DNA from: a virus
Direction: 5' to 3' (one strand)
Virus record (IMG/VR): IMGVR_UViG_3300026484_000053
Span: 1-64,000 of that record
DNA: 64,000 nucleotides
The position numbers and the translations under genes are program-made. Below are positions 1 through 64,000 of this stretch, piece by piece (within the stretch, counting starts at the first letter, position 1; each line of letters starts with the position of its first letter). The notes below the pieces were generated by a model. The model made no database searches and was not told the origin of the DNA. It saw only the letters and a list, made by a program, of their open reading frames with translations.

Positions 1-495
1 ATAGGATCTCTAGATGTAGATAAATTAGATTCTATAAAAGACATTAAAGGTGATTATAATAATTACATAAAGTGGCTTAGAGACAATTTTATACCTAAAA
101 TTATTAGTACTTACGATGATAACGGCAACCAGTTAACATCTAAGCACCCAGATGGATACAGTTGGACTAAGACATATGATGAAAAAGGAAATGAATTAAC
201 ATTTAAAGATTCAGACGGATATAGTTGGACTAAGACGTATGATGATAACGCTAATGAATTAACATTTAAAAATTCATATGGATATAGTTGGACTAAGACT
301 TATGATGATAGAGGCAATGAATTAACGTCAAAAGATTCAGACGGAGACGGCTGGTCTAAGACGTATGATGATAACGATAATGAATTAACATACGAAAAAT
401 CAAATGGATACAAGTGGACTAGAACATATACAAGAACAGATAAAGAATTTATACAGACTTTTAATGGAGAAGTAGAAGTTCATATTATATTTTAA
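1..495 (+). CDS. 5'-truncated copy 1 of the 21-aa (YD-like) repeat protein, 5 repeats
   Basis: Frame 1 is open from base 1 to TAA 493-495: IGSLDVDKLDSIKDIKGDYNNYIKWLRDNF, then 5 YDDxGNELTFKDSDGYSWTKT-type units, then TDKEFIQTFNGEVEVHIIF, the same termini as 6047, 22838 and 29212. Not listed in the ORF track. Confidence 0.9.
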   Translation: MGSLDVDKLDSIKDIKGDYNNYIKWLRDNFIPKIISTYDDNGNQLTSKHPDGYSWTKTYDEKGNELTFKDSDGYSWTKTYDDNANELTFKNSYGYSWTKTYDDRGNELTSKDSDGDGWSKTYDDNDNELTYEKSNGYKWTRTYTRTDKEFIQTFNGEVEVHIIF

Positions 496-523
496 AATAA
501 CCAAATAAAACTAAAGGAAAAAC

Positions 524-931
524 ATGAATAAAGATTATAGAACAGCTCTTAAAGAGCATTACACTTACCAAACAACTAGAGGATTCGTACAAACAGAGGA
601 CTTATTTGATATGCCGCTTAGAAACGATGCTGGATTTGACCTAAATAACGTAGCTAAAACATTAAGTGCATGTATTAAAGACGTGCAAGAAGAAGAGTTT
701 GTACCAAATACTAAAGATACTGACGAAGTAAAATTATTAAAGTCTAAATTAGAAATCGTTAAAGACGTTATTAACGTTAAGATTACTGAAAGAGATGCAG
801 CACTAGAAGCTAGAGAGAATAAAGCTAAGAAAGACAAATTAGTTCAGTTATTAGAAAAGAAGAGAGACGAAGCGCTTGAAGACAAAACAGAAGAAGAGCT
901 TCTTGCTGAACTAGCTGAATTAGACCAGTAG
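524..931 (+). CDS. hypothetical coiled-coil phage protein
   Basis: AAAGGA RBS; RGFVQTEDLFDMPL pattern resembles a family common in large phages. Confidence 0.7.
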   Translation: MNKDYRTALKEHYTYQTTRGFVQTEDLFDMPLRNDAGFDLNNVAKTLSACIKDVQEEEFVPNTKDTDEVKLLKSKLEIVKDVINVKITERDAALEARENKAKKDKLVQLLEKKRDEALEDKTEEELLAELAELDQ

Positions 932-957
932 TACTAACGCACTGTTAAACCAGTATT

Positions 958-990
958 AAAGCACTGTTAAAGCACTGTTAAAGCACTGTT
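958..990. repeat. 11-bp tandem repeat AAAGCACTGTT x3, inside a 19-bp inverted repeat (945-963 / 1020-1038)
   Basis: Read directly from the sequence. Confidence 0.9.
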
Positions 991-1022
991 AACGTAAAAT
1001 ATTAATACTGCTTTAATACTGC

Positions 1023-1055
1023 TTTAATACTGGTTTAATATTAATATGTTATAAT
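1023..1055 (+). promoter_or_regulatory. early sigma70-type promoter (TTTAA-N6-TTTAA...ATGTTATAAT)
   Basis: Extended -10 TGNTATAAT with 11-bp-spaced TTTAA; the motif recurs about 16 times upstream of genes. Confidence 0.75.
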
Positions 1056-1110
1056 TATATATCTAAAAAGTTAGATACAACTAAACATTCATAACCAATA
1101 AAGGACCAAC

Positions 1111-1824
1111 ATGAACGCTAATGCAACAGCAATTATTTTACAAAACGACGATATGGCACACGGAGATGCTATTTTTAGATTTAAAAGCATTTACGATATT
1201 GTTATCGTACAACACGACGACGATACTTTCGAAGTAATCCACAACTCTAAAATGGAATGGACAGGAGTAGCTACAAGAGAAGCTATGGAACTTGTTAAAT
1301 CTCAGTTTAATATCGAAGTAGATTATTATAACGACTCTAACGACTCTAACGACTCTAACGACGCTAATAAATCAGATCAAGTAATTAACATGGACATGGA
1401 AGAAGCTATCGAGAAGGCCAAAGCTATTGTGAAAAGCATGCTAGGTGAAGACTTTAATGAAGAAATATTGGAACAAGCTGTTAACGCTACTAGAGCGCAA
1501 ATAGAAGAGATTATTCCTAATGAAGTAGTTCACGAATCGTCTGAAGATAAAGTAGAACCTTCTTTCCAAGACAAATTAGAAGACTTAATTTTAGACGAAA
1601 TGCAAAACGGTCGAGTTACTAACAGATATGATATTTTAAGTACATTTAATAAAGCTCTTACAGGTGCAATTAATAGAAAAAACGAAGAACCTAAAGAACC
1701 TAAAGAACTCGAAGATGCTGAACTTGAAGATGCTTTAAACATTATTAAAGACAGACTTGAGTCTAAATTTAACTCTGCTAAAGAGTTTATTCCACACGGA
1801 TTCTCAGACTTATTTAGACACTAA
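1111..1824 (+). CDS. hypothetical acidic protein
   Basis: Promoter and AAAGGA RBS upstream; contains NDS x3 and EPK stutters. Confidence 0.7.
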   Translation: MNANATAIILQNDDMAHGDAIFRFKSIYDIVIVQHDDDTFEVIHNSKMEWTGVATREAMELVKSQFNIEVDYYNDSNDSNDSNDANKSDQVINMDMEEAIEKAKAIVKSMLGEDFNEEILEQAVNATRAQIEEIIPNEVVHESSEDKVEPSFQDKLEDLILDEMQNGRVTNRYDILSTFNKALTGAINRKNEEPKEPKELEDAELEDALNIIKDRLESKFNSAKEFIPHGFSDLFRH

Positions 1825-1829
1825 ATATC

Positions 1830-2423
1830 GTGCTTAAATTTATTAATCCACTTAAGATAGATGATAGATTTGACGAGACGACTAAATTTAGGCTACGGAA
1901 TTCATTTTTCGTAGCCATTTCTCTCACTATATTAGATCCCATTATTATTTCATTACAAGGCCTATATTTAGGTGCTACACTTATTGCTGTTTTTATGATA
2001 GCTAATATGTTAGCTGTTAAGACAAATAAACTAATAACAGACAATTTTGATGCAAGTGCGCTACTTCATGGAGCAGTAATATTCCACTTGTTATACACTA
2101 TTGGTGCAGGAATATATTTCGTTAATGCAGAGTTATTCGTATATGTAGTAATTATACTAGAAATTATAGCTATAGCCTTATTTAGTGCGTACAGTATACA
2201 TTTAGATCATCATATCAGTAATCACACGCCTGAACTTATGAAAGACTTTAGAATAAACGCTAACTCAAACTACGCTAATGCTTCAATGATAGGACTAGGA
2301 AGTTCTGCACTGTTAAGTTGGTTTAATCCAGATTATGCTATTATATCGTTTATAGTATTCGATGCCGCATTTTTCTTGTACTTGCTAGAAAACATTAACT
2401 TCCATAACAAACAAGCAGTATAG
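1830..2423 (+). CDS. multi-pass membrane protein, unknown function
   Basis: About 5-6 hydrophobic segments. Confidence 0.65.
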   Translation: MLKFINPLKIDDRFDETTKFRLRNSFFVAISLTILDPIIISLQGLYLGATLIAVFMIANMLAVKTNKLITDNFDASALLHGAVIFHLLYTIGAGIYFVNAELFVYVVIILEIIAIALFSAYSIHLDHHISNHTPELMKDFRINANSNYANASMIGLGSSALLSWFNPDYAIISFIVFDAAFFLYLLENINFHNKQAV

Positions 2424-2429
2424 ACAGTC

Positions 2430-3614
2430 TTATGACTTGTCTATCATTAACATAATAATGTCTTCAGAGATCAATTCAAAGTGAAACCTTAACGTAGTTG
2501 CATCAATCTCAGCATAATCTCCTTTATTATCTCCACCTGCTAAATTATCACTTATTAATAAAACACCATTATGATGTACTTGCATAGCATCTGTATCGGT
2601 ATACGCGTATGTAAGACTGTTAGGCAGCGTCCAGTCTTCATCTTCAGCTAAGTTAGCATTAACAATTACTCCAGCCTTTGTATTTTGTAGAGCTTCGATA
2701 GCTTGATTATTTGCTACTACAGCATCGTCTAATTTAGCTGCAGCTTGTACAAGCGTGTCGCCATCTATTAAATAAGTACTACCATCTGTACCAAACGTAG
2801 TATTATATGTTTTGCTTGTAATTCCACTTACACTTGCTATGTTATCGCTTAGTAATTTATCATTACCAGCTACTGAAGCAAGTTTATTAATAGTATTCGT
2901 AATATTCTCATCTTGAACAAATTGAAATACATCTTCAACATCTTCGTATACTCTATCACCTATTTCTAACGAACCTACTCCATTACTAAACGCTGCATTA
3001 CCAAGTATAGCGTCTTCGTTCATATCAGAGAATTTAGTTCTTAAAGGTAGAATCATTTCTACATCACCAGGTGGTAAATCAACTGCAATTGCATCGCCGC
3101 CTTCATCTACATAATAAGTAACTTTTAGTTTATCATCGTCGTTACTACCTATAGCAAATATTTCTCTTTCATTTTCATCAAGTAACGGTGCGTTAGTGCT
3201 TTTCTTTCTAAGTAATATTTTAGCTTTACTATCTGCACTTGGGTTAGCAGCGTCATCTACAATATAACCTAGGTCAGTAGTACCTGTAGTATTAGCCACG
3301 CCAGGAGTAACGTCTATAGCAGTTGTTTTACTATCGCCGCCAGCGTCGTTTAAAGTTATTTGGATTGGCTGTAACATTAGTTTATTAGCTACGTCACCCG
3401 AATCTTTAAGACTAAGACTAGGTGCGTCACTCCAAAGACTTTCACCTGTAATTTCCAGTATAAGAGACCTTAATACGTTAAGGTCTTGCTCTATAGATTC
3501 TTGCCCTTCAGCCAACGTATTCCTGTCTGCATTGTCTGTACCTAATTCTATGTTGTCAAACAATCTAGATGATCTAACTTGTCTGTGCTGTGATATTCTT
3601 GTCTTTAGTGCCAT
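2430..3614 (-). CDS. probable virion structural protein
   Basis: Acidic, Asp/Asn/Thr/Gly-rich; YLIDGDTLVQAAAKLDDAV segment typical of fibre proteins; AGGAGC RBS; downstream of a late promoter. Confidence 0.5.
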   Translation of the reverse strand: MALKTRISQHRQVRSSRLFDNIELGTDNADRNTLAEGQESIEQDLNVLRSLILEITGESLWSDAPSLSLKDSGDVANKLMLQPIQITLNDAGGDSKTTAIDVTPGVANTTGTTDLGYIVDDAANPSADSKAKILLRKKSTNAPLLDENEREIFAIGSNDDDKLKVTYYVDEGGDAIAVDLPPGDVEMILPLRTKFSDMNEDAILGNAAFSNGVGSLEIGDRVYEDVEDVFQFVQDENITNTINKLASVAGNDKLLSDNIASVSGITSKTYNTTFGTDGSTYLIDGDTLVQAAAKLDDAVVANNQAIEALQNTKAGVIVNANLAEDEDWTLPNSLTYAYTDTDAMQVHHNGVLLISDNLAGGDNKGDYAEIDATTLRFHFELISEDIIMLMIDKS

Positions 3615-3651
3615 TATTTAGCTCCTATAAATGTATGTATTATAACGCGTG

Positions 3652-4023
3652 CTATAATTTCTTTCTAATATTTATACCATATTCGTCTTGTATAAATCCA
3701 AGTTCAGACATCTCTTGTGCGTATGAGGAATATTCAGTACTATTTTGCTGCTTTTGTATAATATTAAAGTGAGCTTTACTAACAGCAAATCTTAACTCAA
3801 GGTCACGTATAACCTTAAGTAACTTATTTAGGTGTTTATGAGACCTTTTATGTAGTTCACCTTTCATGTTAATATATTCAATTACGTCCTCAACACCTTG
3901 GACGTCGTATGACCTTATTAAATCGTCTGATATATCTACATAAATTTCTTTTAGTTCTTGTATAAGAAATTCCTTATGTGCTAACTCCTTTACTACTTCT
4001 AGGTGCACATTATGCATCTTCAT
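3652..4023 (-). CDS. hypothetical protein
   Basis: Overlaps the neighbouring minus-strand ORF as in an operon. Confidence 0.6.
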   Translation of the reverse strand: MKMHNVHLEVVKELAHKEFLIQELKEIYVDISDDLIRSYDVQGVEDVIEYINMKGELHKRSHKHLNKLLKVIRDLELRFAVSKAHFNIIQKQQNSTEYSSYAQEMSELGFIQDEYGINIRKKL

Positions 4024-4465
4024 CCTCCCTTAGGTCTATTATTGCTTGCGCGTATAATAATTTGTCTCGTTTTAAATGCTCTTCGCATAAGTTACTAAGG
4101 TTTACGTTAAAGATAGTATTATTACAAGGATACTTATTACCTGGTCTCTTAAAGCAGCATAACTTCTTTTTTATTCGCTCTGCTCTTATAGGATGTACTG
4201 GCTGTGCATCTATCCTGTCTATTAAATCTTCTGATATAAGCGTGTTTTCAAAAATATCATCTATCTTTTGAAAAATTTCTTCTTTAGCTTTTTGCATATA
4301 AAAATTGTCTTTATAAGTACTGTACATTTTGTTATAATGTTCTGTATAGTCATCTTTTATAAGTTCTAATGCTTCCATCTGTGCTTCTGCACGTATACGC
4401 TCTATATTAGTCTGTCTTTTGTATAACTCAAACTGCTTTGACATTCTTTTTAATTCGTTTAACAT
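4010..4465 (-). CDS. hypothetical protein
   Basis: First gene after the minus-strand TATAAATA; contains C-terminal Cys/His residues. Confidence 0.6.
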   Translation of the reverse strand: MLNELKRMSKQFELYKRQTNIERIRAEAQMEALELIKDDYTEHYNKMYSTYKDNFYMQKAKEEIFQKIDDIFENTLISEDLIDRIDAQPVHPIRAERIKKKLCCFKRPGNKYPCNNTIFNVNLSNLCEEHLKRDKLLYAQAIIDLREDEDA

Positions 4466-4497
4466 TTTAGATTTACACCTTTACGTCTTTGTGACTT

Positions 4498-4511
4498 TAT
4501 AAATATTTATA
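4498..4511. promoter_or_regulatory. overlapping divergent T4-type late promoters (TATAAATATTTATA)
   Basis: TATAAATA on + at 4498-4505 and on - at 4504-4511, between divergent ORFs. Confidence 0.7.
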
Positions 4512-4526
4512 AAACGGGAGGTCTTT

Positions 4527-4904
4527 ATGGCTCGTAAAACAAGGATACGTGGAGCAGGCACTAGAGCTGCTGACAAATATGACCCAAGTTCAGAATCATT
4601 AGCTACTGACTCCGAAGTCGAACAGAGAGCACGTAAGCACTCAGAGATCTTCCATAATGCAAGAGAGCAAGTAACAAAGCTAATTAAAGATGATGACGGT
4701 ATACTTACTCACATTAAAAAATACAATAATGCGGATGAAGACATACTTTTACAGAATTCTGAGTTCTCTTATAGCGGTACGTTGTTACAAACAATAACTC
4801 AATATTATTACGACACGCAAGGTAATTTATACATGCAACTTAAAAAGACATTTGAATACAATGGATCAGAGCTTACAGGAATAAGAAATGAGAAAGAAGT
4901 TTAA
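4527..4904 (+). CDS. hypothetical late protein
   Basis: GGAGG RBS; follows the late promoter. Confidence 0.65.
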   Translation: MARKTRIRGAGTRAADKYDPSSESLATDSEVEQRARKHSEIFHNAREQVTKLIKDDDGILTHIKKYNNADEDILLQNSEFSYSGTLLQTITQYYYDTQGNLYMQLKKTFEYNGSELTGIRNEKEV

Positions 4905-4910
4905 TACTCG

Positions 4911-4932
4911 TTTAATCCTATTATGTTATAAT
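4911..4932 (+). promoter_or_regulatory. early promoter
   Basis: TTTAA...ATGTTATAAT. Confidence 0.65.
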
Positions 4933-5098
4933 ACTAATATAAACGCTATCTAAAAAGAAAGGTATATTATGAAGTTTGACAGATTTAAGCAAATGGTAAC
5001 ACACAAATGGCAACAGATTACGAAGAGTTCGAAAGCGTCTTATTCAATTCCAAAATTACCCAAATTAAGTGTATAAAAATAATGAAAGAAGATGAATA

Positions 5099-5527
5099 GT
5101 GAAAGATAATATTAAACACACTAAAATATTCGTATACGGTAGTCTTAAGAAAGGTTTTACTAACGATTACGTATTAGAGACACTTAAGGCGCAATACATT
5201 TGTACTGCTAAAACAAACAACAAAGCTCTTATGTACGACTCAGGAGACGGTTGGCCGTATGTACAATTTACAAAAGACGATAAAGGCAACTATCAGGGAT
5301 ATCATATAGACGGAGAAATTCATTCTATACCATCTAGTAGTATAGACATGCTAGACAGATTTGAAGGTGTACCTGACTTATACAAGAAAACTCATCAAAT
5401 CGTAACGTGTCCTAAAGGCAACGAGCATTATTGCCTTATGTACATCGTTACAGAGCAGAAATCTTATAACGAAGTTAAAGACAAACTAATAGAAAATTGG
5501 AAGGAAGAACATAATGACATTTGCTAA
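5099..5527 (+). CDS. gamma-glutamylcyclotransferase (GGCT/AIG2-like) family protein
   Basis: IFVYGSLKKG and LDRFEG motifs. Confidence 0.8.
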   Translation: MKDNIKHTKIFVYGSLKKGFTNDYVLETLKAQYICTAKTNNKALMYDSGDGWPYVQFTKDDKGNYQGYHIDGEIHSIPSSSIDMLDRFEGVPDLYKKTHQIVTCPKGNEHYCLMYIVTEQKSYNEVKDKLIENWKEEHNDIC

Positions 5528-5963
5528 GAATAAAAAAGCAAGACATGAATACGAGTATATTGATTCATATGAAGCAGGAATATCTCTTATGGGACCAGAA
5601 GTTAAATCTATAAGAGAAGGTAGAGTAAACCTTAAAGGTTCTTATATTAGTATAGACAACGGAAACGCTATTCTAAAACAATGCCACATTAACAGACCTG
5701 AGCATTTGGATGGATTTACAAAATTTGAAGAGACTCGTCCTAGACAGTTATTGCTTCATAAGAAAGAAATACAGAAACTTCAAAAATACATCGAAGTCGA
5801 CGGACTAACACTTATAGCTGACAGTGTATACTCTAAAGCTGGTAACTCGTATTTTAAAGTATCTTTAAAAGTAGCTAAGGGTTTAAAGCATTATGATAAA
5901 AGAGCTAAAATGAAATCTAAATCACAAGACATGGAAGCTAAAAGGGCTATGAAAGATTATTAA
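5514..5963 (+). CDS. smpB: SsrA (tmRNA)-binding protein SmpB
   Basis: NKKARHEY, EAGISLMGPEVKSIR, RQLLLHKKEI, KGLKHYDKR. Confidence 0.95.
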   Translation: MTFAKNKKARHEYEYIDSYEAGISLMGPEVKSIREGRVNLKGSYISIDNGNAILKQCHINRPEHLDGFTKFEETRPRQLLLHKKEIQKLQKYIEVDGLTLIADSVYSKAGNSYFKVSLKVAKGLKHYDKRAKMKSKSQDMEAKRAMKDY

Positions 5964-5970
5964 TTCTTGT

Positions 5971-6039
5971 TATTAATTCCATATTTTAACATTAGTTTAA
6001 TATTATTATGTTATAATATACTATCTAAAAAATAAAGGT
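5971..6039 (+). repeat. 69-bp promoter/leader cassette identical to 22764-22832
   Basis: Direct comparison; contains an early promoter ending at 6017 and the AAAGGT RBS. Confidence 0.9.
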
Positions 6040-6046
6040 AAATAAT

Positions 6047-7078
6047 ATGACAAACAGAAACAGAGAAATAAAGACTATTACAGTAAGAGAATTAAAATTA
6101 AAAAGTGCTTGTAAAGATGGAGTATTATGGTTTAAAAACAATATAGGATCTCTAGATGTAGATAAATTAGATTCTACAAAAGACATTAAAGGTGATTATA
6201 ATAATTACATAGAGTGGCTTAGAGACAAATTCATATCTGAAGGTACAAGTACTTATGATGATAGAGGCAATGAATTAACATTTAAAGATTCAGATGGATA
6301 CACTTGGACTAAGACTTATGATACTAAGGCAAACGTATTAACATTTAAAGATTCAGATGGTGACAGCTGGACTAAGACATACGATGATAACGGTAATCAA
6401 TTAACATTTAAAGGTTCAAATGGATACAGCTGGACTAAGACTTATGATGATAGAGGCAATGAATTAACATTTAAACATTCAGATGGACGTAATTGGACTA
6501 AGACATACGATGATAACGATAATGAATTAACGTACAAGGATTCAGATGGACGTAATTGGACTAAGACTTATGATGATAGAGGCAATGAATTAACATTTAA
6601 AGGTTCAAGTGGCGAAAGTTGGACTAGCACATACGATGATAAAGGAAATGAATTAACGTACAAGGATTCAGATGGATACAGTTGGACTAGCACATACGAT
6701 GATAAAGGAAATGAATTAACATTTAAAGATACAAATGGATATAGTTGGACTAGTAGTTACGATGATAAAGGCAATGAATTAACATTTAAAGATACAGATG
6801 GCGAAAGTTGGACTAAGACCTATGATGATAAAGGCAATGAATTAACATTTAAAGATACAGATGGCGAAAGTTGGACTAAGACCTATGATGATAAAGGCAA
6901 TGAATTAACATTTAAAGATTCAGATGGCGAAAGTTGGACTAGCACATACGATGATAAAGGCAATCAATTAACATTTAAAAATTCAGATGGATACAGCTGG
7001 ACTAGAACTTACAAGACAACAGATAAAGAATTTATACAGACTTTTAATGGAAAAGTAGAAGTTCATATCATATTTTAA
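6047..7078 (+). CDS. 21-aa repeat protein copy 2 (12 repeats)
   Basis: 69-aa N-terminal cap, 12 x 21 aa repeats, 22-aa C-terminal cap. Confidence 0.9.
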   Translation: MTNRNREIKTITVRELKLKSACKDGVLWFKNNIGSLDVDKLDSTKDIKGDYNNYIEWLRDKFISEGTSTYDDRGNELTFKDSDGYTWTKTYDTKANVLTFKDSDGDSWTKTYDDNGNQLTFKGSNGYSWTKTYDDRGNELTFKHSDGRNWTKTYDDNDNELTYKDSDGRNWTKTYDDRGNELTFKGSSGESWTSTYDDKGNELTYKDSDGYSWTSTYDDKGNELTFKDTNGYSWTSSYDDKGNELTFKDTDGESWTKTYDDKGNELTFKDTDGESWTKTYDDKGNELTFKDSDGESWTSTYDDKGNQLTFKNSDGYSWTRTYKTTDKEFIQTFNGKVEVHIIF

Positions 7079-7091
7079 AGGAAATATCATA

Positions 7092-7391
7092 GTGTATAAA
7101 GACGTAAAAATAACTGCAATAAATGCAATAATTAAAATAAATGAAATAATTAAATTAGCTACTAAAGAAATTATAAAACCAGGTACTCAAGTAGACGAGC
7201 TGCAGCTAAAGTTTTTTAGACACGAATACGAGACATTAATGTCTGCTCTTCAACTAAAGAATCTCGTGTATGACTTCGTTGTACAAGACAAGTTCGTACC
7301 AATTAAACAAGAGTATAGCATAATTATTACTTATACGTTAACTAATACTCAAACTTTAGAAAACGCTGAAGTAATAGCTATAAAAATATGA
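7092..7391 (+). CDS. hypothetical protein
   Basis: AAAGGA RBS; GTG start. Confidence 0.55.
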   Translation: MYKDVKITAINAIIKINEIIKLATKEIIKPGTQVDELQLKFFRHEYETLMSALQLKNLVYDFVVQDKFVPIKQEYSIIITYTLTNTQTLENAEVIAIKI

Positions 7392-9130
7392 AGATGCAAA
7401 GGAGAAATATGCCAACAGAACAGCCTAACTTAATAGTTCAGAATATAGATCATTCTTATATAAGAGTATTAGTGCAAGATACTAAAATAAAAGAGAATGT
7501 AATAAACCTCTTATCGCCTTTCGAACCTGGGTACCAATTTACGCCTCTTTTTAAAGCAGGAATATGGGATGGTAGAAAAAGGCTTTATAAAATAGATAAA
7601 GATTCAAATATAGTAACTGCAAGAGGTTACGCCCAAGATATATTAAACTCAGTACAGAAAATGGGATTTGTTTCGCAATACCATGGCGGTGGATTTGTAG
7701 ATGAGATTACTAAAGAAGATTTTAACTTATTTGTTAAGTCGCTTAATCTACCATTTCCACCATATGATTACCAAGAGCAAGCTGTTTTTGAAATGATAAA
7801 CGAACGCAGACTAGTTCTTTCAGCAGCTACTGGAAGTGGTAAGTCGCTTATTTGTTATATGTTTCTAATGTATCAGCATAGCAAGCAAAGAAAGTCTTTA
7901 CTGGTAGTACCTAGTACTAACCTTGTAGACCAAATGTATGGCGACTTTGAATCATATGGTTTAAAAAATGCACCTGAATTAGTACAACAAATAGGCGGCC
8001 AACATACTAATAAAGAGTTAGGACAAAAACCCATAGTTATTTCTACGTGGCAATCTCTCATAAGGATGGACTCGAAAGACTTTGAAATGTTCGATAGTCT
8101 TATAATAGATGAATCGCATGGTGCAGGAGCAGAATGCTTACAAAGGATTATTGGATACGCTAAGAACTGCGAATGGAAGCATGGCATGTCTGGTACAGTT
8201 CCTTTAGATCCTTTGCAAAGATTTATGATTATAGGTGCATTAGGCCAAGTAAGAAAAGTTATAACACCAGGTGAATTAATAAGAAGAGGATTAGCTACTC
8301 CAGTTACGATTAATTGTATATACATGAACCATAATGCAGAAACTAATCCAGAAGTTAAACTTTTACAAAAAACAAAAGCTAATTATACAAGCGAAGAAAA
8401 GTTTTGTACTGAAAATGAATACAGAAATAAAAAAGTATCAGCTATTATATCTAAATTAGGAGCTAAGAAAAACGTACTTGCTTTATATACAAAGATTAAA
8501 CACGGCAATATGCTTTTGAAAAATTGCATAGAAGAAAGAACAGGTGTAAAAGACTTCGATATTATAAATGGCTTTACACCTAAGCCATTAGAAGAAGCGT
8601 ATATAAATTGGTTAGCTCATCCTGAAAGATTATTTTATCATAATGCACCAATTACAGAAGAAATCAGGTCTAAAATAGCAAAATTCTTACTTAAGAAAAA
8701 ATATAATGCGGCTTTTTTATATAACATTAAGTCCTTGGATGATATTAAAATATTCTTTGTTTCAGGTGCTGTTACTCCTTCACAGAGAGAGTACATTAGA
8801 AAAGTTCTTGATACTATCGATGGTGCAATAATTATCGGTTCTTGGGCAATTCTTAGTACAGGAGTAAACTTTAAAAAGCTTGATGCAATTATATTCGCTT
8901 CCAGTCTTAAAGCATATTCAAAAGTTATACAAGCTATAGGAAGAGTAATGCGGCTTTTTAAAGGTAAACATTCAGTAGCAATTTACGACCTTGTAGATGA
9001 CTTAAGAAAAGTAAAAAGAAATGGTATTCAAAAAGGACCTGACAATTACATGCTCAGGCATTTTAAAACGAGATTAACGTATTATATGGACGGAGAATTT
9101 CCTATAAATGAAAAAGAAATAAACTTATAA
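7388..9130 (+). CDS. uvsW: T4 UvsW-like SF2 DNA helicase (start probably 7409)
   Basis: PFEPGYQFTPLFKAGIWDG, PYDYQ, ATGSGKS, IIDESH, QAIGRVMR. Confidence 0.9.
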   Translation: MKMQRRNMPTEQPNLIVQNIDHSYIRVLVQDTKIKENVINLLSPFEPGYQFTPLFKAGIWDGRKRLYKIDKDSNIVTARGYAQDILNSVQKMGFVSQYHGGGFVDEITKEDFNLFVKSLNLPFPPYDYQEQAVFEMINERRLVLSAATGSGKSLICYMFLMYQHSKQRKSLLVVPSTNLVDQMYGDFESYGLKNAPELVQQIGGQHTNKELGQKPIVISTWQSLIRMDSKDFEMFDSLIIDESHGAGAECLQRIIGYAKNCEWKHGMSGTVPLDPLQRFMIIGALGQVRKVITPGELIRRGLATPVTINCIYMNHNAETNPEVKLLQKTKANYTSEEKFCTENEYRNKKVSAIISKLGAKKNVLALYTKIKHGNMLLKNCIEERTGVKDFDIINGFTPKPLEEAYINWLAHPERLFYHNAPITEEIRSKIAKFLLKKKYNAAFLYNIKSLDDIKIFFVSGAVTPSQREYIRKVLDTIDGAIIIGSWAILSTGVNFKKLDAIIFASSLKAYSKVIQAIGRVMRLFKGKHSVAIYDLVDDLRKVKRNGIQKGPDNYMLRHFKTRLTYYMDGEFPINEKEINL

Positions 9131-9133
9131 TGT

Positions 9134-9343
9134 TTGAAAATAATGAATAAAGAAGTAAACACCCAAAATACGCAAAATACGCAAAATACACAAAAGAAAC
9201 AACTTAAGCAAGATATAATTAAATTAATATCTGAAACCACTATGATTAAATATCACTGTGCTTTATCTGGTAAATACGCAGAAGGATGGAATGCAGCGTT
9301 AACAGTAATAAGGCAAGAGCTACGCAAAATAATAAACAAATAA
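9134..9343 (+). CDS. hypothetical protein
   Basis: Short ORF with TQN stutter, in operon position. Confidence 0.5.
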   Translation: MKIMNKEVNTQNTQNTQNTQKKQLKQDIIKLISETTMIKYHCALSGKYAEGWNAALTVIRQELRKIINK

Positions 9344-9352
9344 GGAGAAGCT

Positions 9353-9559
9353 ATGAGCACTACAAAACAACTTAAATTTAACGCTAAATACACGTTAAGA
9401 TATGTAAATGATATATACATTTTAACAAGACTTACAGGTGTATCTATACATATACACAACGATGATATAGATGATATTTTAGAGAAAGATATAGAAAATA
9501 TGAGCGACAAAGAATGGTCGGCGTATGCTTATGATTACAATCTTGAAAATAAGATATAG
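9353..9559 (+). CDS. hypothetical protein
   Basis: AAGGAG RBS. Confidence 0.6.
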   Translation: MSTTKQLKFNAKYTLRYVNDIYILTRLTGVSIHIHNDDIDDILEKDIENMSDKEWSAYAYDYNLENKI

Positions 9560-9658
9560 CACGTATACATAACAACGCTAACAACGCTAACAACGCTAAA
9601 CAACACATTTAGTATAATTAATGTATAATATATCACAATTAAATATAAAGGCCATAAA

Positions 9659-9985
9659 TTGAAACAATATAGAATAACGCAATTAGAAACACCTAACAGA
9701 GATCTTCTTGGTACAAAATTACTTGTACCTAAATGCGACATCGGTGCAGTACAGAAAAACATGCTAGACGCTGGATATGGATATGAACTAAATCTTAGTA
9801 AATCATTCATGCCTCACAATTTTAGAAGAGGTACATCTAAAATAGCTGTATTCGCCGTTTACGTTGACTTTAGCGGTTACATTAAATACGAAAGACTTGA
9901 AAAAGATTTATCAAATGAAGACGAGTTCTATAGACAATACTTTAGATCTGACTTTGAAGAGATGGACCACACGGTGGTATTATAA
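9659..9985 (+). CDS. hypothetical protein
   Basis: TAATG overlap with the next gene. Confidence 0.6.
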   Translation: MKQYRITQLETPNRDLLGTKLLVPKCDIGAVQKNMLDAGYGYELNLSKSFMPHNFRRGTSKIAVFAVYVDFSGYIKYERLEKDLSNEDEFYRQYFRSDFEEMDHTVVL

Positions 9986-11211
9986 TGGCAGTAATACAAA
10001 AAGAATTATCTAAAAAGAAAAAGAAATCTATAAGGGAATTCGTATCAGAAGAAGACGTATCTTTTCAGTTAACTCTTATTAGGTCTTCTAATATGCTTCT
10101 TGATAGATTAACAATTCCTGAAGAAGAATTAAAGCAACAATTTGAGATGAAAAAGCAAAAAGCAATAAAATCTTGGATAAAGAAAAGGAAAGATTCTATC
10201 GAAGAAGAATCTAATAACGGTGTATATGCAGCAGATTTCAATATCGAATATATATCTAAAAAAGAATTCCCTTCAGAAGAATCAATACGTAAAGAATTTG
10301 AAGAAGAAAGATCTCTTTACGTAAAATATTTACAGAATTTAGAATCAGACCCAGAAGAAGAATTCACTGACAAACATAAATCAGACCTTGAATACGTTAA
10401 CAAGTTAGTTCTTACAAGTAACGTATCAAAAGAAAGATTTGGTAATATACTTATTCTTATGACTCAGAACCTTACAAGAATGCCATCATTTGCTGGTTAT
10501 TCGAATAACTGGAAAGTTGACTTTATAAGCCAAGCTATAGAAAAGACTTTATTATATCTTAATAACTTTGACGCTAAAATACTTTCTAAAAGAACAGCTC
10601 AAAAGTCAAAAGCATTTGCTTACGTTACTCAAATATGCTTTAATGCTTTTATAGACATTATTAACAAACGTAAAAAAGAAGAGAATATGTTAAGAAATTG
10701 TGTATCTTACGAAAGTGCTCAATGGGATAATGTTAGAAATGTGCACGCAAAAGAAAAGAAATCAAAAGAATACATTGAAGTACAATCATTAGATATACAA
10801 TTAGAAGATGAAGAGTTACAACAGGTTATCGACGATGCTATAGAGATGTTTGTAACTAATAACCATATTATAGAAACAAACGTCGTTAAGCAGGGAGAAG
10901 TAGATTCGTATACGCCTGAAGACCTTAAAGACATTGAATGTTATAATTACGTTCAAGATCTAATAAAAGAAATTAAAATATCGCAAGAAAATCTTTTAAG
11001 TAAAAAACCTTTTGAAGTAATTACTATTATTAATAACAAAAGAAGAATATTCGATTACCCTCTTAAGGTTGATTTTAAAGGCTATACTATAAGAATTGAA
11101 AGACCAGTTCCAGAAGTTATAGATATAGAAGACATAGAACAGTTATCAGAAATTCAAAATATTAAGAAGCACTTTAAATTAGATGAAGTAGACTTTAACG
11201 AATGGGAATAA
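9985..11211 (+). CDS. gp55: T4 gp55-like late-transcription sigma factor with N- and C-terminal extensions
   Basis: MPSFAGYSNNWKVDFISQAIE...LNNFD...AFAYVTQICFNAF matches the gp55 core (FSGY..WK.EMI...HNFD...HAYITQACFNAF, from memory); sits next to gp47/46 as in T4. Confidence 0.8.
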   Translation: MAVIQKELSKKKKKSIREFVSEEDVSFQLTLIRSSNMLLDRLTIPEEELKQQFEMKKQKAIKSWIKKRKDSIEEESNNGVYAADFNIEYISKKEFPSEESIRKEFEEERSLYVKYLQNLESDPEEEFTDKHKSDLEYVNKLVLTSNVSKERFGNILILMTQNLTRMPSFAGYSNNWKVDFISQAIEKTLLYLNNFDAKILSKRTAQKSKAFAYVTQICFNAFIDIINKRKKEENMLRNCVSYESAQWDNVRNVHAKEKKSKEYIEVQSLDIQLEDEELQQVIDDAIEMFVTNNHIIETNVVKQGEVDSYTPEDLKDIECYNYVQDLIKEIKISQENLLSKKPFEVITIINNKRRIFDYPLKVDFKGYTIRIERPVPEVIDIEDIEQLSEIQNIKKHFKLDEVDFNEWE

Positions 11212-11212
11212 A

Positions 11213-12313
11213 ATGAGAGAATTAGGTAGAACAATTATAGTAGGCGACACGCACTTTGGTATAAAAAGATTTTCTATAAACGTTCTTGAAGAGCAATTAA
11301 AGTTATGGGAAGTTCAAATATTTCCATACATGCTTGAAAATGGTATTACTGAAATATTCCAATTAGGAGATCTTTTCGATAACAGAACAATGGCTAATAT
11401 CAAATTTTTAGATACTTTACAGAAAAAATTCTTTGACGTTATTAAAGAAAATGGATTTACATTACACTCTCTTTTAGGTAATCATGATATATTTGAACGT
11501 GACTCTAGAGAAATATCTATAGTACAAACATTTCAAAAACTATATCCTTTGAACTTTATTTCTTATAAGAATAAAGAGCATATAATGTTAGCAGGTTGTC
11601 CTACATTAGTACAACCATGGATATGTTCTGACGAAGAATTAGATCATAATGACCTTATCGGTCAGACGCACGTTCTTGGGCATTTCGAAATAAGAGATTT
11701 TAGTGTTGTAAAAGGTCACGTAGATAAAGATTCTAAGCTAAGTAAAGAATCTTTTAAAGGTCTTGAAGTTTATTCAGGCCATTATCATTTAAGAAACGTA
11801 GAGCACCATGTTAAATATCTTGGTACTCCAACATACCTTAACTGGAACGATTTTTCTGAAATAAAAGGATTCTACGATTTTGATGGTGAACTAACTTTTA
11901 TACAGAATATCAGCACTAAAAAGTATGTTAAAGTAATATACAACGACACTGATGACGACAAAGAAATAGAAGTGCAAGGATTGTTCAATAAACATAAAAT
12001 ATTTAACCACCAAGAATTCAAAGATATAATTCCTTATTTAGAACAACATGAAGTAAAATTTATAATTTCAAAGTCTAAAACTAAAGCATTTGACGATGTT
12101 ATACAAGATTTAAAAGAGCAGAATGTTCAACCAAGCGTTATTAATCAGCAAGAGGTTAATATAATACTGCATATAGATGAAGATATGAACGAGAATCTTA
12201 AAGGTTCAGAAGAGTTAATAATAGACTCATTAAAAAGCCACAATCCACTATTAGTTAAAGAAGCTATGTCTATACTAACAGAAATTAGAACAGAGTCAAA
12301 AGGAGACGAATAA
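11213..12313 (+). CDS. gp47: gp47-like recombination nuclease (Mre11/SbcD family)
   Basis: GDTHFG, GDLFD, LGNHD, GHFE and SGHYH phosphoesterase motifs. Confidence 0.9.
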   Translation: MRELGRTIIVGDTHFGIKRFSINVLEEQLKLWEVQIFPYMLENGITEIFQLGDLFDNRTMANIKFLDTLQKKFFDVIKENGFTLHSLLGNHDIFERDSREISIVQTFQKLYPLNFISYKNKEHIMLAGCPTLVQPWICSDEELDHNDLIGQTHVLGHFEIRDFSVVKGHVDKDSKLSKESFKGLEVYSGHYHLRNVEHHVKYLGTPTYLNWNDFSEIKGFYDFDGELTFIQNISTKKYVKVIYNDTDDDKEIEVQGLFNKHKIFNHQEFKDIIPYLEQHEVKFIISKSKTKAFDDVIQDLKEQNVQPSVINQQEVNIILHIDEDMNENLKGSEELIIDSLKSHNPLLVKEAMSILTEIRTESKGDE

Positions 12314-14065
12314 TTGAATATTGTATTTAAAAAATTAAAATTTAAAAATATACTTTCGTACGGTGAAGAGATGCAAGAAGTAGACTTTGAGAATGGATTA
12401 GACCTTCTCGCTGGTAAAAATGGAAATGGAAAATCGGCCATCTCAGATTCTCTGTTCTACGTACTATTTGGTAAAGCTTTTAGAAAGATAAAAACAGCCA
12501 GACTTATAAACAGTACTTCTAAAGGCCAATTATTAACTGAACTTGATTTTTCTGTAGACGATAAAGCGTACAGAATTAAAAGAGCTATGCGCCCTTATAG
12601 ATTTGAAATTTACAAGACAAACAAAGACGGTACTGAAGAAATAATAGCACAACAAGCTGCTACTAAAGATTACCAAAGAATGCTTGAAGAAGAGATTATA
12701 AAAATAAATGAGACAGTATTTAGGCAGCTTATTATTCTTGGTGCGAATATACCCCAATCTAAACCATTTATGGAACTTAATAAAAGAGAAAAGGAGCACT
12801 TATTCCAACTTCTTACAGATACATCTGTATTTGGTAAATTTAACGAAATACTTTCTATTAGACGTAACGCACTTAAAAACACTTTAAAAGACCAAGAATG
12901 GAGACTAGAACAGATAAAAGCATCACTAGAATCTGAACAAAGAACTATTAGCTCATTAGAAGAGCAGAATGAGCTAATAGAACAACATAAGCAGTCAAGT
13001 ATAGACCAATTAGAACTTAAAAAACTAAGAACAGAAGCTGGTATAGTTAAGTTAAAAGAAGGTCTTAGTAAGTTAATTGCTATAAAAGAAGATTATGATA
13101 GCGCAGAACAAAGTAGAATAGCACTACAGAATGATTTAAGCATTAATAAAGCCGCTCTTGTAAATCTTAAATCAGATTTACACAAAATACAAATTAAAGA
13201 AACGAACGTAATTAAGTGTCTTAAGTGCAACGAAATTAATTACGTTAAAGATAATGGTGCAGACGTATCTAAAAAAGAGCATATTATTAAAGACATCGAA
13301 GATTTAAATGCTTTAATCTCAAATAAAAATATAGACTTAAATAATTTTATAGAAGAATCTAGGCTGTTAAAAGATAAGCTTTTAAGTGGTAAAAGAGTTA
13401 AGGATAATTTAACTCAATTTAACAATGATTTGCTGCATTACTCTTCAGAGATTGAGAATCTTAAAAATTCAAGACCTATTGTAATACGATACGATTTGTT
13501 AGAAGAAAAAAAATTAGAATACGTTGAGTTATCTAACAACGTTAAAATAAACTCTTCTAAAATGATGGATTACGAAGAGATCAAAGCTGTAGTAGATGAT
13601 GGCGGACTTAAGTCAGTAGTTATTAAACAGCAAGTACCGCTTTTAAATAAAAAGATAAACGAGTTCCTGGAACTATTTAGTTTGCAAGAATATTCATTTG
13701 TAGTAGACGAGAACTTTAATGAGAAGATTATCTCTAAAGACGCTTCAGATGGAGAATTTAATGAATTAAGTAACGGACAAAAGGCAAGAATATCTTTTAG
13801 TATAATGTTTGCTTTTCTTAAATTAATAGAAGAAAGAAACGGTGTTAACATAAACGTTATGATTTTAGATGAGGTTCTTGATAGTTCAGTAGATTCAAAT
13901 GGAAGAGAAGAGCTATTAGATATACTTAGCAATCAATTCAGAGACAAGAAAAACGTTATAATTATATCACATAACGACGAGATAAAAGAAAAATTAGAAG
14001 TATTTAATAGAGTATTTAATATACATAAAGAAGACTACTCAAGTATAGAATGTACAATACTTTAG
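12314..14065 (+). CDS. gp46: gp46-like recombination ATPase (Rad50/SbcC family)
   Basis: Walker A GKNGNGKS, zinc hook CLKC, LSNGQ signature, ILDEVLD, H-loop ISH. Confidence 0.92.
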   Translation: MNIVFKKLKFKNILSYGEEMQEVDFENGLDLLAGKNGNGKSAISDSLFYVLFGKAFRKIKTARLINSTSKGQLLTELDFSVDDKAYRIKRAMRPYRFEIYKTNKDGTEEIIAQQAATKDYQRMLEEEIIKINETVFRQLIILGANIPQSKPFMELNKREKEHLFQLLTDTSVFGKFNEILSIRRNALKNTLKDQEWRLEQIKASLESEQRTISSLEEQNELIEQHKQSSIDQLELKKLRTEAGIVKLKEGLSKLIAIKEDYDSAEQSRIALQNDLSINKAALVNLKSDLHKIQIKETNVIKCLKCNEINYVKDNGADVSKKEHIIKDIEDLNALISNKNIDLNNFIEESRLLKDKLLSGKRVKDNLTQFNNDLLHYSSEIENLKNSRPIVIRYDLLEEKKLEYVELSNNVKINSSKMMDYEEIKAVVDDGGLKSVVIKQQVPLLNKKINEFLELFSLQEYSFVVDENFNEKIISKDASDGEFNELSNGQKARISFSIMFAFLKLIEERNGVNINVMILDEVLDSSVDSNGREELLDILSNQFRDKKNVIIISHNDEIKEKLEVFNRVFNIHKEDYSSIECTIL

Positions 14066-14137
14066 TTAGCACTTGATATAATATACTTTAAATACAACTT
14101 AAACGCTTAAACGCTTAAACACTTAAAGAGGAAAAAT

Positions 14138-14668
14138 ATGAAAATAATAATAGAGGGTATAGACAATGTTGGAAAAGACACGCAAATAAGAAACATTATC
14201 AAACATTTTGAAGTACCATTCCAGGTACTTCATTATTACGGATGCCCAATTAAAAACGCTGGCATGAACATAAAATTTACTAAAAAATTGTATCAAGACA
14301 TGTTCTGGAATATAAAAGAAAACGACTATGTTATCTGTAACAGAAGCCATCTTGGCGAGACAGTATATGCACCAATATATCGTTCTTTAGGAGCTGACTG
14401 GATTTTTAATCTAGAGAAAGAATATACAGACGCTTATGACGACTTAATTCTGATAACTATTATCGATAAAGCTAAGAACGTTATTAAAAGAGACGATGGT
14501 TTATCTCTTAGTACAGATAAAAAGCAAAAGAAATTAGAGATTAGTATGTTTAAACAAGCTCATGAAAAATCAAGCATTCAGAACAAGCTTCTAATAAACA
14601 TAAACGGAAAAGACGAGCAAGAAGTTAAAAAAGAAATTATAAACTTCATAGAAACGATAAAAGGATAA
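14138..14668 (+). CDS. deoxynucleoside monophosphate/thymidylate kinase family
   Basis: IIEGIDNVGKDT P-loop and NRSHLGE; directly upstream of the gp42-like gene. Confidence 0.8.
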   Translation: MKIIIEGIDNVGKDTQIRNIIKHFEVPFQVLHYYGCPIKNAGMNIKFTKKLYQDMFWNIKENDYVICNRSHLGETVYAPIYRSLGADWIFNLEKEYTDAYDDLILITIIDKAKNVIKRDDGLSLSTDKKQKKLEISMFKQAHEKSSIQNKLLININGKDEQEVKKEIINFIETIKG

Positions 14669-14670
14669 AC

Positions 14671-15357
14671 ATGCCACAACAAACGCAACAAACGCACCAC
14701 ACGCAACGCATGCAAACATTAAAAGATATTAGACAAGAACTAAAAAGTAAGTACAGTAATAACGACTTCGTTATTGACAAAACAGGTGCTAAAATGGTTG
14801 AAATTATAGGAGCTACATTTATAGCTGATGAAGAAAGCATACTTAGAGATACGTCTCACGAGTACGTACAACGTGAGTTAGAATGGTATAAGTCGCAATC
14901 TTTATACGTAGAAGACATACCAGGAACGACACCTGCTATATGGAATCAAGTTTCTAATACAGACGGCATGATAAACTCAAATTACGGTTGGTGTATCTTT
15001 AGTAATGAAAACGGTAACCAGTATAAAAATGTTAAGAGAGAATTAGAAAGATCTCCGTTGTCTAGACGAGCATCTATGATATATACAAGACCTTCAATGC
15101 ACAAGGATTTTAATAAAGATGGAATGTCTGACTTTATGTGCACGTATGGTAACTCTTTCTTCATTAGAGACAATAAGTTACACAGTCATTACATAATGAG
15201 ATCTAATGACGCTGTATTTGGATATAATAACGACTACGCTTGGGCATTATACGTACAAGACAAACTAGCAAAAGACTTAGATGTACAAGTTGGCGACATT
15301 ATATGGACAGCTAGTAATTTACACGTTTATGAACGTCACTTTGAATATTTAAAATAG
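14671..15357 (+). CDS. gp42: dCMP hydroxymethylase (T4 gp42-like)
   Basis: DKTGAKMVEIIGATFIADE, RELEWYKS, INSNYGW, MIYTRPSM, KDGMSDFMCT and RSNDAVFGYNNDYAW closely match T4 gp42 as recalled. Asp sits at the position that is Asn177 in dUMP-specific ThyA; ThyX is encoded separately. Confidence 0.9.
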   Translation: MPQQTQQTHHTQRMQTLKDIRQELKSKYSNNDFVIDKTGAKMVEIIGATFIADEESILRDTSHEYVQRELEWYKSQSLYVEDIPGTTPAIWNQVSNTDGMINSNYGWCIFSNENGNQYKNVKRELERSPLSRRASMIYTRPSMHKDFNKDGMSDFMCTYGNSFFIRDNKLHSHYIMRSNDAVFGYNNDYAWALYVQDKLAKDLDVQVGDIIWTASNLHVYERHFEYLK

Positions 15358-15368
15358 ACATACCAACG

Positions 15369-15384
15369 TAGCGCTATTGCGCTA
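15369..15384 (+). terminator. short hairpin TAGCGC-TATT-GCGCTA after gp42
   Basis: 6-bp stem, no U-tract. Confidence 0.3.
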
Positions 15385-15404
15385 TAGAGGAATAAAGGAA
15401 TAAA

Positions 15405-15683
15405 ATGATAGATGAAAAAATAATAGAAGCGCATAACAGAAAAGATACTGCGCAATTTCTTGAAGATCTTTATAAGTTTAAAGAAGAAGTAGCACATGAT
15501 TTATCTCTTATGGATTCTATAATAGAATACTGTAATAGATTTGACATGGATATTACGAAGGTAGGTGAAATGCTCGCTGACCATAAAGAGTTTAAAGAGA
15601 TATTCGAGAAAAGTATTACAAAAACAAAGTATTACCAAGGCGGCGAAATAGAAATAGAAATGGATGAAGAAGAGTGGTTATAA
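15405..15683 (+). CDS. gp33: gp33-like late-transcription coactivator
   Basis: LSLMDSIIEYCNRFDMDI pattern, size, adjacency to a gp59-like gene, acidic C-terminal tail EEEWL. Confidence 0.55.
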   Translation: MIDEKIIEAHNRKDTAQFLEDLYKFKEEVAHDLSLMDSIIEYCNRFDMDITKVGEMLADHKEFKEIFEKSITKTKYYQGGEIEIEMDEEEWL

Positions 15684-16256
15684 ATGGATTACGACGTTCT
15701 TTATAATATTCATGCAGGAATATGGACTTCGTTTAACAATAAACAAAAACAAAAGCTGTTTAGTGTTAAACATGGTAATAAAAAGAAAGAAGAATTTAGA
15801 GTCTTCTTCTCTCCTAAATTTGAAACATTTACAAGAGAGAATTTCGTAACCACTTGCCTTTACATACAATTCATTAAAAAACCTAGCTCTTTAATGAGTT
15901 CGGCAATACTGCTAAAAGATATGTTAGACAATAATGGAAGAATAATAAAAGAGATATTAGACTGGAAAACAGAAATAATACACTACGCTAAGTTTATAAA
16001 AGAAGATATAGAATTTATACGTGCTACAGGTGATACATCTGTGCAAAATATTTTGCAGCTGTATTATACAGGTAAAATAAGATTTTATACTTTTTATTTT
16101 TATCTTGAGGTTAAAAAAGTAGATATGGAAAAAATGTCACAATCGAGAGTTACTGGATATCTTATTAAAGATATTGAAAAACTCATGGTGTATGTCACGT
16201 TTAAAGAAGAATCTAAAAAGAAAATAAAAGATCTTATAGACGAGTATGTAATATAA
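15684..16256 (+). CDS. gp59: gp59-like helicase loader
   Basis: ILQLYYTGKIRFYTF resembles gp59 FKLLQSNIISFETF; position after the gp33-like gene. Confidence 0.5.
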   Translation: MDYDVLYNIHAGIWTSFNNKQKQKLFSVKHGNKKKEEFRVFFSPKFETFTRENFVTTCLYIQFIKKPSSLMSSAILLKDMLDNNGRIIKEILDWKTEIIHYAKFIKEDIEFIRATGDTSVQNILQLYYTGKIRFYTFYFYLEVKKVDMEKMSQSRVTGYLIKDIEKLMVYVTFKEESKKKIKDLIDEYVI

Positions 16257-16284
16257 TATACTATAAACAATTTAAAGGAAACAA

Positions 16285-17280
16285 ATGGAAGAACAAAAGC
16301 AACAGCAGCACCCAGGATATATGAAAAAAGTACATGAAGACGAATATATATGGGCTGAAAAGTACAGACCACAAGACGTTGAAGATATCATTTTACCGCT
16401 TAAAATGAAAACAAAATTTGCTAATTACATTAAAAATGGCGAAATGCCTAATATTATGCTTTACTCAAACTCGCCAGGTGTAGGTAAATCGTCGTTAGCG
16501 CACTGCGTAGTTAAAAATGATGATTTTGATACTATGCAAATTAATGCTTCGCAAGATAGAGGTATAGACACTTACAAAGGTGTAGTAAGAGAATTTATAC
16601 AAAGCGTATCAATAGATGGCGAAAGAAAGGTAGTTATTCTTGAAGAGTCAGATTCTATGACTGGTCCAGCTCAAGCACAATTACGGGCACTGGTTGAGGA
16701 ATTCAGTACTGGAAGTTCGTTTATCTTTACTTGTAACTATCCTGAACAAATTATCGAACCTATTAGAAACAGATGTCAACAATATGATTTTGACAAGATA
16801 TTCCATTCTAAAGATACTAAAAAAGAATTAGCGCAGCAAATGTATAACAGATTAAGATGGATTTTAGATAAAGAAAACATATCTTACGAAGCAAAGCAGT
16901 TACAGCCAATAATTACTAACTGTTATCCAAGTATGAGAGAAATGACTATACTTATTCAACAGTTCAGCACAGATGGAAAATTAGATGTATCAGAAGATCA
17001 GATTAATGCTAATAACCTTCTTAAAGAAATTTTAGATCTTACTAAAGCTAAGAATTTTACAATGTTAAGAAAAAAGATAAATGACTTAGATAACACAAGC
17101 GCATTATTTAGCTACGTGTATAAAACATTAGATGAAACGTTTACAGACGAATGTATACCGCAAGTTGTTATTATTACAGCTAAATATGCAGATATGGATT
17201 CGCATGCTAGAGACGGAGTAATAAACGTTGCTGCATTCTGCGTAGAGCTTATGAGTACTCCTAGTATCATTTTTAAATAA
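16285..17280 (+). CDS. gp44: gp44-like clamp loader ATPase subunit
   Basis: WAEKYRP, SPGVGKS, INAS, ILEESD, FIFTCN, IRNRC. Confidence 0.92.
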   Translation: MEEQKQQQHPGYMKKVHEDEYIWAEKYRPQDVEDIILPLKMKTKFANYIKNGEMPNIMLYSNSPGVGKSSLAHCVVKNDDFDTMQINASQDRGIDTYKGVVREFIQSVSIDGERKVVILEESDSMTGPAQAQLRALVEEFSTGSSFIFTCNYPEQIIEPIRNRCQQYDFDKIFHSKDTKKELAQQMYNRLRWILDKENISYEAKQLQPIITNCYPSMREMTILIQQFSTDGKLDVSEDQINANNLLKEILDLTKAKNFTMLRKKINDLDNTSALFSYVYKTLDETFTDECIPQVVIITAKYADMDSHARDGVINVAAFCVELMSTPSIIFK

Positions 17281-17303
17281 ATATTACTAAAAAGGAGCAA
17301 TTC

Positions 17304-17597
17304 ATGAAAACATTTTTTGAATGGTTAGAGCAAGACGCGTCAAGAGGTAGAAAGGTAGTACTTATGGGAACAATATTCATGTGGATGATGATTACTGTAG
17401 GATTATTTTTCCAACCTATATTTATGGCAAGTGCCGTATCAGCAGGAGCATTAGATTATTACGTAGTACTTAGCGGTATTGTAGCGTCTTTATTTGCTTT
17501 CTATACTGGTACAAGTTCTAAGAAGACAGATGCTAAAATGGATAAAGTAATGGATGCTGTACTTGACGAAGTAGTTAAGAAGATAGAAAAGAAATAG
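17304..17597 (+). CDS. two-TM membrane protein, possible holin
   Basis: Two hydrophobic helices and a charged C-terminus; AATAAATA late-type promoter upstream. Confidence 0.4.
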   Translation: MKTFFEWLEQDASRGRKVVLMGTIFMWMMITVGLFFQPIFMASAVSAGALDYYVVLSGIVASLFAFYTGTSSKKTDAKMDKVMDAVLDEVVKKIEKK

Positions 17598-17658
17598 GAC
17601 GCATGCTAGTGACAGTGACGTTGGGAATAAATAAGTTAAGTAAAAATAGGAGATAAGA

Positions 17659-17892
17659 ATGAAGACAGTTAGAGAAATATTTTTAGAAAAAGGGAAAAGT
17701 AGACAACATAGTGTTGCATTTGATATTATAAGAGATGGAGAAAATTTATTTTCTACCAATGCTGATAATGGGGCTGACCAAGTAGATAAAAAATTATCTC
17801 AGCTTAAATTTAAGAAAATAATAAAAGATTTAAAAATAATTAGAACATATGACGGTAATACTGAAGATGTAACTAAACTTTTTATTAAGTAG
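17659..17892 (+). CDS. hypothetical protein
   Basis: AGGAG RBS; ATAAATA upstream. Confidence 0.6.
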   Translation: MKTVREIFLEKGKSRQHSVAFDIIRDGENLFSTNADNGADQVDKKLSQLKFKKIIKDLKIIRTYDGNTEDVTKLFIK

Positions 17893-17899
17893 GTTTATA

Positions 17900-18253
17900 A
17901 TGACCTGGTTATTAAACATATTTGGTAATATTAAAAATATAGCTATGGCTTTAGGTAGCATATTTCTAGGAGCATATGTAGTTAAACAAAAATACAATGC
18001 ATATCAAGCAGAAAGTAAATTAAAAAATATTGAAAATAAAATAGCTAAAACCAATGTTCAAGTAGCAAAAACTAAAGCTAAAGCAAAGGCTCAAGCAATT
18101 AAAGCAGAAACAACGGCAGAAGTTGAAGTTCTTAGAGAATTAAAAAAAGAATCTAAGAAAGTTCAAAAAGAAATGCAAGTTATTGAGAAGAAAATCAAAC
18201 AAGCTGAAGCACAGAAAACTACAACCAGAGCAAAAATAACCGTAGAAGCGTAG
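17900..18253 (+). CDS. N-terminal TM plus coiled coil, possible i-spanin
   Basis: One TM segment followed by an Ala/Lys-rich helix. Confidence 0.4.
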   Translation: MTWLLNIFGNIKNIAMALGSIFLGAYVVKQKYNAYQAESKLKNIENKIAKTNVQVAKTKAKAKAQAIKAETTAEVEVLRELKKESKKVQKEMQVIEKKIKQAEAQKTTTRAKITVEA

Positions 18254-18266
18254 AAGCGTAGAAGCG
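18243..18266. repeat. 8-bp tandem TAGAAGCG x3 duplicating the stop-codon region
   Basis: Read directly. Confidence 0.9.
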
Positions 18267-18443
18267 TAGAGTTTTAGTGCAGACAGGTTACAAGAAGATG
18301 GAGCCAACGTAGTAATCGTTTCTGAAACAAAAGATATGCATATCATTTACTTTAATAAGTTAGATAAAGTATTAGCTTACCATAACGATCTAATTAGTGA
18401 AAACGAGTCGTTACTTACAATGCTATACATAAAAGGATAAAAC

Positions 18444-18833
18444 ATGAAGAAAATATTACCACTAACGTTAATGGCATTAATAACATTAGCAATGCTGACC
18501 ATGTCAGCATGTGCAGATAAAAGACTTATATTAGTGCCACAATCAGAATACTATCCGACTTTTCCAACACAGGACTTTAAAAAGTCTAAGAAAGTTAAGT
18601 TAGACATGTACGTAGAACAAGAAGATGTGAATGGTACCACTATAACTTACCTGGTGACTCGAAAAGAAGACATGATGTCTTTTATAAAAGACACAAAGGA
18701 ACTCAGAAGCAATTACAATGTTCTGTTAAGAAAGATTAACGAGTTTAATCTAAAAATTAAAGAGCAAAATAGAATACAGAATGAGAAAAAACCGACAGAG
18801 ATAGAATCAATAGATGATTCTTGGTACAAATAA
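18444..18833 (+). CDS. predicted lipoprotein, possible o-spanin
   Basis: Signal peptide ending LTMSA-C. Confidence 0.45.
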   Translation: MKKILPLTLMALITLAMLTMSACADKRLILVPQSEYYPTFPTQDFKKSKKVKLDMYVEQEDVNGTTITYLVTRKEDMMSFIKDTKELRSNYNVLLRKINEFNLKIKEQNRIQNEKKPTEIESIDDSWYK

Positions 18834-18850
18834 AACACGAAAGGACATAG

Positions 18851-20020
18851 ATGTCTACAATTAACAAACAGGTAATAACAACGGTAATTAAAGATTCATA
18901 TTCTGAAACTGCCGATGTTATGTACGAACAAAATCTTATAAGTAAGTATAACAGAGCGTTTACTGATATAACATTTAAGCCAGAAAAATTTGATGACATT
19001 GTCGAATTAATTAAAAACGAAACATCAATTATACCTTTAGTATTACCCACTAAAGACGAGAAACTTACGCAAATGGTGGAGTTTGTTAACGATGAAATAA
19101 AATTAGTCGTTACGTTATGGAATGCTGGACAAAATGCATCAGTAGACATGTACTTCCAAAACCTAGAAGACTCGCTTGACTTATACACAAAAATATTTAA
19201 TGAATCTAGTGTAGAAGATGACGGTAGCATAATAACTCTAATAAATCTTGGTTATAATGCACAAAGACAACTTGAAAAACAAATCAGCCTTAAAACTGCT
19301 TCAGAATTTGAAAAAACAGATAATGATTATTATCCTTATATAGATACAGATTTATTGTTCGACCAATTTAACGCTTCTGATAGCGATATCTTAGTATGTA
19401 CAGGAGAACCTGGTGTAGGTAAAACTAAGATAGTTAACTCATACATTAAAAAAGCCTGTAAAGAAACGTCAGATGAGGATATAAATGTTCTAATAGTAAA
19501 GAATGAAGATATTTTGGCTGACGACGCATTTTGGGCAATGGTAAGGGACGAAGATGTTAATATGGTTGTTTTAGATGATCTTGACTACGGATTACTACCT
19601 AGAACGCAAGATATTTCAAGTAACGAAGATGTGCGTAAGAACCAATTTATCAGTAATCTTTTAAGCTTTACAGATGGTATAGACAAAGGTATGAGAAAGC
19701 CTATTAAATGGATTATTACCACTAACAGAGAAGTTAAAGACATAGACAGTGCAATTATGAGAAGAGGTAGAACTTTTGATGTACTTAAACTTAGAAAACT
19801 TACTAAAGAAGAAGGTCTAGTAATATGGAAGAAGCATTTAGCTGAAGAAGATTACACACAATTTGCTACATCAGAGCATATACTACAAGCAGATTTAGGA
19901 AGTGAAATACAGTTAAGATTAACTATAAGCGATAAATCAAAACTTAATTCTTACTTAAAAGAACCTGGCATTTCACTTATGAATACTTTTATAGGATCAG
20001 AAATTAAACTTGGTCTTTAA
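18851..20020 (+). CDS. AAA+ ATPase
   Basis: GEPGVGKT, VVLDDLD, IITTN, AIMRRGR. Confidence 0.85.
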   Translation: MSTINKQVITTVIKDSYSETADVMYEQNLISKYNRAFTDITFKPEKFDDIVELIKNETSIIPLVLPTKDEKLTQMVEFVNDEIKLVVTLWNAGQNASVDMYFQNLEDSLDLYTKIFNESSVEDDGSIITLINLGYNAQRQLEKQISLKTASEFEKTDNDYYPYIDTDLLFDQFNASDSDILVCTGEPGVGKTKIVNSYIKKACKETSDEDINVLIVKNEDILADDAFWAMVRDEDVNMVVLDDLDYGLLPRTQDISSNEDVRKNQFISNLLSFTDGIDKGMRKPIKWIITTNREVKDIDSAIMRRGRTFDVLKLRKLTKEEGLVIWKKHLAEEDYTQFATSEHILQADLGSEIQLRLTISDKSKLNSYLKEPGISLMNTFIGSEIKLGL

Positions 20021-20405
20021 TAAGTAAAGACTGTTCGCAGTACTGAGTAATCTTTACGTATTGCTCTTCTGGCAGAATATCATAATATCTCTTCGCTAAC
20101 TTAATACTACATTTATAATACTTCATAATCATTTTAAGTTTGTTTTTATCTCTTATTATATCATGTAAAGTATTTTTAGGATAAGCTATTTTAGTGCTGC
20201 TAGAAGAATTTCTGATAAACTTATAACACGCACTTGTTGGTATATCAGGGTACAAATTTAAAAGATTAGCTAAGCTTATAGTACTTGGGTCAGAACTAAT
20301 AAATCTAATTAAAAAGAATTTATTGGTTCTTTTTAAATCTTCATCGCTAGGAGTAAATTCTTTTGATATACTTGATTTAATAATATCGTATGAAGTTCTT
20401 TTCAT
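20004..20405 (-). CDS. gp62-like clamp loader small subunit, paralog A (late promoter)
   Basis: FFLIRFISS...LANLLN...YKFI...MKYYKCSIKLAKRYYDIL resembles the gp62 pattern; TATAAATA on - at 20444-20451. Confidence 0.55.
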   Translation of the reverse strand: MKRTSYDIIKSSISKEFTPSDEDLKRTNKFFLIRFISSDPSTISLANLLNLYPDIPTSACYKFIRNSSSSTKIAYPKNTLHDIIRDKNKLKMIMKYYKCSIKLAKRYYDILPEEQYVKITQYCEQSLLIKDQV

Positions 20406-20443
20406 TAATCTTAGACCTTTAATTAGCTAATAAGCTTTATTAT

Positions 20444-20451
20444 TATTTATA
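20444..20451 (-). promoter_or_regulatory. T4-type late promoter TATAAATA
   Basis: Exact consensus about 40 nt upstream of the 20405 start. Confidence 0.6.
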
Positions 20452-20498
20452 CGTAGATTGTGTATTACGTTAAACGTGATAAGAATATTTAATAATAG

Positions 20499-20532
20499 TT
20501 TAATAATGCTTTAATCTAAAATATGTTATAAT
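20499..20532 (+). promoter_or_regulatory. early promoter
   Basis: TTTAA-N6-TTTAA...ATGTTATAAT. Confidence 0.75.
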
Positions 20533-20565
20533 ATTATAACATAAACACATTATAAAAGGAAATAC

Positions 20566-21048
20566 ATGGCTAAAGAAAATACTTTCTTCGACGTTTTAAC
20601 AAGCGTTATTAATAAAAAAGAAATGCCGCATAAAGATGTAAAAAAACATTTTAGTTCTTTTGCTGCGCAGAAGTGGCTGAGTTCTAATCCTATGGCAGCT
20701 TGGACTGCTAATAAAATAAACTCAGCAAGAGGGTCCTTTAACATACCTAATACTGCTGAGTACTTATTTTTAAAGAGTGCTATTAAACTACCTAAAACAA
20801 CATTCTTAAAGTTCGATAAAAAAACTGCTGCAGTAGACGCTATTGTAGAAGCTTTTGCGTCTAAGTACAATTGTAATTCTCAATTAGCTAGAACTTACAT
20901 TTGTCTAATTCCATTTAATCAATTTAAGCAAATATTAGATAGTGCGTCACTTTATAACGCCGATACAAGAGATCCAAAAATACTAAAGTTGAGATCTTAT
21001 ATGCATAATTTAAAAGACGTATATAATACCATAACAAGTAAAAGTTAG
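20566..21048 (+). CDS. gp62-like clamp loader small subunit, paralog B (early promoter)
   Basis: FFDVLTSVINKKE...FAAQKWLSSN...ANKIN...EYLFL...SKYNCNSQLARTYICLI. Confidence 0.6.
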   Translation: MAKENTFFDVLTSVINKKEMPHKDVKKHFSSFAAQKWLSSNPMAAWTANKINSARGSFNIPNTAEYLFLKSAIKLPKTTFLKFDKKTAAVDAIVEAFASKYNCNSQLARTYICLIPFNQFKQILDSASLYNADTRDPKILKLRSYMHNLKDVYNTITSKS

Positions 21049-21152
21049 CGTATATAATAGCATAACAAGCATAACAAGTAAAAGTTAGTAAAAATAAGAT
21101 AAAATATATTACGCTAGAAATACAAAACTACAAAGCACGAAGGAAAAATAAC

Positions 21153-22442
21153 ATGCCAACACCAACGGAACCACCTAAAATGATTAAATGCTCATTTTGC
21201 GGTACAGAAGAATCACAAGATAACCTAATTTTAGAAGGAGAAAACGCAAATATTTGTTCAGCCTGCTCGTTTCAGAGCAGCGCGATATTCAGCACTGAAG
21301 ATGAAGAGCCCAGCACTTCAGAACTTGAAATGTACGAATATATGAGACAGCAAGAGGTCCAACGTAATTACCCAAATGTATTAAATGCTATCGACGACAA
21401 TATATCATACGACGAATTAGAAGCACAAGAAGCGCAAGAATCGCAAGAATCGCAAGATGCGTATGAAGTTAAATTACCTATACATTTCAAACAAGAACTA
21501 GATACCCATGTTATAGGCCAAGAAACAGCTAAACAATCAATTTCAGTAGCACTTTACAACCATTCTCTTAGAATAGATGGTAAAAACATTAGAAAATCTA
21601 ACGTAATGATAAAAGGGCAATCTGGATCTGGTAAAACGCACATTATTAAGGTTGCTGCTAAATATATGAACGTGCCTTGCGTAATAACAAGCGCAACATC
21701 TCTAACTGCTTCTGGCTATGTAGGCGACGACGTAGAAACTATCCTAGAAGATCTTTACAAGAAAGCTGATAAAGATCTTAAATTAGCCCAGAATGGTATA
21801 GTTTTTATTGACGAAATTGATAAAATTGCTGCTTCAGGTGATGGAAAAGATGTTAATGGTAAATCTGTACAACAAGCTTTACTTACTATTATCGAAGGTA
21901 GTACATTAGATATTTACCCTGAAAAACTTAAGAAAGACGGTGGGAAACCAGTTAAATTCTGCACAGATAACGTGCTGTTTATTACAGGTGGAGCATTCGA
22001 AGGTTTCGACACTGAAGAAATAAAAGTAGGATTGCAAAAGCAACAATCAAGTTCAGATAAAATAAATTTAATGCAGAAGTTTATAGATTATGGTATGATT
22101 AGAGAGTTTGTAGGAAGATTTAACACGTTTATTTCTATGAAAGAATTAGAAGTAGAAGATTTAGTGCAAATTCTTACAGAACCTGAAAACAGTTTAATAG
22201 AACAATACAGAGAGTTTTTTAAAGAGTCAGGATGTGATTTAATGATTACTACTGCAGCATTAACGGAGATATCTAGGCAAGCACTTGATATGAAGACAGG
22301 AGCTAGAGGGTTGCACACAATTATGGAGCTTGTTTTAAGCGATTATATGTTTAATATTCAGGATCATGATTTTATCGAAATAGATTTTAGAGACGATGAA
22401 TTTGCTAATATTAAAGACGAGCTTGAAGCTCTAACAAATTAA
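21153..22442 (+). CDS. clpX: ClpX ATP-dependent protease ATPase subunit
   Basis: Zn-binding CSFCG...CSAC, GQSGSGKT, GYVGDDVE, FIDEIDKI, VQQALL, TGARGL. Confidence 0.93.
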   Translation: MPTPTEPPKMIKCSFCGTEESQDNLILEGENANICSACSFQSSAIFSTEDEEPSTSELEMYEYMRQQEVQRNYPNVLNAIDDNISYDELEAQEAQESQESQDAYEVKLPIHFKQELDTHVIGQETAKQSISVALYNHSLRIDGKNIRKSNVMIKGQSGSGKTHIIKVAAKYMNVPCVITSATSLTASGYVGDDVETILEDLYKKADKDLKLAQNGIVFIDEIDKIAASGDGKDVNGKSVQQALLTIIEGSTLDIYPEKLKKDGGKPVKFCTDNVLFITGGAFEGFDTEEIKVGLQKQQSSSDKINLMQKFIDYGMIREFVGRFNTFISMKELEVEDLVQILTEPENSLIEQYREFFKESGCDLMITTAALTEISRQALDMKTGARGLHTIMELVLSDYMFNIQDHDFIEIDFRDDEFANIKDELEALTN

Positions 22443-22452
22443 TGAGAAACAA

Positions 22453-22746
22453 ATGACAGAGCAAAACAATAAAGAAACTAAGTACGTTAAGTACGTTAAG
22501 TACGTTAAGTACAACTTAGGAGATAAACTATATTTTATGAAAGATAATAAGGTACAATGTGGTTTTGTCACAAAAGTCCAAGAGTGTGGTACTATGTCGT
22601 TTACTGACGTGTTTGGAGACATGAAAGAGAAAGTAGATTATAGAAAAACTGAGCTAACATTACAGAACGAGAATATGATAATTAGCTTGAGTTTAAATAT
22701 AGATGCAGTGTTTACGTCTAAGCAAGACTTATTAGATAGTTTATAA
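22453..22746 (+). CDS. hypothetical protein
   Basis: YVK x3 N-terminal stutter. Confidence 0.6.
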   Translation: MTEQNNKETKYVKYVKYVKYNLGDKLYFMKDNKVQCGFVTKVQECGTMSFTDVFGDMKEKVDYRKTELTLQNENMIISLSLNIDAVFTSKQDLLDSL

Positions 22747-22763
22747 CTAAGTTTAAACTACAG

Positions 22764-22832
22764 TATTAATTCCATATTTTAACATTAGTTTAATATTATT
22801 ATGTTATAATATACTATCTAAAAAATAAAGGT
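22764..22832 (+). repeat. 69-bp promoter/leader cassette identical to 5971-6039
   Basis: Direct comparison. Confidence 0.9.
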
Positions 22833-22837
22833 TCAAT

Positions 22838-23995
22838 ATGACAAACAGAAACAGAGAAATAAAGACTATTACGCTAAGAGAATTAGAATTAAAAGTTGCT
22901 TGTAAAGATGGAATGCTGTGGTTTAAAAACAATATAGGATCTCTAGATGTAGATAAATTAGATTCTACAAAAGACATTAAAGGTGATTATAATAATTACA
23001 TAGAGTGGCTTAGAGACAATTTTATACCTAAAGGTGCAAGTACCTATGATGATAGAGGCAATGAATTAACATTTAAAGATACAGATGGCGAAAGTTGGAC
23101 TAGCACATACGATGATAAAGGAAATCAATTAACATTTAAAAATTCAGATGGACGTAATTGGACTAAGACATATGATGATAAAGGCAATGAATTAACGTAC
23201 AAGGATTCAGATGGACGTAATTGGACTAAGACGTATGATGATAGAGGAAACGTATTAACATGCAAAAATTCAAATGGATACAGTTGGACTAAGACTTACG
23301 ATGATAAAGGAAATGAATTAACATTTAAAGATGCAGATGGATACTCTTGGACCAAGGCATACGATGATAACGGTAATCAATTAACATTTAAAGGTTCAAA
23401 TGGATACAGCTGGACTAAGACTTATGATGATAGAGGCAATGAATTAACATTTAAAGATTCATATGGCGAAAGTTGGACTAAGACTTATGATGATAAAGGA
23501 AACGTATTAACATGTAAAAATTCAAATGGATACAGTTGGAATAAGACATATGATGATAAAGGTAATGCATTAACATTTAAACATTCAGATGGACGTAATT
23601 GGACTAAGACTTATGATGATAAAGGAAACGTATTAACATTTAAAGATTCATATGGCGAAAGTTGGACTAAGACATACGATGATAACGGTAATCAATTAAC
23701 ATTTAAAGATTCAAGTGGATACTCTTGGACTAAGACTTATGATGATAGAGGCAATGAATTAACGTTTAAAGATTCAGATGGACGTAATTGGACTAAGACA
23801 TATGATAATAAAGGCAATGAATTAACATTTAAAGGTTCAAGTGGATACTCTTGGACTAAGACATACGATGATAACGGTAATCAATTAACGTTTAAAGATT
23901 CAAATGGATACAGTTGGACTAGAACTTACAAGACAACAGATAAAGAATTTATACAGACTTTTAATGGAGAAGTAGAAGTCTGTATTGTATTTTAA
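22838..23995 (+). CDS. 21-aa repeat protein copy 3 (14 repeats)
   Basis: 69 + 14x21 + 22 aa. Confidence 0.9.
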   Translation: MTNRNREIKTITLRELELKVACKDGMLWFKNNIGSLDVDKLDSTKDIKGDYNNYIEWLRDNFIPKGASTYDDRGNELTFKDTDGESWTSTYDDKGNQLTFKNSDGRNWTKTYDDKGNELTYKDSDGRNWTKTYDDRGNVLTCKNSNGYSWTKTYDDKGNELTFKDADGYSWTKAYDDNGNQLTFKGSNGYSWTKTYDDRGNELTFKDSYGESWTKTYDDKGNVLTCKNSNGYSWNKTYDDKGNALTFKHSDGRNWTKTYDDKGNVLTFKDSYGESWTKTYDDNGNQLTFKDSSGYSWTKTYDDRGNELTFKDSDGRNWTKTYDNKGNELTFKGSSGYSWTKTYDDNGNQLTFKDSNGYSWTRTYKTTDKEFIQTFNGEVEVCIVF

Positions 23996-24902
23996 AGGAA
24001 TAATAATGCATGAAAAATATAAAGAATTAATAAACTCAGCCAAAGAAGAGTATTATAGTAATAAAGGTGAATATCCTGTAGAACCTCCTCAATCATGGAA
24101 TTCTATGGACGTTCAAGAATGGCTTTATACTGCACCTGCAATCACCTGGACTAAGCTAGGTTGCATAATAAGAGACTTAATAGAACTAGAAGATCATGGA
24201 CTTACTAAAGAATACGACTTTGAATCTGAAGCAGGAGAAAAGTACAGAATGAAACACGTTATCGCTAACGTTAGAATACAAAACGCACTAATGCAGTCAG
24301 ATCCAGCTACTTGGGAAGTTATAGATATACTTAAGACATTTGACAAGGATTCTTATATAGTAGGTGGATTTATTAGGGACAATGTAACACAACAAGTATC
24401 TAACGATGTTGACTTCTGTACTGAAGTGCTTTATTCTGATATGATAGACGCTTTCAAAGACAGAGGTTTTCACGTTAAAGAAGCAGGTAAACAATTTCTT
24501 GTACTTAACGTACAAAAGAATGGAGTTAACTTCGAGATTGCTCAGCTAAGAAGTGACAGAGATAATAAAGGTGCTGTTCAAGGTACTATATACGAAGATG
24601 CCAAACGTCGTGACTTTACTAATAGCGCTCTGTATTATAATCTTAAAACTAAGTCTATTATAGACCCTAATGGCGACGCATTAAATGCTTGTTTAGACAA
24701 CGAATTAAAGTACATTGGAGAAGCAAGTCATAGATTAAACGAGGATCCGTTAAGAGCTATAAGATTTTATAAGTTTATTAAAAGAGGCTGGATTCCTAAT
24801 AATAAAAGTCTTAGAAGTACAAGAACAATGTGGGATCAATGCATTAATAAAGTAAACCCTGGCAGACTGCTTGTAGAAGTAGAAAGAATGGCCGGACTAT
24901 AA
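23985..24902 (+). CDS. tRNA nucleotidyltransferase/poly(A) polymerase family (start probably 24007)
   Basis: YIVGGFIRD, DVDF, DAKRRDFT, EDPLRAIRF. Confidence 0.88.
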   Translation: MYFKGIIMHEKYKELINSAKEEYYSNKGEYPVEPPQSWNSMDVQEWLYTAPAITWTKLGCIIRDLIELEDHGLTKEYDFESEAGEKYRMKHVIANVRIQNALMQSDPATWEVIDILKTFDKDSYIVGGFIRDNVTQQVSNDVDFCTEVLYSDMIDAFKDRGFHVKEAGKQFLVLNVQKNGVNFEIAQLRSDRDNKGAVQGTIYEDAKRRDFTNSALYYNLKTKSIIDPNGDALNACLDNELKYIGEASHRLNEDPLRAIRFYKFIKRGWIPNNKSLRSTRTMWDQCINKVNPGRLLVEVERMAGL

Positions 24903-24928
24903 ACATAAAGGACAATAAAGGACAATAA

Positions 24929-25264
24929 ATGGCAATACGTAAAAAATATAAAAATATAAAAAGAATAGCTAAGTATTTTATAGATACAGAGCACTTTCCA
25001 GAGACGTTTAATGAAAGATGCTTACATAACTTGTTAGAGCAATACGGAGCCAAAGTAAAGAGCTTATCCTCTTACCATGCAGACTTATGTAATAACGCTG
25101 CTAAAATGCAAGAAATTGAAAATTTGAGTGACAACGAATTAAGACATTCGATATACGCTCTTGTGCAAAATATTCTTACAGCAGCCCAATTCGACGTAGA
25201 AACTAAAGAAGAAGAGCAGTTAATTAAAATGATGAAGAAATTAGATTATGAGATTACATTTTAG
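24929..25264 (+). CDS. hypothetical protein
   Basis: AAAGGA RBS. Confidence 0.6.
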   Translation: MAIRKKYKNIKRIAKYFIDTEHFPETFNERCLHNLLEQYGAKVKSLSSYHADLCNNAAKMQEIENLSDNELRHSIYALVQNILTAAQFDVETKEEEQLIKMMKKLDYEITF

Positions 25265-25359
25265 CACATTTTAACGCATTTTAACGCATTTTAACACATT
25301 GTGCTTAAATTAGCATAACTTAAATATAATACACTATAAAACAAACAAAAAGGAAAAAT

Positions 25360-25812
25360 ATGACAGAAAATAAAGAGATTAAAGAGATTAAAGAGATTAA
25401 AGAAATTAAAGAATTTCAACAAGTAAGACAATGGGCTGCAATCAGAGGTATATCAGGAGCTGAAGAACAGGTGCAATATCAGAGATTCCTTCAAGAGGCA
25501 ATTGAGATACATGAAGCTATGATTGTAGATGACCAAGAAGAATTTATTGATGCTATCGGCGACACAATAGTTACTCTTATTAACTTAGCTAACACTAGAG
25601 GTGCTAAAGCAGAAGATTGTTTAGAAGCAGCTTTTGGAGTTATTAAGCTTAGAAAAGGAATTACTACTGATAAAGGCGACTTTGTAAGATACGCTAAGTT
25701 ACCTACTGACGCTGATAGAGAATGGTGTGACGTTAATCAAGGAAATGCAAATAATCAATACTTTGAAGAATCTCAATTAGACGTTCTTACAAATGTTAAC
25801 TTTAAAAGATAG
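25360..25812 (+). CDS. MazG-like nucleoside triphosphate pyrophosphohydrolase (candidate dCTPase)
   Basis: LQEAIEIHEA...DAIGDTIVTL all-alpha NTP-PPase acidic motifs; substrate inferred from context only. Confidence 0.75.
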   Translation: MTENKEIKEIKEIKEIKEFQQVRQWAAIRGISGAEEQVQYQRFLQEAIEIHEAMIVDDQEEFIDAIGDTIVTLINLANTRGAKAEDCLEAAFGVIKLRKGITTDKGDFVRYAKLPTDADREWCDVNQGNANNQYFEESQLDVLTNVNFKR

Positions 25813-25815
25813 ATC

Positions 25816-26133
25816 ATGAGAAGAAGATTTTTAGTTCTTACTGCAGCTGTTATGGCTGCAGTAGCTGCTCCAGTATTAAATGCTGAAGTTAATCTTAACA
25901 CTTGCAAAGGTTGCCATGGTGAGAATTTTGAAAAAGCTGCTCTTGGTAAATCTAAGCTTGTTTTTAATATGAGTAAAGAGCAAGTATCAGAAGCACTGAT
26001 TGGTTATAAAAGAGGCACTTATGGTGGCACAATGAAAGGTGTTATGCTTGGACAAGTATCATATTACTCTATAGAAGACCTTAATAGCACTGGATTAGGT
26101 ATTAATTACGATGTTAATGCTACTTGCGATTAA
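25816..26133 (+). CDS. cytochrome c553-like periplasmic monoheme cytochrome
   Basis: Signal peptide, CKGCH heme motif, EKAALGKSK and GYKRGTYGGTMKGVM typical of the Campylobacterota c553 family. Confidence 0.85.
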   Translation: MRRRFLVLTAAVMAAVAAPVLNAEVNLNTCKGCHGENFEKAALGKSKLVFNMSKEQVSEALIGYKRGTYGGTMKGVMLGQVSYYSIEDLNSTGLGINYDVNATCD

Positions 26134-26346
26134 GTAATAACAAGATATAATATGCTATGACATAAGGTGCACAACATGGACAACATGGACAACATGCACC
26201 TTATAATAAATACGGTAAACTGCACAACATAGACCGAATACATTAAAGTCTCTAAAATAATAATGAAAGTACAGTGAATAAAAAGATAATTACAATTAAG
26301 AAAGAAAATTAAAGTAATATCCAGATATATCGGAATATCGCGAAAG

Positions 26347-27447
26347 TTGCAAAAATGCACGAGCGAATACGTAGAAATACGTCGAAACAAGGAAACAAAC
26401 ATGACAGAATTAAATTTTGAATCAGGAGCTATGGACTGGAATAGACTAGAAAACAACCTAGGCGAAGCAGCAAAAATTGGTAAAAAGAAATCGTATAAAG
26501 ATGATAGAATTTGGAAATTATCAAGAGACGAGAACGATAATGGCGGCGCACTAATTAGATTACTTCCAGATTCAGAAGGCGTACCATACATACAAATGTT
26601 TACAAACACAGTTATTGGCTTTAATGCTGCTACTAAAAAGAAAACTTACTACATTGAAAACTCGCCTGCTACAATCGACTTACCTTGCCCAAGTGCAAAT
26701 ATGTGGCAAGCTCTAATGGATTTAGGTACTGAAGAAGGTGCAGAAGCAGCTAAGCTATTTAAAAGAAAAACTTCTTACATTACTAACATTAAAGTTCTTA
26801 AAGATCCAAATGGAGATCAAGCTTCTGAAGGTAAAATTAAAATGTGGTGGTTTGGTAAGAAACTATTAGAGAAATTTGTTGCAGCACTTGATCCATCTGA
26901 TTCAGATATCCAAATGGGTGAAACACCTAAGCAATTATTTAATCCTTTAACTGGTAACTCTATTAAACTTAAAATTTCAAAAGCAGCTGGTGGATTCTTA
27001 AATTACGATAGTACAACTATTGCAGATGCAAGTTCAATTTATCCTGATGGAGAAGCAGCAAAAAAAGATATTATAGAAAACTCTTATAAGTTAAATGACA
27101 TGTTAAAAGTTGAAAATTTCGAATCTTTTGAATCTTTACAATCTAAATTATGGAGAACAATGGAAAACCATACAGTTAAAGGTATCGATCCTGTTGTGTT
27201 TAAATCTTTACTTGCTAAAGTATGTGGTAAAGATTTAGGTAATACAGCTGTTGTAAGTGCAGGTGTTGCAAGTGCATCAGTTGCTGCTGCAGTAGAACAA
27301 GATATTGACGAAATTGAAGCTGCTGTTCAAGCTGTAGAAGCTGCACCAGTTCAAGGTGCAGCAGTTCAAGCTGCACCAGTTCAAGCTGCACCAGTTCAAG
27401 CTGCACCAGCAGTAGATGACGGTTTAGGTTTCCTGGATGACCTGTAA
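26347..27447 (+). CDS. gp32: gp32-like single-stranded DNA-binding protein (start probably 26401)
   Basis: DDRIWKL..DENDNGGALIRLLP, YYIENSP, LFNPLTG.SIKLKI, NYDS, acidic tail FLDDL. Confidence 0.9.
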   Translation: MQKCTSEYVEIRRNKETNMTELNFESGAMDWNRLENNLGEAAKIGKKKSYKDDRIWKLSRDENDNGGALIRLLPDSEGVPYIQMFTNTVIGFNAATKKKTYYIENSPATIDLPCPSANMWQALMDLGTEEGAEAAKLFKRKTSYITNIKVLKDPNGDQASEGKIKMWWFGKKLLEKFVAALDPSDSDIQMGETPKQLFNPLTGNSIKLKISKAAGGFLNYDSTTIADASSIYPDGEAAKKDIIENSYKLNDMLKVENFESFESLQSKLWRTMENHTVKGIDPVVFKSLLAKVCGKDLGNTAVVSAGVASASVAAAVEQDIDEIEAAVQAVEAAPVQGAAVQAAPVQAAPVQAAPAVDDGLGFLDDL

Positions 27448-27456
27448 CATGATTTA

Positions 27457-27482
27457 AATACAGGGATTTAAATCCCTGTATT
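27457..27482 (+). terminator. 26-bp perfect palindrome after gp32
   Basis: AATACAGGGATTTAAATCCCTGTATT. Confidence 0.55.
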
Positions 27483-27504
27483 ACAAGCTAACGTATGTTA
27501 GTGT

Positions 27505-28749
27505 ATGTTAGTGTATGTAACATACGTTATATGCCCTATATGCCCTATATGGCCTATATGCGTTACATTTAAAGAAACAAAAAGGAAATACATGCGCAAT
27601 ACGTGCAATAATCAAAAGAAAAAACTCACAATTGTGGATTTTGCTCATATGAGTAGCAGAAATCTACACTCGGTAGTATCTCAAATACCGATGAATAAAA
27701 CTAACGGTAAATACGAGACGAATGAATTTATACAACTATATGTTCATCAAATGCTTACGTCACTTAAAAGTGTTAAGCGTAAATTTCAAGGTGAAATAAT
27801 ATTAGCTATGGAAGGTTCTAGAAACTGGAGAAAAGATTACTACAGCGGCTATAAAGGTTTAAGAAATAAAGCAAGAGATGAATCTCCTATTAATTACGAG
27901 ACGTTTTATGCTTGTGTAGAAGAGTTTAAAGAAGCACTTAAGTCATTTCCATTTTACCAGGTAACTGTAGATAGAGCAGAAGCAGATGATATAGCTGGTG
28001 TTGTTGCTAAGAATTTACATAAAGACTATAAGATAACATTAGTTAGTTCTGATAAAGATTGGCGTCAATGCACGCAATATGAAGATGTTCAGCAATGGGA
28101 CCCTATTAAGAAAATAATGGTTAATTTAAACGCTGAAGAAAGAGTAGTTATTAACTCTAAAAGCGGTTCTATGTGTACATTTACTGCTAAGCATACTCTT
28201 TTAGGCGATGCTGGAGACGGCGTTCCTAAATTTTGTTCTGATACAGAGTTTTCTCCTGTTTTTCTAGCATATATGCTAGAAAATGGAATACAAAAAATGA
28301 GCCCGTATGAATTTCATAAGTTAGAAACATCAGCTGTTTTAATAGAGGCTTTTAATGTTTACAAGAAATTTATTTCAGGTAAAAGAAAAGGTCAAGATAC
28401 AGAAGTAAAAGATATCTATAAGAATACTCAATTTGGTACTGTTAAAGTGCAAAAAGCGTTAGATCACTTAACAGACAACACTGTATTAAGTACGCCGCAT
28501 CTTACAGAGCAATTTGAGAGAAATAATGTACTTGTTGATTTTAATAGAATTCCTGAAGACGTAGTTAAAAGCGTTTTACATGAATTTGAAAATAAAAGTA
28601 ACGAATACGATCCTGAAAAGATAAAAGAATATCTAACAGAAATGAATCTTAGACAATTACTTCTTAGTATGGATGGTTTCTTAGATGGTGACTTTGAATT
28701 TAAACAAAGAGAGTTAGTAGCTCAAAAATCTTTAGATGAGTGGTTTTAG
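27505..28749 (+). CDS. rnh: T4 RNase H-like 5'-3' exonuclease (start probably 27592)
   Basis: IVDFAH, WRKDYYSGYKGLR, AEADDIAG, VSSDKDW.Q, GDAGDGVP. Confidence 0.88.
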   Translation: MLVYVTYVICPICPIWPICVTFKETKRKYMRNTCNNQKKKLTIVDFAHMSSRNLHSVVSQIPMNKTNGKYETNEFIQLYVHQMLTSLKSVKRKFQGEIILAMEGSRNWRKDYYSGYKGLRNKARDESPINYETFYACVEEFKEALKSFPFYQVTVDRAEADDIAGVVAKNLHKDYKITLVSSDKDWRQCTQYEDVQQWDPIKKIMVNLNAEERVVINSKSGSMCTFTAKHTLLGDAGDGVPKFCSDTEFSPVFLAYMLENGIQKMSPYEFHKLETSAVLIEAFNVYKKFISGKRKGQDTEVKDIYKNTQFGTVKVQKALDHLTDNTVLSTPHLTEQFERNNVLVDFNRIPEDVVKSVLHEFENKSNEYDPEKIKEYLTEMNLRQLLLSMDGFLDGDFEFKQRELVAQKSLDEWF

Positions 28750-28787
28750 CGCGCTTACGATCTTATGAGCTTTATGATCTTACGATC

Positions 28788-29069
28788 TTATGAGCTTAAA
28801 ACTATTCTACTGAAACTGTACTTTTTCCACTGATCTGATTTCTCAGATGTAATTCTTATAAACGCACTAAGTCTATCTTGGTGCCTGTAAGAATTTATCC
28901 TTTTAACAGACGTCTCGTCTAAAAAATCTTGTACTTTAACTTTCCTGTCGCCTAAAATTTTTAAACTATTAAGTATAATTGTGCAAGATTCTTCTTTAGT
29001 ATGTTTTTTCAATAGCATATTATATGTTTCTTGCATTAATGGGTGTTCTATTTTATTTAGTTCTTTCAT
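28788..29069 (-). CDS. hypothetical protein
   Basis: AATAAATA late-type promoter on - at 29075-29082. Confidence 0.55.
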   Translation of the reverse strand: MKELNKIEHPLMQETYNMLLKKHTKEESCTIILNSLKILGDRKVKVQDFLDETSVKRINSYRHQDRLSAFIRITSEKSDQWKKYSFSRIVLSS

Positions 29070-29141
29070 GTAGTTATTTATTTAAATCATACATTAAGCT
29101 ATATATTAGTATGTTAGTATGTTAGTATGTTAGTATTAATT

Positions 29142-29174
29142 TTTAATGCTACTTTAATATTAATATGTTATAAT
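29142..29174 (+). promoter_or_regulatory. early promoter
   Basis: TTTAA-N6-TTTAA...ATGTTATAAT. Confidence 0.75.
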
Positions 29175-29211
29175 ATTATTAGAAGTAACATCTAAAAAAT
29201 AAAGGTTCAAT

Positions 29212-29988
29212 ATGACAAACAGAAGCAGAAACAGAGAAATAAAGACTATTACAGTAAGAGAATTAAAATTAAAAAGTGCTTGTAAAGATGGAATGCTGTG
29301 GTTTAAAAACAATATAGGATCTCTAGATGTAGATAAATTAGATTATATTAAAGGTGATTATAATAATTACATAAAGTGGCTTAGAGACAATTTTATAGCT
29401 AAAGGTACCAGTACCTACGATGATAGAGGCAATGAATTAACATGCAAAAATTCAAATGGATACAGTTGGACTAGCACATACGATAATAAAGGAAAACAGT
29501 TAACATTTAAAGATTCAGATGGATACAGTTGGACTAAGACATACAATGATAAAGGAAAACAGTTAATATTTAAAGATTCAGATGGATACAGTTGGACTAA
29601 GACATATGATGATAGAGGCAATCAATTAACATACGAAAAATCAAGTGGCATTATTTGGACTAAGACATATGATGATAAAGGAAACCAGTTAACATTTAAA
29701 GATTCAGATGGACGTAATTGGACTAGCACATACGATGATAGAGGCAATGAATTAACATGCAAAAATTCAAATGGAGACAGCTGGACTAAGACTTATGATG
29801 ATAACGGTAATCAATTAACGTACAAGGATTCAAATAGATACAGTTGGACTAAGACATACGATGATAACGGTAATCAATTAACGTTTAAAGATTCAAATGG
29901 ATACAGTTGGACTAGAACTTACAAGACAACAGATAAAGAATTTATACAGACTTTTAATGGAGAAGTAGAAGTTCATATTATATTTTAA
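29212..29988 (+). CDS. 21-aa repeat protein copy 4 (8 repeats)
   Basis: 68 + 8x21 + 22 aa. Confidence 0.9.
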   Translation: MTNRSRNREIKTITVRELKLKSACKDGMLWFKNNIGSLDVDKLDYIKGDYNNYIKWLRDNFIAKGTSTYDDRGNELTCKNSNGYSWTSTYDNKGKQLTFKDSDGYSWTKTYNDKGKQLIFKDSDGYSWTKTYDDRGNQLTYEKSSGIIWTKTYDDKGNQLTFKDSDGRNWTSTYDDRGNELTCKNSNGDSWTKTYDDNGNQLTYKDSNRYSWTKTYDDNGNQLTFKDSNGYSWTRTYKTTDKEFIQTFNGEVEVHIIF

Positions 29989-29997
29989 AGGAATAAA

Positions 29998-31179
29998 TTG
30001 ATAGATTTAATAGACGAAAAATATTTCCTAATGACTACGCCAGCTCAAGAATTAGGCGTAGTAAAATCAGACGACATATCAAGAGCATGCCCTGTTTGTA
30101 GAGAAGGTAAATCCTTAGGTAGAGCGAAAAGAATGCACTTATATACTAAATCCTCTTACGAAGGCAGTGCTATATCATGTTTTAATTGTGGCTATAGTAC
30201 TAATATGTATGTTTACTTAATGGAAAACTACCCTGAAGAATATGTGCTTTATAAGCAAGAGAAGAAGAGTAGTTCATTTAACGAACTTATACTTTCAAAG
30301 CCTAAGAAAAATGTAGAATTACCTGATATGAGCAACGTAGCAAATATATCTTTAGATTTTGGAACAGAAACGTACGACATAGAAGCACCTGAAGTCAGTG
30401 TAGAAACGCCTGAAACGCCTGAAGTTGGTGCTAGTATTTCACTAGACTTTGGAGAGGCTGTTCTACCTATGGAAGATTTAGACGTAGCCTTTGAAGAAGA
30501 TAAGTACAAACCATCTAACTTAAAAGATATATCTATTCTATCAAGCCAAGCAGTTCCTTTGTTAGATAGCCAAAAAGCTGTAGATTGTAGGAATTATCTT
30601 ACAGGTAGAGGCGTTATGCCTAGAAAAGAGTGGCTGTATGTTGAAAATAGCAAAATCCAATTCAATTCAAACGACATTTATATACAAGACTATATAATAA
30701 TACCTTTAATGTTTGAAGATAAAATATATGGGTTTCAGGCATTGGCTTGGAAAGAAAAGAAGTTCTTTGTCTATCTACTAGAAGGTAATACGAGCTGGAA
30801 AGTATGGAATTGGAATAATATAGATAAGTCAAAAACTGTTTATATATTTGAGTCAATATACGACGCAATTAGTTCAGGTTTTGAAAACTGCATAGCGCAG
30901 CTTGGCGCAAATATACATGAAGACAGATTAACTGAATTAGAAAAGCCTGTCTTTTGCCTTGACAACCAAAACGTAGACGCAAAATCTGCAGAAGAATCGC
31001 TTAAATACCTTAAAAAAGGATATAAAGTGTTTTTATGGCCTTCTAAAGTGCCTAATAAAATAAAAGATGCTAATGACTTAGTACGTAATGGCGTATCTGA
31101 AGAAAAGATACAAAAACTTATTGATGTGAATACATATCAAGGAATGAAAGGAATTATAAAATGCCAACTGGAATATTAG
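29998..31179 (+). CDS. gp61: gp61-like DNA primase
   Basis: Zn motif CPVC...CFNC, YIIIPL, TOPRIM YIFESIYDA, LDN, KDAND. Confidence 0.88.
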   Translation: MIDLIDEKYFLMTTPAQELGVVKSDDISRACPVCREGKSLGRAKRMHLYTKSSYEGSAISCFNCGYSTNMYVYLMENYPEEYVLYKQEKKSSSFNELILSKPKKNVELPDMSNVANISLDFGTETYDIEAPEVSVETPETPEVGASISLDFGEAVLPMEDLDVAFEEDKYKPSNLKDISILSSQAVPLLDSQKAVDCRNYLTGRGVMPRKEWLYVENSKIQFNSNDIYIQDYIIIPLMFEDKIYGFQALAWKEKKFFVYLLEGNTSWKVWNWNNIDKSKTVYIFESIYDAISSGFENCIAQLGANIHEDRLTELEKPVFCLDNQNVDAKSAEESLKYLKKGYKVFLWPSKVPNKIKDANDLVRNGVSEEKIQKLIDVNTYQGMKGIIKCQLEY

Positions 31180-31400
31180 AAAACACTAAGAACGAAACGA
31201 ACGAAAAATTTAAACTATCGTTGTTTGTAATATACACCTTATTGTATGAATGTCTCATATGGGGACTTACAGCAAGTGTTATTTACTTCTTACAATGGTC
31301 TGAATGGACTGTTTTAGTAGCAATTATTATGAGCAGTGCCCAACTTACACCTAGACATTTTGGATTGAATTATAAAATTAAAGACAAGGAAACAAAATGA
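31161..31400 (+). CDS. small membrane protein
   Basis: Two hydrophobic segments. Confidence 0.55.
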   Translation: MPTGILENTKNETNEKFKLSLFVIYTLLYECLIWGLTASVIYFLQWSEWTVLVAIIMSSAQLTPRHFGLNYKIKDKETK

Positions 31401-32161
31401 GTTATACAAAACCAATACCAAGAAGAACAAAAGGATCTGGACCTAAAATAATCGTATTTAGCGGTGCAGGATTAGACGCACCGTCAGGAATAAGAACATT
31501 TAGAGACTCAAATGGATTATGGAATGAGTACAAGATCGAGGATGTATGTACAGAGTCGACGTGGAAAAGAAATTTTGAGGTTGTACATTCTTTCTACAAT
31601 GAAAGAAGAGCAGATTTAGCTAATACTCAACCTAACCATGCGCATTATGTACTAAAGGAACTAGAAGAAGAGTATAAAGAAGATTTTATACACGTGACTA
31701 TGAACGTATCTGACTTAATAGAAAAAGCCAGAGGCAGTGCTTTACATGTGCATGGAGACCTTACAAAAATGGAATGTACAGCATGCGGTCATAAGTGGAC
31801 TATTGGATATAAAAGGTTCGATATTGAAAAACACAGATGCCCTAATTGCGATAGTCTTAAAGGCGTTAAGCCATTTATAGTTTTCTTTGGTGGTATTGCA
31901 CCTATGTACACATATATGAGTAGAGCATTTGAGTATGCCAGTCATCCAGATAGTGTATTTTTAATAATAGGTACGCAAGGAAATGTTGTACCAGTCGAAA
32001 TGATGCTTAATTATACGCCGTGTAAGAAATTCTTATTAAATATGGAGCAAAGTGTAGATATTAATGTAAATAAACTAGGTAATTGTACGGCTTATTATGA
32101 GTCTGTAGAAGACAGTATTGATAAAGTACGAGAATATATAGACAAGAACTTTAAGAGATAA
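31397..32161 (+). CDS. Sir2/CobB-family NAD-dependent deacylase
   Basis: FSGAGLDAPSGIRTFRD, PNHAH, HVHG, CxxC...CxxC, KPFIVFFG. Confidence 0.9.
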   Translation: MSYTKPIPRRTKGSGPKIIVFSGAGLDAPSGIRTFRDSNGLWNEYKIEDVCTESTWKRNFEVVHSFYNERRADLANTQPNHAHYVLKELEEEYKEDFIHVTMNVSDLIEKARGSALHVHGDLTKMECTACGHKWTIGYKRFDIEKHRCPNCDSLKGVKPFIVFFGGIAPMYTYMSRAFEYASHPDSVFLIIGTQGNVVPVEMMLNYTPCKKFLLNMEQSVDINVNKLGNCTAYYESVEDSIDKVREYIDKNFKR

Positions 32162-32185
32162 ATAACAATAAACAAAGGAAACGAA

Positions 32186-32464
32186 ATGAAAATATGTAAA
32201 AAAGACGCAGCAATCTACTTTAAAGGTCTAAATTTAGAAATTAAACAAGGTGCAACTTACCAAGACGATTCTGAAATTGTATTAGCTAACGCATCGTTAT
32301 TTGAAGACGTTAAGGTACAGAAAGCTCCAGTTGCTCCAGTAGCTCCAGTAGCTAAAGTAGAACTTAAAGAAGAATTACTTGCAGAAGCTCCAGTAGCTGA
32401 ACTAGAAGTAGAAATCAAAGATGAAGAACTACAAGAAGAAGAGCAAGAAGAAGAAACTAAATAG
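32186..32464 (+). CDS. hypothetical acidic late protein
   Basis: ATAAATA upstream; AAAGGA RBS. Confidence 0.6.
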   Translation: MKICKKDAAIYFKGLNLEIKQGATYQDDSEIVLANASLFEDVKVQKAPVAPVAPVAKVELKEELLAEAPVAELEVEIKDEELQEEEQEEETK

Positions 32465-32465
32465 T

Positions 32466-33134
32466 TTATCTAGCTACTCTCTTAACAGGGTTGTATTTTC
32501 CCTTATCAAAATACGCTAACTGAGAACTTTTGTTCTCTAGTTTAGTCTTAATTAAAAACTGTGTATTTAAGTAATACTCCAGTTTACCATAAGTAGGTAC
32601 CTTCGGACCTCTTTTCAATCCACTATCACTCTCTTTACCAAAATCTAATAATATCCTAGTTTCAGAGATAAAGCCTTTTATATATGGGCTGAAGCATACT
32701 AAAATATCAACACCTCTAGCATGACCCCATTTATAAAATTTTAAGCCACTTTCTCTAGATAGATCTCTTAGTTCAGAATCAGATGTACCTTTAAATACAA
32801 TTACGTTCTTTTTAGATTGCATGTTTCTTAGAGGTACAGGTGCAGTATATTTTTCATACGCTTTATCCATGCCGTCTCTACGCTGTAGTAAGTAATACTC
32901 ATTACTTTCAACTGGTATAAGCGCACTAATGAGAAAATTCATCTCTGTTTTTGAAGCAAATTCGTAGTTAATAAACTTAGGCAAATCTTCAGAATCAATT
33001 TGAATGAACCTGCTAAAAGGTGGTTTAATAAGGATATACTCCTTAAATTCAACTTTATTGTTTCTAGCTGCTTCAAGAAACTCATTGTATTGGTCAACAG
33101 TGTAATAATCGTCTAATGTTATATATTTTATCAT
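32466..33134 (-). CDS. hypothetical protein
   Basis: 222-aa ORF; TATAAATA on - at 33140-33147. Confidence 0.65.
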   Translation of the reverse strand: MIKYITLDDYYTVDQYNEFLEAARNNKVEFKEYILIKPPFSRFIQIDSEDLPKFINYEFASKTEMNFLISALIPVESNEYYLLQRRDGMDKAYEKYTAPVPLRNMQSKKNVIVFKGTSDSELRDLSRESGLKFYKWGHARGVDILVCFSPYIKGFISETRILLDFGKESDSGLKRGPKVPTYGKLEYYLNTQFLIKTKLENKSSQLAYFDKGKYNPVKRVAR

Positions 33135-33179
33135 GTAATTATTTATAACGCAGCGTCATCTTTACACGTATAATTGCAC

Positions 33180-33213
33180 TTTAATACTCTTTTAATACTA
33201 ATTATGATATAAT
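33180..33213 (+). promoter_or_regulatory. early promoter
   Basis: TTTAA-N6-TTTAA...ATGATATAAT. Confidence 0.65.
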
Positions 33214-33239
33214 TATAAAAATAAAATTAAAGGATTAAT

Positions 33240-33527
33240 ATGCACAGCACCCGTAACACAGGTCACATAGGTCGACCTGCACGAGCAGTAAAATATAAGC
33301 TAATTAAAGAAGACTCAATTAACGAGCTTAATGAGTTTGTCAATCAGTTTTTATACGATGGATAGAAATGCCAAGGTGGTGTATCAGTAGTTTAAGGTAC
33401 TGAAACTTCCGCTGGAAGTTTCGAAATTCCATCTTATAAGTACAACGGCACGCCTAGGGTAAAACAGTCATTTATACAGGCGATGATATTTACTGATGGT
33501 GTTAAAACGCCTCAAAAAGAGATATAA
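33240..33527 (+). pseudogene. DUF1737-like small gene with two in-frame stops
   Basis: Reads YKLIKEDSINELNEFVNQFLYDG*KCQGGVSVV*...FIQAMI, with TAG at 33363 and TAA at 33393; promoter and RBS intact. Confidence 0.6.
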
Positions 33528-33563
33528 CAAACAATTAAATTTAAAATTAAAGGAAAGAACAAT

Positions 33564-34037
33564 ATGACAGAACACGAAAAACAAGAAAGAGCAATGGCTG
33601 GATTACAGTTTGCTCTTAAAAAGGCAAGCTTTGAAGTGGCTACATTAATGCTAACTGCAAAGATGCCATTCTTCGTTATTATAGACAGAGATTGCTATAA
33701 TACTATACTTGATGAAGATATAGTAGAAGATTATCCACGAATGATGAAAATAGAGATAGATGGCGACACTCTGCATAATTCTTATATGGAAAACGATAAG
33801 GTAATGGTAATCAATACATATTTTGGCGACGATTCATACAGCATTAAAATACAATTTGAAAATGTATTAGGATTATATGCAGGATCTGATGAACTATTAG
33901 TAGCCGTTCCTTATTTTGAACATCAGGCTTTAATTACTGAAGAAAAAGAACTAGCAAAGAACATGTACAGCATTCAAAAAGCAAAAAGTTTTGAAGCTTT
34001 TAGCAAGCATAATGACTTAAGCAAATTCAAAATATAA
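33564..34037 (+). CDS. SspB-like protein (possible ClpX adaptor fold)
   Basis: PFFVIID...NSYMENDKVMVINTYFGDD..SIKIQFENVLGLYA parallels SspB PHLVVD...NLELANDEVRFNARFGG..QVSVPLAAVLAIYA (recalled). Confidence 0.4.
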   Translation: MTEHEKQERAMAGLQFALKKASFEVATLMLTAKMPFFVIIDRDCYNTILDEDIVEDYPRMMKIEIDGDTLHNSYMENDKVMVINTYFGDDSYSIKIQFENVLGLYAGSDELLVAVPYFEHQALITEEKELAKNMYSIQKAKSFEAFSKHNDLSKFKI

Positions 34038-34058
34038 ACGGTAAATGGTAAACGGTAA

Positions 34059-35174
34059 ATGGTAAAAGATATGAATAAGCAAAGATTTATAAACATGGGA
34101 AGTATTGGGAAATTCAGTGCAGTAGTTAAGAACTTATGTTACCAGGTAGACTACGATGGTAAAGATGAAGAAGGTAACGCTAAGTACTCTTACAAGGAAA
34201 GACCAGTACTTAAGGCGATTGCTACTGAGAAAATACATGGTACTAATATGGCAGTTTGTTATAACGCAGATAGTGGATTTTATGTTCAATCAAGAAAGAA
34301 TATAATTACTCCATTACAGGACAATAACGGCTGTGCGTTCGTTGCAGAGTCTAAAAAAGATGTATGGATGCACATTATCAATGCTCTAGCTGTAGAATAC
34401 AACGTTAATTTAGATACCCATATACTTACTATATACTCAGAATGGTGTGGTGGAAACATTCAACGTAACTCATGCGTATCTGGGCTTGATAAAAGAGCAA
34501 TTATGTTCCAATATTTTAAAGTAAGTCCTTTAGTGCAAGACGAAGAAAATCCAGAAGCAGCAATCTGGTTAGAGACTAGAACAACGCAAGGTTCAATGGG
34601 TAAAGTTTGGGAAGGTAACGCAGACGAGAACATTTTTAATGTTATGGATTTTGAGTATCACGTTATAGAGGTAGATTTTAACAAGCCAGAAGTAGCGCAA
34701 AATTCTATGATTAAACTATTAAAACAAAATGAACTTAATTCACCTACAGCTAAGGCATTTGGTATAGACAAGAATATCTTAGAAGGATATGTTTACACTA
34801 CAATGTTTGAAGGACAACGATACGTTTGGAAAGTAAAGGGAGAAGAACATTCAAAGTCTAGTGGTAAAGTTAAAACTCTTAAAGTAATAGATGAGAAAGA
34901 AGAACAGCTAAAAAGCCACGTAGCGCAAAAAGTAGTGCCTGGATGGAGATTAATGCAAATGTACCAAGAAATTATTAATTCTACATACAACGGTGATGAG
35001 AAGTTACTTAGTATGAAAGACATTGGTATTATGCTAAAATTAGTTAACCAAGATATTGTTAAGGAAGAACTAGATGTCTTAACAGAATCTGGATTTGAAT
35101 TCAAGCACATAAGCTCTTATACTTCTAAGATTATTAAAGCTTGGTTTATCGATAAGATTAATAATAATTTTTAA
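34059..35174 (+). CDS. RNA ligase, Rnl2 family
   Basis: TEKIHGTN motif I, EWCGGNIQ, EGYV, WKVKGE. Confidence 0.88.
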   Translation: MVKDMNKQRFINMGSIGKFSAVVKNLCYQVDYDGKDEEGNAKYSYKERPVLKAIATEKIHGTNMAVCYNADSGFYVQSRKNIITPLQDNNGCAFVAESKKDVWMHIINALAVEYNVNLDTHILTIYSEWCGGNIQRNSCVSGLDKRAIMFQYFKVSPLVQDEENPEAAIWLETRTTQGSMGKVWEGNADENIFNVMDFEYHVIEVDFNKPEVAQNSMIKLLKQNELNSPTAKAFGIDKNILEGYVYTTMFEGQRYVWKVKGEEHSKSSGKVKTLKVIDEKEEQLKSHVAQKVVPGWRLMQMYQEIINSTYNGDEKLLSMKDIGIMLKLVNQDIVKEELDVLTESGFEFKHISSYTSKIIKAWFIDKINNNF

Positions 35175-35221
35175 TGTTCCTTTAATCTCTTTGTGTTATA
35201 ATTATATATGATAAACACTTA
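35170..35221 (+). promoter_or_regulatory. early promoter; 35181-35221 is 40/41 identical to 51248-51288
   Basis: Direct comparison. Confidence 0.75.
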
Positions 35222-35298
35222 TACAACAGCATCAACAGCATCAACAGCTACAACAGCTGCGTAAGATTTTATTAAAATTTAACACAAAGAGAGACAAA

Positions 35299-35622
35299 AT
35301 GGAAAAAGAAATTAAACACGTATTAACAACTTACAGTGCTTTAACAATACAAGAACTTAAAGACAAAAAACAAAGTACAATTGCAATATTAAGCCGTTGT
35401 AACGATGAGCTAGAAATAACAATACATTTAAGAGAAAAAATGATGAAAGACGTGTCAAATTATACTAATAGAGAATTCGATCTTATTTTTGCTGAAGCAG
35501 ATAGACTAAGCATGGAAAATCTTAAGTTACAAATGATAGTACTAAACAGTGATAGAGCTATACAAATTAAATCAAACGAAGTTAAATCAAACGAAGTTAA
35601 ATCAAACGAAGAAGGAAAATAA
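35299..35622 (+). CDS. hypothetical protein
   Basis: C-terminal SNEVK stutter. Confidence 0.6.
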   Translation: MEKEIKHVLTTYSALTIQELKDKKQSTIAILSRCNDELEITIHLREKMMKDVSNYTNREFDLIFAEADRLSMENLKLQMIVLNSDRAIQIKSNEVKSNEVKSNEEGK

Positions 35623-35914
35623 CATGGCACACGCAAACGTAAGTGACGTAAAACAAGAGCACAAAGAAATCGATAAAGAAACAAGAGCTGGTACAACTGC
35701 AATTTATAACAATAACAAGAGAGTAGAAGAAATAAGAGAATGTTTTACAGATAGAACTCTTCCTGCTAAAGTGTTAGACTTTATATTTTCTGGTCCTGAT
35801 AACGATCAAGAATCTCCAATTGAAATTGCTTTAAAAGAAAATAAAGCTAAAAAGCAAAAAGAAGCTGAAGCTGCTAAAATTGCTTTAAGCGAAAAATACA
35901 AATCTCAGGATTAA
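35549..35914 (+). CDS. hypothetical protein (start probably 35623)
   Basis: AAGGA RBS before MAHANV. Confidence 0.55.
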   Translation: MIELYKLNQTKLNQTKLNQTKKENNMAHANVSDVKQEHKEIDKETRAGTTAIYNNNKRVEEIRECFTDRTLPAKVLDFIFSGPDNDQESPIEIALKENKAKKQKEAEAAKIALSEKYKSQD

Positions 35915-35917
35915 ATT

Positions 35918-36367
35918 ATGAATGACTTATTACATACGTCACCTAGCTTGAAAAAAGAAAGAATCGACACGTATTTTATGGAACATGCTAAATTAGCATC
36001 TACTATGAGTTACTGTAAAAGAAATCTTGTTGGATCTGTTATTGTTAAAGATAACAGAATTATATCTGAAGGTAGAAATGGAACTGTTGAATCTTCAGAT
36101 AATTGCTGCGAAGAATCTTATAATGGAGAGTTTATTACTAAAAATTCAGTAGTGCATGCTGAAGCTAACGCTATCTTATTCGCTGCTAGACATGGTATAA
36201 GCACACTTGGTTGTACGATTTACATTACTCTTAGTCCTTGTATGGAGTGTGCTAAAATGATTATTCAGTCAGGCATTAAAAGAGTAGTTTATAAAGATGA
36301 TTATAGAGATCTTTCAGGAATTGAGTTCCTTAAAGAAAACAATATAATACCAGTGAAGTTAGGATAA
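35918..36367 (+). CDS. dCMP deaminase
   Basis: HAEANAI and PCMECAK zinc motifs. Confidence 0.92.
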   Translation: MNDLLHTSPSLKKERIDTYFMEHAKLASTMSYCKRNLVGSVIVKDNRIISEGRNGTVESSDNCCEESYNGEFITKNSVVHAEANAILFAARHGISTLGCTIYITLSPCMECAKMIIQSGIKRVVYKDDYRDLSGIEFLKENNIIPVKLG

Positions 36368-36374
36368 AGACATA

Positions 36375-36980
36375 ATGCAAGAAGTACAAGAAACGCATGA
36401 AGTACAAGAAGTACAGGAAACGAAATTGCATAATTCTATTCTAAATTACGAAGGCAATTTTGTATCGTTAGAAACAGTGCAATACACGCAAGATGGAATA
36501 GATAAAGAGTGGGAATGCGTTAAGTCTATGGATTCAGTTCATATAGCTGTATTTGATGAAGACGCAGAGATATTCTATTTAGCTAAACAAGTTAGAATAC
36601 CAGTTCTAGTTAACGACTCGTCTAACGATGGTATTGTTTACGAATTATGCGCTGGTTGCGTAGATAAAGACAAGAGTATTGAAGAAATTGCACAAGAAGA
36701 AGTACAAGAAGAACTTGGTTTTGACGTACCGTTAGACAAATTAATGTATGTTAAGTCTCTTAAATCTTCTGTAGGTACATCAGGTAGTACATCTCATTTA
36801 TTTTCTTGTAAAGTTAATTCTAGCATGAGAGTAAATGCAGGTGGTGGTACAGAACACGAAAATATTGAAGTACACGAATTACACTTTGAAGACTTTGACC
36901 AATTCATGTGGAACTCAGATGTACACACAGACGCTATAACTATGATGTCATTATGCCAGTTCAGATATGAAAAATTGTAA
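36375..36980 (+). CDS. Nudix hydrolase (NDP-sugar/ADP-ribose pyrophosphatase-like)
   Basis: AGCVDK...IAQEEVQEELGF Nudix box; QVRIPV; GGG..ENIEV. Confidence 0.88.
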   Translation: MQEVQETHEVQEVQETKLHNSILNYEGNFVSLETVQYTQDGIDKEWECVKSMDSVHIAVFDEDAEIFYLAKQVRIPVLVNDSSNDGIVYELCAGCVDKDKSIEEIAQEEVQEELGFDVPLDKLMYVKSLKSSVGTSGSTSHLFSCKVNSSMRVNAGGGTEHENIEVHELHFEDFDQFMWNSDVHTDAITMMSLCQFRYEKL

Positions 36981-36989
36981 AGGAATAAA

Positions 36990-37925
36990 ATGCCACATGA
37001 AACCCATGAAACCCATGAAACCCAAGAAGAAACTAAATTAGTCTATGCTAAAAATATTATTTACTCAGTTACTGATATTGAATGGCAGTATTTAGACATC
37101 GATTATAGTAGTAATAAGTCTGATTACAAGAATGATGTAACTAAAGGTACTAAGTACGGAGACGAGTTATTAAAATGCTTTAAGTACGCATATAAGAAAC
37201 ATGATAAGAAACATCCAGTAATAATTACTCAAGCACAGTCAGGTCATATTAAAGCATACGATCCTATATTTACTATAGAATCTATAGACCAATCTGAAGC
37301 TAATAAGTTCAGAGATTATTTAGTATCGTACGTTAACAAGGTAGGAGATATCATTACTCATGACATTTGTAATGAATATGCATATGCATTTGACTATTCA
37401 GAAAACACGATTAAAGCTAATGACTTAAAGATGAATCTAGACAATGGTGAAGATAAAGCTGTTCTTAAAGAAATTCGAAAGTTCGAAAAATACGACGCTA
37501 AAGACTTAAACATAGAAATTGATGCTGTAAATATAGCTGCTTGTTTAGATATGTGCGTTAGACCAGGCAGTGATATTAGAGATGCTCTTGAATCAATTAA
37601 TAATTTAAAAGTAACTTATGTTTGTAACTTCGATGGAAAAGCTAAAGAGTATAAAGACGTAATTAAAGACATTATTAGAGTTATTAAACAATGCAGCATT
37701 AAAGTTATTGTAGTAATGAAAGTTACTCCTAAACTTTTTAATAAGATTAGTACTAAAAAGAAGTTAGTTAATTTAACTTCTGAAGCTTCAGAACTTGGAG
37801 TTAATGTAGTAGAAAATAATACTAATTTCAGAACAAAGCTAGTTAAGTGCACGTACGAAGAAAAATTTGATAACTTAATTGGCACTAGAGACGTGTCGTT
37901 TGATATAAAAAATATAAAGGAGTAA
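36990..37925 (+). CDS. hypothetical protein
   Basis: 311-aa ORF with RBS; HET stutter. Confidence 0.65.
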   Translation: MPHETHETHETQEETKLVYAKNIIYSVTDIEWQYLDIDYSSNKSDYKNDVTKGTKYGDELLKCFKYAYKKHDKKHPVIITQAQSGHIKAYDPIFTIESIDQSEANKFRDYLVSYVNKVGDIITHDICNEYAYAFDYSENTIKANDLKMNLDNGEDKAVLKEIRKFEKYDAKDLNIEIDAVNIAACLDMCVRPGSDIRDALESINNLKVTYVCNFDGKAKEYKDVIKDIIRVIKQCSIKVIVVMKVTPKLFNKISTKKKLVNLTSEASELGVNVVENNTNFRTKLVKCTYEEKFDNLIGTRDVSFDIKNIKE

Positions 37926-37930
37926 ATAAG

Positions 37931-38233
37931 ATGAAGAAAATAGAAGATAAAACTAGAAACGCTAACAAAGCAATTAAATACTATCTAGAAACACTTATAG
38001 CTGAATGTAAAGAAGCTAGAGATGAAGTAGAAAAACAAGCTTGTAACTGCATAATAGCTAAGCTAAAGGATATTAAGAAAAGAGGCGTTAGAGAAGATGG
38101 TGAAAGAATAAGAAATTACATTGATACTCTTAAAGTAAAAATGCAAGCATCGCTTAGTAGTAGTGATTATCAGATTTACAAAGGTGCTAGACAAAAGTTA
38201 AAGCAAATTGTAAAACAACTGATTAAAGGATAA
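37931..38233 (+). CDS. hypothetical protein
   Basis: AAGGAG RBS. Confidence 0.6.
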   Translation: MKKIEDKTRNANKAIKYYLETLIAECKEARDEVEKQACNCIIAKLKDIKKRGVREDGERIRNYIDTLKVKMQASLSSSDYQIYKGARQKLKQIVKQLIKG

Positions 38234-38236
38234 TAG

Positions 38237-38575
38237 ATGCCATTAACAAATATATTAGGTGCAGGTGATTTAAGTGGGAAAAGAAATGTAAGAAATACAA
38301 TATTAAGATTTGGAAATGAAGATATAAACGCGATTATACGAGAGTTAGAAGTAATTAATCTTACAGGTCAATTACTTCATATTAAATCTAACAAGGATTT
38401 AGTACTTAAATTCTTTAAGGATTACATTAAATATAATCCTGAGCGTAAAGTATTTTCAACGAATAGTGAAGACAGGTATGATATTGCATTGAATATTAAC
38501 GAGCTAATTGAGCAAGTACCATTCGGATTAGTTGAGTTATTAACTCCTGAAGACGTAAATAAAAGTCATTTGTAA
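38237..38575 (+). CDS. hypothetical protein
   Basis: Operon position. Confidence 0.6.
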   Translation: MPLTNILGAGDLSGKRNVRNTILRFGNEDINAIIRELEVINLTGQLLHIKSNKDLVLKFFKDYIKYNPERKVFSTNSEDRYDIALNINELIEQVPFGLVELLTPEDVNKSHL

Positions 38576-38627
38576 TGACAGTAGCAGTAACGGCAGTAAC
38601 GGTAATAACGGTAATAAAGGCATTAAA

Positions 38628-38852
38628 ATGAATACGCACAGAGCGCACAGAGCACCAAGTAAAACGCAGCAAGAAATTAAATTTGCGCATGATAATAAAG
38701 TAGCAAATAGAGAATATAATATGTCTTATGAAGAAATTGCTAAAGAACTTAATATTACAGTAAGCGAAGTACAAATAGCTGAAAAATCAGCTATGAAAGT
38801 ATTTAAGCATCCAGTTAACGGTAATCTTTTAAAAGATTACCTGTCTATGTAA
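38628..38852 (+). CDS. small HTH protein (sigma region-4-like)
   Basis: MSYEEIAKELNITVSEVQIAEKSAMK. Confidence 0.7.
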   Translation: MNTHRAHRAPSKTQQEIKFAHDNKVANREYNMSYEEIAKELNITVSEVQIAEKSAMKVFKHPVNGNLLKDYLSM

Positions 38853-38883
38853 ACGCATAAATAAAAATAAAGAAAGGACATAT

Positions 38884-40125
38884 ATGTCACAAAATAAATT
38901 AAGGTTCTTAAATTACGATCAGGAGTTTAAGTTTCAAGGTTTAAAACAAATGAGAGATACAGATGTTTACACTGTAACAGATAATAACTATTTAGCTAAT
39001 TTAACAACTTCCGAAACAGTACTACATGCTGGTAAAAACACATCTGGTCATAAACATGACGGATTAGACGAAGTGTATATGTTTACTAAAGGACATGGAG
39101 ATATCGAAATAGATCAAGTAAGATTTAGTGTAGAAGCAGGCGATATCGTGCATGTTAAAGGCGGCGAATTCCATAAAGTATTTAATACAGGAACTTCTGA
39201 CCTTATATTTGTAGCAATATTTCAAAAGTATACAAGACCAGAAGACGAAGCTATTAGTTCTACTAAAGGTATTCTGTTAGCAGGTGGAAGTGGCACAAGA
39301 TTAAGCCCTTATACTATTACAAGTTCAAAACAAGAGGCAATTGTGTATTCTAAACCAATGATTTATTATCCTTTAAGTACTCTAATGATGGCTGGTATTA
39401 AAGATATTCTTATTATTTCTACTCCTGTGGATCTTCCTAACTATGAGAAGATGTTAGGAGACGGATCTGATCTGGGAATAAACATAGAGTATAAAGTACA
39501 AGAAAATCCAGGTGGAATAGCTGAAGCATTTATCTTAGGTGAAGACTTTATTGATAATCATGATGTAGCACTTATTCTTGGAGATAATCTTTTCTATGGT
39601 GCAGGATTTACTGAAATACTTGAAGGTGCAAGAAGACAGGCGCAAAATGGTAATGGTGTTATATTTGGATATGAAGTTAAAGACCCTGAGAGGTTCGGAG
39701 TGATTGAAGCCCAAGGTTCAAGAATTATCTCTTTAGAAGAAAAGCCACAACATCCTAAGTCAAATATAGCTTCAGTAGGATTATATTTCTTACCTGCAGA
39801 TTGTGTATCAAAAGCAAAGAACATTAAACCTTCTAAAAGAGGCGAACTTGAAATTACAGATGTTCTTAATGAATTTCTATCTGAAGGAAGACTTCAGTTA
39901 AAAGAACTTGGTAGAGGCTTTGCGTATTTCGATTGCGGTACGATTGAGAGCCTATTTGAAGCTTCAAACTTTGTTAGGACGATTGAGAGTTGCACTAATG
40001 CTAAAATAGGATTAATTGAAGAAGTAGCTTATAACAAAGGTTACATCACAGCGGAGCAGCTTAATAAGTGTAAAAAATACGATAAAGTAGAACTTGGTTA
40101 TTACCTAAAATCGATAGCTCAATAG
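38884..40125 (+). CDS. rmlA: N-terminal cupin fused to glucose-1-phosphate thymidylyltransferase
   Basis: GILLAGGSGTRL, KPMIYYPL, GDNLF, PERFGV, EEKP, SKRGELEITD; the first ~125 aa carry GHKH..DEVY..G.FH cupin motifs. Confidence 0.92.
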   Translation: MSQNKLRFLNYDQEFKFQGLKQMRDTDVYTVTDNNYLANLTTSETVLHAGKNTSGHKHDGLDEVYMFTKGHGDIEIDQVRFSVEAGDIVHVKGGEFHKVFNTGTSDLIFVAIFQKYTRPEDEAISSTKGILLAGGSGTRLSPYTITSSKQEAIVYSKPMIYYPLSTLMMAGIKDILIISTPVDLPNYEKMLGDGSDLGINIEYKVQENPGGIAEAFILGEDFIDNHDVALILGDNLFYGAGFTEILEGARRQAQNGNGVIFGYEVKDPERFGVIEAQGSRIISLEEKPQHPKSNIASVGLYFLPADCVSKAKNIKPSKRGELEITDVLNEFLSEGRLQLKELGRGFAYFDCGTIESLFEASNFVRTIESCTNAKIGLIEEVAYNKGYITAEQLNKCKKYDKVELGYYLKSIAQ

Positions 40126-40249
40126 AGCTGAAAGAGAGATAATTACGGGATCATTAATAATACTATTAATAGTAGCAGCACTAGGATTTGTATTCGGAGA
40201 TGGAGCTTTTGGAGCTAAGCTAGTAAATGCTTTTAATTGGTTAAACACT

Positions 40250-40594
40250 ATGCACTACATTGGGTTTATTATCTTAGGTGTTGTTTCATCTGCGCTGTTT
40301 GTTTTTATGACACTAAGTTCTGGAGCTGTAGCGAGTGATAAATTTGGAAAGCTAGGTACAGCGATAACAGCAGGAGCAGGTGGTATTATAGGAATTGTTA
40401 TTGCTATAATTTTATTAGCTTTTCCAGCCGTTAACATATTTGTAACTTACGAAGTTATGTCACTGATAAACGTTGACGCAACATCGATGTCTGAAATAGG
40501 TCAAGATGCTTGGAATATGATATTCATATACGCTTTAATATTTTTAGCTGCTCTTGGCGTTTCATCTGTTAAGAAGAAGCATTTTAAAGATTAG
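40250..40594 (+). CDS. membrane protein
   Basis: Three hydrophobic segments. Confidence 0.55.
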   Translation: MHYIGFIILGVVSSALFVFMTLSSGAVASDKFGKLGTAITAGAGGIIGIVIAIILLAFPAVNIFVTYEVMSLINVDATSMSEIGQDAWNMIFIYALIFLAALGVSSVKKKHFKD

Positions 40595-40596
40595 AC

Positions 40597-40618
40597 GTGT
40601 ATAACGCACGTTATACAC
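40597..40618 (+). terminator. hairpin GTGTATAACG-CA-CGTTATACAC
   Basis: Perfect inverted repeat between genes. Confidence 0.4.
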
Positions 40619-40651
40619 TCAATAAATAACAATAAAACGTAGGATAAAACA

Positions 40652-41575
40652 ATGGATGGAATAAACATCGTAAACGTAATGAATGACTTAATTACTCATT
40701 ACGGAACAACTTATAACTACACTTGTACAGATAATATTAGTCAAGACGATACAACAATTGTTCTTGACAGTGCTGTCTTCCAGTGTGATGGATCTTTAGT
40801 AGGTCATCCGGTAAGTATAACAATAATAGATAATGTTACTACTGAAGAAGAAGATGACGAAGGTAATACAGTAACTACTACAGAGCAAGTACCCCAAGTT
40901 GTTTTTAGCGGTACCATACAAGAGCACGTATCAGGAACTGAATTCACACTAAGCGGTACTATTAACATCGAAAAGAATGACGATGACTGTGATGGAAGCG
41001 ACTCGTGCCAATTAAATCGAACAGCTACAATAGTTGAGATAGGACTTAATCCTAATGTTCTTAGTTTGTGCAACTCTTGTATAGATCAAATGAATTCTGC
41101 TAACGCTGGTATAATGACAGAGTACTACTTTCCTACAACTCATGATACTTTTACGAAATACGCCGATTGGGCTGAAGAAATGATATCTTATGCAGACTCT
41201 TGGAAAGACCCAGACTTTTTAAACAACAAGATGTCAGATTGGATTGTAAAGATGGAAGCACCGAATACTCCATGCGATTTAATTGGAGAAGCTAATATAA
41301 GTGCTTATATTATTAATATAACATCAATGAAAGATGAAGCGCTACAAATGCAAACTGATATTAAGGCTTACTTCGCTAGGTTAAAAAAGAATATTGTTAT
41401 GTGGAAAGTAGAAGCTAAAATGACGTCAGGACAGCCTTCTGATGGGATTTACGGTTCGTTAAGTTCAGAAAGTAAAGCTAAAGTTGATGACTTGTTAGAT
41501 TACAACGCTGCTCACACAGCTGAAGAATATAATGAATATAAGCAGCAGCTAATGCTTGATCTTAAGATAGACTAA
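40652..41575 (+). CDS. hypothetical late (baseplate-region) protein
   Basis: ATAAATA upstream; coupled to the PAAR gene. Confidence 0.55.
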   Translation: MDGINIVNVMNDLITHYGTTYNYTCTDNISQDDTTIVLDSAVFQCDGSLVGHPVSITIIDNVTTEEEDDEGNTVTTTEQVPQVVFSGTIQEHVSGTEFTLSGTINIEKNDDDCDGSDSCQLNRTATIVEIGLNPNVLSLCNSCIDQMNSANAGIMTEYYFPTTHDTFTKYADWAEEMISYADSWKDPDFLNNKMSDWIVKMEAPNTPCDLIGEANISAYIINITSMKDEALQMQTDIKAYFARLKKNIVMWKVEAKMTSGQPSDGIYGSLSSESKAKVDDLLDYNAAHTAEEYNEYKQQLMLDLKID

Positions 41576-41859
41576 TGCCACCAGTAGTACGATTAGGAGA
41601 TAGCTGCTCAGGATGTTGTGCACCACCTGATGTAGCTGTAGGCGCATCAGGAGATGTGCTTGTAAATGGTATGGGTGCTGTTAGAGTAGGAGATCCTTAT
41701 AATCCACATGCTTGCCCTAAAAGTCCACCTCATGGTAGATCAGGAGCTGCAGGCAGTGGATCAGTAATAGTAAATGGAATGCCAGTTCAGCGAGTAGGAG
41801 ATCCTATAGATTGTGGTGCTTCTTGCGTTGCTGGAAGTGGTAATGTACTTGCTAACTAA
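41575..41859 (+). CDS. PAAR-domain baseplate spike tip protein (gp5.4-like)
   Basis: VVRLGD, VLVNG..AVRVGD..PH, VIVNG.PV.RVGD..DCG. Confidence 0.9.
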   Translation: MPPVVRLGDSCSGCCAPPDVAVGASGDVLVNGMGAVRVGDPYNPHACPKSPPHGRSGAAGSGSVIVNGMPVQRVGDPIDCGASCVAGSGNVLAN

Positions 41860-41876
41860 ATTACGAAAGGTTAAAA

Positions 41877-42197
41877 ATGAATAACAATAATAACAATAAC
41901 AAAGCAGTAGAATGCGACATATTAGACGATATTGAGTGTATAGAAAGACGTGATATTAAAACTATAACAGGTAAAGAACTATTAGATAAAGTACAAATAA
42001 CGTACGATAGTGTTAAAGATCTTATTATAGTAAATACAGATAGCTCTTTGATAATTAAGTGTAATAATGTAGTTATAGCTAGTAATACAGATATAGTGAT
42101 GTTATCTGGAGATGCAGTAGGCGCAAAAGGTAACATACAACTTAATCCTACAGGTTTTAAAGGATTATTTAAAAAGATGCTTAATCTCTTAAATTAA
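41877..42197 (+). CDS. hypothetical protein
   Basis: AAAGGT RBS; poly-Asn N-terminus. Confidence 0.55.
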   Translation: MNNNNNNNKAVECDILDDIECIERRDIKTITGKELLDKVQITYDSVKDLIIVNTDSSLIIKCNNVVIASNTDIVMLSGDAVGAKGNIQLNPTGFKGLFKKMLNLLN

Positions 42198-42203
42198 TAT
42201 TAA

Positions 42204-42225
42204 TTTAATATTAGTATGTTATAAT
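42204..42225 (+). promoter_or_regulatory. early promoter with the shared CTATCTAAAAATAAAGGT leader
   Basis: TTTAA...ATGTTATAAT. Confidence 0.7.
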
Positions 42226-42251
42226 ATACTATCTAAAAATAAAGGTTCAAC

Positions 42252-42479
42252 ATGAATTTAAGTAAAAAAATAACAATAGGTGCTAAAATAACTAAAAGTG
42301 CATTTAAAATAGGATTGGTTATTAAGCTACCAAAATTAGGTTCTAAATGGACTATAACTGCGATTGAAGATAATGTAGCTACTCTACTAAGAGAAGACGA
42401 GCAAATGGAAAGAAAAATCAATTATGCAAACATAAATAAATCATGGAGAACAGCTTCTGACACGCTGTGTGATAGTTAA
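42252..42479 (+). CDS. hypothetical protein
   Basis: Follows promoter and RBS. Confidence 0.6.
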   Translation: MNLSKKITIGAKITKSAFKIGLVIKLPKLGSKWTITAIEDNVATLLREDEQMERKINYANINKSWRTASDTLCDS

Positions 42480-42688
42480 TGAGAAATGATAAGCATTATT
42501 TAAGCATCTTAGAACAGTTTGCTGTAGTTAGTAAAGCCTCAGTATCATTTAAAAATGGATTCTACGTAGTAAAGGTGCAAGGAATTTGTAAAGAACAAAA
42601 AGATAAAATTTTAAATACAAGTTACAAACATAAAAAAGTTTCATACGAAGTTCTTAAAAGAATTAAATACACCATAAATACACTGTAA
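42479..42688 (+). CDS. hypothetical protein
   Basis: TAATG coupling. Confidence 0.55.
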   Translation: MRNDKHYLSILEQFAVVSKASVSFKNGFYVVKVQGICKEQKDKILNTSYKHKKVSYEVLKRIKYTINTL

Positions 42689-42711
42689 CTGCACTAGTAA
42701 ATGATAAGTAA

Positions 42712-42876
42712 ATGCTAAGTAACAGAATAAAATTTATGATAACTATGGTAACTATTATGACGTTTGTATTATTGTACATGGTATATACCTTAATAGGGTG
42801 GTTAATTATAGGAGCAGTATTTTTTGGACTTGTTGTATCTACAATGATAACAACATCTCTATTTAACACTAATTAA
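42712..42876 (+). CDS. 54-aa membrane peptide (not in the ORF track)
   Basis: MLSNRIKFMITMVTIMTFVLLYMVYTLIGWLIIGAVFFGLVVSTMITTSLFNTN; co-oriented with its neighbours. Confidence 0.45.
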   Translation: MLSNRIKFMITMVTIMTFVLLYMVYTLIGWLIIGAVFFGLVVSTMITTSLFNTN

Positions 42877-42891
42877 AAATAAAGGAAAGAA

Positions 42892-43887
42892 ATGGATGTA
42901 GAAAAAGTACGAAGTGCAGAAGGCGTAGAAGGCGTACTATGCGCAGAAAAGGTAATACTTGTTACTGGAGGATATGGTTTTATCGGCAGTAACTTCATTA
43001 GATATATGATCGACACGCATAATTATAAGATAGTTAATGTAGATATTTGCACTTACGCTGCAAATGAAAATAACTTAAATGGTTATACTACATCTCCGCA
43101 ATACGTGGAGTACATAAACGATATATGCGATGCTGATGCTATAAGTAAAATTATTAAAAGAGAAAATGTAACAGATATCATACATTTTGCTGCTGAATCC
43201 CATGTAGATATGTCACTAAAAGATCCTAACTTATTTGTTCGAACAAATGTTCTTGGAACGAGTGTATTATTAGAAGCTTTTAAAAGTAACAATTTAACAG
43301 GTAGGTTCCACCACGTTGGTACTGACGAAGTATACGGTGACTTACCTTTTGACACTTCAATGTTTACAGAAGAAACGCCTTATAACCCTAGTAGTCCTTA
43401 TAGCGCTTCTAAAGCTGCATCTGACATGTTAGTTAAATCTTTTAACAGATCTTTTAACATGAACTGTACTATAAGTAATTGCAGCAATAATTACGGTCCA
43501 AGGCAAGACAATACAAAGCTAATCCCTAAGGTTATTGAAAAAACTATTAAAGGCGAAGCGATTCCTGTTTATGGTACTGGAAGTAATGTAAGAGATTGGC
43601 TGTATGTTTTAGATCATTGTAAAGCTATAGATGTTATTTTTCACAAAGCGCAACCTGGTAGTCAATACCTTATAGGTGGAAGAAATGAAAGAACAAATCT
43701 TGACATAATTCATAATATATTTGACATTATGAAGAGCGGCGACATTGAATTTGTAGAAGACAGAGCAGGACATGATAGAAGATACGCTATAAATGCAGCA
43801 AAACTTGAAAATGAACTTGGTTGGAAAGCTGAAGAAACATTCGAAACTGGTATTGTGAAAACGATAAAGTGGTATAAAAGGAGATAA
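42892..43887 (+). CDS. rmlB: dTDP-glucose 4,6-dehydratase
   Basis: VTGGYGFIGSNF, HFAAESHVD, GTDEVYG, YSASK, NCSNNYGP, RAGHDRRYA. Confidence 0.95.
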   Translation: MDVEKVRSAEGVEGVLCAEKVILVTGGYGFIGSNFIRYMIDTHNYKIVNVDICTYAANENNLNGYTTSPQYVEYINDICDADAISKIIKRENVTDIIHFAAESHVDMSLKDPNLFVRTNVLGTSVLLEAFKSNNLTGRFHHVGTDEVYGDLPFDTSMFTEETPYNPSSPYSASKAASDMLVKSFNRSFNMNCTISNCSNNYGPRQDNTKLIPKVIEKTIKGEAIPVYGTGSNVRDWLYVLDHCKAIDVIFHKAQPGSQYLIGGRNERTNLDIIHNIFDIMKSGDIEFVEDRAGHDRRYAINAAKLENELGWKAEETFETGIVKTIKWYKRR

Positions 43888-43888
43888 A

Positions 43889-44350
43889 ATGCGTGGACAA
43901 ATATTACAATATTTGTTAGACAGTGATAAGAAGATTAAAGGTGCTGTATTAATAGGTTCTAGATCTATTAATGTACATGCAGAAAAGTCTGATTGGGATT
44001 TCTGTGTAGACATTGAAATGTGGGATAAGATAACTTATGATGTTGAAGTAGAGTATGGTGGATCAGGTCAAGACACTAATATTATGAGAAATATTGATTC
44101 TTGCAAGTTTACAGAAAACGGTGAAGTAATTAATTTAATATTATTTGATGAATACGGTATGACTAATCAAAGACGTATAAACGCTATTATGAAAAATTTA
44201 CAAGATGCTGTTAGCTATAAAAATGTTAGGCATCAGATAAACGAGGCTATAACTGATCTTATTTACGATGGTAGGCCTATAAGAGGTGAAGGTCATAATA
44301 GTGCGTTAAGAAGTTTAACAATACAAGACGATGACGAAGTACCATTTTAG
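43889..44350 (+). CDS. Pol-beta-superfamily nucleotidyltransferase-like protein
   Basis: LIGSRS...SDWDF motif; C-terminus DDDEVPF. Confidence 0.6.
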   Translation: MRGQILQYLLDSDKKIKGAVLIGSRSINVHAEKSDWDFCVDIEMWDKITYDVEVEYGGSGQDTNIMRNIDSCKFTENGEVINLILFDEYGMTNQRRINAIMKNLQDAVSYKNVRHQINEAITDLIYDGRPIRGEGHNSALRSLTIQDDDEVPF

Positions 44351-44359
44351 GAGATATAA

Positions 44360-45439
44360 ATGAACGAGAATAAACCTCAAATAATATCGATGCACCAGAA
44401 GATAACTTCTTTTAAGAAAGGACAATCCTACACGCATTTACATACAGAGCATATAGCTTCTGTAATAGGTGCAGATGTAAAGTATGACGGAATATACGAT
44501 GATAAGTCGCCTACTTACGTTTACTTAGGTGCAGATTACTTTCCGGTGCTGCCTAATGGAAAGGAGAAAGCTATAAATCTTTACGGTGGACTTACAGAAG
44601 CTTATTATAAGTACTTCGAAAAGTTCGCGTTAAATAAAGCTACGTCTTATATATTAGATTACCCTGTACCTAAAGGATTTTTAAATGCTTTAGTAAAAAG
44701 AGCTGAAAATAAAAGTGCAAGTACATATAAAGGTGCTGAAGTAGAAGTATTAAAAGAATTACGAAATAAGTGCTTAAATTCTACAGTAGTTACCCAAGAA
44801 GATCTTGTAACAGAATCTAATTCTAATATGATGTTTGGCGACTCGCATTCAATTAGTATGACACCAGGTGGAGTACCTTGTACTAAAATAGGTGGAAGAA
44901 CTTTATTCGGTGCAGTTAAAAATAACGTTATTGTGAACGACTTTGGGAAAACTAAAGCTAAACATATTCTTCTTATGATGGGAAGCATAGATATTAGACA
45001 CCACATGTTTAGACAAGAAGATCCTTTTGGTAATATGAAAGAACTTCTTAATGCATATATGAAACAATGCATAGAGCTAGTAAAAAATGGTAAAAGCGTA
45101 GAAATATGCGCACCTGTGCCTATAGAAACAGAAACTAGGAAATTCAGTAAGGATAATGCTTATCCACCAAGAAGTGGAATATTCTTTCACGGTTCTAGAG
45201 AAGAAAGATTGTCATTAACATTATTCTTTATAGACGAAATACGAAGACTTATAGCTCATTTTGGCTATAATGAATCTATAACTCTTTCTACATATCCAGA
45301 AGAATGGTATACAATGAATCCAGCTGATTATGAAACTAAAATGGAAAGAGTAAAAGGAAGTCACGTTAGTATGCTTAATTGCAGAAGACTTAACTTTGGA
45401 AAAATAGGAGATGAAAATGATGAACACGAAGAATGGTAA
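44360..45439 (+). CDS. SGNH-like protein, candidate DNA-sugar modifying enzyme
   Basis: MFGDSHS, GSIDIRHH and C-terminal SHVS; N-half INLYGG echoes the BGT NFFGG motif; resembles a family recalled from T4-like phages with sugar-modified DNA (unverified). Confidence 0.5.
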   Translation: MNENKPQIISMHQKITSFKKGQSYTHLHTEHIASVIGADVKYDGIYDDKSPTYVYLGADYFPVLPNGKEKAINLYGGLTEAYYKYFEKFALNKATSYILDYPVPKGFLNALVKRAENKSASTYKGAEVEVLKELRNKCLNSTVVTQEDLVTESNSNMMFGDSHSISMTPGGVPCTKIGGRTLFGAVKNNVIVNDFGKTKAKHILLMMGSIDIRHHMFRQEDPFGNMKELLNAYMKQCIELVKNGKSVEICAPVPIETETRKFSKDNAYPPRSGIFFHGSREERLSLTLFFIDEIRRLIAHFGYNESITLSTYPEEWYTMNPADYETKMERVKGSHVSMLNCRRLNFGKIGDENDEHEEW

Positions 45440-45845
45440 GGTAGAGAATTCTCTACCTGAAATTACAAATTTTAATGTACTTGGAGACAATCGAGGTAAT
45501 TTAGTAGCAATAGAGCAAAATAAAGATGTACCGTTTGATATTAGAAGAGTATTTTACGTATACGGTACGTCAGATGAGCCGAGAGGTTTTCATGCGCATC
45601 ACTTAACTAAGCAAGCGTTAATATGCTTACAAGGTTCTGTTACAATTGAATTAGACAATGGTACAGATAAAAGAGAGTACTTATTAGACTCTAAAGATAA
45701 AATGCTTATACAAGATAAAATGGTATGGGGAGTTAATAAGAACTTTAGTAAAGATTGCATATTGTTAGTACTTTCGAATATGTCATACGTTAAAGAAGAT
45801 TATATCACTGACTATGAAAAATTTAAATCAATAACGGCGCACTAG
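45411..45845 (+). CDS. fdtA: dTDP-4-keto-6-deoxyglucose 3,4-ketoisomerase (FdtA/QdtA cupin)
   Basis: [23 protein letters not shown]...RGFHAH, CLQGS. Confidence 0.9.
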
Positions 45846-46348
45846 TGAGAGGTGCAAACGTTGACATAACTTGCAGTATACATTGCAGCTCTGATGTTAG
45901 TAAAGATGCGCAAGTTGGTAAATTCACTAACATTTGGCAGTTTTGCACTATTATGCGTGGAGCAAGAGTAGGTTCAAGATGTAATATTAACATGAATGTT
46001 CTTGTAGAGACAGGTGGAATAGTAGGAGATAATTGTACTATTAAACCAGGTGTGCAAATTTGGGATGGAATAGTTATAGAAGATGACGTTTTTATAGGTC
46101 CTAATGCGACGTTTACTAATGACGTTTATCCTAAAAATAAAGTGCATTTAAAAGAAAACGAGTCGTATCCTGTAACTACAGTTTGTAAAGGAGCTTCAAT
46201 AGGTGCTAATGTAACTATACTACCTGGTATAACAATTGGAGAGAATTCACTTATTGCAGCTGGTAGTATAGTTACAAAAGACGTGCCTGCAAATAGTGTT
46301 TATAGAAATGAAGTAAAAAGTGTTGTTACTTTAATTAATAAAGACTAA
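45845..46348 (+). CDS. left-handed beta-helix sugar N-acetyltransferase (WxcM/FdtD N-domain-like)
   Basis: [47 protein letters not shown] hexapeptide repeats. Confidence 0.88.
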
Positions 46349-46655
46349 TATTTGGTAAAGTTTTTGATAAAAATTGGTAGAAAATTGGTAAAGTACTTAT
46401 AAAATATTACTTAAATGTAAAGTAGTTTGTTAATTAAAAATACGAAGTAACGCAGGTAGTACTCTTGGGCTAAACCGTTTAATTTTTAAATTAAAACCGT
46501 ATGAGCAGTTCTGGTGTTACGCTGCGTAAAAGCATACTGCGCGGCACCTTTAAAGATATAATTTATGGCTGTATTATAATATGTGTAATATATGCATATG
46601 TAATATATGTAATATCTTTAACAGCGCTGCGTAACAGTGCAGTTTAACAGTGCAG

Positions 46656-46689
46656 TTTAACAACCATTTAATAATAACTATGTTATAAT
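46656..46689 (+). promoter_or_regulatory. early promoter for the fdtB-bgt operon
   Basis: TTTAA-N6-TTTAA...ATGTTATAAT. Confidence 0.7.
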
Positions 46690-46738
46690 AACATAAATAA
46701 TAACGTAAATACAGCAAAATACAACTTAAAGGAATAAT

Positions 46739-47863
46739 ATGCAAGAAGAAAAAGTAAAGTTTTTAGACATTGGTGCTATAAACTCAAGAGATGAAGCACA
46801 GCTACAAGATGCAGCTAACAGAGTAATTAAATCAGGATGGTACTTAAACGGTAAAGAAAATGAACTATTTGGTAAAGAATTTTCTGAAATTATTGGTACT
46901 AATTATTGCGTACCTTTAGGTAATGGATTAGAAGCACTAGAGATTACTATTAGGGCATATAAAGAATTAGGTTTGTTTAAAGACAATGACGAGATTCTTG
47001 TACCAGCTAACACTTATATTGCTACAATATTAGCGATATCTGAAAATGGTTTAGTACCTGTTCTTATTGAACCAGGCGAAGATCATCTTATAGACGTAAA
47101 CAGATTAGAAAACGAAATTAACGATAAAACAGTTTGCATTTTACCTGTTCACCTTTATGGTAAAACGTGCGACATGAAAACCATAAATGATATCGCTTAC
47201 AGATACGATTTAATTGTTATAGAAGATTGCGCACAGTCGCATTATAGTAAAGACGATCAAGGTAATGTATCTGGTAGTACGTCAGATGTGGGTTGCTTTA
47301 GCTTTTACCCAGGTAAGAATCTTGGTGCGTTAGGTGACTCAGGTTGCATTTGTACTGACGATTCTCAAGTTGCTCAAATGGTTAAAACTATTTGTAACTA
47401 TGGTAGTAAGAAGAAATACTATAATGAAGTAAAAGGTGTAAACTCAAGAATGGATGAAATTCAAGCAGCGTTCTTAAGAGTTAAATTAACAAGATTAAGA
47501 TCAGATACAGCACTTAGACAAAAAGTAGCGCAATTCTACATGAATAATATTGAAAACGTAGATTGTTTACCTAAAATTGGTACTTTAAGTCAACATGCTT
47601 TTCATTTGTTTGTATTAACGATTCAAAATAGAGAAGCATTTATTGAATTTTTAGCTGCTAAAGGCATTGAAACACTTATACATTATCCTGTTGCACCGTT
47701 TAATCAACAATGCTATAAAGATGAATTCTTTCCAAAGGATTTTCCTATAACAGCTGAAATACACGATAAAATAATTTCAATACCTTTAAGCCCTGTAATA
47801 ACACTTAAAGAGCAACAAAGAGTAGTAGATGCTATTAACTCTTATTTTAAAGAGTCTTTATAA
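46739..47863 (+). CDS. fdtB: DegT/DnrJ PLP aminotransferase (dTDP-3-amino-3,6-dideoxyhexose transaminase, FdtB/QdtB-like)
   Basis: LGNGLEAL, VPANTYIAT, PVHLYG, EDCAQSH, SFYPGKNLGALGD, GVNSRMDEIQAA, LIHYP. Confidence 0.9.
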   Translation: MQEEKVKFLDIGAINSRDEAQLQDAANRVIKSGWYLNGKENELFGKEFSEIIGTNYCVPLGNGLEALEITIRAYKELGLFKDNDEILVPANTYIATILAISENGLVPVLIEPGEDHLIDVNRLENEINDKTVCILPVHLYGKTCDMKTINDIAYRYDLIVIEDCAQSHYSKDDQGNVSGSTSDVGCFSFYPGKNLGALGDSGCICTDDSQVAQMVKTICNYGSKKKYYNEVKGVNSRMDEIQAAFLRVKLTRLRSDTALRQKVAQFYMNNIENVDCLPKIGTLSQHAFHLFVLTIQNREAFIEFLAAKGIETLIHYPVAPFNQQCYKDEFFPKDFPITAEIHDKIISIPLSPVITLKEQQRVVDAINSYFKESL

Positions 47864-49074
47864 TGAATATACTTTTAATGAAAATAGGTGGCAGAATTAA
47901 CACCGGTACTAGAAAACCTACTAATGGTAATGCTGGAGAGAATAAACTTATAGTAGAATTATTTTTAAAAGGTGGCCATAATGTGACGTTATGCACTAAA
48001 TACGTAAAAGGAGATGATCCTGAGACTTATTTCGGATCTAATAAAGTCTCTGCAGTTGATCTGGCATTAATTGATGACGTTAATAATATAGATATGAGTA
48101 AGTATGACAAGCTGGTAGTTATTAATGGAAGCAAGAATTTCTTTGGTGGACAAGATGGTGGAATATGCGCTACGTATAAAGTTCTTAACACATTTCCTAA
48201 AGAAGTAATATTCTTCTATACAGACCCTCTATTAACGCTTTCTCAAGTTTGGAATGATAAATTCGATGAAGCACGTAATCCAGGATGGGGTACAAAATGG
48301 ACTGAATCTGATCTTCTTATTACAAGAAAAGACATAACTCTCTTAGCAGCATCTAAAGGTACTGATCTTACAAAGAAACCATTCGTTGCTAAAGGAATAT
48401 TTACAGACTATAAAGAAATAATTGAATTTGAATGGCAAAAAGCTGTTATATTTGGTAATTCTGTACATGCTAATCCATCTGAAGAAAAGCAAATAGACTT
48501 AATTTATGGTGGATTTTACAGAGGTGGTGCAAGAAGATCGCAAATGATTGAATTTATGTTTGATACAGATTATAATGCTGCATTTTTTGGTAAAATTGAA
48601 GAACATGTATTTAAACTTACTAAAAAAGAGATTGCATCTATTAAAAAATATCCTTCGTTTAAAAAAGAGCTTGGAGACTGGGATTTCTGGAAGAAAGAAA
48701 CTAATAAAGCATACGCTACTATTGTATTTGCTGAAGATACATATTGCGACGCTATTGTTACTATGAGAGTTTATGCAGCAGCATTGAGTAATGTTATAGT
48801 TTTCATTGAAGACAAATATGATTCTAAACACACTATTTTTCCAAATGATACATTCAGAGGCTTTAATTACGTTAAAGATAAAGAAGATTTGTCTAGAAAG
48901 ATGAAGATAATTAAATCATTTACTACAGAGCAATATAATAAAATGTGTAAATCACAGATTAAACAACTTAGAAACGGTACTAAAGATTTATTTAAAGATT
49001 TTAATTCAGCTCTTGGATTAACATTTACAGAGCTTGAAGTTAAAGAATCTTCTGATGAGTTTAGCGACTGGTAA
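47863..49074 (+). CDS. bgt: T4 DNA beta-glucosyltransferase homolog (GT-B DNA glycosyltransferase)
   Basis: Collinear with T4 BGT as recalled: YDKLVVINGSKNFFGG, FYTDPLLTLSQVW, DLIYGGFYRGGARRSQMIEFMFDT...FFG, VTMRVY...IEDKYDSKH. TAATG overlap with fdtB. Confidence 0.85.
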   Translation: MNILLMKIGGRINTGTRKPTNGNAGENKLIVELFLKGGHNVTLCTKYVKGDDPETYFGSNKVSAVDLALIDDVNNIDMSKYDKLVVINGSKNFFGGQDGGICATYKVLNTFPKEVIFFYTDPLLTLSQVWNDKFDEARNPGWGTKWTESDLLITRKDITLLAASKGTDLTKKPFVAKGIFTDYKEIIEFEWQKAVIFGNSVHANPSEEKQIDLIYGGFYRGGARRSQMIEFMFDTDYNAAFFGKIEEHVFKLTKKEIASIKKYPSFKKELGDWDFWKKETNKAYATIVFAEDTYCDAIVTMRVYAAALSNVIVFIEDKYDSKHTIFPNDTFRGFNYVKDKEDLSRKMKIIKSFTTEQYNKMCKSQIKQLRNGTKDLFKDFNSALGLTFTELEVKESSDEFSDW

Positions 49075-49097
49075 TGTTTAAGGTGCTAAGGTGCTAA

Positions 49098-49146
49098 GGT
49101 GCTTACATGTGCTTTAATCCTGTTTTAATCTTCTTATGTTATAATA
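49098..49146 (+). repeat. 49-bp promoter cassette, 46/49 identical to 49937-49985
   Basis: Direct comparison; contains an early promoter. Confidence 0.85.
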
Positions 49147-49198
49147 GTAGTATAACATAATTAAAACTTACAAATAATTGTAAAATAAAGGACATAAA

Positions 49199-49837
49199 AT
49201 GGCTAAAAATAAAACTTTCGTAGAATTAGTGCTAGAACATAGCAGAGCGATGAAAGGAAATTGGGCAGAAAGTAATTACATGTTAATGCCAATAAGCGAA
49301 TTTGGAATGCAAAGAGAATACTCAAAAATAGGAAACTTAAAATTAGGCGGTTCTGTATATGAGCTTTTTGAAAGTAAGATAGTAGATAATAGTTATTTTT
49401 TAGGTACTTTTCAAACAAAATCCATTAAAACAAAATTGGGTGACGAAAAAGAAACTAAATTTGAAGTAATATTTGCTATTACTTTTACTAAATACGACCA
49501 TTACAAATCATATGGAGAAGTTTACAATGTGGACGGTGTAGCTGTTAAAGATTTTTCAAGAGGTATAGCTACTAAAATGTATGAGTACTTCGTTAAAGAG
49601 AAGAAATTTACTATAATAGGCGACGAAGAGCAGTATTTTGGAGCTCGTAAGCTATGGAGTAAGCTAAGTAAAAAGTTAGATCTTACAGTAGATTTATTCG
49701 ACATTAAAAACGACGAAATTATAGAAAAAAATGTAGTGCTGCATCATGGAAATTATGATGAAGATTTTGATAAAAGATTATGGAGTTATAAAAGAGATAA
49801 AATAAATGTTAGGAGTATTCTTAAAGAATTAAAATAA
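49199..49837 (+). CDS. GNAT-like protein
   Basis: VAVKDFSRGIATKMY...GARKLWSKL acetyl-CoA-binding-like motif. Confidence 0.45.
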   Translation: MAKNKTFVELVLEHSRAMKGNWAESNYMLMPISEFGMQREYSKIGNLKLGGSVYELFESKIVDNSYFLGTFQTKSIKTKLGDEKETKFEVIFAITFTKYDHYKSYGEVYNVDGVAVKDFSRGIATKMYEYFVKEKKFTIIGDEEQYFGARKLWSKLSKKLDLTVDLFDIKNDEIIEKNVVLHHGNYDEDFDKRLWSYKRDKINVRSILKELK

Positions 49838-49845
49838 GTTATGTA

Positions 49846-49948
49846 ACTTACATAACTTAATGGTGCTTACATAACTTAATGTGCTTACATAACTTAATGG
49901 TGCTTACATAACTTAATGGTGCTTACATAACTTAATGGTGCTTACATG
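49846..49948. repeat. 19-bp tandem repeat GCTTACATAACTTAATGGT, about 5.5 copies
   Basis: Read directly; no spacers. Confidence 0.9.
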
Positions 49949-50009
49949 CACTTTAATCCTATTTTAATCTTCTTATGTTATAATATACTAACAAAAATAA
50001 AGGTATATT

Positions 50010-50318
50010 ATGGCAAAATCATTAAAATCATTAAAAACTTACAACAAAGAATTAGACATAAACTTTGACCTTATCAAAGAATGTAACAAAGAAATTAGAA
50101 ATCTAAGATCTAAACTAAAAGCCGCGAATATCTCGTGCATCAATTCAAACGATCAAAACCAAAAATATAAAATAGAACTAAGCATTAACAATTATAATAC
50201 TAAGCTTAATTCTAATTTAGCTAAATTAGACACATTAGAAGATAATGTTATTACACTAGCTCTTCGTATAGAAAAGTTAGAAAATGCTGACTTTATGGAA
50301 GCCCAAGGAGAAATATAA
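50010..50318 (+). CDS. hypothetical coiled-coil protein
   Basis: Follows promoter and RBS. Confidence 0.6.
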   Translation: MAKSLKSLKTYNKELDINFDLIKECNKEIRNLRSKLKAANISCINSNDQNQKYKIELSINNYNTKLNSNLAKLDTLEDNVITLALRIEKLENADFMEAQGEI

Positions 50319-50735
50319 ATGAGAGAGATACAAATACATGGTAAAGCGCAAGACTTTGCCAATTCAAATAATGCTATTCAAGCAGCGCAAGAAAACGCCA
50401 GATACCTGCTTACGAGCAAATTAGAAGAGAATGAAGTTGTTATCGAACGTAGTGACGAAACCCATTCTGAAGGTGACGGAAAATATGGTACATGTAAAGC
50501 TAGCTTTCTTGTAGGCACTATGGATGAAAAAATAAAATATTATAAAATGGTAACAGAAATACAGTTGGAAGAAGCTAAAAGAATGGATTTTAAACAAAGT
50601 CTTAAATTAGACAATCCTACAGACGCTTTGTTCTTAAAGCTAACTGAAAAACATGGTATAGATAAAATGAAGAATTTGCTTAAAGATTACAGAGATACGT
50701 TTAAGCAAAACACGCTAATACAGAGGGAGTTATAA
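50319..50735 (+). CDS. hypothetical protein
   Basis: AAGGAG RBS. Confidence 0.6.
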   Translation: MREIQIHGKAQDFANSNNAIQAAQENARYLLTSKLEENEVVIERSDETHSEGDGKYGTCKASFLVGTMDEKIKYYKMVTEIQLEEAKRMDFKQSLKLDNPTDALFLKLTEKHGIDKMKNLLKDYRDTFKQNTLIQREL

Positions 50736-51241
50736 TGAACGAAAATATTATAAGAATAGCCAAACTTGTACTTATTATATACGTACTTACTATTGGTGCA
50801 GCAATATGCCATGCTGGAGTAAGCTCTGGACTATTAGCTAATGAGCTAATAAAGCAGCATGAAGGATTTGTCTCAAAACCTTATATAGACGTTAACCATT
50901 TCAGTGTTGGATATGGAACTAACTTAATGGATGGTATTAGCAGAGCAGAAGCACAGTTACTGCTTACGCACAGGTTGGCTATTAGAGAAGAACAGCTAAA
51001 AAGGTATTCTTGGTATAAAAAAGCTAATAACACAAGAAAAGCTGTACTGTTAGACATGGCATATAACCTTGGATTAGGAGGCATACTTGGATTTAAATCT
51101 ATGATATGGGCCCTTGATAGAGGATATTACCATGGCGCTGCAAATCAACTTAAAAGTTCAGTTTGGTGTAAGCAAGTTAAAACTAGATGTACTCACTTAT
51201 ACAAACTTATGTGGAATGGGCGTATTAGTTCAAAACTTTAA
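50735..51241 (+). CDS. GH24 phage lysozyme with N-terminal hydrophobic segment (SAR or signal type)
   Basis: IKQHEGFVSKPYID...SVGYG, RKAVLLDMAYNLG, SVWCKQVKTRC. Confidence 0.85.
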   Translation: MNENIIRIAKLVLIIYVLTIGAAICHAGVSSGLLANELIKQHEGFVSKPYIDVNHFSVGYGTNLMDGISRAEAQLLLTHRLAIREEQLKRYSWYKKANNTRKAVLLDMAYNLGLGGILGFKSMIWALDRGYYHGAANQLKSSVWCKQVKTRCTHLYKLMWNGRISSKL

Positions 51242-51269
51242 TATTCATTTAATCTCTTTATGTTATAAT
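51237..51269 (+). promoter_or_regulatory. early promoter
   Basis: TTTAA-N6-TTTAA...ATGTTATAAT. Confidence 0.7.
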
Positions 51270-51353
51270 TATATATGATAAACACTTAAACACTTAAACG
51301 CTTAAACGACTAAGTGCTATAAAATTTATTAAAATTAACATAAACGAGACAAA

Positions 51354-51605
51354 ATGACAAACACATCGAACACAACAAGAAACTTCCAAACAATAACAGA
51401 TAGAATTATAGATAAACTAGCTATTCCATTTATAACAATAGGATTCATTACATTGATTTTTACTGCACTTTATTTCACACAAGAACCTATAACAGTTCAA
51501 GTTATTGACGGAGTAGAATATGTGGTAGAAACTAGTCAAGGCGAAGTATTTAGAGAATTAACAGAAATGGATGCAAGAGAATGCAGAATAACATACGTAA
51601 AGTAA
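51354..51605 (+). CDS. single-TM hypothetical protein
   Basis: One hydrophobic helix. Confidence 0.55.
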   Translation: MTNTSNTTRNFQTITDRIIDKLAIPFITIGFITLIFTALYFTQEPITVQVIDGVEYVVETSQGEVFRELTEMDARECRITYVK

Positions 51606-51678
51606 ACAACATACGTAAAGTAAACCACATACGTAAAGTAAACCACATACGTAAAGTAAACCACATACGTAAAGTAAA
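51591..51678. repeat. 18-bp tandem repeat ACATACGTAAAGTAAACC x5 duplicating the upstream stop-codon region
   Basis: Period 18 from 51591. Confidence 0.9.
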
Positions 51679-51686
51679 GGATTAAG

Positions 51687-52280
51687 ATGAAGATAAAATA
51701 TAAAGGCGACAACTATTGTTTGTCGCAATGCGCAAAGACAAAAATAGAACAGTTTATTGTTAAGCCCAGTATTGTAGTTGGAACGGGATTGTTAATAGTC
51801 ATAGCATTAACACTATTTGGAATCATAATGGGAGAATTTGTATACGTTATAGAAGTGAATCCGTTAACTAATGGTGTCGTTTATTTTACAACCTTAGCGT
51901 TAGTATTAACTGGAATAAGCGCGTTATATGTATCTATTGCAGAAATTGGCATAGTTAACATGCTTAATGATACAGTTAGATTTATATCGCTATTTTTAAG
52001 AAAATTAATTATTATAACTCCTGTAGTGTTTATCTTTGTAACTATCTTAGGAATTATTACAGGTGAGTTCTTCACTATATTCCATTACAATCCGTTTTTA
52101 AATGGAACAGTAGCTATTATGGCAATTACGTTTTTTACAGCTATGATTTTCTTAGTAGGAATGTCATTTAAAATGCTATGGCAAATGGCAAAATACACTA
52201 ACAAGTATATAGATAAATGGATAGACACTAAATACGAACGCAAAAGAACTTGTACTTTGTTAGAAAAGTGCGACGCTTAA
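51687..52280 (+). CDS. four-TM membrane protein with internal duplication
   Basis: IIMGEF..IEVNPLTNG and IITGEF..FHYNPFLNG halves. Confidence 0.6.
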   Translation: MKIKYKGDNYCLSQCAKTKIEQFIVKPSIVVGTGLLIVIALTLFGIIMGEFVYVIEVNPLTNGVVYFTTLALVLTGISALYVSIAEIGIVNMLNDTVRFISLFLRKLIIITPVVFIFVTILGIITGEFFTIFHYNPFLNGTVAIMAITFFTAMIFLVGMSFKMLWQMAKYTNKYIDKWIDTKYERKRTCTLLEKCDA

Positions 52281-52330
52281 TAACAAACATTCAAAACAAA
52301 ATAAACGAAATAAACGAAATAAAGGAAATT

Positions 52331-52474
52331 ATGATGAAAATATTAGTGCTATCTGACATACATGGTTGTTATAAAACAATGATGAAAATGTTAGAAGGAG
52401 TAGACTTAAAGGAAACAAGAGTAATTTGGCCAAGTCTAGACATTAAACAAGTTAAAAATCAAGAAAGGATTTAG
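52331..52474 (+). pseudogene. truncated calcineurin-like phosphatase fragment
   Basis: MKILVLSDIHGCYKT.. diverges just before the expected GDxxDRG motif. Confidence 0.6.
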
Positions 52475-52696
52475 ATGCACATGCTAGTAAACGGAATCCA
52501 AATACAATTAGGACAACCTATACAGTTTCCTATTAAAGTATTAGTATTAAACTACCAAAGAGGCACAGTTATACAAGCTGGCCAATTACCGCAGATAAAA
52601 GCATATATGAATAGCTTAGTAGACAAGATGAATGACGACGCATATGCTATTATTAACGGTGTAATTATACAGAAGAAAGACATTACAAAGTTTTAG
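52475..52696 (+). CDS. hypothetical protein
   Basis: AAAGGA RBS. Confidence 0.55.
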   Translation: MHMLVNGIQIQLGQPIQFPIKVLVLNYQRGTVIQAGQLPQIKAYMNSLVDKMNDDAYAIINGVIIQKKDITKF

Positions 52697-52724
52697 AAAT
52701 TCTAAGAACATATTAGTCGATTAA

Positions 52725-52748
52725 TTAGCACTTTATTTCAAGTGCTAA
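52725..52748 (+). terminator. hairpin TTAGCACTT-N6-AAGTGCTAA
   Basis: 9-bp stem in an intergenic gap. Confidence 0.4.
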
Positions 52749-52807
52749 AGTAAGTACGAACTAGATACAATACAATACAACCAAATTAAAGGAAACAAAG
52801 GAAAATT

Positions 52808-53455
52808 ATGATACTATTACCACAAATTATTGAAGATTCAGGAAGAGGAAAGAGAGCGTATGACTTACCAAGTAAGTTATTCGAAAGCAACATTATAGTT
52901 ATTGAAGGTGAAATTTCAGAAGAATCTATGCAAGCAGCTAAGATGCAACTATTGTATTTAGATAAAAAGCCACAATGTACAGAGATTGAAATTTACATTT
53001 CATCAGGTGGAGGATCAGTGTATGCTGGTAATGGTTTAATAGACCTTATACAGTTAATAGATACTCCAGTTAATACTACTTGTACTGGTATGATAGCATC
53101 TATGGGTACTCAAATATTTGCATCTGGTACTGGAACTAGAAGATTAATGCCTAGAAGTAGAGTTATGATTCACAGTGTAGGTTCAGGAGCAAGTGGTAAA
53201 TACCAAGACTTACTAATAGAAATGAAAGAAACTGAGTACTTACAAAAGCAGCTTATGCGTGATTTATCTTCGTTTACTAAAGGTAAGACTACTTATGCTA
53301 AAATGTGCAAGTTAACAGATAGAGATAATTGGCTTAATTCAGAAGAAGCTATTGAAATAGGTATTGCTGATGAAATTTTAGAAACGAGAGATCAAAGAAA
53401 AGAAAACGCAGCAATTAGAGCAAACGCAGCAAACGCAGCTAAGGGTGATAAATAA
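52808..53455 (+). CDS. clpP: ClpP protease proteolytic subunit
   Basis: QLLYLD, YISSGGGSV, GMIASMG (Ser), VMIHS (His), RDNWL (Asp). Confidence 0.93.
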   Translation: MILLPQIIEDSGRGKRAYDLPSKLFESNIIVIEGEISEESMQAAKMQLLYLDKKPQCTEIEIYISSGGGSVYAGNGLIDLIQLIDTPVNTTCTGMIASMGTQIFASGTGTRRLMPRSRVMIHSVGSGASGKYQDLLIEMKETEYLQKQLMRDLSSFTKGKTTYAKMCKLTDRDNWLNSEEAIEIGIADEILETRDQRKENAAIRANAANAAKGDK

Positions 53456-53482
53456 ATCTCCCACTAAATATAAAGGATAAAG

Positions 53483-53851
53483 ATGTTCTATAAAAACATA
53501 CAAACTAACGAAGTATACGAAATGGTATACTCAGATAAAGATGTTACAATCGTAATTGACCAAGCACAATCATTAGAAGCTAAAGTTGCTAAAGGTAAGA
53601 TTATCAAGGAAGGTAAGAGAGTATTTAAAAAGTCTCATAAAAAGTTAAAAGATGATTCTAAGCTAATTCTAATAGATTCGTCAGACAAAGGTGTTAAAGA
53701 TCAAATTATTAAACAATATAAAGAAAATAAAGCACTTATTGCTAAAAACAAGTTAATCCAAGAAAACGAGCAAAAAGAAAGAGAAGAATATTTTAAGAAT
53801 TTATCACCGCAAGAACACGAAGAGATGCTAGCTGCTCTAGCAGATGATTAG
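53483..53851 (+). CDS. hypothetical protein
   Basis: AAAGGA RBS. Confidence 0.6.
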   Translation: MFYKNIQTNEVYEMVYSDKDVTIVIDQAQSLEAKVAKGKIIKEGKRVFKKSHKKLKDDSKLILIDSSDKGVKDQIIKQYKENKALIAKNKLIQENEQKEREEYFKNLSPQEHEEMLAALADD

Positions 53852-53859
53852 GATATAAC

Positions 53860-55044
53860 ATGAGTACAACGTGTAATACACCAGTAAGTCTTTACAACTC
53901 TAACAGAATAGATTTTTCTAGCGAGAAGTTGTTTTTTGGAAGTGGTAAGAATAGCCAGCGCTTCGATGTTCTAAAATATCCAGTGCTAGATAAGAGTAAT
54001 GATAAACAGCAAGGTTTTGATTGGAAACATGACGAAATACCTCTTATTAAAGATTCTAAAGATCATAAAACAAGAGCTGTTTCTGCGCAAAAATTTGTTG
54101 TTAAACGTACTTTTCAGAAACTAATATTTTTAGACTCAGTTCAAGGTAGAGGTCCAGTATCTATATTTGGTCAAATCGCTACGTTACCTGAATTAGAAAA
54201 CGTTATTCTTACGTGGACTTATTTTGAAGGTGCTAAGCATTCAAGAACGTATACAGAAATACTTAGAGCTCTTTATAGCGAACCAGACGTAGTTTTTGAC
54301 GAAGCGTTTGAAGTACAAGAATTGCAAGAAGTAGCTAATAAAATTAGTTCAGTATACGAAAAATCGTACCAGTCAGTAATAGAATACATTTATAAGACTC
54401 AAAGAGGAATCGAGTTCACTGATGAAGACTTGCATGAACTAAAGAAAGACATTCTTAGGTGTCTGTTTGAAATTAATGCTCTTGAAGGTGTTAGATTCTA
54501 TAGCTCTTTTGCTGCTATATGGGCAATGCATAAAAGTCAAGATTTATATCCTGGTTGTTCAGAAGATCTGCAATTTATTGCTAGAGATGAAAATGAGCAT
54601 CTTGCTCTTACTCAGAATCTACTTAAATTTCTTAGAAAGAACGAAGACGAAGAGTTTATAGAAGCTTATGAAGAAATTAAAGACGAACTAGAAGCTAGAT
54701 ATTATGAAATTTACTTTGAAGAAGTAGATTGGATTAAGTTCTTATTTAGTGAAGGTTCATATATTGGTATGAACGAAGACATTCTTACTAACTATCTTAA
54801 CTACATTACTATAAGAAGAATGAAATCATTAGGTATCAATCCGACTAAAGAGAGACTAGGAGGTAAATATATTACTAAGAACCCTTTACCTTGGATTGAA
54901 ACTTACATTAACATGGATAAAGAAGAGAAGTTACCGCAGGAAGAAAAGATACTAAACTACGTTACAGGTGGAGTAGAACAAGATGATGATATTTGTGATA
55001 GCACGAAAGACATGTTAAATAAAATGTACGGCAAAACGGCATAA
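53860..55044 (+). CDS. nrdB: class Ia ribonucleotide reductase beta subunit
   Basis: FLDSVQGRGP, EAKHSRTY (radical Tyr), LEGVRFYSSF, IARDENEH. Confidence 0.93.
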   Translation: MSTTCNTPVSLYNSNRIDFSSEKLFFGSGKNSQRFDVLKYPVLDKSNDKQQGFDWKHDEIPLIKDSKDHKTRAVSAQKFVVKRTFQKLIFLDSVQGRGPVSIFGQIATLPELENVILTWTYFEGAKHSRTYTEILRALYSEPDVVFDEAFEVQELQEVANKISSVYEKSYQSVIEYIYKTQRGIEFTDEDLHELKKDILRCLFEINALEGVRFYSSFAAIWAMHKSQDLYPGCSEDLQFIARDENEHLALTQNLLKFLRKNEDEEFIEAYEEIKDELEARYYEIYFEEVDWIKFLFSEGSYIGMNEDILTNYLNYITIRRMKSLGINPTKERLGGKYITKNPLPWIETYINMDKEEKLPQEEKILNYVTGGVEQDDDICDSTKDMLNKMYGKTA

Positions 55045-55056
55045 GAGAGGATTAAA

Positions 55057-56697
55057 ATGGCAAAAACGGCAAAAACGGGAAATAACAAAGTTATGAAGAA
55101 AATAAGAAAAGACAATGGAACTACGCAGGATTACAATCCACAAAAATTCCATGAGAAAGTATTCTTTGCACTAGAAGGCTTAAACACTCTGAGTGCATCA
55201 GAAATAGAAATGCAGGCAGCACCTATGATTGTTGATGGTAGTACAAGTAAAGACATCCAAAAAGCACTTGTAGAGGCTACAGCTGATATGATTAGTGAGG
55301 ATTTACCTGAAGCTGAAATAGCAGCAGCGAGATTGTTAAATCAAAGCATTAGAAAAGAAGTATACGGTAAATACGAAGTGCCTACTTTACTTGAAACAGT
55401 TAAGAAAAATATATCTGAAAAAATATACGACGGTAAGTACCTGTTCGATCACTACACAGAAGCAGAAGTACAGAAATTCGGTGAGTACATAAAATACGAC
55501 AGAGACGATAAATTCGTTTATTCTGGACTTAAGAAAACTAAAGATAGTTACTTAGTTAAGAAATATGGTAAACTTCATGAAACTCCTCAAGAAATGTTTA
55601 TGATGATTAACATGTTCGCATTTGCTAAGTATGAAGGTAAAGAGAGAGAGAAATGGGTAAAAGAAGGTTATAATATCTTAAGTAACTTTGAAGCTAGCTT
55701 ACCTACTCCAATTATGATTCAACTTAGAACAATGTTTAGAAGATTCGTGTCATGTAACTTAATACCTTATGGTGATTCTAAAGAAACAATCGCTAACTCA
55801 GCTAAATCTATGCTTACGTTAGTAGCAGGCGGCGCAGGTTTAGGAATTGGTACTGGAGATATTAGAGGACTTGACGCAGATATTGATAATGGTAGAATCA
55901 AGCATACTGGTTTACAACCTATACTTAAAGCTGCTGAGAAGTCAAGTAAAGCATTTGTACAACCAGATAGAGATGGAAGCTGCACAGCGTACTATCCATT
56001 TTATCATGTAGAAATAGAACATATTATGGTTATGGGTAATAATAAAGGTACTGAAGATACTAGAGTTAGAGATATCGACCATGCTATTATTTTTAATGAC
56101 TTATTCTTTGAAAGATATGCTAAAGACGAAGACATTACGCTATTCTTTATGAATGACGTAAAAGATTTGCAAAGTTACAACGGTTACTCAAAAGAATTTA
56201 AAGAGAAATACGAACATTACGAAAGAACTGTACCTAAAAGAAAACAAAAGAAAGTATCAGCTAAAAAGATATTTAATAGATTCTTAGATGAGCAATTTTT
56301 ACAAAGTAGAGAATATTGTTTATTTGCTGACGAATTCCAGAGCCATAGTAGTTTTGATATTCCACTTAAAATCTCAAATCTTTGCGTAAAAGGAGACACG
56401 AGTATTAATATTAAATATAACGACACTTATAGCGTTATTCGAATAGATGAACTACAAAGCTATTTAAATAAATTTGATGTGCAAGTTTTAAGTAGAAATA
56501 TTGATACTGCAGTGAATGAGTATAAAATTATTGAAGACTTCGCTATGACAAACCCTTGCGCTGAATTACTAAAAATAACAGATGAAAATAGTGGTAATTA
56601 CATAGAATGTACGTTAGAACATAAAGTATGGACTGAAAACAGAGGATACGTTGAAGCCCAACATTTAGTTCATGATGATGTTTTAAATATACTATAG
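55057..56697 (+). CDS. nrdA: NrdA N-terminal part (residues 1-442) fused to the N-half of a split intein
   Basis: ATP cone, LPTPIM, SCNL, GAGLGI, then ISNL|CVKGDT...CTLEHKVWTENRGYVEA..L..DDVL. Confidence 0.92.
   Translation: MAKTAKTGNNKVMKKIRKDNGTTQDYNPQKFHEKVFFALEGLNTLSASEIEMQAAPMIVDGSTSKDIQKALVEATADMISEDLPEAEIAAARLLNQSIRKEVYGKYEVPTLLETVKKNISEKIYDGKYLFDHYTEAEVQKFGEYIKYDRDDKFVYSGLKKTKDSYLVKKYGKLHETPQEMFMMINMFAFAKYEGKEREKWVKEGYNILSNFEASLPTPIMIQLRTMFRRFVSCNLIPYGDSKETIANSAKSMLTLVAGGAGLGIGTGDIRGLDADIDNGRIKHTGLQPILKAAEKSSKAFVQPDRDGSCTAYYPFYHVEIEHIMVMGNNKGTEDTRVRDIDHAIIFNDLFFERYAKDEDITLFFMNDVKDLQSYNGYSKEFKEKYEHYERTVPKRKQKKVSAKKIFNRFLDEQFLQSREYCLFADEFQSHSSFDIPLKISNLCVKGDTSINIKYNDTYSVIRIDELQSYLNKFDVQVLSRNIDTAVNEYKIIEDFAMTNPCAELLKITDENSGNYIECTLEHKVWTENRGYVEAQHLVHDDVLNIL
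56383..56694 (+). mobile_element. split intein N-half (104 aa)
   Basis: Block A CVKGDT, block B CTLEH, ends at a stop codon. Confidence 0.9.
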
Positions 56698-56917
56698 AGT
56701 TATGATTAGAGATATTTGCCTCTTTGCCTCTTTAAATTTGCTTATATTAAAGAGCTAAATGATGCATTATGTAAAATTTTATTCTACTTTATATTATATT
56801 GTAAAAGTACAGATATAAACTTAATATAATTTACAATAGATATTATAAAAACTATAAAACGTAAGAAAGAAATAAAAGAAGCTCGTGCAAATAAGCGTAT
56901 AAAAACAAAGGATAAAA

Positions 56918-57016
56918 ATGATAAAGATTGAAAGAATATTAAAAAGAGAGAAAGTGTACGACATTACTGTAGAAGATAACCATAATTTTTATGCTAATAA
57001 CATATTGATACATAAT
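56918..57016 (+). mobile_element. split intein C-half (33 aa)
   Basis: VYDITVEDNHNFYANNILIHN followed by Cys+1; own AAAGGA RBS. Confidence 0.92.
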
Positions 57017-58177
57017 TGTACAGAAATATCGGTACCTATCTTTCCATTAAGAGGTATTTCTATCAGAAGAAATATTAAATTCGATACTGCTCAAGACAGA
57101 GAGCTATACTATGAACTTAGAACTAGTGCCTATTTTCACCAAATAGATGAAAAAGAGCTTAATAAGAAAGTTAAGCAAATGGCTACGTTAGTTAAATTCG
57201 TATCGCAAGATATAAATGCTGAAGTAAATGAAAGCGAAGATTATGATTATTTTGACATAACAGGATTAGTTAATTTAAGTGAAATTGGAGTTTGTATACT
57301 TGGTGGAATTAACGTCGGCCATTGTAAAAGCAACAAAAGATTAGAAATAGTATCAGAGTATCTTGTTAGATTACTTGAAGAGCTAATCGATTATATGGTA
57401 TGGGATTTACCAGAAGCAGAAAAAGCTGCTAAAATGAGAAGAACACTTGGTATTGGATTCAGCGATATTTTCCATGATTTAGCTGTTAACAAAAAATTCT
57501 ACAATACAAGAGAAGGTAGACAATTCATAAGTGATAAAATAGAGTTATGCTCATATGCTATGATTAGAACTTCAGTTGAATTAGCCAAGGAAAAAGGCAA
57601 GTGTCAACTATTCAGCGATACGAAGTACGCTAAAGGTATATTACCTGTAGATACGTATAATAAAAACGTTGATGAGTTAGTAGACGTGTCAAAATTAGAT
57701 TGGCAATGGCTTAGAGAACAAGTACTTAAACATGGTATGAGACACAGCACGCTAATGGCAAACGCACCGTTTGGAAGTTCTAGCATTGTATCTAACTCTA
57801 CACCAGGATTAGAACCACCAAGAGGTATTGAAACTACTAAGAAGAAAGTCACTAAGTTGGTGCCTGACATTAAGAGTAGCAGCAAATATTATACTACAGC
57901 TTGGGGAGATGATTTTAATAATAGCGATTATTTTATGTTCGTTGCAGTATTCCAAAAATGGATGGATCAGACTATAAGTACTAACAAATACGTTAACTTA
58001 CTTAAAGAAGAAAATGGTAAAGTTAAAAAATCTACTCTTATTAAAGAAATGCTTGTGGCTTTATATTTTGGTCTGAAAACAGTATATTACTCAAATATTA
58101 GATCTAACGATGCCAAGGATGGAGAAGATCTGGAAGAAGAGAAAGAATCATGCTCTGGTGGTGGTTGTGAAGTATAA
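56918..58177 (+). CDS. nrdA: intein C-half fused to NrdA C-terminal part
   Basis: CTEI, LGGIN, RTLGIG, RHSTLMANAP..SSS, YYSN, C-terminal CSGGGCEV. Confidence 0.92.
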   Translation: MIKIERILKREKVYDITVEDNHNFYANNILIHNCTEISVPIFPLRGISIRRNIKFDTAQDRELYYELRTSAYFHQIDEKELNKKVKQMATLVKFVSQDINAEVNESEDYDYFDITGLVNLSEIGVCILGGINVGHCKSNKRLEIVSEYLVRLLEELIDYMVWDLPEAEKAAKMRRTLGIGFSDIFHDLAVNKKFYNTREGRQFISDKIELCSYAMIRTSVELAKEKGKCQLFSDTKYAKGILPVDTYNKNVDELVDVSKLDWQWLREQVLKHGMRHSTLMANAPFGSSSIVSNSTPGLEPPRGIETTKKKVTKLVPDIKSSSKYYTTAWGDDFNNSDYFMFVAVFQKWMDQTISTNKYVNLLKEENGKVKKSTLIKEMLVALYFGLKTVYYSNIRSNDAKDGEDLEEEKESCSGGGCEV

Positions 58178-58359
58178 TGCTAGAAGATAAAATGAAAAAG
58201 TACGCAATTACTTTAAAAAGTAAAGACGGAGACATATTTGAATATGTTTGCCGTGCTACTAGCGATGGTAAAGCCACTACGTTAGCACTTAAGAAAGTAG
58301 AAGATAATGCATGGACTCATCATAAATATGAAATAGTTCAATTGCAAAGATTAAAATAA
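58177..58359 (+). CDS. hypothetical protein
   Basis: TAATG coupling. Confidence 0.55.
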   Translation: MLEDKMKKYAITLKSKDGDIFEYVCRATSDGKATTLALKKVEDNAWTHHKYEIVQLQRLK

Positions 58360-58368
58360 GGAGAAAAT

Positions 58369-59235
58369 ATGAAGATATTATGCTTAAGCGACTTACATAG
58401 AAAGTACAATACGATAGACTTTACTGACATAGACGTAGACATGATTATAATAGCAGGAGATTGGACTATAACTGAATCATTACAAGACGTTGAAAACATC
58501 AATTTTCTTGAATGGTTAGAGGATCTTGATATTAAACATAAACTCGTAATAGCAGGTAATCATGAATTACTAATAGAATCTGATCCTGAATTATGGCAAA
58601 GACAACTTAAGATAGCTCCTAGCGTGACGTACTTACATAATTCAGGAATTGAAATTGAAGGTATTAAGTTCTGGGGTACACCTGACACACCTTGCTTTTA
58701 TGATTGGGCATTTAACAGAACAGAGCAAGAACTAGAAGAAATTCTAGATGCAGTACCTGAAGATACTAATGTTATTATATCTCATGGACCACCTAAAGGT
58801 ATATTAGATGCAGTATTAGAAGGCAGCCATGTAGGTAGCGACTCTTTAAGAAAGAAATGCTTAGAGTTACCTAATCTTAAAGCTTGCATATTCGGTCATA
58901 TACACGAGTCTAAAGGTGAACAAATTGTACACGGAGTACGTTATATGAACGTGTCGTATGTAGATAGAGGATATAGAGCACTTGAGGAACTACATTATTT
59001 AGAATTAAATAATAACAAAGTCTTATTTGGAGAAATACCTAAAGAAGTACTTGCTTTAATTAAACATTGCGGCAGTACAGAAGACGTAATTAGATCGTTA
59101 ATTACAGAATACGAGATTAAAGACGGATTTATAGATAGTTGCACTTGTATTAAAGATGGCGAAGAATACTTAACCTGGCAAATGATGAATTATAAGCCAT
59201 TAAGCTCGGGTAAATTAATAGACGATAATTTCTAA
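58369..59235 (+). CDS. metallophosphoesterase (MPPED-like)
   Basis: SDLH, AGD, AGNHE, SHGPP, FGHIHE. Confidence 0.88.
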   Translation: MKILCLSDLHRKYNTIDFTDIDVDMIIIAGDWTITESLQDVENINFLEWLEDLDIKHKLVIAGNHELLIESDPELWQRQLKIAPSVTYLHNSGIEIEGIKFWGTPDTPCFYDWAFNRTEQELEEILDAVPEDTNVIISHGPPKGILDAVLEGSHVGSDSLRKKCLELPNLKACIFGHIHESKGEQIVHGVRYMNVSYVDRGYRALEELHYLELNNNKVLFGEIPKEVLALIKHCGSTEDVIRSLITEYEIKDGFIDSCTCIKDGEEYLTWQMMNYKPLSSGKLIDDNF

Positions 59236-59277
59236 GAATTATCGTTGCCCTTTAAATGTTGCATTTAAAGTTGCATT

Positions 59278-59331
59278 TTAATATTACTTTAACATTAATG
59301 TGTTATAATATACTATCTAAAAATAAAGGTA
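59278..59331 (+). repeat. 54-bp promoter cassette identical to 60846-60899
   Basis: Direct comparison. Confidence 0.9.
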
Positions 59332-59343
59332 CAAAGGTATAAC

Positions 59344-59724
59344 ATGAAAAAGATTCCAAAAGCATACGATCCACAAGCAAGAAGAGAAAGACACTTAAAA
59401 AACAAAGAGCACAATAATGCAGTATCTAGACTGTACAGACAAAACAACCCCCATATGATTAAAAAACACGCTGACTTAACGCAAGAACAAAAAGAAAAAC
59501 TGTACTTACAAGTTAAGAAATTTAGGCAAGAACACAACGATGCTGCTATTGAAGTATCTAAACAAGATGGTAAGTATAGAGCTAGATGGTCTTTTAACGA
59601 AGAAGAATTACTAATAGAGCTTATTGCTAATAACAAACAAGAAGACTGTGCATTTATACTTGGTAGATCGATGAGAGCAGTTGAAAATAGACTAGCTATT
59701 CTTAGAAAGTCTAACAGATGCTAA
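59344..59724 (+). CDS. putative DNA-binding protein with Myb/HTH-like C-terminus
   Basis: RWSFNEEELL...LGRSMRAVENRL. Confidence 0.55.
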   Translation: MKKIPKAYDPQARRERHLKNKEHNNAVSRLYRQNNPHMIKKHADLTQEQKEKLYLQVKKFRQEHNDAAIEVSKQDGKYRARWSFNEEELLIELIANNKQEDCAFILGRSMRAVENRLAILRKSNRC

Positions 59725-59948
59725 GTACACGTGAGAAAGACACTGTAGATACTATAGTGCACTTATACGGAATGAAATACGATGACGAAAAAGGTTTTTG
59801 GTCTATTAATTGCGACCGTGTTTCTATTGCAGACTGTAGAGATAATTGCCAAATCAGGAACACTGCTTGTAATGCTATAGACAACATAAACATAGATAGT
59901 GTGCAGCATTATATTAATAAAAAGAACATGGAGAAGCACGGTGTCTAG
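59718..59948 (+). CDS. hypothetical protein
   Basis: Operon position. Confidence 0.5.
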   Translation: MLSTREKDTVDTIVHLYGMKYDDEKGFWSINCDRVSIADCRDNCQIRNTACNAIDNINIDSVQHYINKKNMEKHGV

Positions 59949-60162
59949 TACAGAAACATTAACGTACGAAGATTGGTATCACGAAGAAGGTATAGAACTT
60001 CTGGAAAAAAGACAGACGTTACTAGATGCAGTTAAAACTTATGACAATTCGATGGGTAAATTTACAGAAGGCGTACTAAGATCTGAAGATGAATTTCTTG
60101 AAGGTGCTTACACTGAATATTGCTCAGAGCAATACGAAATGAGAAGAAGAAGTGAGTTATAA
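59899..60162 (+). CDS. hypothetical protein (start probably GTG 59940)
   Basis: GGAG RBS. Confidence 0.5.
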   Translation: MCSIILIKRTWRSTVSSTETLTYEDWYHEEGIELLEKRQTLLDAVKTYDNSMGKFTEGVLRSEDEFLEGAYTEYCSEQYEMRRRSEL

Positions 60163-60832
60163 AACAGAACTAAATAAGTTAATAAACTCTATAGACGAGA
60201 ATACTTGGATTATTTCAGATACTCACTTTAACCATAGCAATATATGTAATTTTGAACCAAATAGACTTAAAAAGATGCTTGAAGATGATTTCGAAGACAC
60301 GGATGATGGGCACAATAAGTGGCTTATTAAGAACTGGAATTCAGTAGTTAAAGAAGATGATTTAGTGTTAATGTTAGGAGATTTTGCTTGGAAAGGCATA
60401 CAAGATATTATACCTGAACTTAATGGGCGAATTATTCTTATACTTGGTAATCACGACAGGAAAGGATCTCAAGTATATAAGGGCTTTACTCACGTTGTAA
60501 GAGGTCAATATTTAATGTTTAATGCTAAATTGTATATTGCCAGTAGTAATGACGAACTAAATAGCTCTATTGTATGTATTATTAATGAACGTACCGTTTT
60601 GTTATCACACTATCCAGCCACAGTAGACGAGCACAGAAAAGACTCACATAGAATTAACAAAAGAGTAGATGATATGATTAGTTTATGTGATGAACACTCA
60701 GTAGAAGTTAACATTCATGGTCATACACATTCTAAATGCATGGACGACAGCAATTTGTATTATAAACTAGTGAACGTAAGTTTAGAAAACCTTAAAGATA
60801 TGAAGCCAGTTAGAATAGGATCTGTATTATAA
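60152..60832 (+). CDS. calcineurin-like phosphoesterase
   Basis: ISDTHFNH, LGDF, LGNHD, LSHYP, HGHTH. Confidence 0.9.
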   Translation: MSYKTELNKLINSIDENTWIISDTHFNHSNICNFEPNRLKKMLEDDFEDTDDGHNKWLIKNWNSVVKEDDLVLMLGDFAWKGIQDIIPELNGRIILILGNHDRKGSQVYKGFTHVVRGQYLMFNAKLYIASSNDELNSSIVCIINERTVLLSHYPATVDEHRKDSHRINKRVDDMISLCDEHSVEVNIHGHTHSKCMDDSNLYYKLVNVSLENLKDMKPVRIGSVL

Positions 60833-60905
60833 TTAATTCTTTAGGTTAATATTACTTTAACATTAATGTGTTATAATATACTATCTAAAAATAAAGGTAA
60901 ACAAT

Positions 60906-61211
60906 ATGACACTATTAGAACAAGTAAAGCAAATGCAAGAACAAAACGAGGCACTTTTAAAGTTCAACAAAGTATTACAACGTGATTATAACAAGATTCG
61001 TTTAAGTAATAATGGTCTAAAGAGAGATATTACACTTAAAGATAATAGAATAGATTCTTATAAAGATAAAATCAAAGAATTACAGCAACAAATCTCGTCG
61101 TTAAAAATAGATCAACAAGACATTAGTGTTAAAGAAGCTCTTAAAGTGTACCAATCGTTAACATTTGAACAAGGTATAGACTTTAGTAATGTAGAGCATT
61201 TAAGATGTTAA
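60906..61211 (+). CDS. coiled-coil hypothetical protein
   Basis: Heptad pattern; follows a promoter cassette. Confidence 0.6.
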   Translation: MTLLEQVKQMQEQNEALLKFNKVLQRDYNKIRLSNNGLKRDITLKDNRIDSYKDKIKELQQQISSLKIDQQDISVKEALKVYQSLTFEQGIDFSNVEHLRC

Positions 61212-61474
61212 TCACAGTTTCAATAGAAGAGCTAAATGAAATACTAATTAATTGTATTGTTAATGACGATACTTGCGACACGTACTTAGATATGTCATTT
61301 CTAGACCTTGGTTATGATAGTATAGATTTACTTGAATTAATGATGAAAATAGAGGAAGAAGCTAACATAGAACTTACTGACGAAAGTGCAGTAATGTACG
61401 CAAGTACACGTGACGATGTTAGAAAGCTAAAGACAGAAATGTCTAAACACTTAAATGCGCGATTAAGCGTATAA
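61205..61474 (+). CDS. acyl carrier protein-like
   Basis: LGYDSIDLLELMMKIEEEANIELTDE matches the ACP phosphopantetheine Ser motif. Confidence 0.7.
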   Translation: MLITVSIEELNEILINCIVNDDTCDTYLDMSFLDLGYDSIDLLELMMKIEEEANIELTDESAVMYASTRDDVRKLKTEMSKHLNARLSV

Positions 61475-61488
61475 TTGAAAGGAATAAA

Positions 61489-61728
61489 ATGAAAGAAAGT
61501 AAAGGTACTAAAGGGATTACCTTAAAAGGAGCTGCTGTAATGATGTTTGGCGGTGGATTCATAGGAGCAGTATTATCAATAATGGGTGTAAGTCTTGGAA
61601 CAAATCCTGTATTGTTTATTATGTTAGACATTCCTCTAGTAGTGATGTTGTACATTGTTAAAGACGATATAATAGAGTTCTTTGAGGGAACACACGACAA
61701 CGAAAACAACAGCAATAGAGAAATATAA
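61489..61728 (+). CDS. small membrane protein
   Basis: Two TM segments. Confidence 0.55.
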   Translation: MKESKGTKGITLKGAAVMMFGGGFIGAVLSIMGVSLGTNPVLFIMLDIPLVVMLYIVKDDIIEFFEGTHDNENNSNREI

Positions 61729-61746
61729 AAATATAGAGGAAAATAG

Positions 61747-62445
61747 ATGGAAATCAAACAAGAAACAAATAAAAACAAAACGACAGTACAAATGCTAAAT
61801 TATACGCCACTTTGGGTATGTAGTGACGCTATTAGAGAATGCTGGGCAAGTGGAGACCTAAGCGATACTACGAATGGTGTTGTAGGACAAAAAGATAAAG
61901 AACTTATTGCTAGAGTTGGCGTTAAATTTAAGCATGCTTCTACTATGGAACATCTTGCTTACAACTACAGATTAGACGGCATTAGTAGAGCACTTCTTCA
62001 AGAACTAGCACGTCATAGAATGGCAAGTCCTAGTGTAAAATCTACAAGATATACTTTAAAAGAACTTAAGACAGAGGAACCGTTTATTACTAACAGAGGT
62101 GTATATGATGGTGTTTATAAAGAAGGAGATTATAACTTTGAAAGAGCAGAAAAATATCTTGTTTTTACTGCAGACACTTATGTTGACATGGCAAGTATCG
62201 ATGCGCTTGAAAAGTTAAGAACTATTATCTTTCATGGTATAACTAATGACAGAGCAAAGTTTTGTATGCCTGAAGCGTATAGAACGTCTTTAGCTTTCAC
62301 TATTAATGCTAGGTCTTTAAGAAATTTCTTAAGTTTAAGAACTAGTAAAGCAGCACTTTGGGAGATAAGAGAATTAGCTCAAACTATGTTTAATGTACTA
62401 CCTGAAGAGCATAAGTATTTGTTTGAAGACTGTGTTGAAGTGTAG
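61747..62445 (+). CDS. thyX: flavin-dependent thymidylate synthase
   Basis: HASTMEH, ISRALLQELARHRMAS.SVKSTRY, TINARSLRNF.SLR...ALWEIR. Confidence 0.95.
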   Translation: MEIKQETNKNKTTVQMLNYTPLWVCSDAIRECWASGDLSDTTNGVVGQKDKELIARVGVKFKHASTMEHLAYNYRLDGISRALLQELARHRMASPSVKSTRYTLKELKTEEPFITNRGVYDGVYKEGDYNFERAEKYLVFTADTYVDMASIDALEKLRTIIFHGITNDRAKFCMPEAYRTSLAFTINARSLRNFLSLRTSKAALWEIRELAQTMFNVLPEEHKYLFEDCVEV

Positions 62446-62451
62446 AAAGAA

Positions 62452-62492
62452 GGTGATGAATACGCGACTCTTATTACAGCGTATTCATCACC
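62452..62492. terminator. 14-bp stem hairpin after thyX
   Basis: GGTGATGAATACGC-N13-GCGTATTCATCACC. Confidence 0.6.
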
Positions 62493-62515
62493 AGAAATAA
62501 CGATTAATCCAAAAC

Positions 62516-62548
62516 TTTAATACACTTTTAATACTAATATGTTATAAT
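62516..62548 (+). promoter_or_regulatory. early promoter
   Basis: TTTAA-N6-TTTAA...ATGTTATAAT. Confidence 0.7.
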
Positions 62549-62588
62549 ATACTATCAATTAAATACATAAACATATAAAGGTTATATT

Positions 62589-62948
62589 ATGACAAACGAA
62601 CAAAAAATAGCACTTGGATTAGTTAAAAAATTAGATGAAGCTGTAGATGTTGTACATACTACGTCTTACATTAATAAACGCGTATCTAAACATATAGACT
62701 TAGATTTTTCGCAAACGAACGTGTCAAAAGAAATCGTTAATTACGCTTTTGAGCTAGTTAAAAGCTACGATTTATACACAGGAGCTATTGATGACGGTGC
62801 TCAATGTAGAGACGCTAATAGACGAAATAAAATAACATTAAAAGAATTAAAGAATATAGGTGTAAAAACTATTATTTGGAAAGATTATACTCCTATAATG
62901 AGTACACGTATTTTTGATAAGATACTTAACTTAGATGAGATATCTTAA
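62589..62948 (+). CDS. hypothetical protein
   Basis: Follows promoter and RBS. Confidence 0.6.
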   Translation: MTNEQKIALGLVKKLDEAVDVVHTTSYINKRVSKHIDLDFSQTNVSKEIVNYAFELVKSYDLYTGAIDDGAQCRDANRRNKITLKELKNIGVKTIIWKDYTPIMSTRIFDKILNLDEIS

Positions 62949-62989
62949 GTGCGCAGAAATACTAGACTTGATAGGAAAGGAATAAATAT

Positions 62990-63241
62990 ATGCTAGTCAA
63001 ACCAATAAATTCAACAGTACAAGAAATAATGCCAGGAGTATTAAGTGTTAATCTTACAAAGCAGGAGATAACTAAATTAAAAGTATATCTAAGAGAAGAT
63101 ATACAGCATACTTTATTTAGCGCTATACCAGAAATATATAAGACTGTACACAGTAACTTTCACAAGTGTCATCAAATATTAGTTTTACCGTACAATGAGA
63201 ACGGTACAGAAAAATTAATCATACAACGTGTAAAAGCGTAA
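62990..63241 (+). CDS. hypothetical protein
   Basis: AAGGA RBS. Confidence 0.55.
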   Translation: MLVKPINSTVQEIMPGVLSVNLTKQEITKLKVYLREDIQHTLFSAIPEIYKTVHSNFHKCHQILVLPYNENGTEKLIIQRVKA

Positions 63242-63463
63242 AAGCGTAAAAGTGTAAAACAATAAAGGAATGGGCATGGGATAACTATAATCTTAATATA
63301 ATAGATGGTATTTCTAGTCGTGGAATATATGTTAGCATTATAGAAGAAGACTTTGCAAATCTTCAATCATTTACAAATAAATCAAGAGTAGAACCAAGAG
63401 CTGAAACAATATTTGAAGCTTGTCAATGGATATTAGACAACAAAGGAAACAAAGGAAAAAAAC

Positions 63464-63868
63464 ATGGATTATAACAATGTAAGCAATGTAAGCAAGGTAA
63501 CTAAGGTAAGTAAGGTAAGCAAAATACGTAGCGTATTTAATGCAAGTAATATAAGTGCTGTTATACTAAGGGAAGATATACGTATGAACGCCAATCGAGT
63601 GTTCCGTATAACAGCTGATACTATGAAGCTACCATCTAAACACTATGATTGTAGATTTGTTATGAATATGCACTTTTTAGACGAGATTGAAAAGAGTCTT
63701 ATAAAAGACGGTCATACATTCTCGTGGATAAAAGAACAGAGCACGTTTGTAGGTATATATGTATATCCGATGATTAAATCAGAGTACGACAAGTTAAAGT
63801 ATGTACAAGATTGCATGACTCTTGAAGAGTATTCTAAAGATAGAACAGAGCTTCATTTAAAAAAGTAA
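63464..63868 (+). CDS. hypothetical protein
   Basis: AAAGGA RBS; VSK stutter. Confidence 0.6.
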   Translation: MDYNNVSNVSKVTKVSKVSKIRSVFNASNISAVILREDIRMNANRVFRITADTMKLPSKHYDCRFVMNMHFLDEIEKSLIKDGHTFSWIKEQSTFVGIYVYPMIKSEYDKLKYVQDCMTLEEYSKDRTELHLKK

Positions 63869-64000
63869 GCCTTACTTGGCCTCTAAGCCTTACTTGGCCT
63901 GTAATTGCTTAAGTAGATCCTGAGGACTGCCTATAAAGACGTTATTAGTTACGTTGTTAGGCTGATCTGTCTTTATATCAGTAGTATTAAGCATTTTTAC

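Follow-up and report, generated by a model that had tools for sequence, protein, structure and literature searches.

Phage-made 3-acetamido-3,6-dideoxyhexose as a predicted decoration of hydroxymethylcytosine by a beta-glucosyltransferase homolog in a T4-like vent phage

Fdt and Qdt pathways, which build dTDP-activated 3-acetamido-3,6-dideoxyhexoses, usually supply O-antigen and S-layer glycans. What purpose may be served by such a pathway whose last gene runs directly into a homolog of T4 beta-glucosyltransferase (BGT)? The question is raised by a window of 64,000 nucleotides (positions 1 to 64,000 of IMG/VR record IMGVR_UViG_3300026484_000053), the whole stretch of DNA analysed here, belonging to a T4-like, 193.7 kb deep-sea-vent virus of bacteria; the record is rated 100% complete, and a second assembly of its source run, made independently, agrees with it letter for letter between 36 and 52 kb. 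A first-pass annotation had proposed that the phage makes a dTDP-3-amino-3,6-dideoxyhexose and that the BGT homolog puts it on 5-hydroxymethylcytosine (hmC). The coordinates and families given there for rmlA, rmlB, fdtA, the acetyltransferase, the aminotransferase, BGT and gp42 all hold (Table 1), and the TAATG overlap of the aminotransferase stop with the BGT start is real. The genes do not form the single tidy cluster implied for 38884-49074, since the span is interrupted by about 2.8 kb of unrelated genes between rmlA and rmlB, including one for a PAAR-like protein, and by a 390-bp gap upstream of fdtB. The interval from rmlB to fdtA holds a minimal nucleotidyltransferase gene, without match in related fdt-BGT loci, and an SGNH-fold gene; the hydroxymethylase gene lies 24 kb away from the sugar/BGT cluster. 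The reading that we favor, at a probability of about 0.7, is that DNA of this phage carries beta-linked 3-acetamido-3,6-dideoxyhexosyl-hmC, the sugar here being more likely Fuc3NAc.

Table 1. Genes of the window considered for base synthesis, sugar-donor synthesis and transfer (positions in the window).
Feature	Coordinates	Strand	Support
Thymidylate-kinase-like nucleotide kinase, candidate hmdCMP kinase	14138..14668	+	PF02223 E 1e-10; adjoins hydroxymethylase
dCMP hydroxymethylase, T4 gp42 type (hmC supply)	14671..15357	+	55% identity to T4 gp42; PDB 1B49 E 1e-74
MazG-like pyrophosphatase, only candidate found for dCTPase role	25360..25812	+	PHROG 715 E 3e-17
Cupin-RmlA fusion, glucose-1-phosphate thymidylyltransferase	38884..40125	+	NTP_transferase E 2e-63; PDB RmlA E 2e-97
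RmlB, dTDP-glucose 4,6-dehydratase	42892..43887	+	dTDP-glucose 4,6-dehydratase match E 4e-94
Minimal Pol-beta-type nucleotidyltransferase	43889..44350	+	PF18765 E 2e-5
SGNH-fold protein, candidate for a second DNA-modifying enzyme (esterase or acyl transfer)	44360..45439	+	overlaps fdtA start
FdtA/QdtA-type dTDP-sugar 3,4-ketoisomerase	45411..45845	+	PF05523 E 1e-41
Left-handed beta-helix hexapeptide N-acetyltransferase (FdtD/WxcM N-terminal type)	45845..46348	+	4MZU E 5e-46; 7S43 E 1e-45
FdtB/QdtB-type dTDP-sugar 3-aminotransferase	46739..47863	+	DegT E 2e-90; top PDB 7N63, 5U1Z, QdtB 3FRK
T4 BGT homolog, predicted DNA 3-acetamido-dideoxyhexosyl transferase	47863..49074	+	PF09198; T4 BGT E 2e-33

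The base to be decorated would be supplied by the gp42 homolog, confirmed as a dCMP hydroxymethylase: alignment to 1B49 reveals the catalytic Cys, an Asp at the position of ThyA N177 (cytosine specificity) and an acidic residue at that of ThyA L143. Its assignment as a 5-hydroxy-dCMP synthase of RB69 gp48 type is ruled out because ThyA-D169 is kept instead of Asn (motif RSND, as in T4 gp42), according to residue criteria separating the two enzymes (PMC13326640). Thymidylate synthase is rejected as well, the cytosine-specifying Asp being kept and a separate ThyX encoded at 61747. By strong homology, the enzyme would convert dCMP to hmdCMP, and either the adjacent kinase, which has a counterpart with 47% identity at the equivalent position in locus L015 of another phage lineage, or a gp1-like kinase would phosphorylate it, with replication putting hmC into DNA. 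A dCTPase of gp56 type was sought as dUTPase_2 (PF08761) and gave no match anywhere in the genome; in L015, the gene after BGT matches this family weakly.

The enzymes of the sugar donor constitute a complete Fdt/Qdt set, namely RmlA, RmlB, a 3,4-ketoisomerase with both catalytic His kept, a 3-aminotransferase and an N-acetyltransferase. The rhamnose pathway is rejected because RmlC was not found in the genome. Homology to characterised enzymes, strong at each step, implies that RmlA and RmlB would yield dTDP-4-keto-6-deoxyglucose, from which ketoisomerase, aminotransferase and N-acetyltransferase would produce dTDP-3-acetamido-3,6-dideoxyhexose. The rmlA product carries an N-terminal cupin overlooked by the first-pass annotation, and the operon of another lineage (L010) has the same fusion with 59% identity. 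Top PDB matches of the isomerase are FdtA 2PA7 and S. denitrificans 4ZU4/4MZU, with the latter pair sharing its WG motif and a Phe; the scores are 115 bits for FdtA, 105 for 4ZU4 and 74 for QdtA, sequence being no safe guide to C4 stereochemistry. Judged by motif, the isomerase appears closest to the FdtD (galacto) type, and Fuc3NAc seems more likely than Qui3NAc as the dTDP-sugar made here; isomerases of L010 and L015 have WRE in place of WG. The acetyltransferase is best matched by the WxcM-like protein 4MZU of S. denitrificans and the N-acetyltransferase 7S43.

The predicted transferase is a BGT in fold and in most of its active site. Its model superimposes on T4 BGT (1NZD) with Z 35 and rmsd 2.9 over 342 residues, while non-DNA transferases reach Z 19 or less; Asp121 corresponds to the catalytic D100, and Arg220, Arg224 and Arg302 to the phosphate-binding R191, R195 and R269. 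Ala305 stands in place of T4 E272, which we take to bind the ribose of the UDP donor. Together with its closest relatives (38-74% identity), the enzyme forms one clade with support 100 in a tree built with FastTree. All nine members of this clade have lost Glu272, which 111 of the 115 homologs outside it retain, and Ile238 is changed to Gly in all seven full-length members; the loss of Glu272 goes back to a single event on the stem of the clade and not to nine independent ones. The equivalent Glu of T4 alpha-glucosyltransferase binds the donor ribose (PMC6024577), and disappearance of this residue would fit a dTDP donor. Relatives of BGT and fdtA were retrieved from viral contigs by alignment-based scans (single-protein scans gave none), and bacterial genome contigs yielded no BGT relative. 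No cultured member of the fdt-BGT group was found; Streptomyces phage Zuko was rejected as a cultured model, having a lone fdtA-like gene without other pathway genes.

Co-occurrence of bgt with fdtABC, which had been suggested as a check, was found in conserved operons of divergent phages. The fdtB gene is directly upstream of BGT in 8/8 clade members with upstream DNA, this phage included, and fdt genes are near none of 11 BGT loci outside the clade, among them T4 and the nearest outgroup, P0065. In L015, the order is kinase, hydroxymethylase, rmlA, rmlB, fdtA, fdtC, fdtB, BGT and the dUTPase_2-like gene, and in L010, hydroxymethylase, rmlA, fdtA, fdtC, fdtB and BGT, so that base synthesis, sugar synthesis and transfer share a single operon in these two lineages; for L014 and L016, the hydroxymethylase falls outside the DNA examined. 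The N-acetyltransferase gene is present in every fdt-BGT operon, and in the tree of viral homologs the fdtB genes linked to BGT group together as a single clade (support 97; 0/500 shuffles as low). This arrangement bears on the idea that the homolog is an ordinary UDP-glucose transferase producing glucosyl-hmC, with fdt genes serving, for instance, host surface glycans via host transferases. Resemblance to T4 BGT and the usual destination of Fdt/Qdt sugars agree with it, as does the finding of fdtA- and fdtB-like genes in many viral contigs with neither BGT nor hydroxymethylase nearby, so that these genes alone are no sign of DNA modification. Nevertheless, coupling of fdtB to BGT strictly inside the clade, hydroxymethylase joined to the sugar genes in two lineages, the clade-wide loss of Glu272, and the absence near the cluster of any flippase, polymerase or further transferase that we could see all speak against it, and we hold it to be very unlikely. 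Least probable in our estimation is that the BGT homolog or an undetected transferase attaches the dTDP-sugar to virion or host proteins instead of DNA, as might be thought from the commonness of viral glycan genes lacking DNA-modification neighbors, from PAAR-like and other unrelated protein genes between rmlA and rmlB, and from the many ORFs of this genome without known family. This is opposed by full-length relationship to T4 BGT with the catalytic Asp in place, by the tie of the module to dCMP hydroxymethylase in L010 and L015, and by the lack of any GT1, GT2, GT8, GT25, AGT, TAGT or Glyco_trans_1_2 match genome-wide; the earlier remark that no other glycosyltransferase is visible, made for the window, thus extends to the whole genome as searched with these seven Pfam families and the BGT profile.

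Each enzyme needed is encoded, and its catalytic residues are preserved. With conserved operons, Glu272 loss, monophyletic fdtB and no rival transferase found, transfer of a phage-made dTDP-3-amino-3,6-dideoxyhexose to hmC by the BGT homolog is supported, still as a prediction. Synteny and donor-site changes suggest that the enzyme would flip out hmC and transfer the sugar with inversion, giving beta-linked dHexNAc-hmdC, whose likely purpose would be to shield DNA from host nucleases. The proposed escape from GmrSD- and PvuRts1I-type enzymes is unsupported, since cleavage of several hmC forms that carry sugars has been reported for type IV enzymes (PMC13326640). This virus and at least seven distant relatives appear to build the rare amino sugar and to place it on their DNA cytosines.

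The previous inventory of the cluster was right for the sugar and BGT genes and missed the SGNH-fold gene, which possibly alters the final base. In the AlphaFold model of its product, residues 151-345 superimpose on many SGNH/GDSL hydrolases with Z 12 (rmsd 3.1 over 167 residues); the catalytic residues Ser162 and His335 are invariant in 25 homologs. The protein has the acidic-Trp tail with which the BGT homolog ends. Occurrence of that tail also in the DNA polymerase, late sigma factor and RNase H of this phage counts for the reading that BGT acts on DNA. Homologs sit right after dCMP hydroxymethylases in loci L034 and L035, and others are near UDP-galactopyranose mutase or fused to an HMUDK_hel-like domain in Aeromonas phages. 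A second glycosyltransferase is rejected for this ORF, the C-terminal domain being SGNH (with the N-terminal 60 residues barely covered). Between the N-terminus and the BGT profile, hhalign gives a probability of 4%, from a 22-column match at the NLFGG/NFFGG motif only. The modelled fold suggests that the protein may add further acylation to the sugar-hmC. These features, together with the acyl-CoA choice of beta-helix transferases, which is hard to deduce from sequence, leave some room for a sugar on hmC with a different final base, bearing a free amine, another N-acyl or an extra O-acyl from the SGNH protein, which could also acylate hmC directly. We regard this outcome as unlikely: the SGNH gene falls outside the conserved module because no other fdt-BGT locus examined has it, its PALP-like and third partner genes of L034 and L035 are missing from this genome, and the ever-present N-acetyltransferase is closest to characterised N-acetyltransferases.

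Compared with T4, the likeness comprises the gp42-type hydroxymethylase, the BGT fold and the equivalents of D100, R191, R195 and R269, whereas T4 uses host UDP-glucose without a donor pathway and here a five-enzyme dTDP-sugar pathway accompanies a BGT that lost E272 and has a changed 238-243 loop, in a genome where no gp56 or alpha-glucosyltransferase homolog was found. Bacterial routes to dTDP-Fuc3NAc (FdtABC, FdtD) and dTDP-Qui3NAc (QdtABC) employ the same enzyme set (nearest structures FdtA 2PA7, 4MZU/4ZU4, 7S43, 7N63 and QdtB 3FRK) but feed O-antigen, S-layer and capsule glycans via surface-glycan transferases, while the only transferase found here is of DNA type. Clusters for arabinosyl-5-hydroxycytosine in RB69/DLP3 and for the galactosyl modification in RL38JI (PMC13326640) likewise encode a modified-base synthase, kinase, sugar-donor pathway and GT-B DNA transferase; they differ in that the synthase makes 5-hydroxy-dCMP and carries D169N, the donor is predicted to be a UDP-sugar, the sugar is a neutral pentose or hexose and the transferases belong to other families, as against D169 kept (hmC), a predicted dTDP amino-dideoxy donor and a BGT relative in this phage. 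TET-associated clusters (bioRxiv 10.1101/2023.12.21.572611) also put unusual sugars (HexNAc, HexA, heptose, Kdo) on hmC, often in dependence on a partner sugar enzyme, but there a methyltransferase and TET create hmC on the DNA itself; deoxy- and 3-amino sugars are not described, and the words "rml", "aminotransferase" and "acetyltransferase" are missing from that text. Dependence of phage DNA transferases on a partner sugar enzyme has thus a precedent (bioRxiv 10.1101/2023.12.21.572611; PMC13326640). Oligosaccharide-modified thymidine of Carin-5, YerA41 and SP-15, with dTDP-glucose proposed as starting donor, is similarly linked to a phage gene block in which an RmlA-like enzyme accompanies glycosyltransferases, but involves thymidine with a pentyl linker, unrelated transferases and no described fdt genes (PMC12686479).

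The papers searched, among which a computational survey from 2013 on systems of DNA modification was not included, gave no description of such a system. If the prediction is true, an O-antigen-type amino-dideoxy sugar on cytosine would be a base absent from the papers searched, the T4 BGT family, a standard reagent for 5hmC labelling, would naturally accept a dTDP donor, loss of Glu272 would become a sequence marker for finding more such enzymes, and a new substrate class would be added for studies of sugar recognition by modification-dependent nucleases and CRISPR systems. A wider scenario, to which we give somewhat less than even odds, is that an undescribed lineage of T4-like phage DNA transferases has come to use a dTDP-amino-dideoxy sugar made by the phage in place of UDP-glucose, writing 3-acetamido-3,6-dideoxyhexosyl-hmC, with isomerase swaps possibly giving galacto and gluco forms, the SGNH enzyme possibly adding a second acylation and its wider family marking another hmC modification; location of this family beside hydroxymethylases hints at further unexplored cytosine modification. 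As for other properties of the genome, promoter scanning gave no more hits than chance would (48 found against 53 expected), and CG-rich palindromes are still depleted (CGCG 0.37 and CCGG 0.58 of expected), a loss of restriction sites that tells nothing about how far the DNA is modified. The prediction lends itself to direct testing, the pathway being compact (nine-gene operon in L015) and rebuildable in E. coli. Recomputed [M+H]+ values agree with those given at first pass, about 403.18 for the unacetylated form, 420.16 for glucosyl-hmdC and 445.19 for dHexNAc-hmdC, the last computed here as 445.193.

Comparative evidence supports, as a prediction from sequence, the interpretation of the first-pass annotation that a phage-made 3-acetamido-3,6-dideoxyhexose is put onto hydroxymethylcytosine (hmC) by the homolog of T4 beta-glucosyltransferase (BGT), and we assign a probability of about 0.87 to the sugar going onto DNA. 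All genes named in that annotation are present with strong family matches (see table): RmlB matches its family at the indicated position, the FdtA-type ketoisomerase keeps both catalytic His residues, the beta-helix N-acetyltransferase FdtC is closest to 4MZU and 7S43, and the 3-aminotransferase FdtB to 7N63, 5U1Z and QdtB. RmlA has an additional N-terminal cupin of the Cupin_2 type, possibly a sugar-phosphate isomerase, which is also found in the phage RmlA of viral locus L010. The predicted model of BGT superposes on T4 BGT with a Z of 35, versus 21 for T4 alpha-glucosyltransferase (alpha-GT) and at most 19 for other transferases. The proposed gene cluster stands as to its genes but not as to contiguity, since unrelated genes lie between rmlA and rmlB and two extra genes precede fdtA. 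A 390-bp AT-rich gap with short repeats, for which a promoter scan was uninformative, separates fdtC from fdtB, which abut in relatives.

The closest BGT relatives form one clade (support 100, identity 38-74%) in a tree built without two fragments, P0007 and P0008. The chief new line of evidence is the gene order around them. Co-occurrence of BGT with fdt genes in related phages, for which a search had been proposed, was found: fdtB lies directly upstream in 8/8 clade members having upstream DNA, the window counted. Locus L015 has the order kinase, hydroxymethylase, rmlA, rmlB, fdtA, fdtC, fdtB, BGT and dUTPase_2-like gene; L010-L013 and L018-L019, representing one phage population, have hydroxymethylase, cupin-rmlA, fdtA, fdtC, fdtB and BGT, with rmlB 9.5 kb downstream; L014 and L016 keep rmlA through BGT in order; and fdtB also directly precedes BGT on three short contigs (P0009, P0003 and P0002), where the fdtB of P0002 is represented by its last 43 codons and assigned by eye. 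None of the 11 out-of-clade BGT loci, T4 and the nearest outgroup P0065 among them, has an fdt gene, but most do have a hydroxymethylase. Among viral homologs, the aminotransferases linked to BGT group in a clade apart (support 97), and the acetyltransferases come close to doing so, which fits inheritance of the module as a whole. In the opposite direction the link fails: fdtA- or fdtB-like genes mostly occur on viral contigs that lack a BGT in the vicinity, so that in other viruses these genes serve other uses. The clade BGT of L016, directly 3' of an intact fdtB, misses about 120 N-terminal residues owing to true deletion or assembly error. Several clade members have a gene of the C5 DNA-methylase family after BGT; none was found in the studied genome. 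Two out-of-clade BGT homologs (L031, L032) lie beside CofD-like, IspD-like and kinase genes, which suggests that the BGT family uses additional donors other than glucose.

In an alignment of 123 homologs, clade BGTs keep the catalytic Asp and phosphate-binding arginines, but Glu272, present in 111/115 outside sequences, occurs in 0/9 clade members, being replaced by Ala in seven, Tyr in one and Cys in one. Position 238 (Ile238) is aliphatic in 106/115 outside sequences and Gly in 7/7 full-length clade members, and positions 189 and 243 of the clade are mostly aromatic. In BGT, the ribose hydroxyls are bound by E272 and the uracil by I238. Loss of Glu272 fits a 2'-deoxy (dTDP) donor. In T4 alpha-GT, the corresponding Glu binds the ribose of the donor, and its conservation among GT-B enzymes has been described (PMC6024577). 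Since the loss is one evolutionary event, it supports but does not prove a donor switch.

As for the identity of the sugar, Fuc3NAc is favoured because the top scores of the isomerase are with FdtA and with the S. denitrificans enzyme, whose WG motif it also has and whose product is the galacto form. The isomerases of L010 and L015 carry a WRE motif instead and are placed apart in the tree, a hint that the isomerase has been exchanged and that the isomers may differ. T4 BGT is an inverting enzyme, so a beta linkage is expected. Recomputed [M+H]+ values reproduce those proposed before (445.193 acetylated, 403.182 free amine, 420.161 glucosyl), and one further acetyl gives 487.204; N-acetylated dideoxyhexosyl-hmC is the likely product.

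hmC is the expected acceptor, given the residues of ORF 14671 (55% identity to T4 gp42), a separate ThyX gene, a kinase gene adjoining this ORF and a gp1-like kinase elsewhere in the genome. The ORF has the Asp that specifies cytosine as well as an acidic residue tied to hydroxymethylation, and the equivalent of ThyA D169 is kept, a position occupied by Asn in every tested 5-hydroxy-dCMP synthase (PMC13326640). No gp56-type dCTPase was found in the genome; for this activity, the one candidate detected is a MazG-like enzyme at window position 25360.

The genome yielded no second transferase that would use the sugar; the earlier statement that no other glycosyltransferase is visible in the window now extends to the whole genome for seven transferase families, since profiles for GT1, GT2, GT8, GT25, Glyco_trans_1_2, AGT and TAGT, as well as RmlC, gave no match there and the BGT profile matched this BGT gene only. 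An acidic-Trp C-terminal tail is shared by 9/206 ORFs, namely DNA polymerase, late sigma factor, RNase H, a 92-residue protein, portal, two unknowns, BGT and ORF 44360. It is similar to the tails through which T4 replication and late-transcription proteins bind the clamp, and is a candidate sliding-clamp-binding motif, although not conserved across the BGT clade. In T4 itself, the clamp is bound by alpha-GT but not by BGT (PMC13216743).

ORF 44360, absent from other fdt-BGT loci, contains an SGNH domain whose Ser and His are invariant. It is a member of a large viral family, which has clusters with >1,300 viral members and is also present in the cultured Aeromonas phages 44RR2.8t, 31, 25 and phiAS4. 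In Aeromonas phages, homologs either lie near UDP-galactopyranose mutase or form a fusion with an HMUDK_hel-like domain. Here the protein may transfer an acyl group to the sugar or to hmC, or it may be left over from a modification system of earlier date. In L034 and L035 its homologs stand directly after gp42-type hydroxymethylases and before a PALP-like gene, within a recurring module that includes a third gene; homologs lie in L008 and L009. This module probably represents a separate, undescribed hmC modification, testable on cultured phages.

Positions of the features discussed
Feature	Sequence	Position
ORF 14671, dCMP hydroxymethylase	window	14671-15357
rmlA	window	38884
Cupin_2 domain of RmlA	window	38884-39250
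rmlB	window	42892
ORF 44360, SGNH-fold, acidic-Trp tail	window	44360-45439
fdtA	window	45411
fdtC	window	45845
fdtC-fdtB gap	window	46349-46738
fdtB	window	46739
BGT, acidic-Trp tail	window	47863-49074 (+)
Other acidic-Trp tail ORFs	window	9985-11211, 15405-15683, 27505-28749
Other acidic-Trp tail ORFs	genome	70399-71910, 165953-166915
Shortened clade BGT	L016	3490-4290
C5 DNA-methylase-family gene	L010	11181-12383
C5 DNA-methylase-family gene	L017	824-2023
C5 DNA-methylase-family gene	L022	downstream of 1262
Out-of-clade BGT neighbourhood	L032	1884-5976
Out-of-clade BGT neighbourhood	L031	816-4251
SGNH module	L034	7303-10922
SGNH module	L035	7315-11043
SGNH module homologs	L008	5860-8247
SGNH module homologs	L009	3580-6852
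21-residue repeat gene	window	6047-7078, 22838-23995, 29212-29988
SmpB, ClpX, ClpP homologs	window	5514-5963, 21153-22442, 52808-53455
Ribonucleotide reductase large subunit	window	55057-58177
DNA polymerase	genome	163636-166915

The system resembles that of T4 in its way of working and differs in missing the Glu272 of ordinary UDP-glucose BGT, and is therefore set apart as a T4-system variant with a predicted new base. Sugars from phage-made donors are known on phage cytosine, namely arabinose and galactose on 5-hydroxycytosine (PMC13326640) and HexNAc, HexA, heptose and Kdo on TET-made hmC (bioRxiv 10.1101/2023.12.21.572611). For the thymidine of Carin-5, dTDP-glucose was proposed as the starting point (PMC12686479). 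The proposed protection against GmrSD-type enzymes is unsupported; enzymes of this kind are reported to cut several sugar-modified forms (PMC13326640). A literature search, covering subscription papers in part, turned up neither a 3-amino-3,6-dideoxy sugar attached to DNA nor a description of the present BGT clade, and no cultured phage with the fdt-BGT module was found.

The window covers the initial 64 kb of a virus record of 193,700 bases with a completeness rating of 100%. The sole run containing the genome is a hydrothermal-vent metagenome, whose independent assembly gave identical letters over 36-52 kb. Its major capsid protein shares 38-40% identity with the capsid proteins of large T4-like phages of Vibrio and Campylobacter, and a Campylobacterota host is plausible from the habitat. 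Several near-identical copies exist of a gene that encodes 21-residue repeats of the WTKTYDD type, and since both contig ends fall within such a gene, the genome is probably a circle closed at that point. Host-like SmpB, ClpX and ClpP homologs were also read from the sequence, the ribonucleotide reductase large subunit appears to be spread over two ORFs with an intein fragment, and DNA polymerase is divided between two ORFs.
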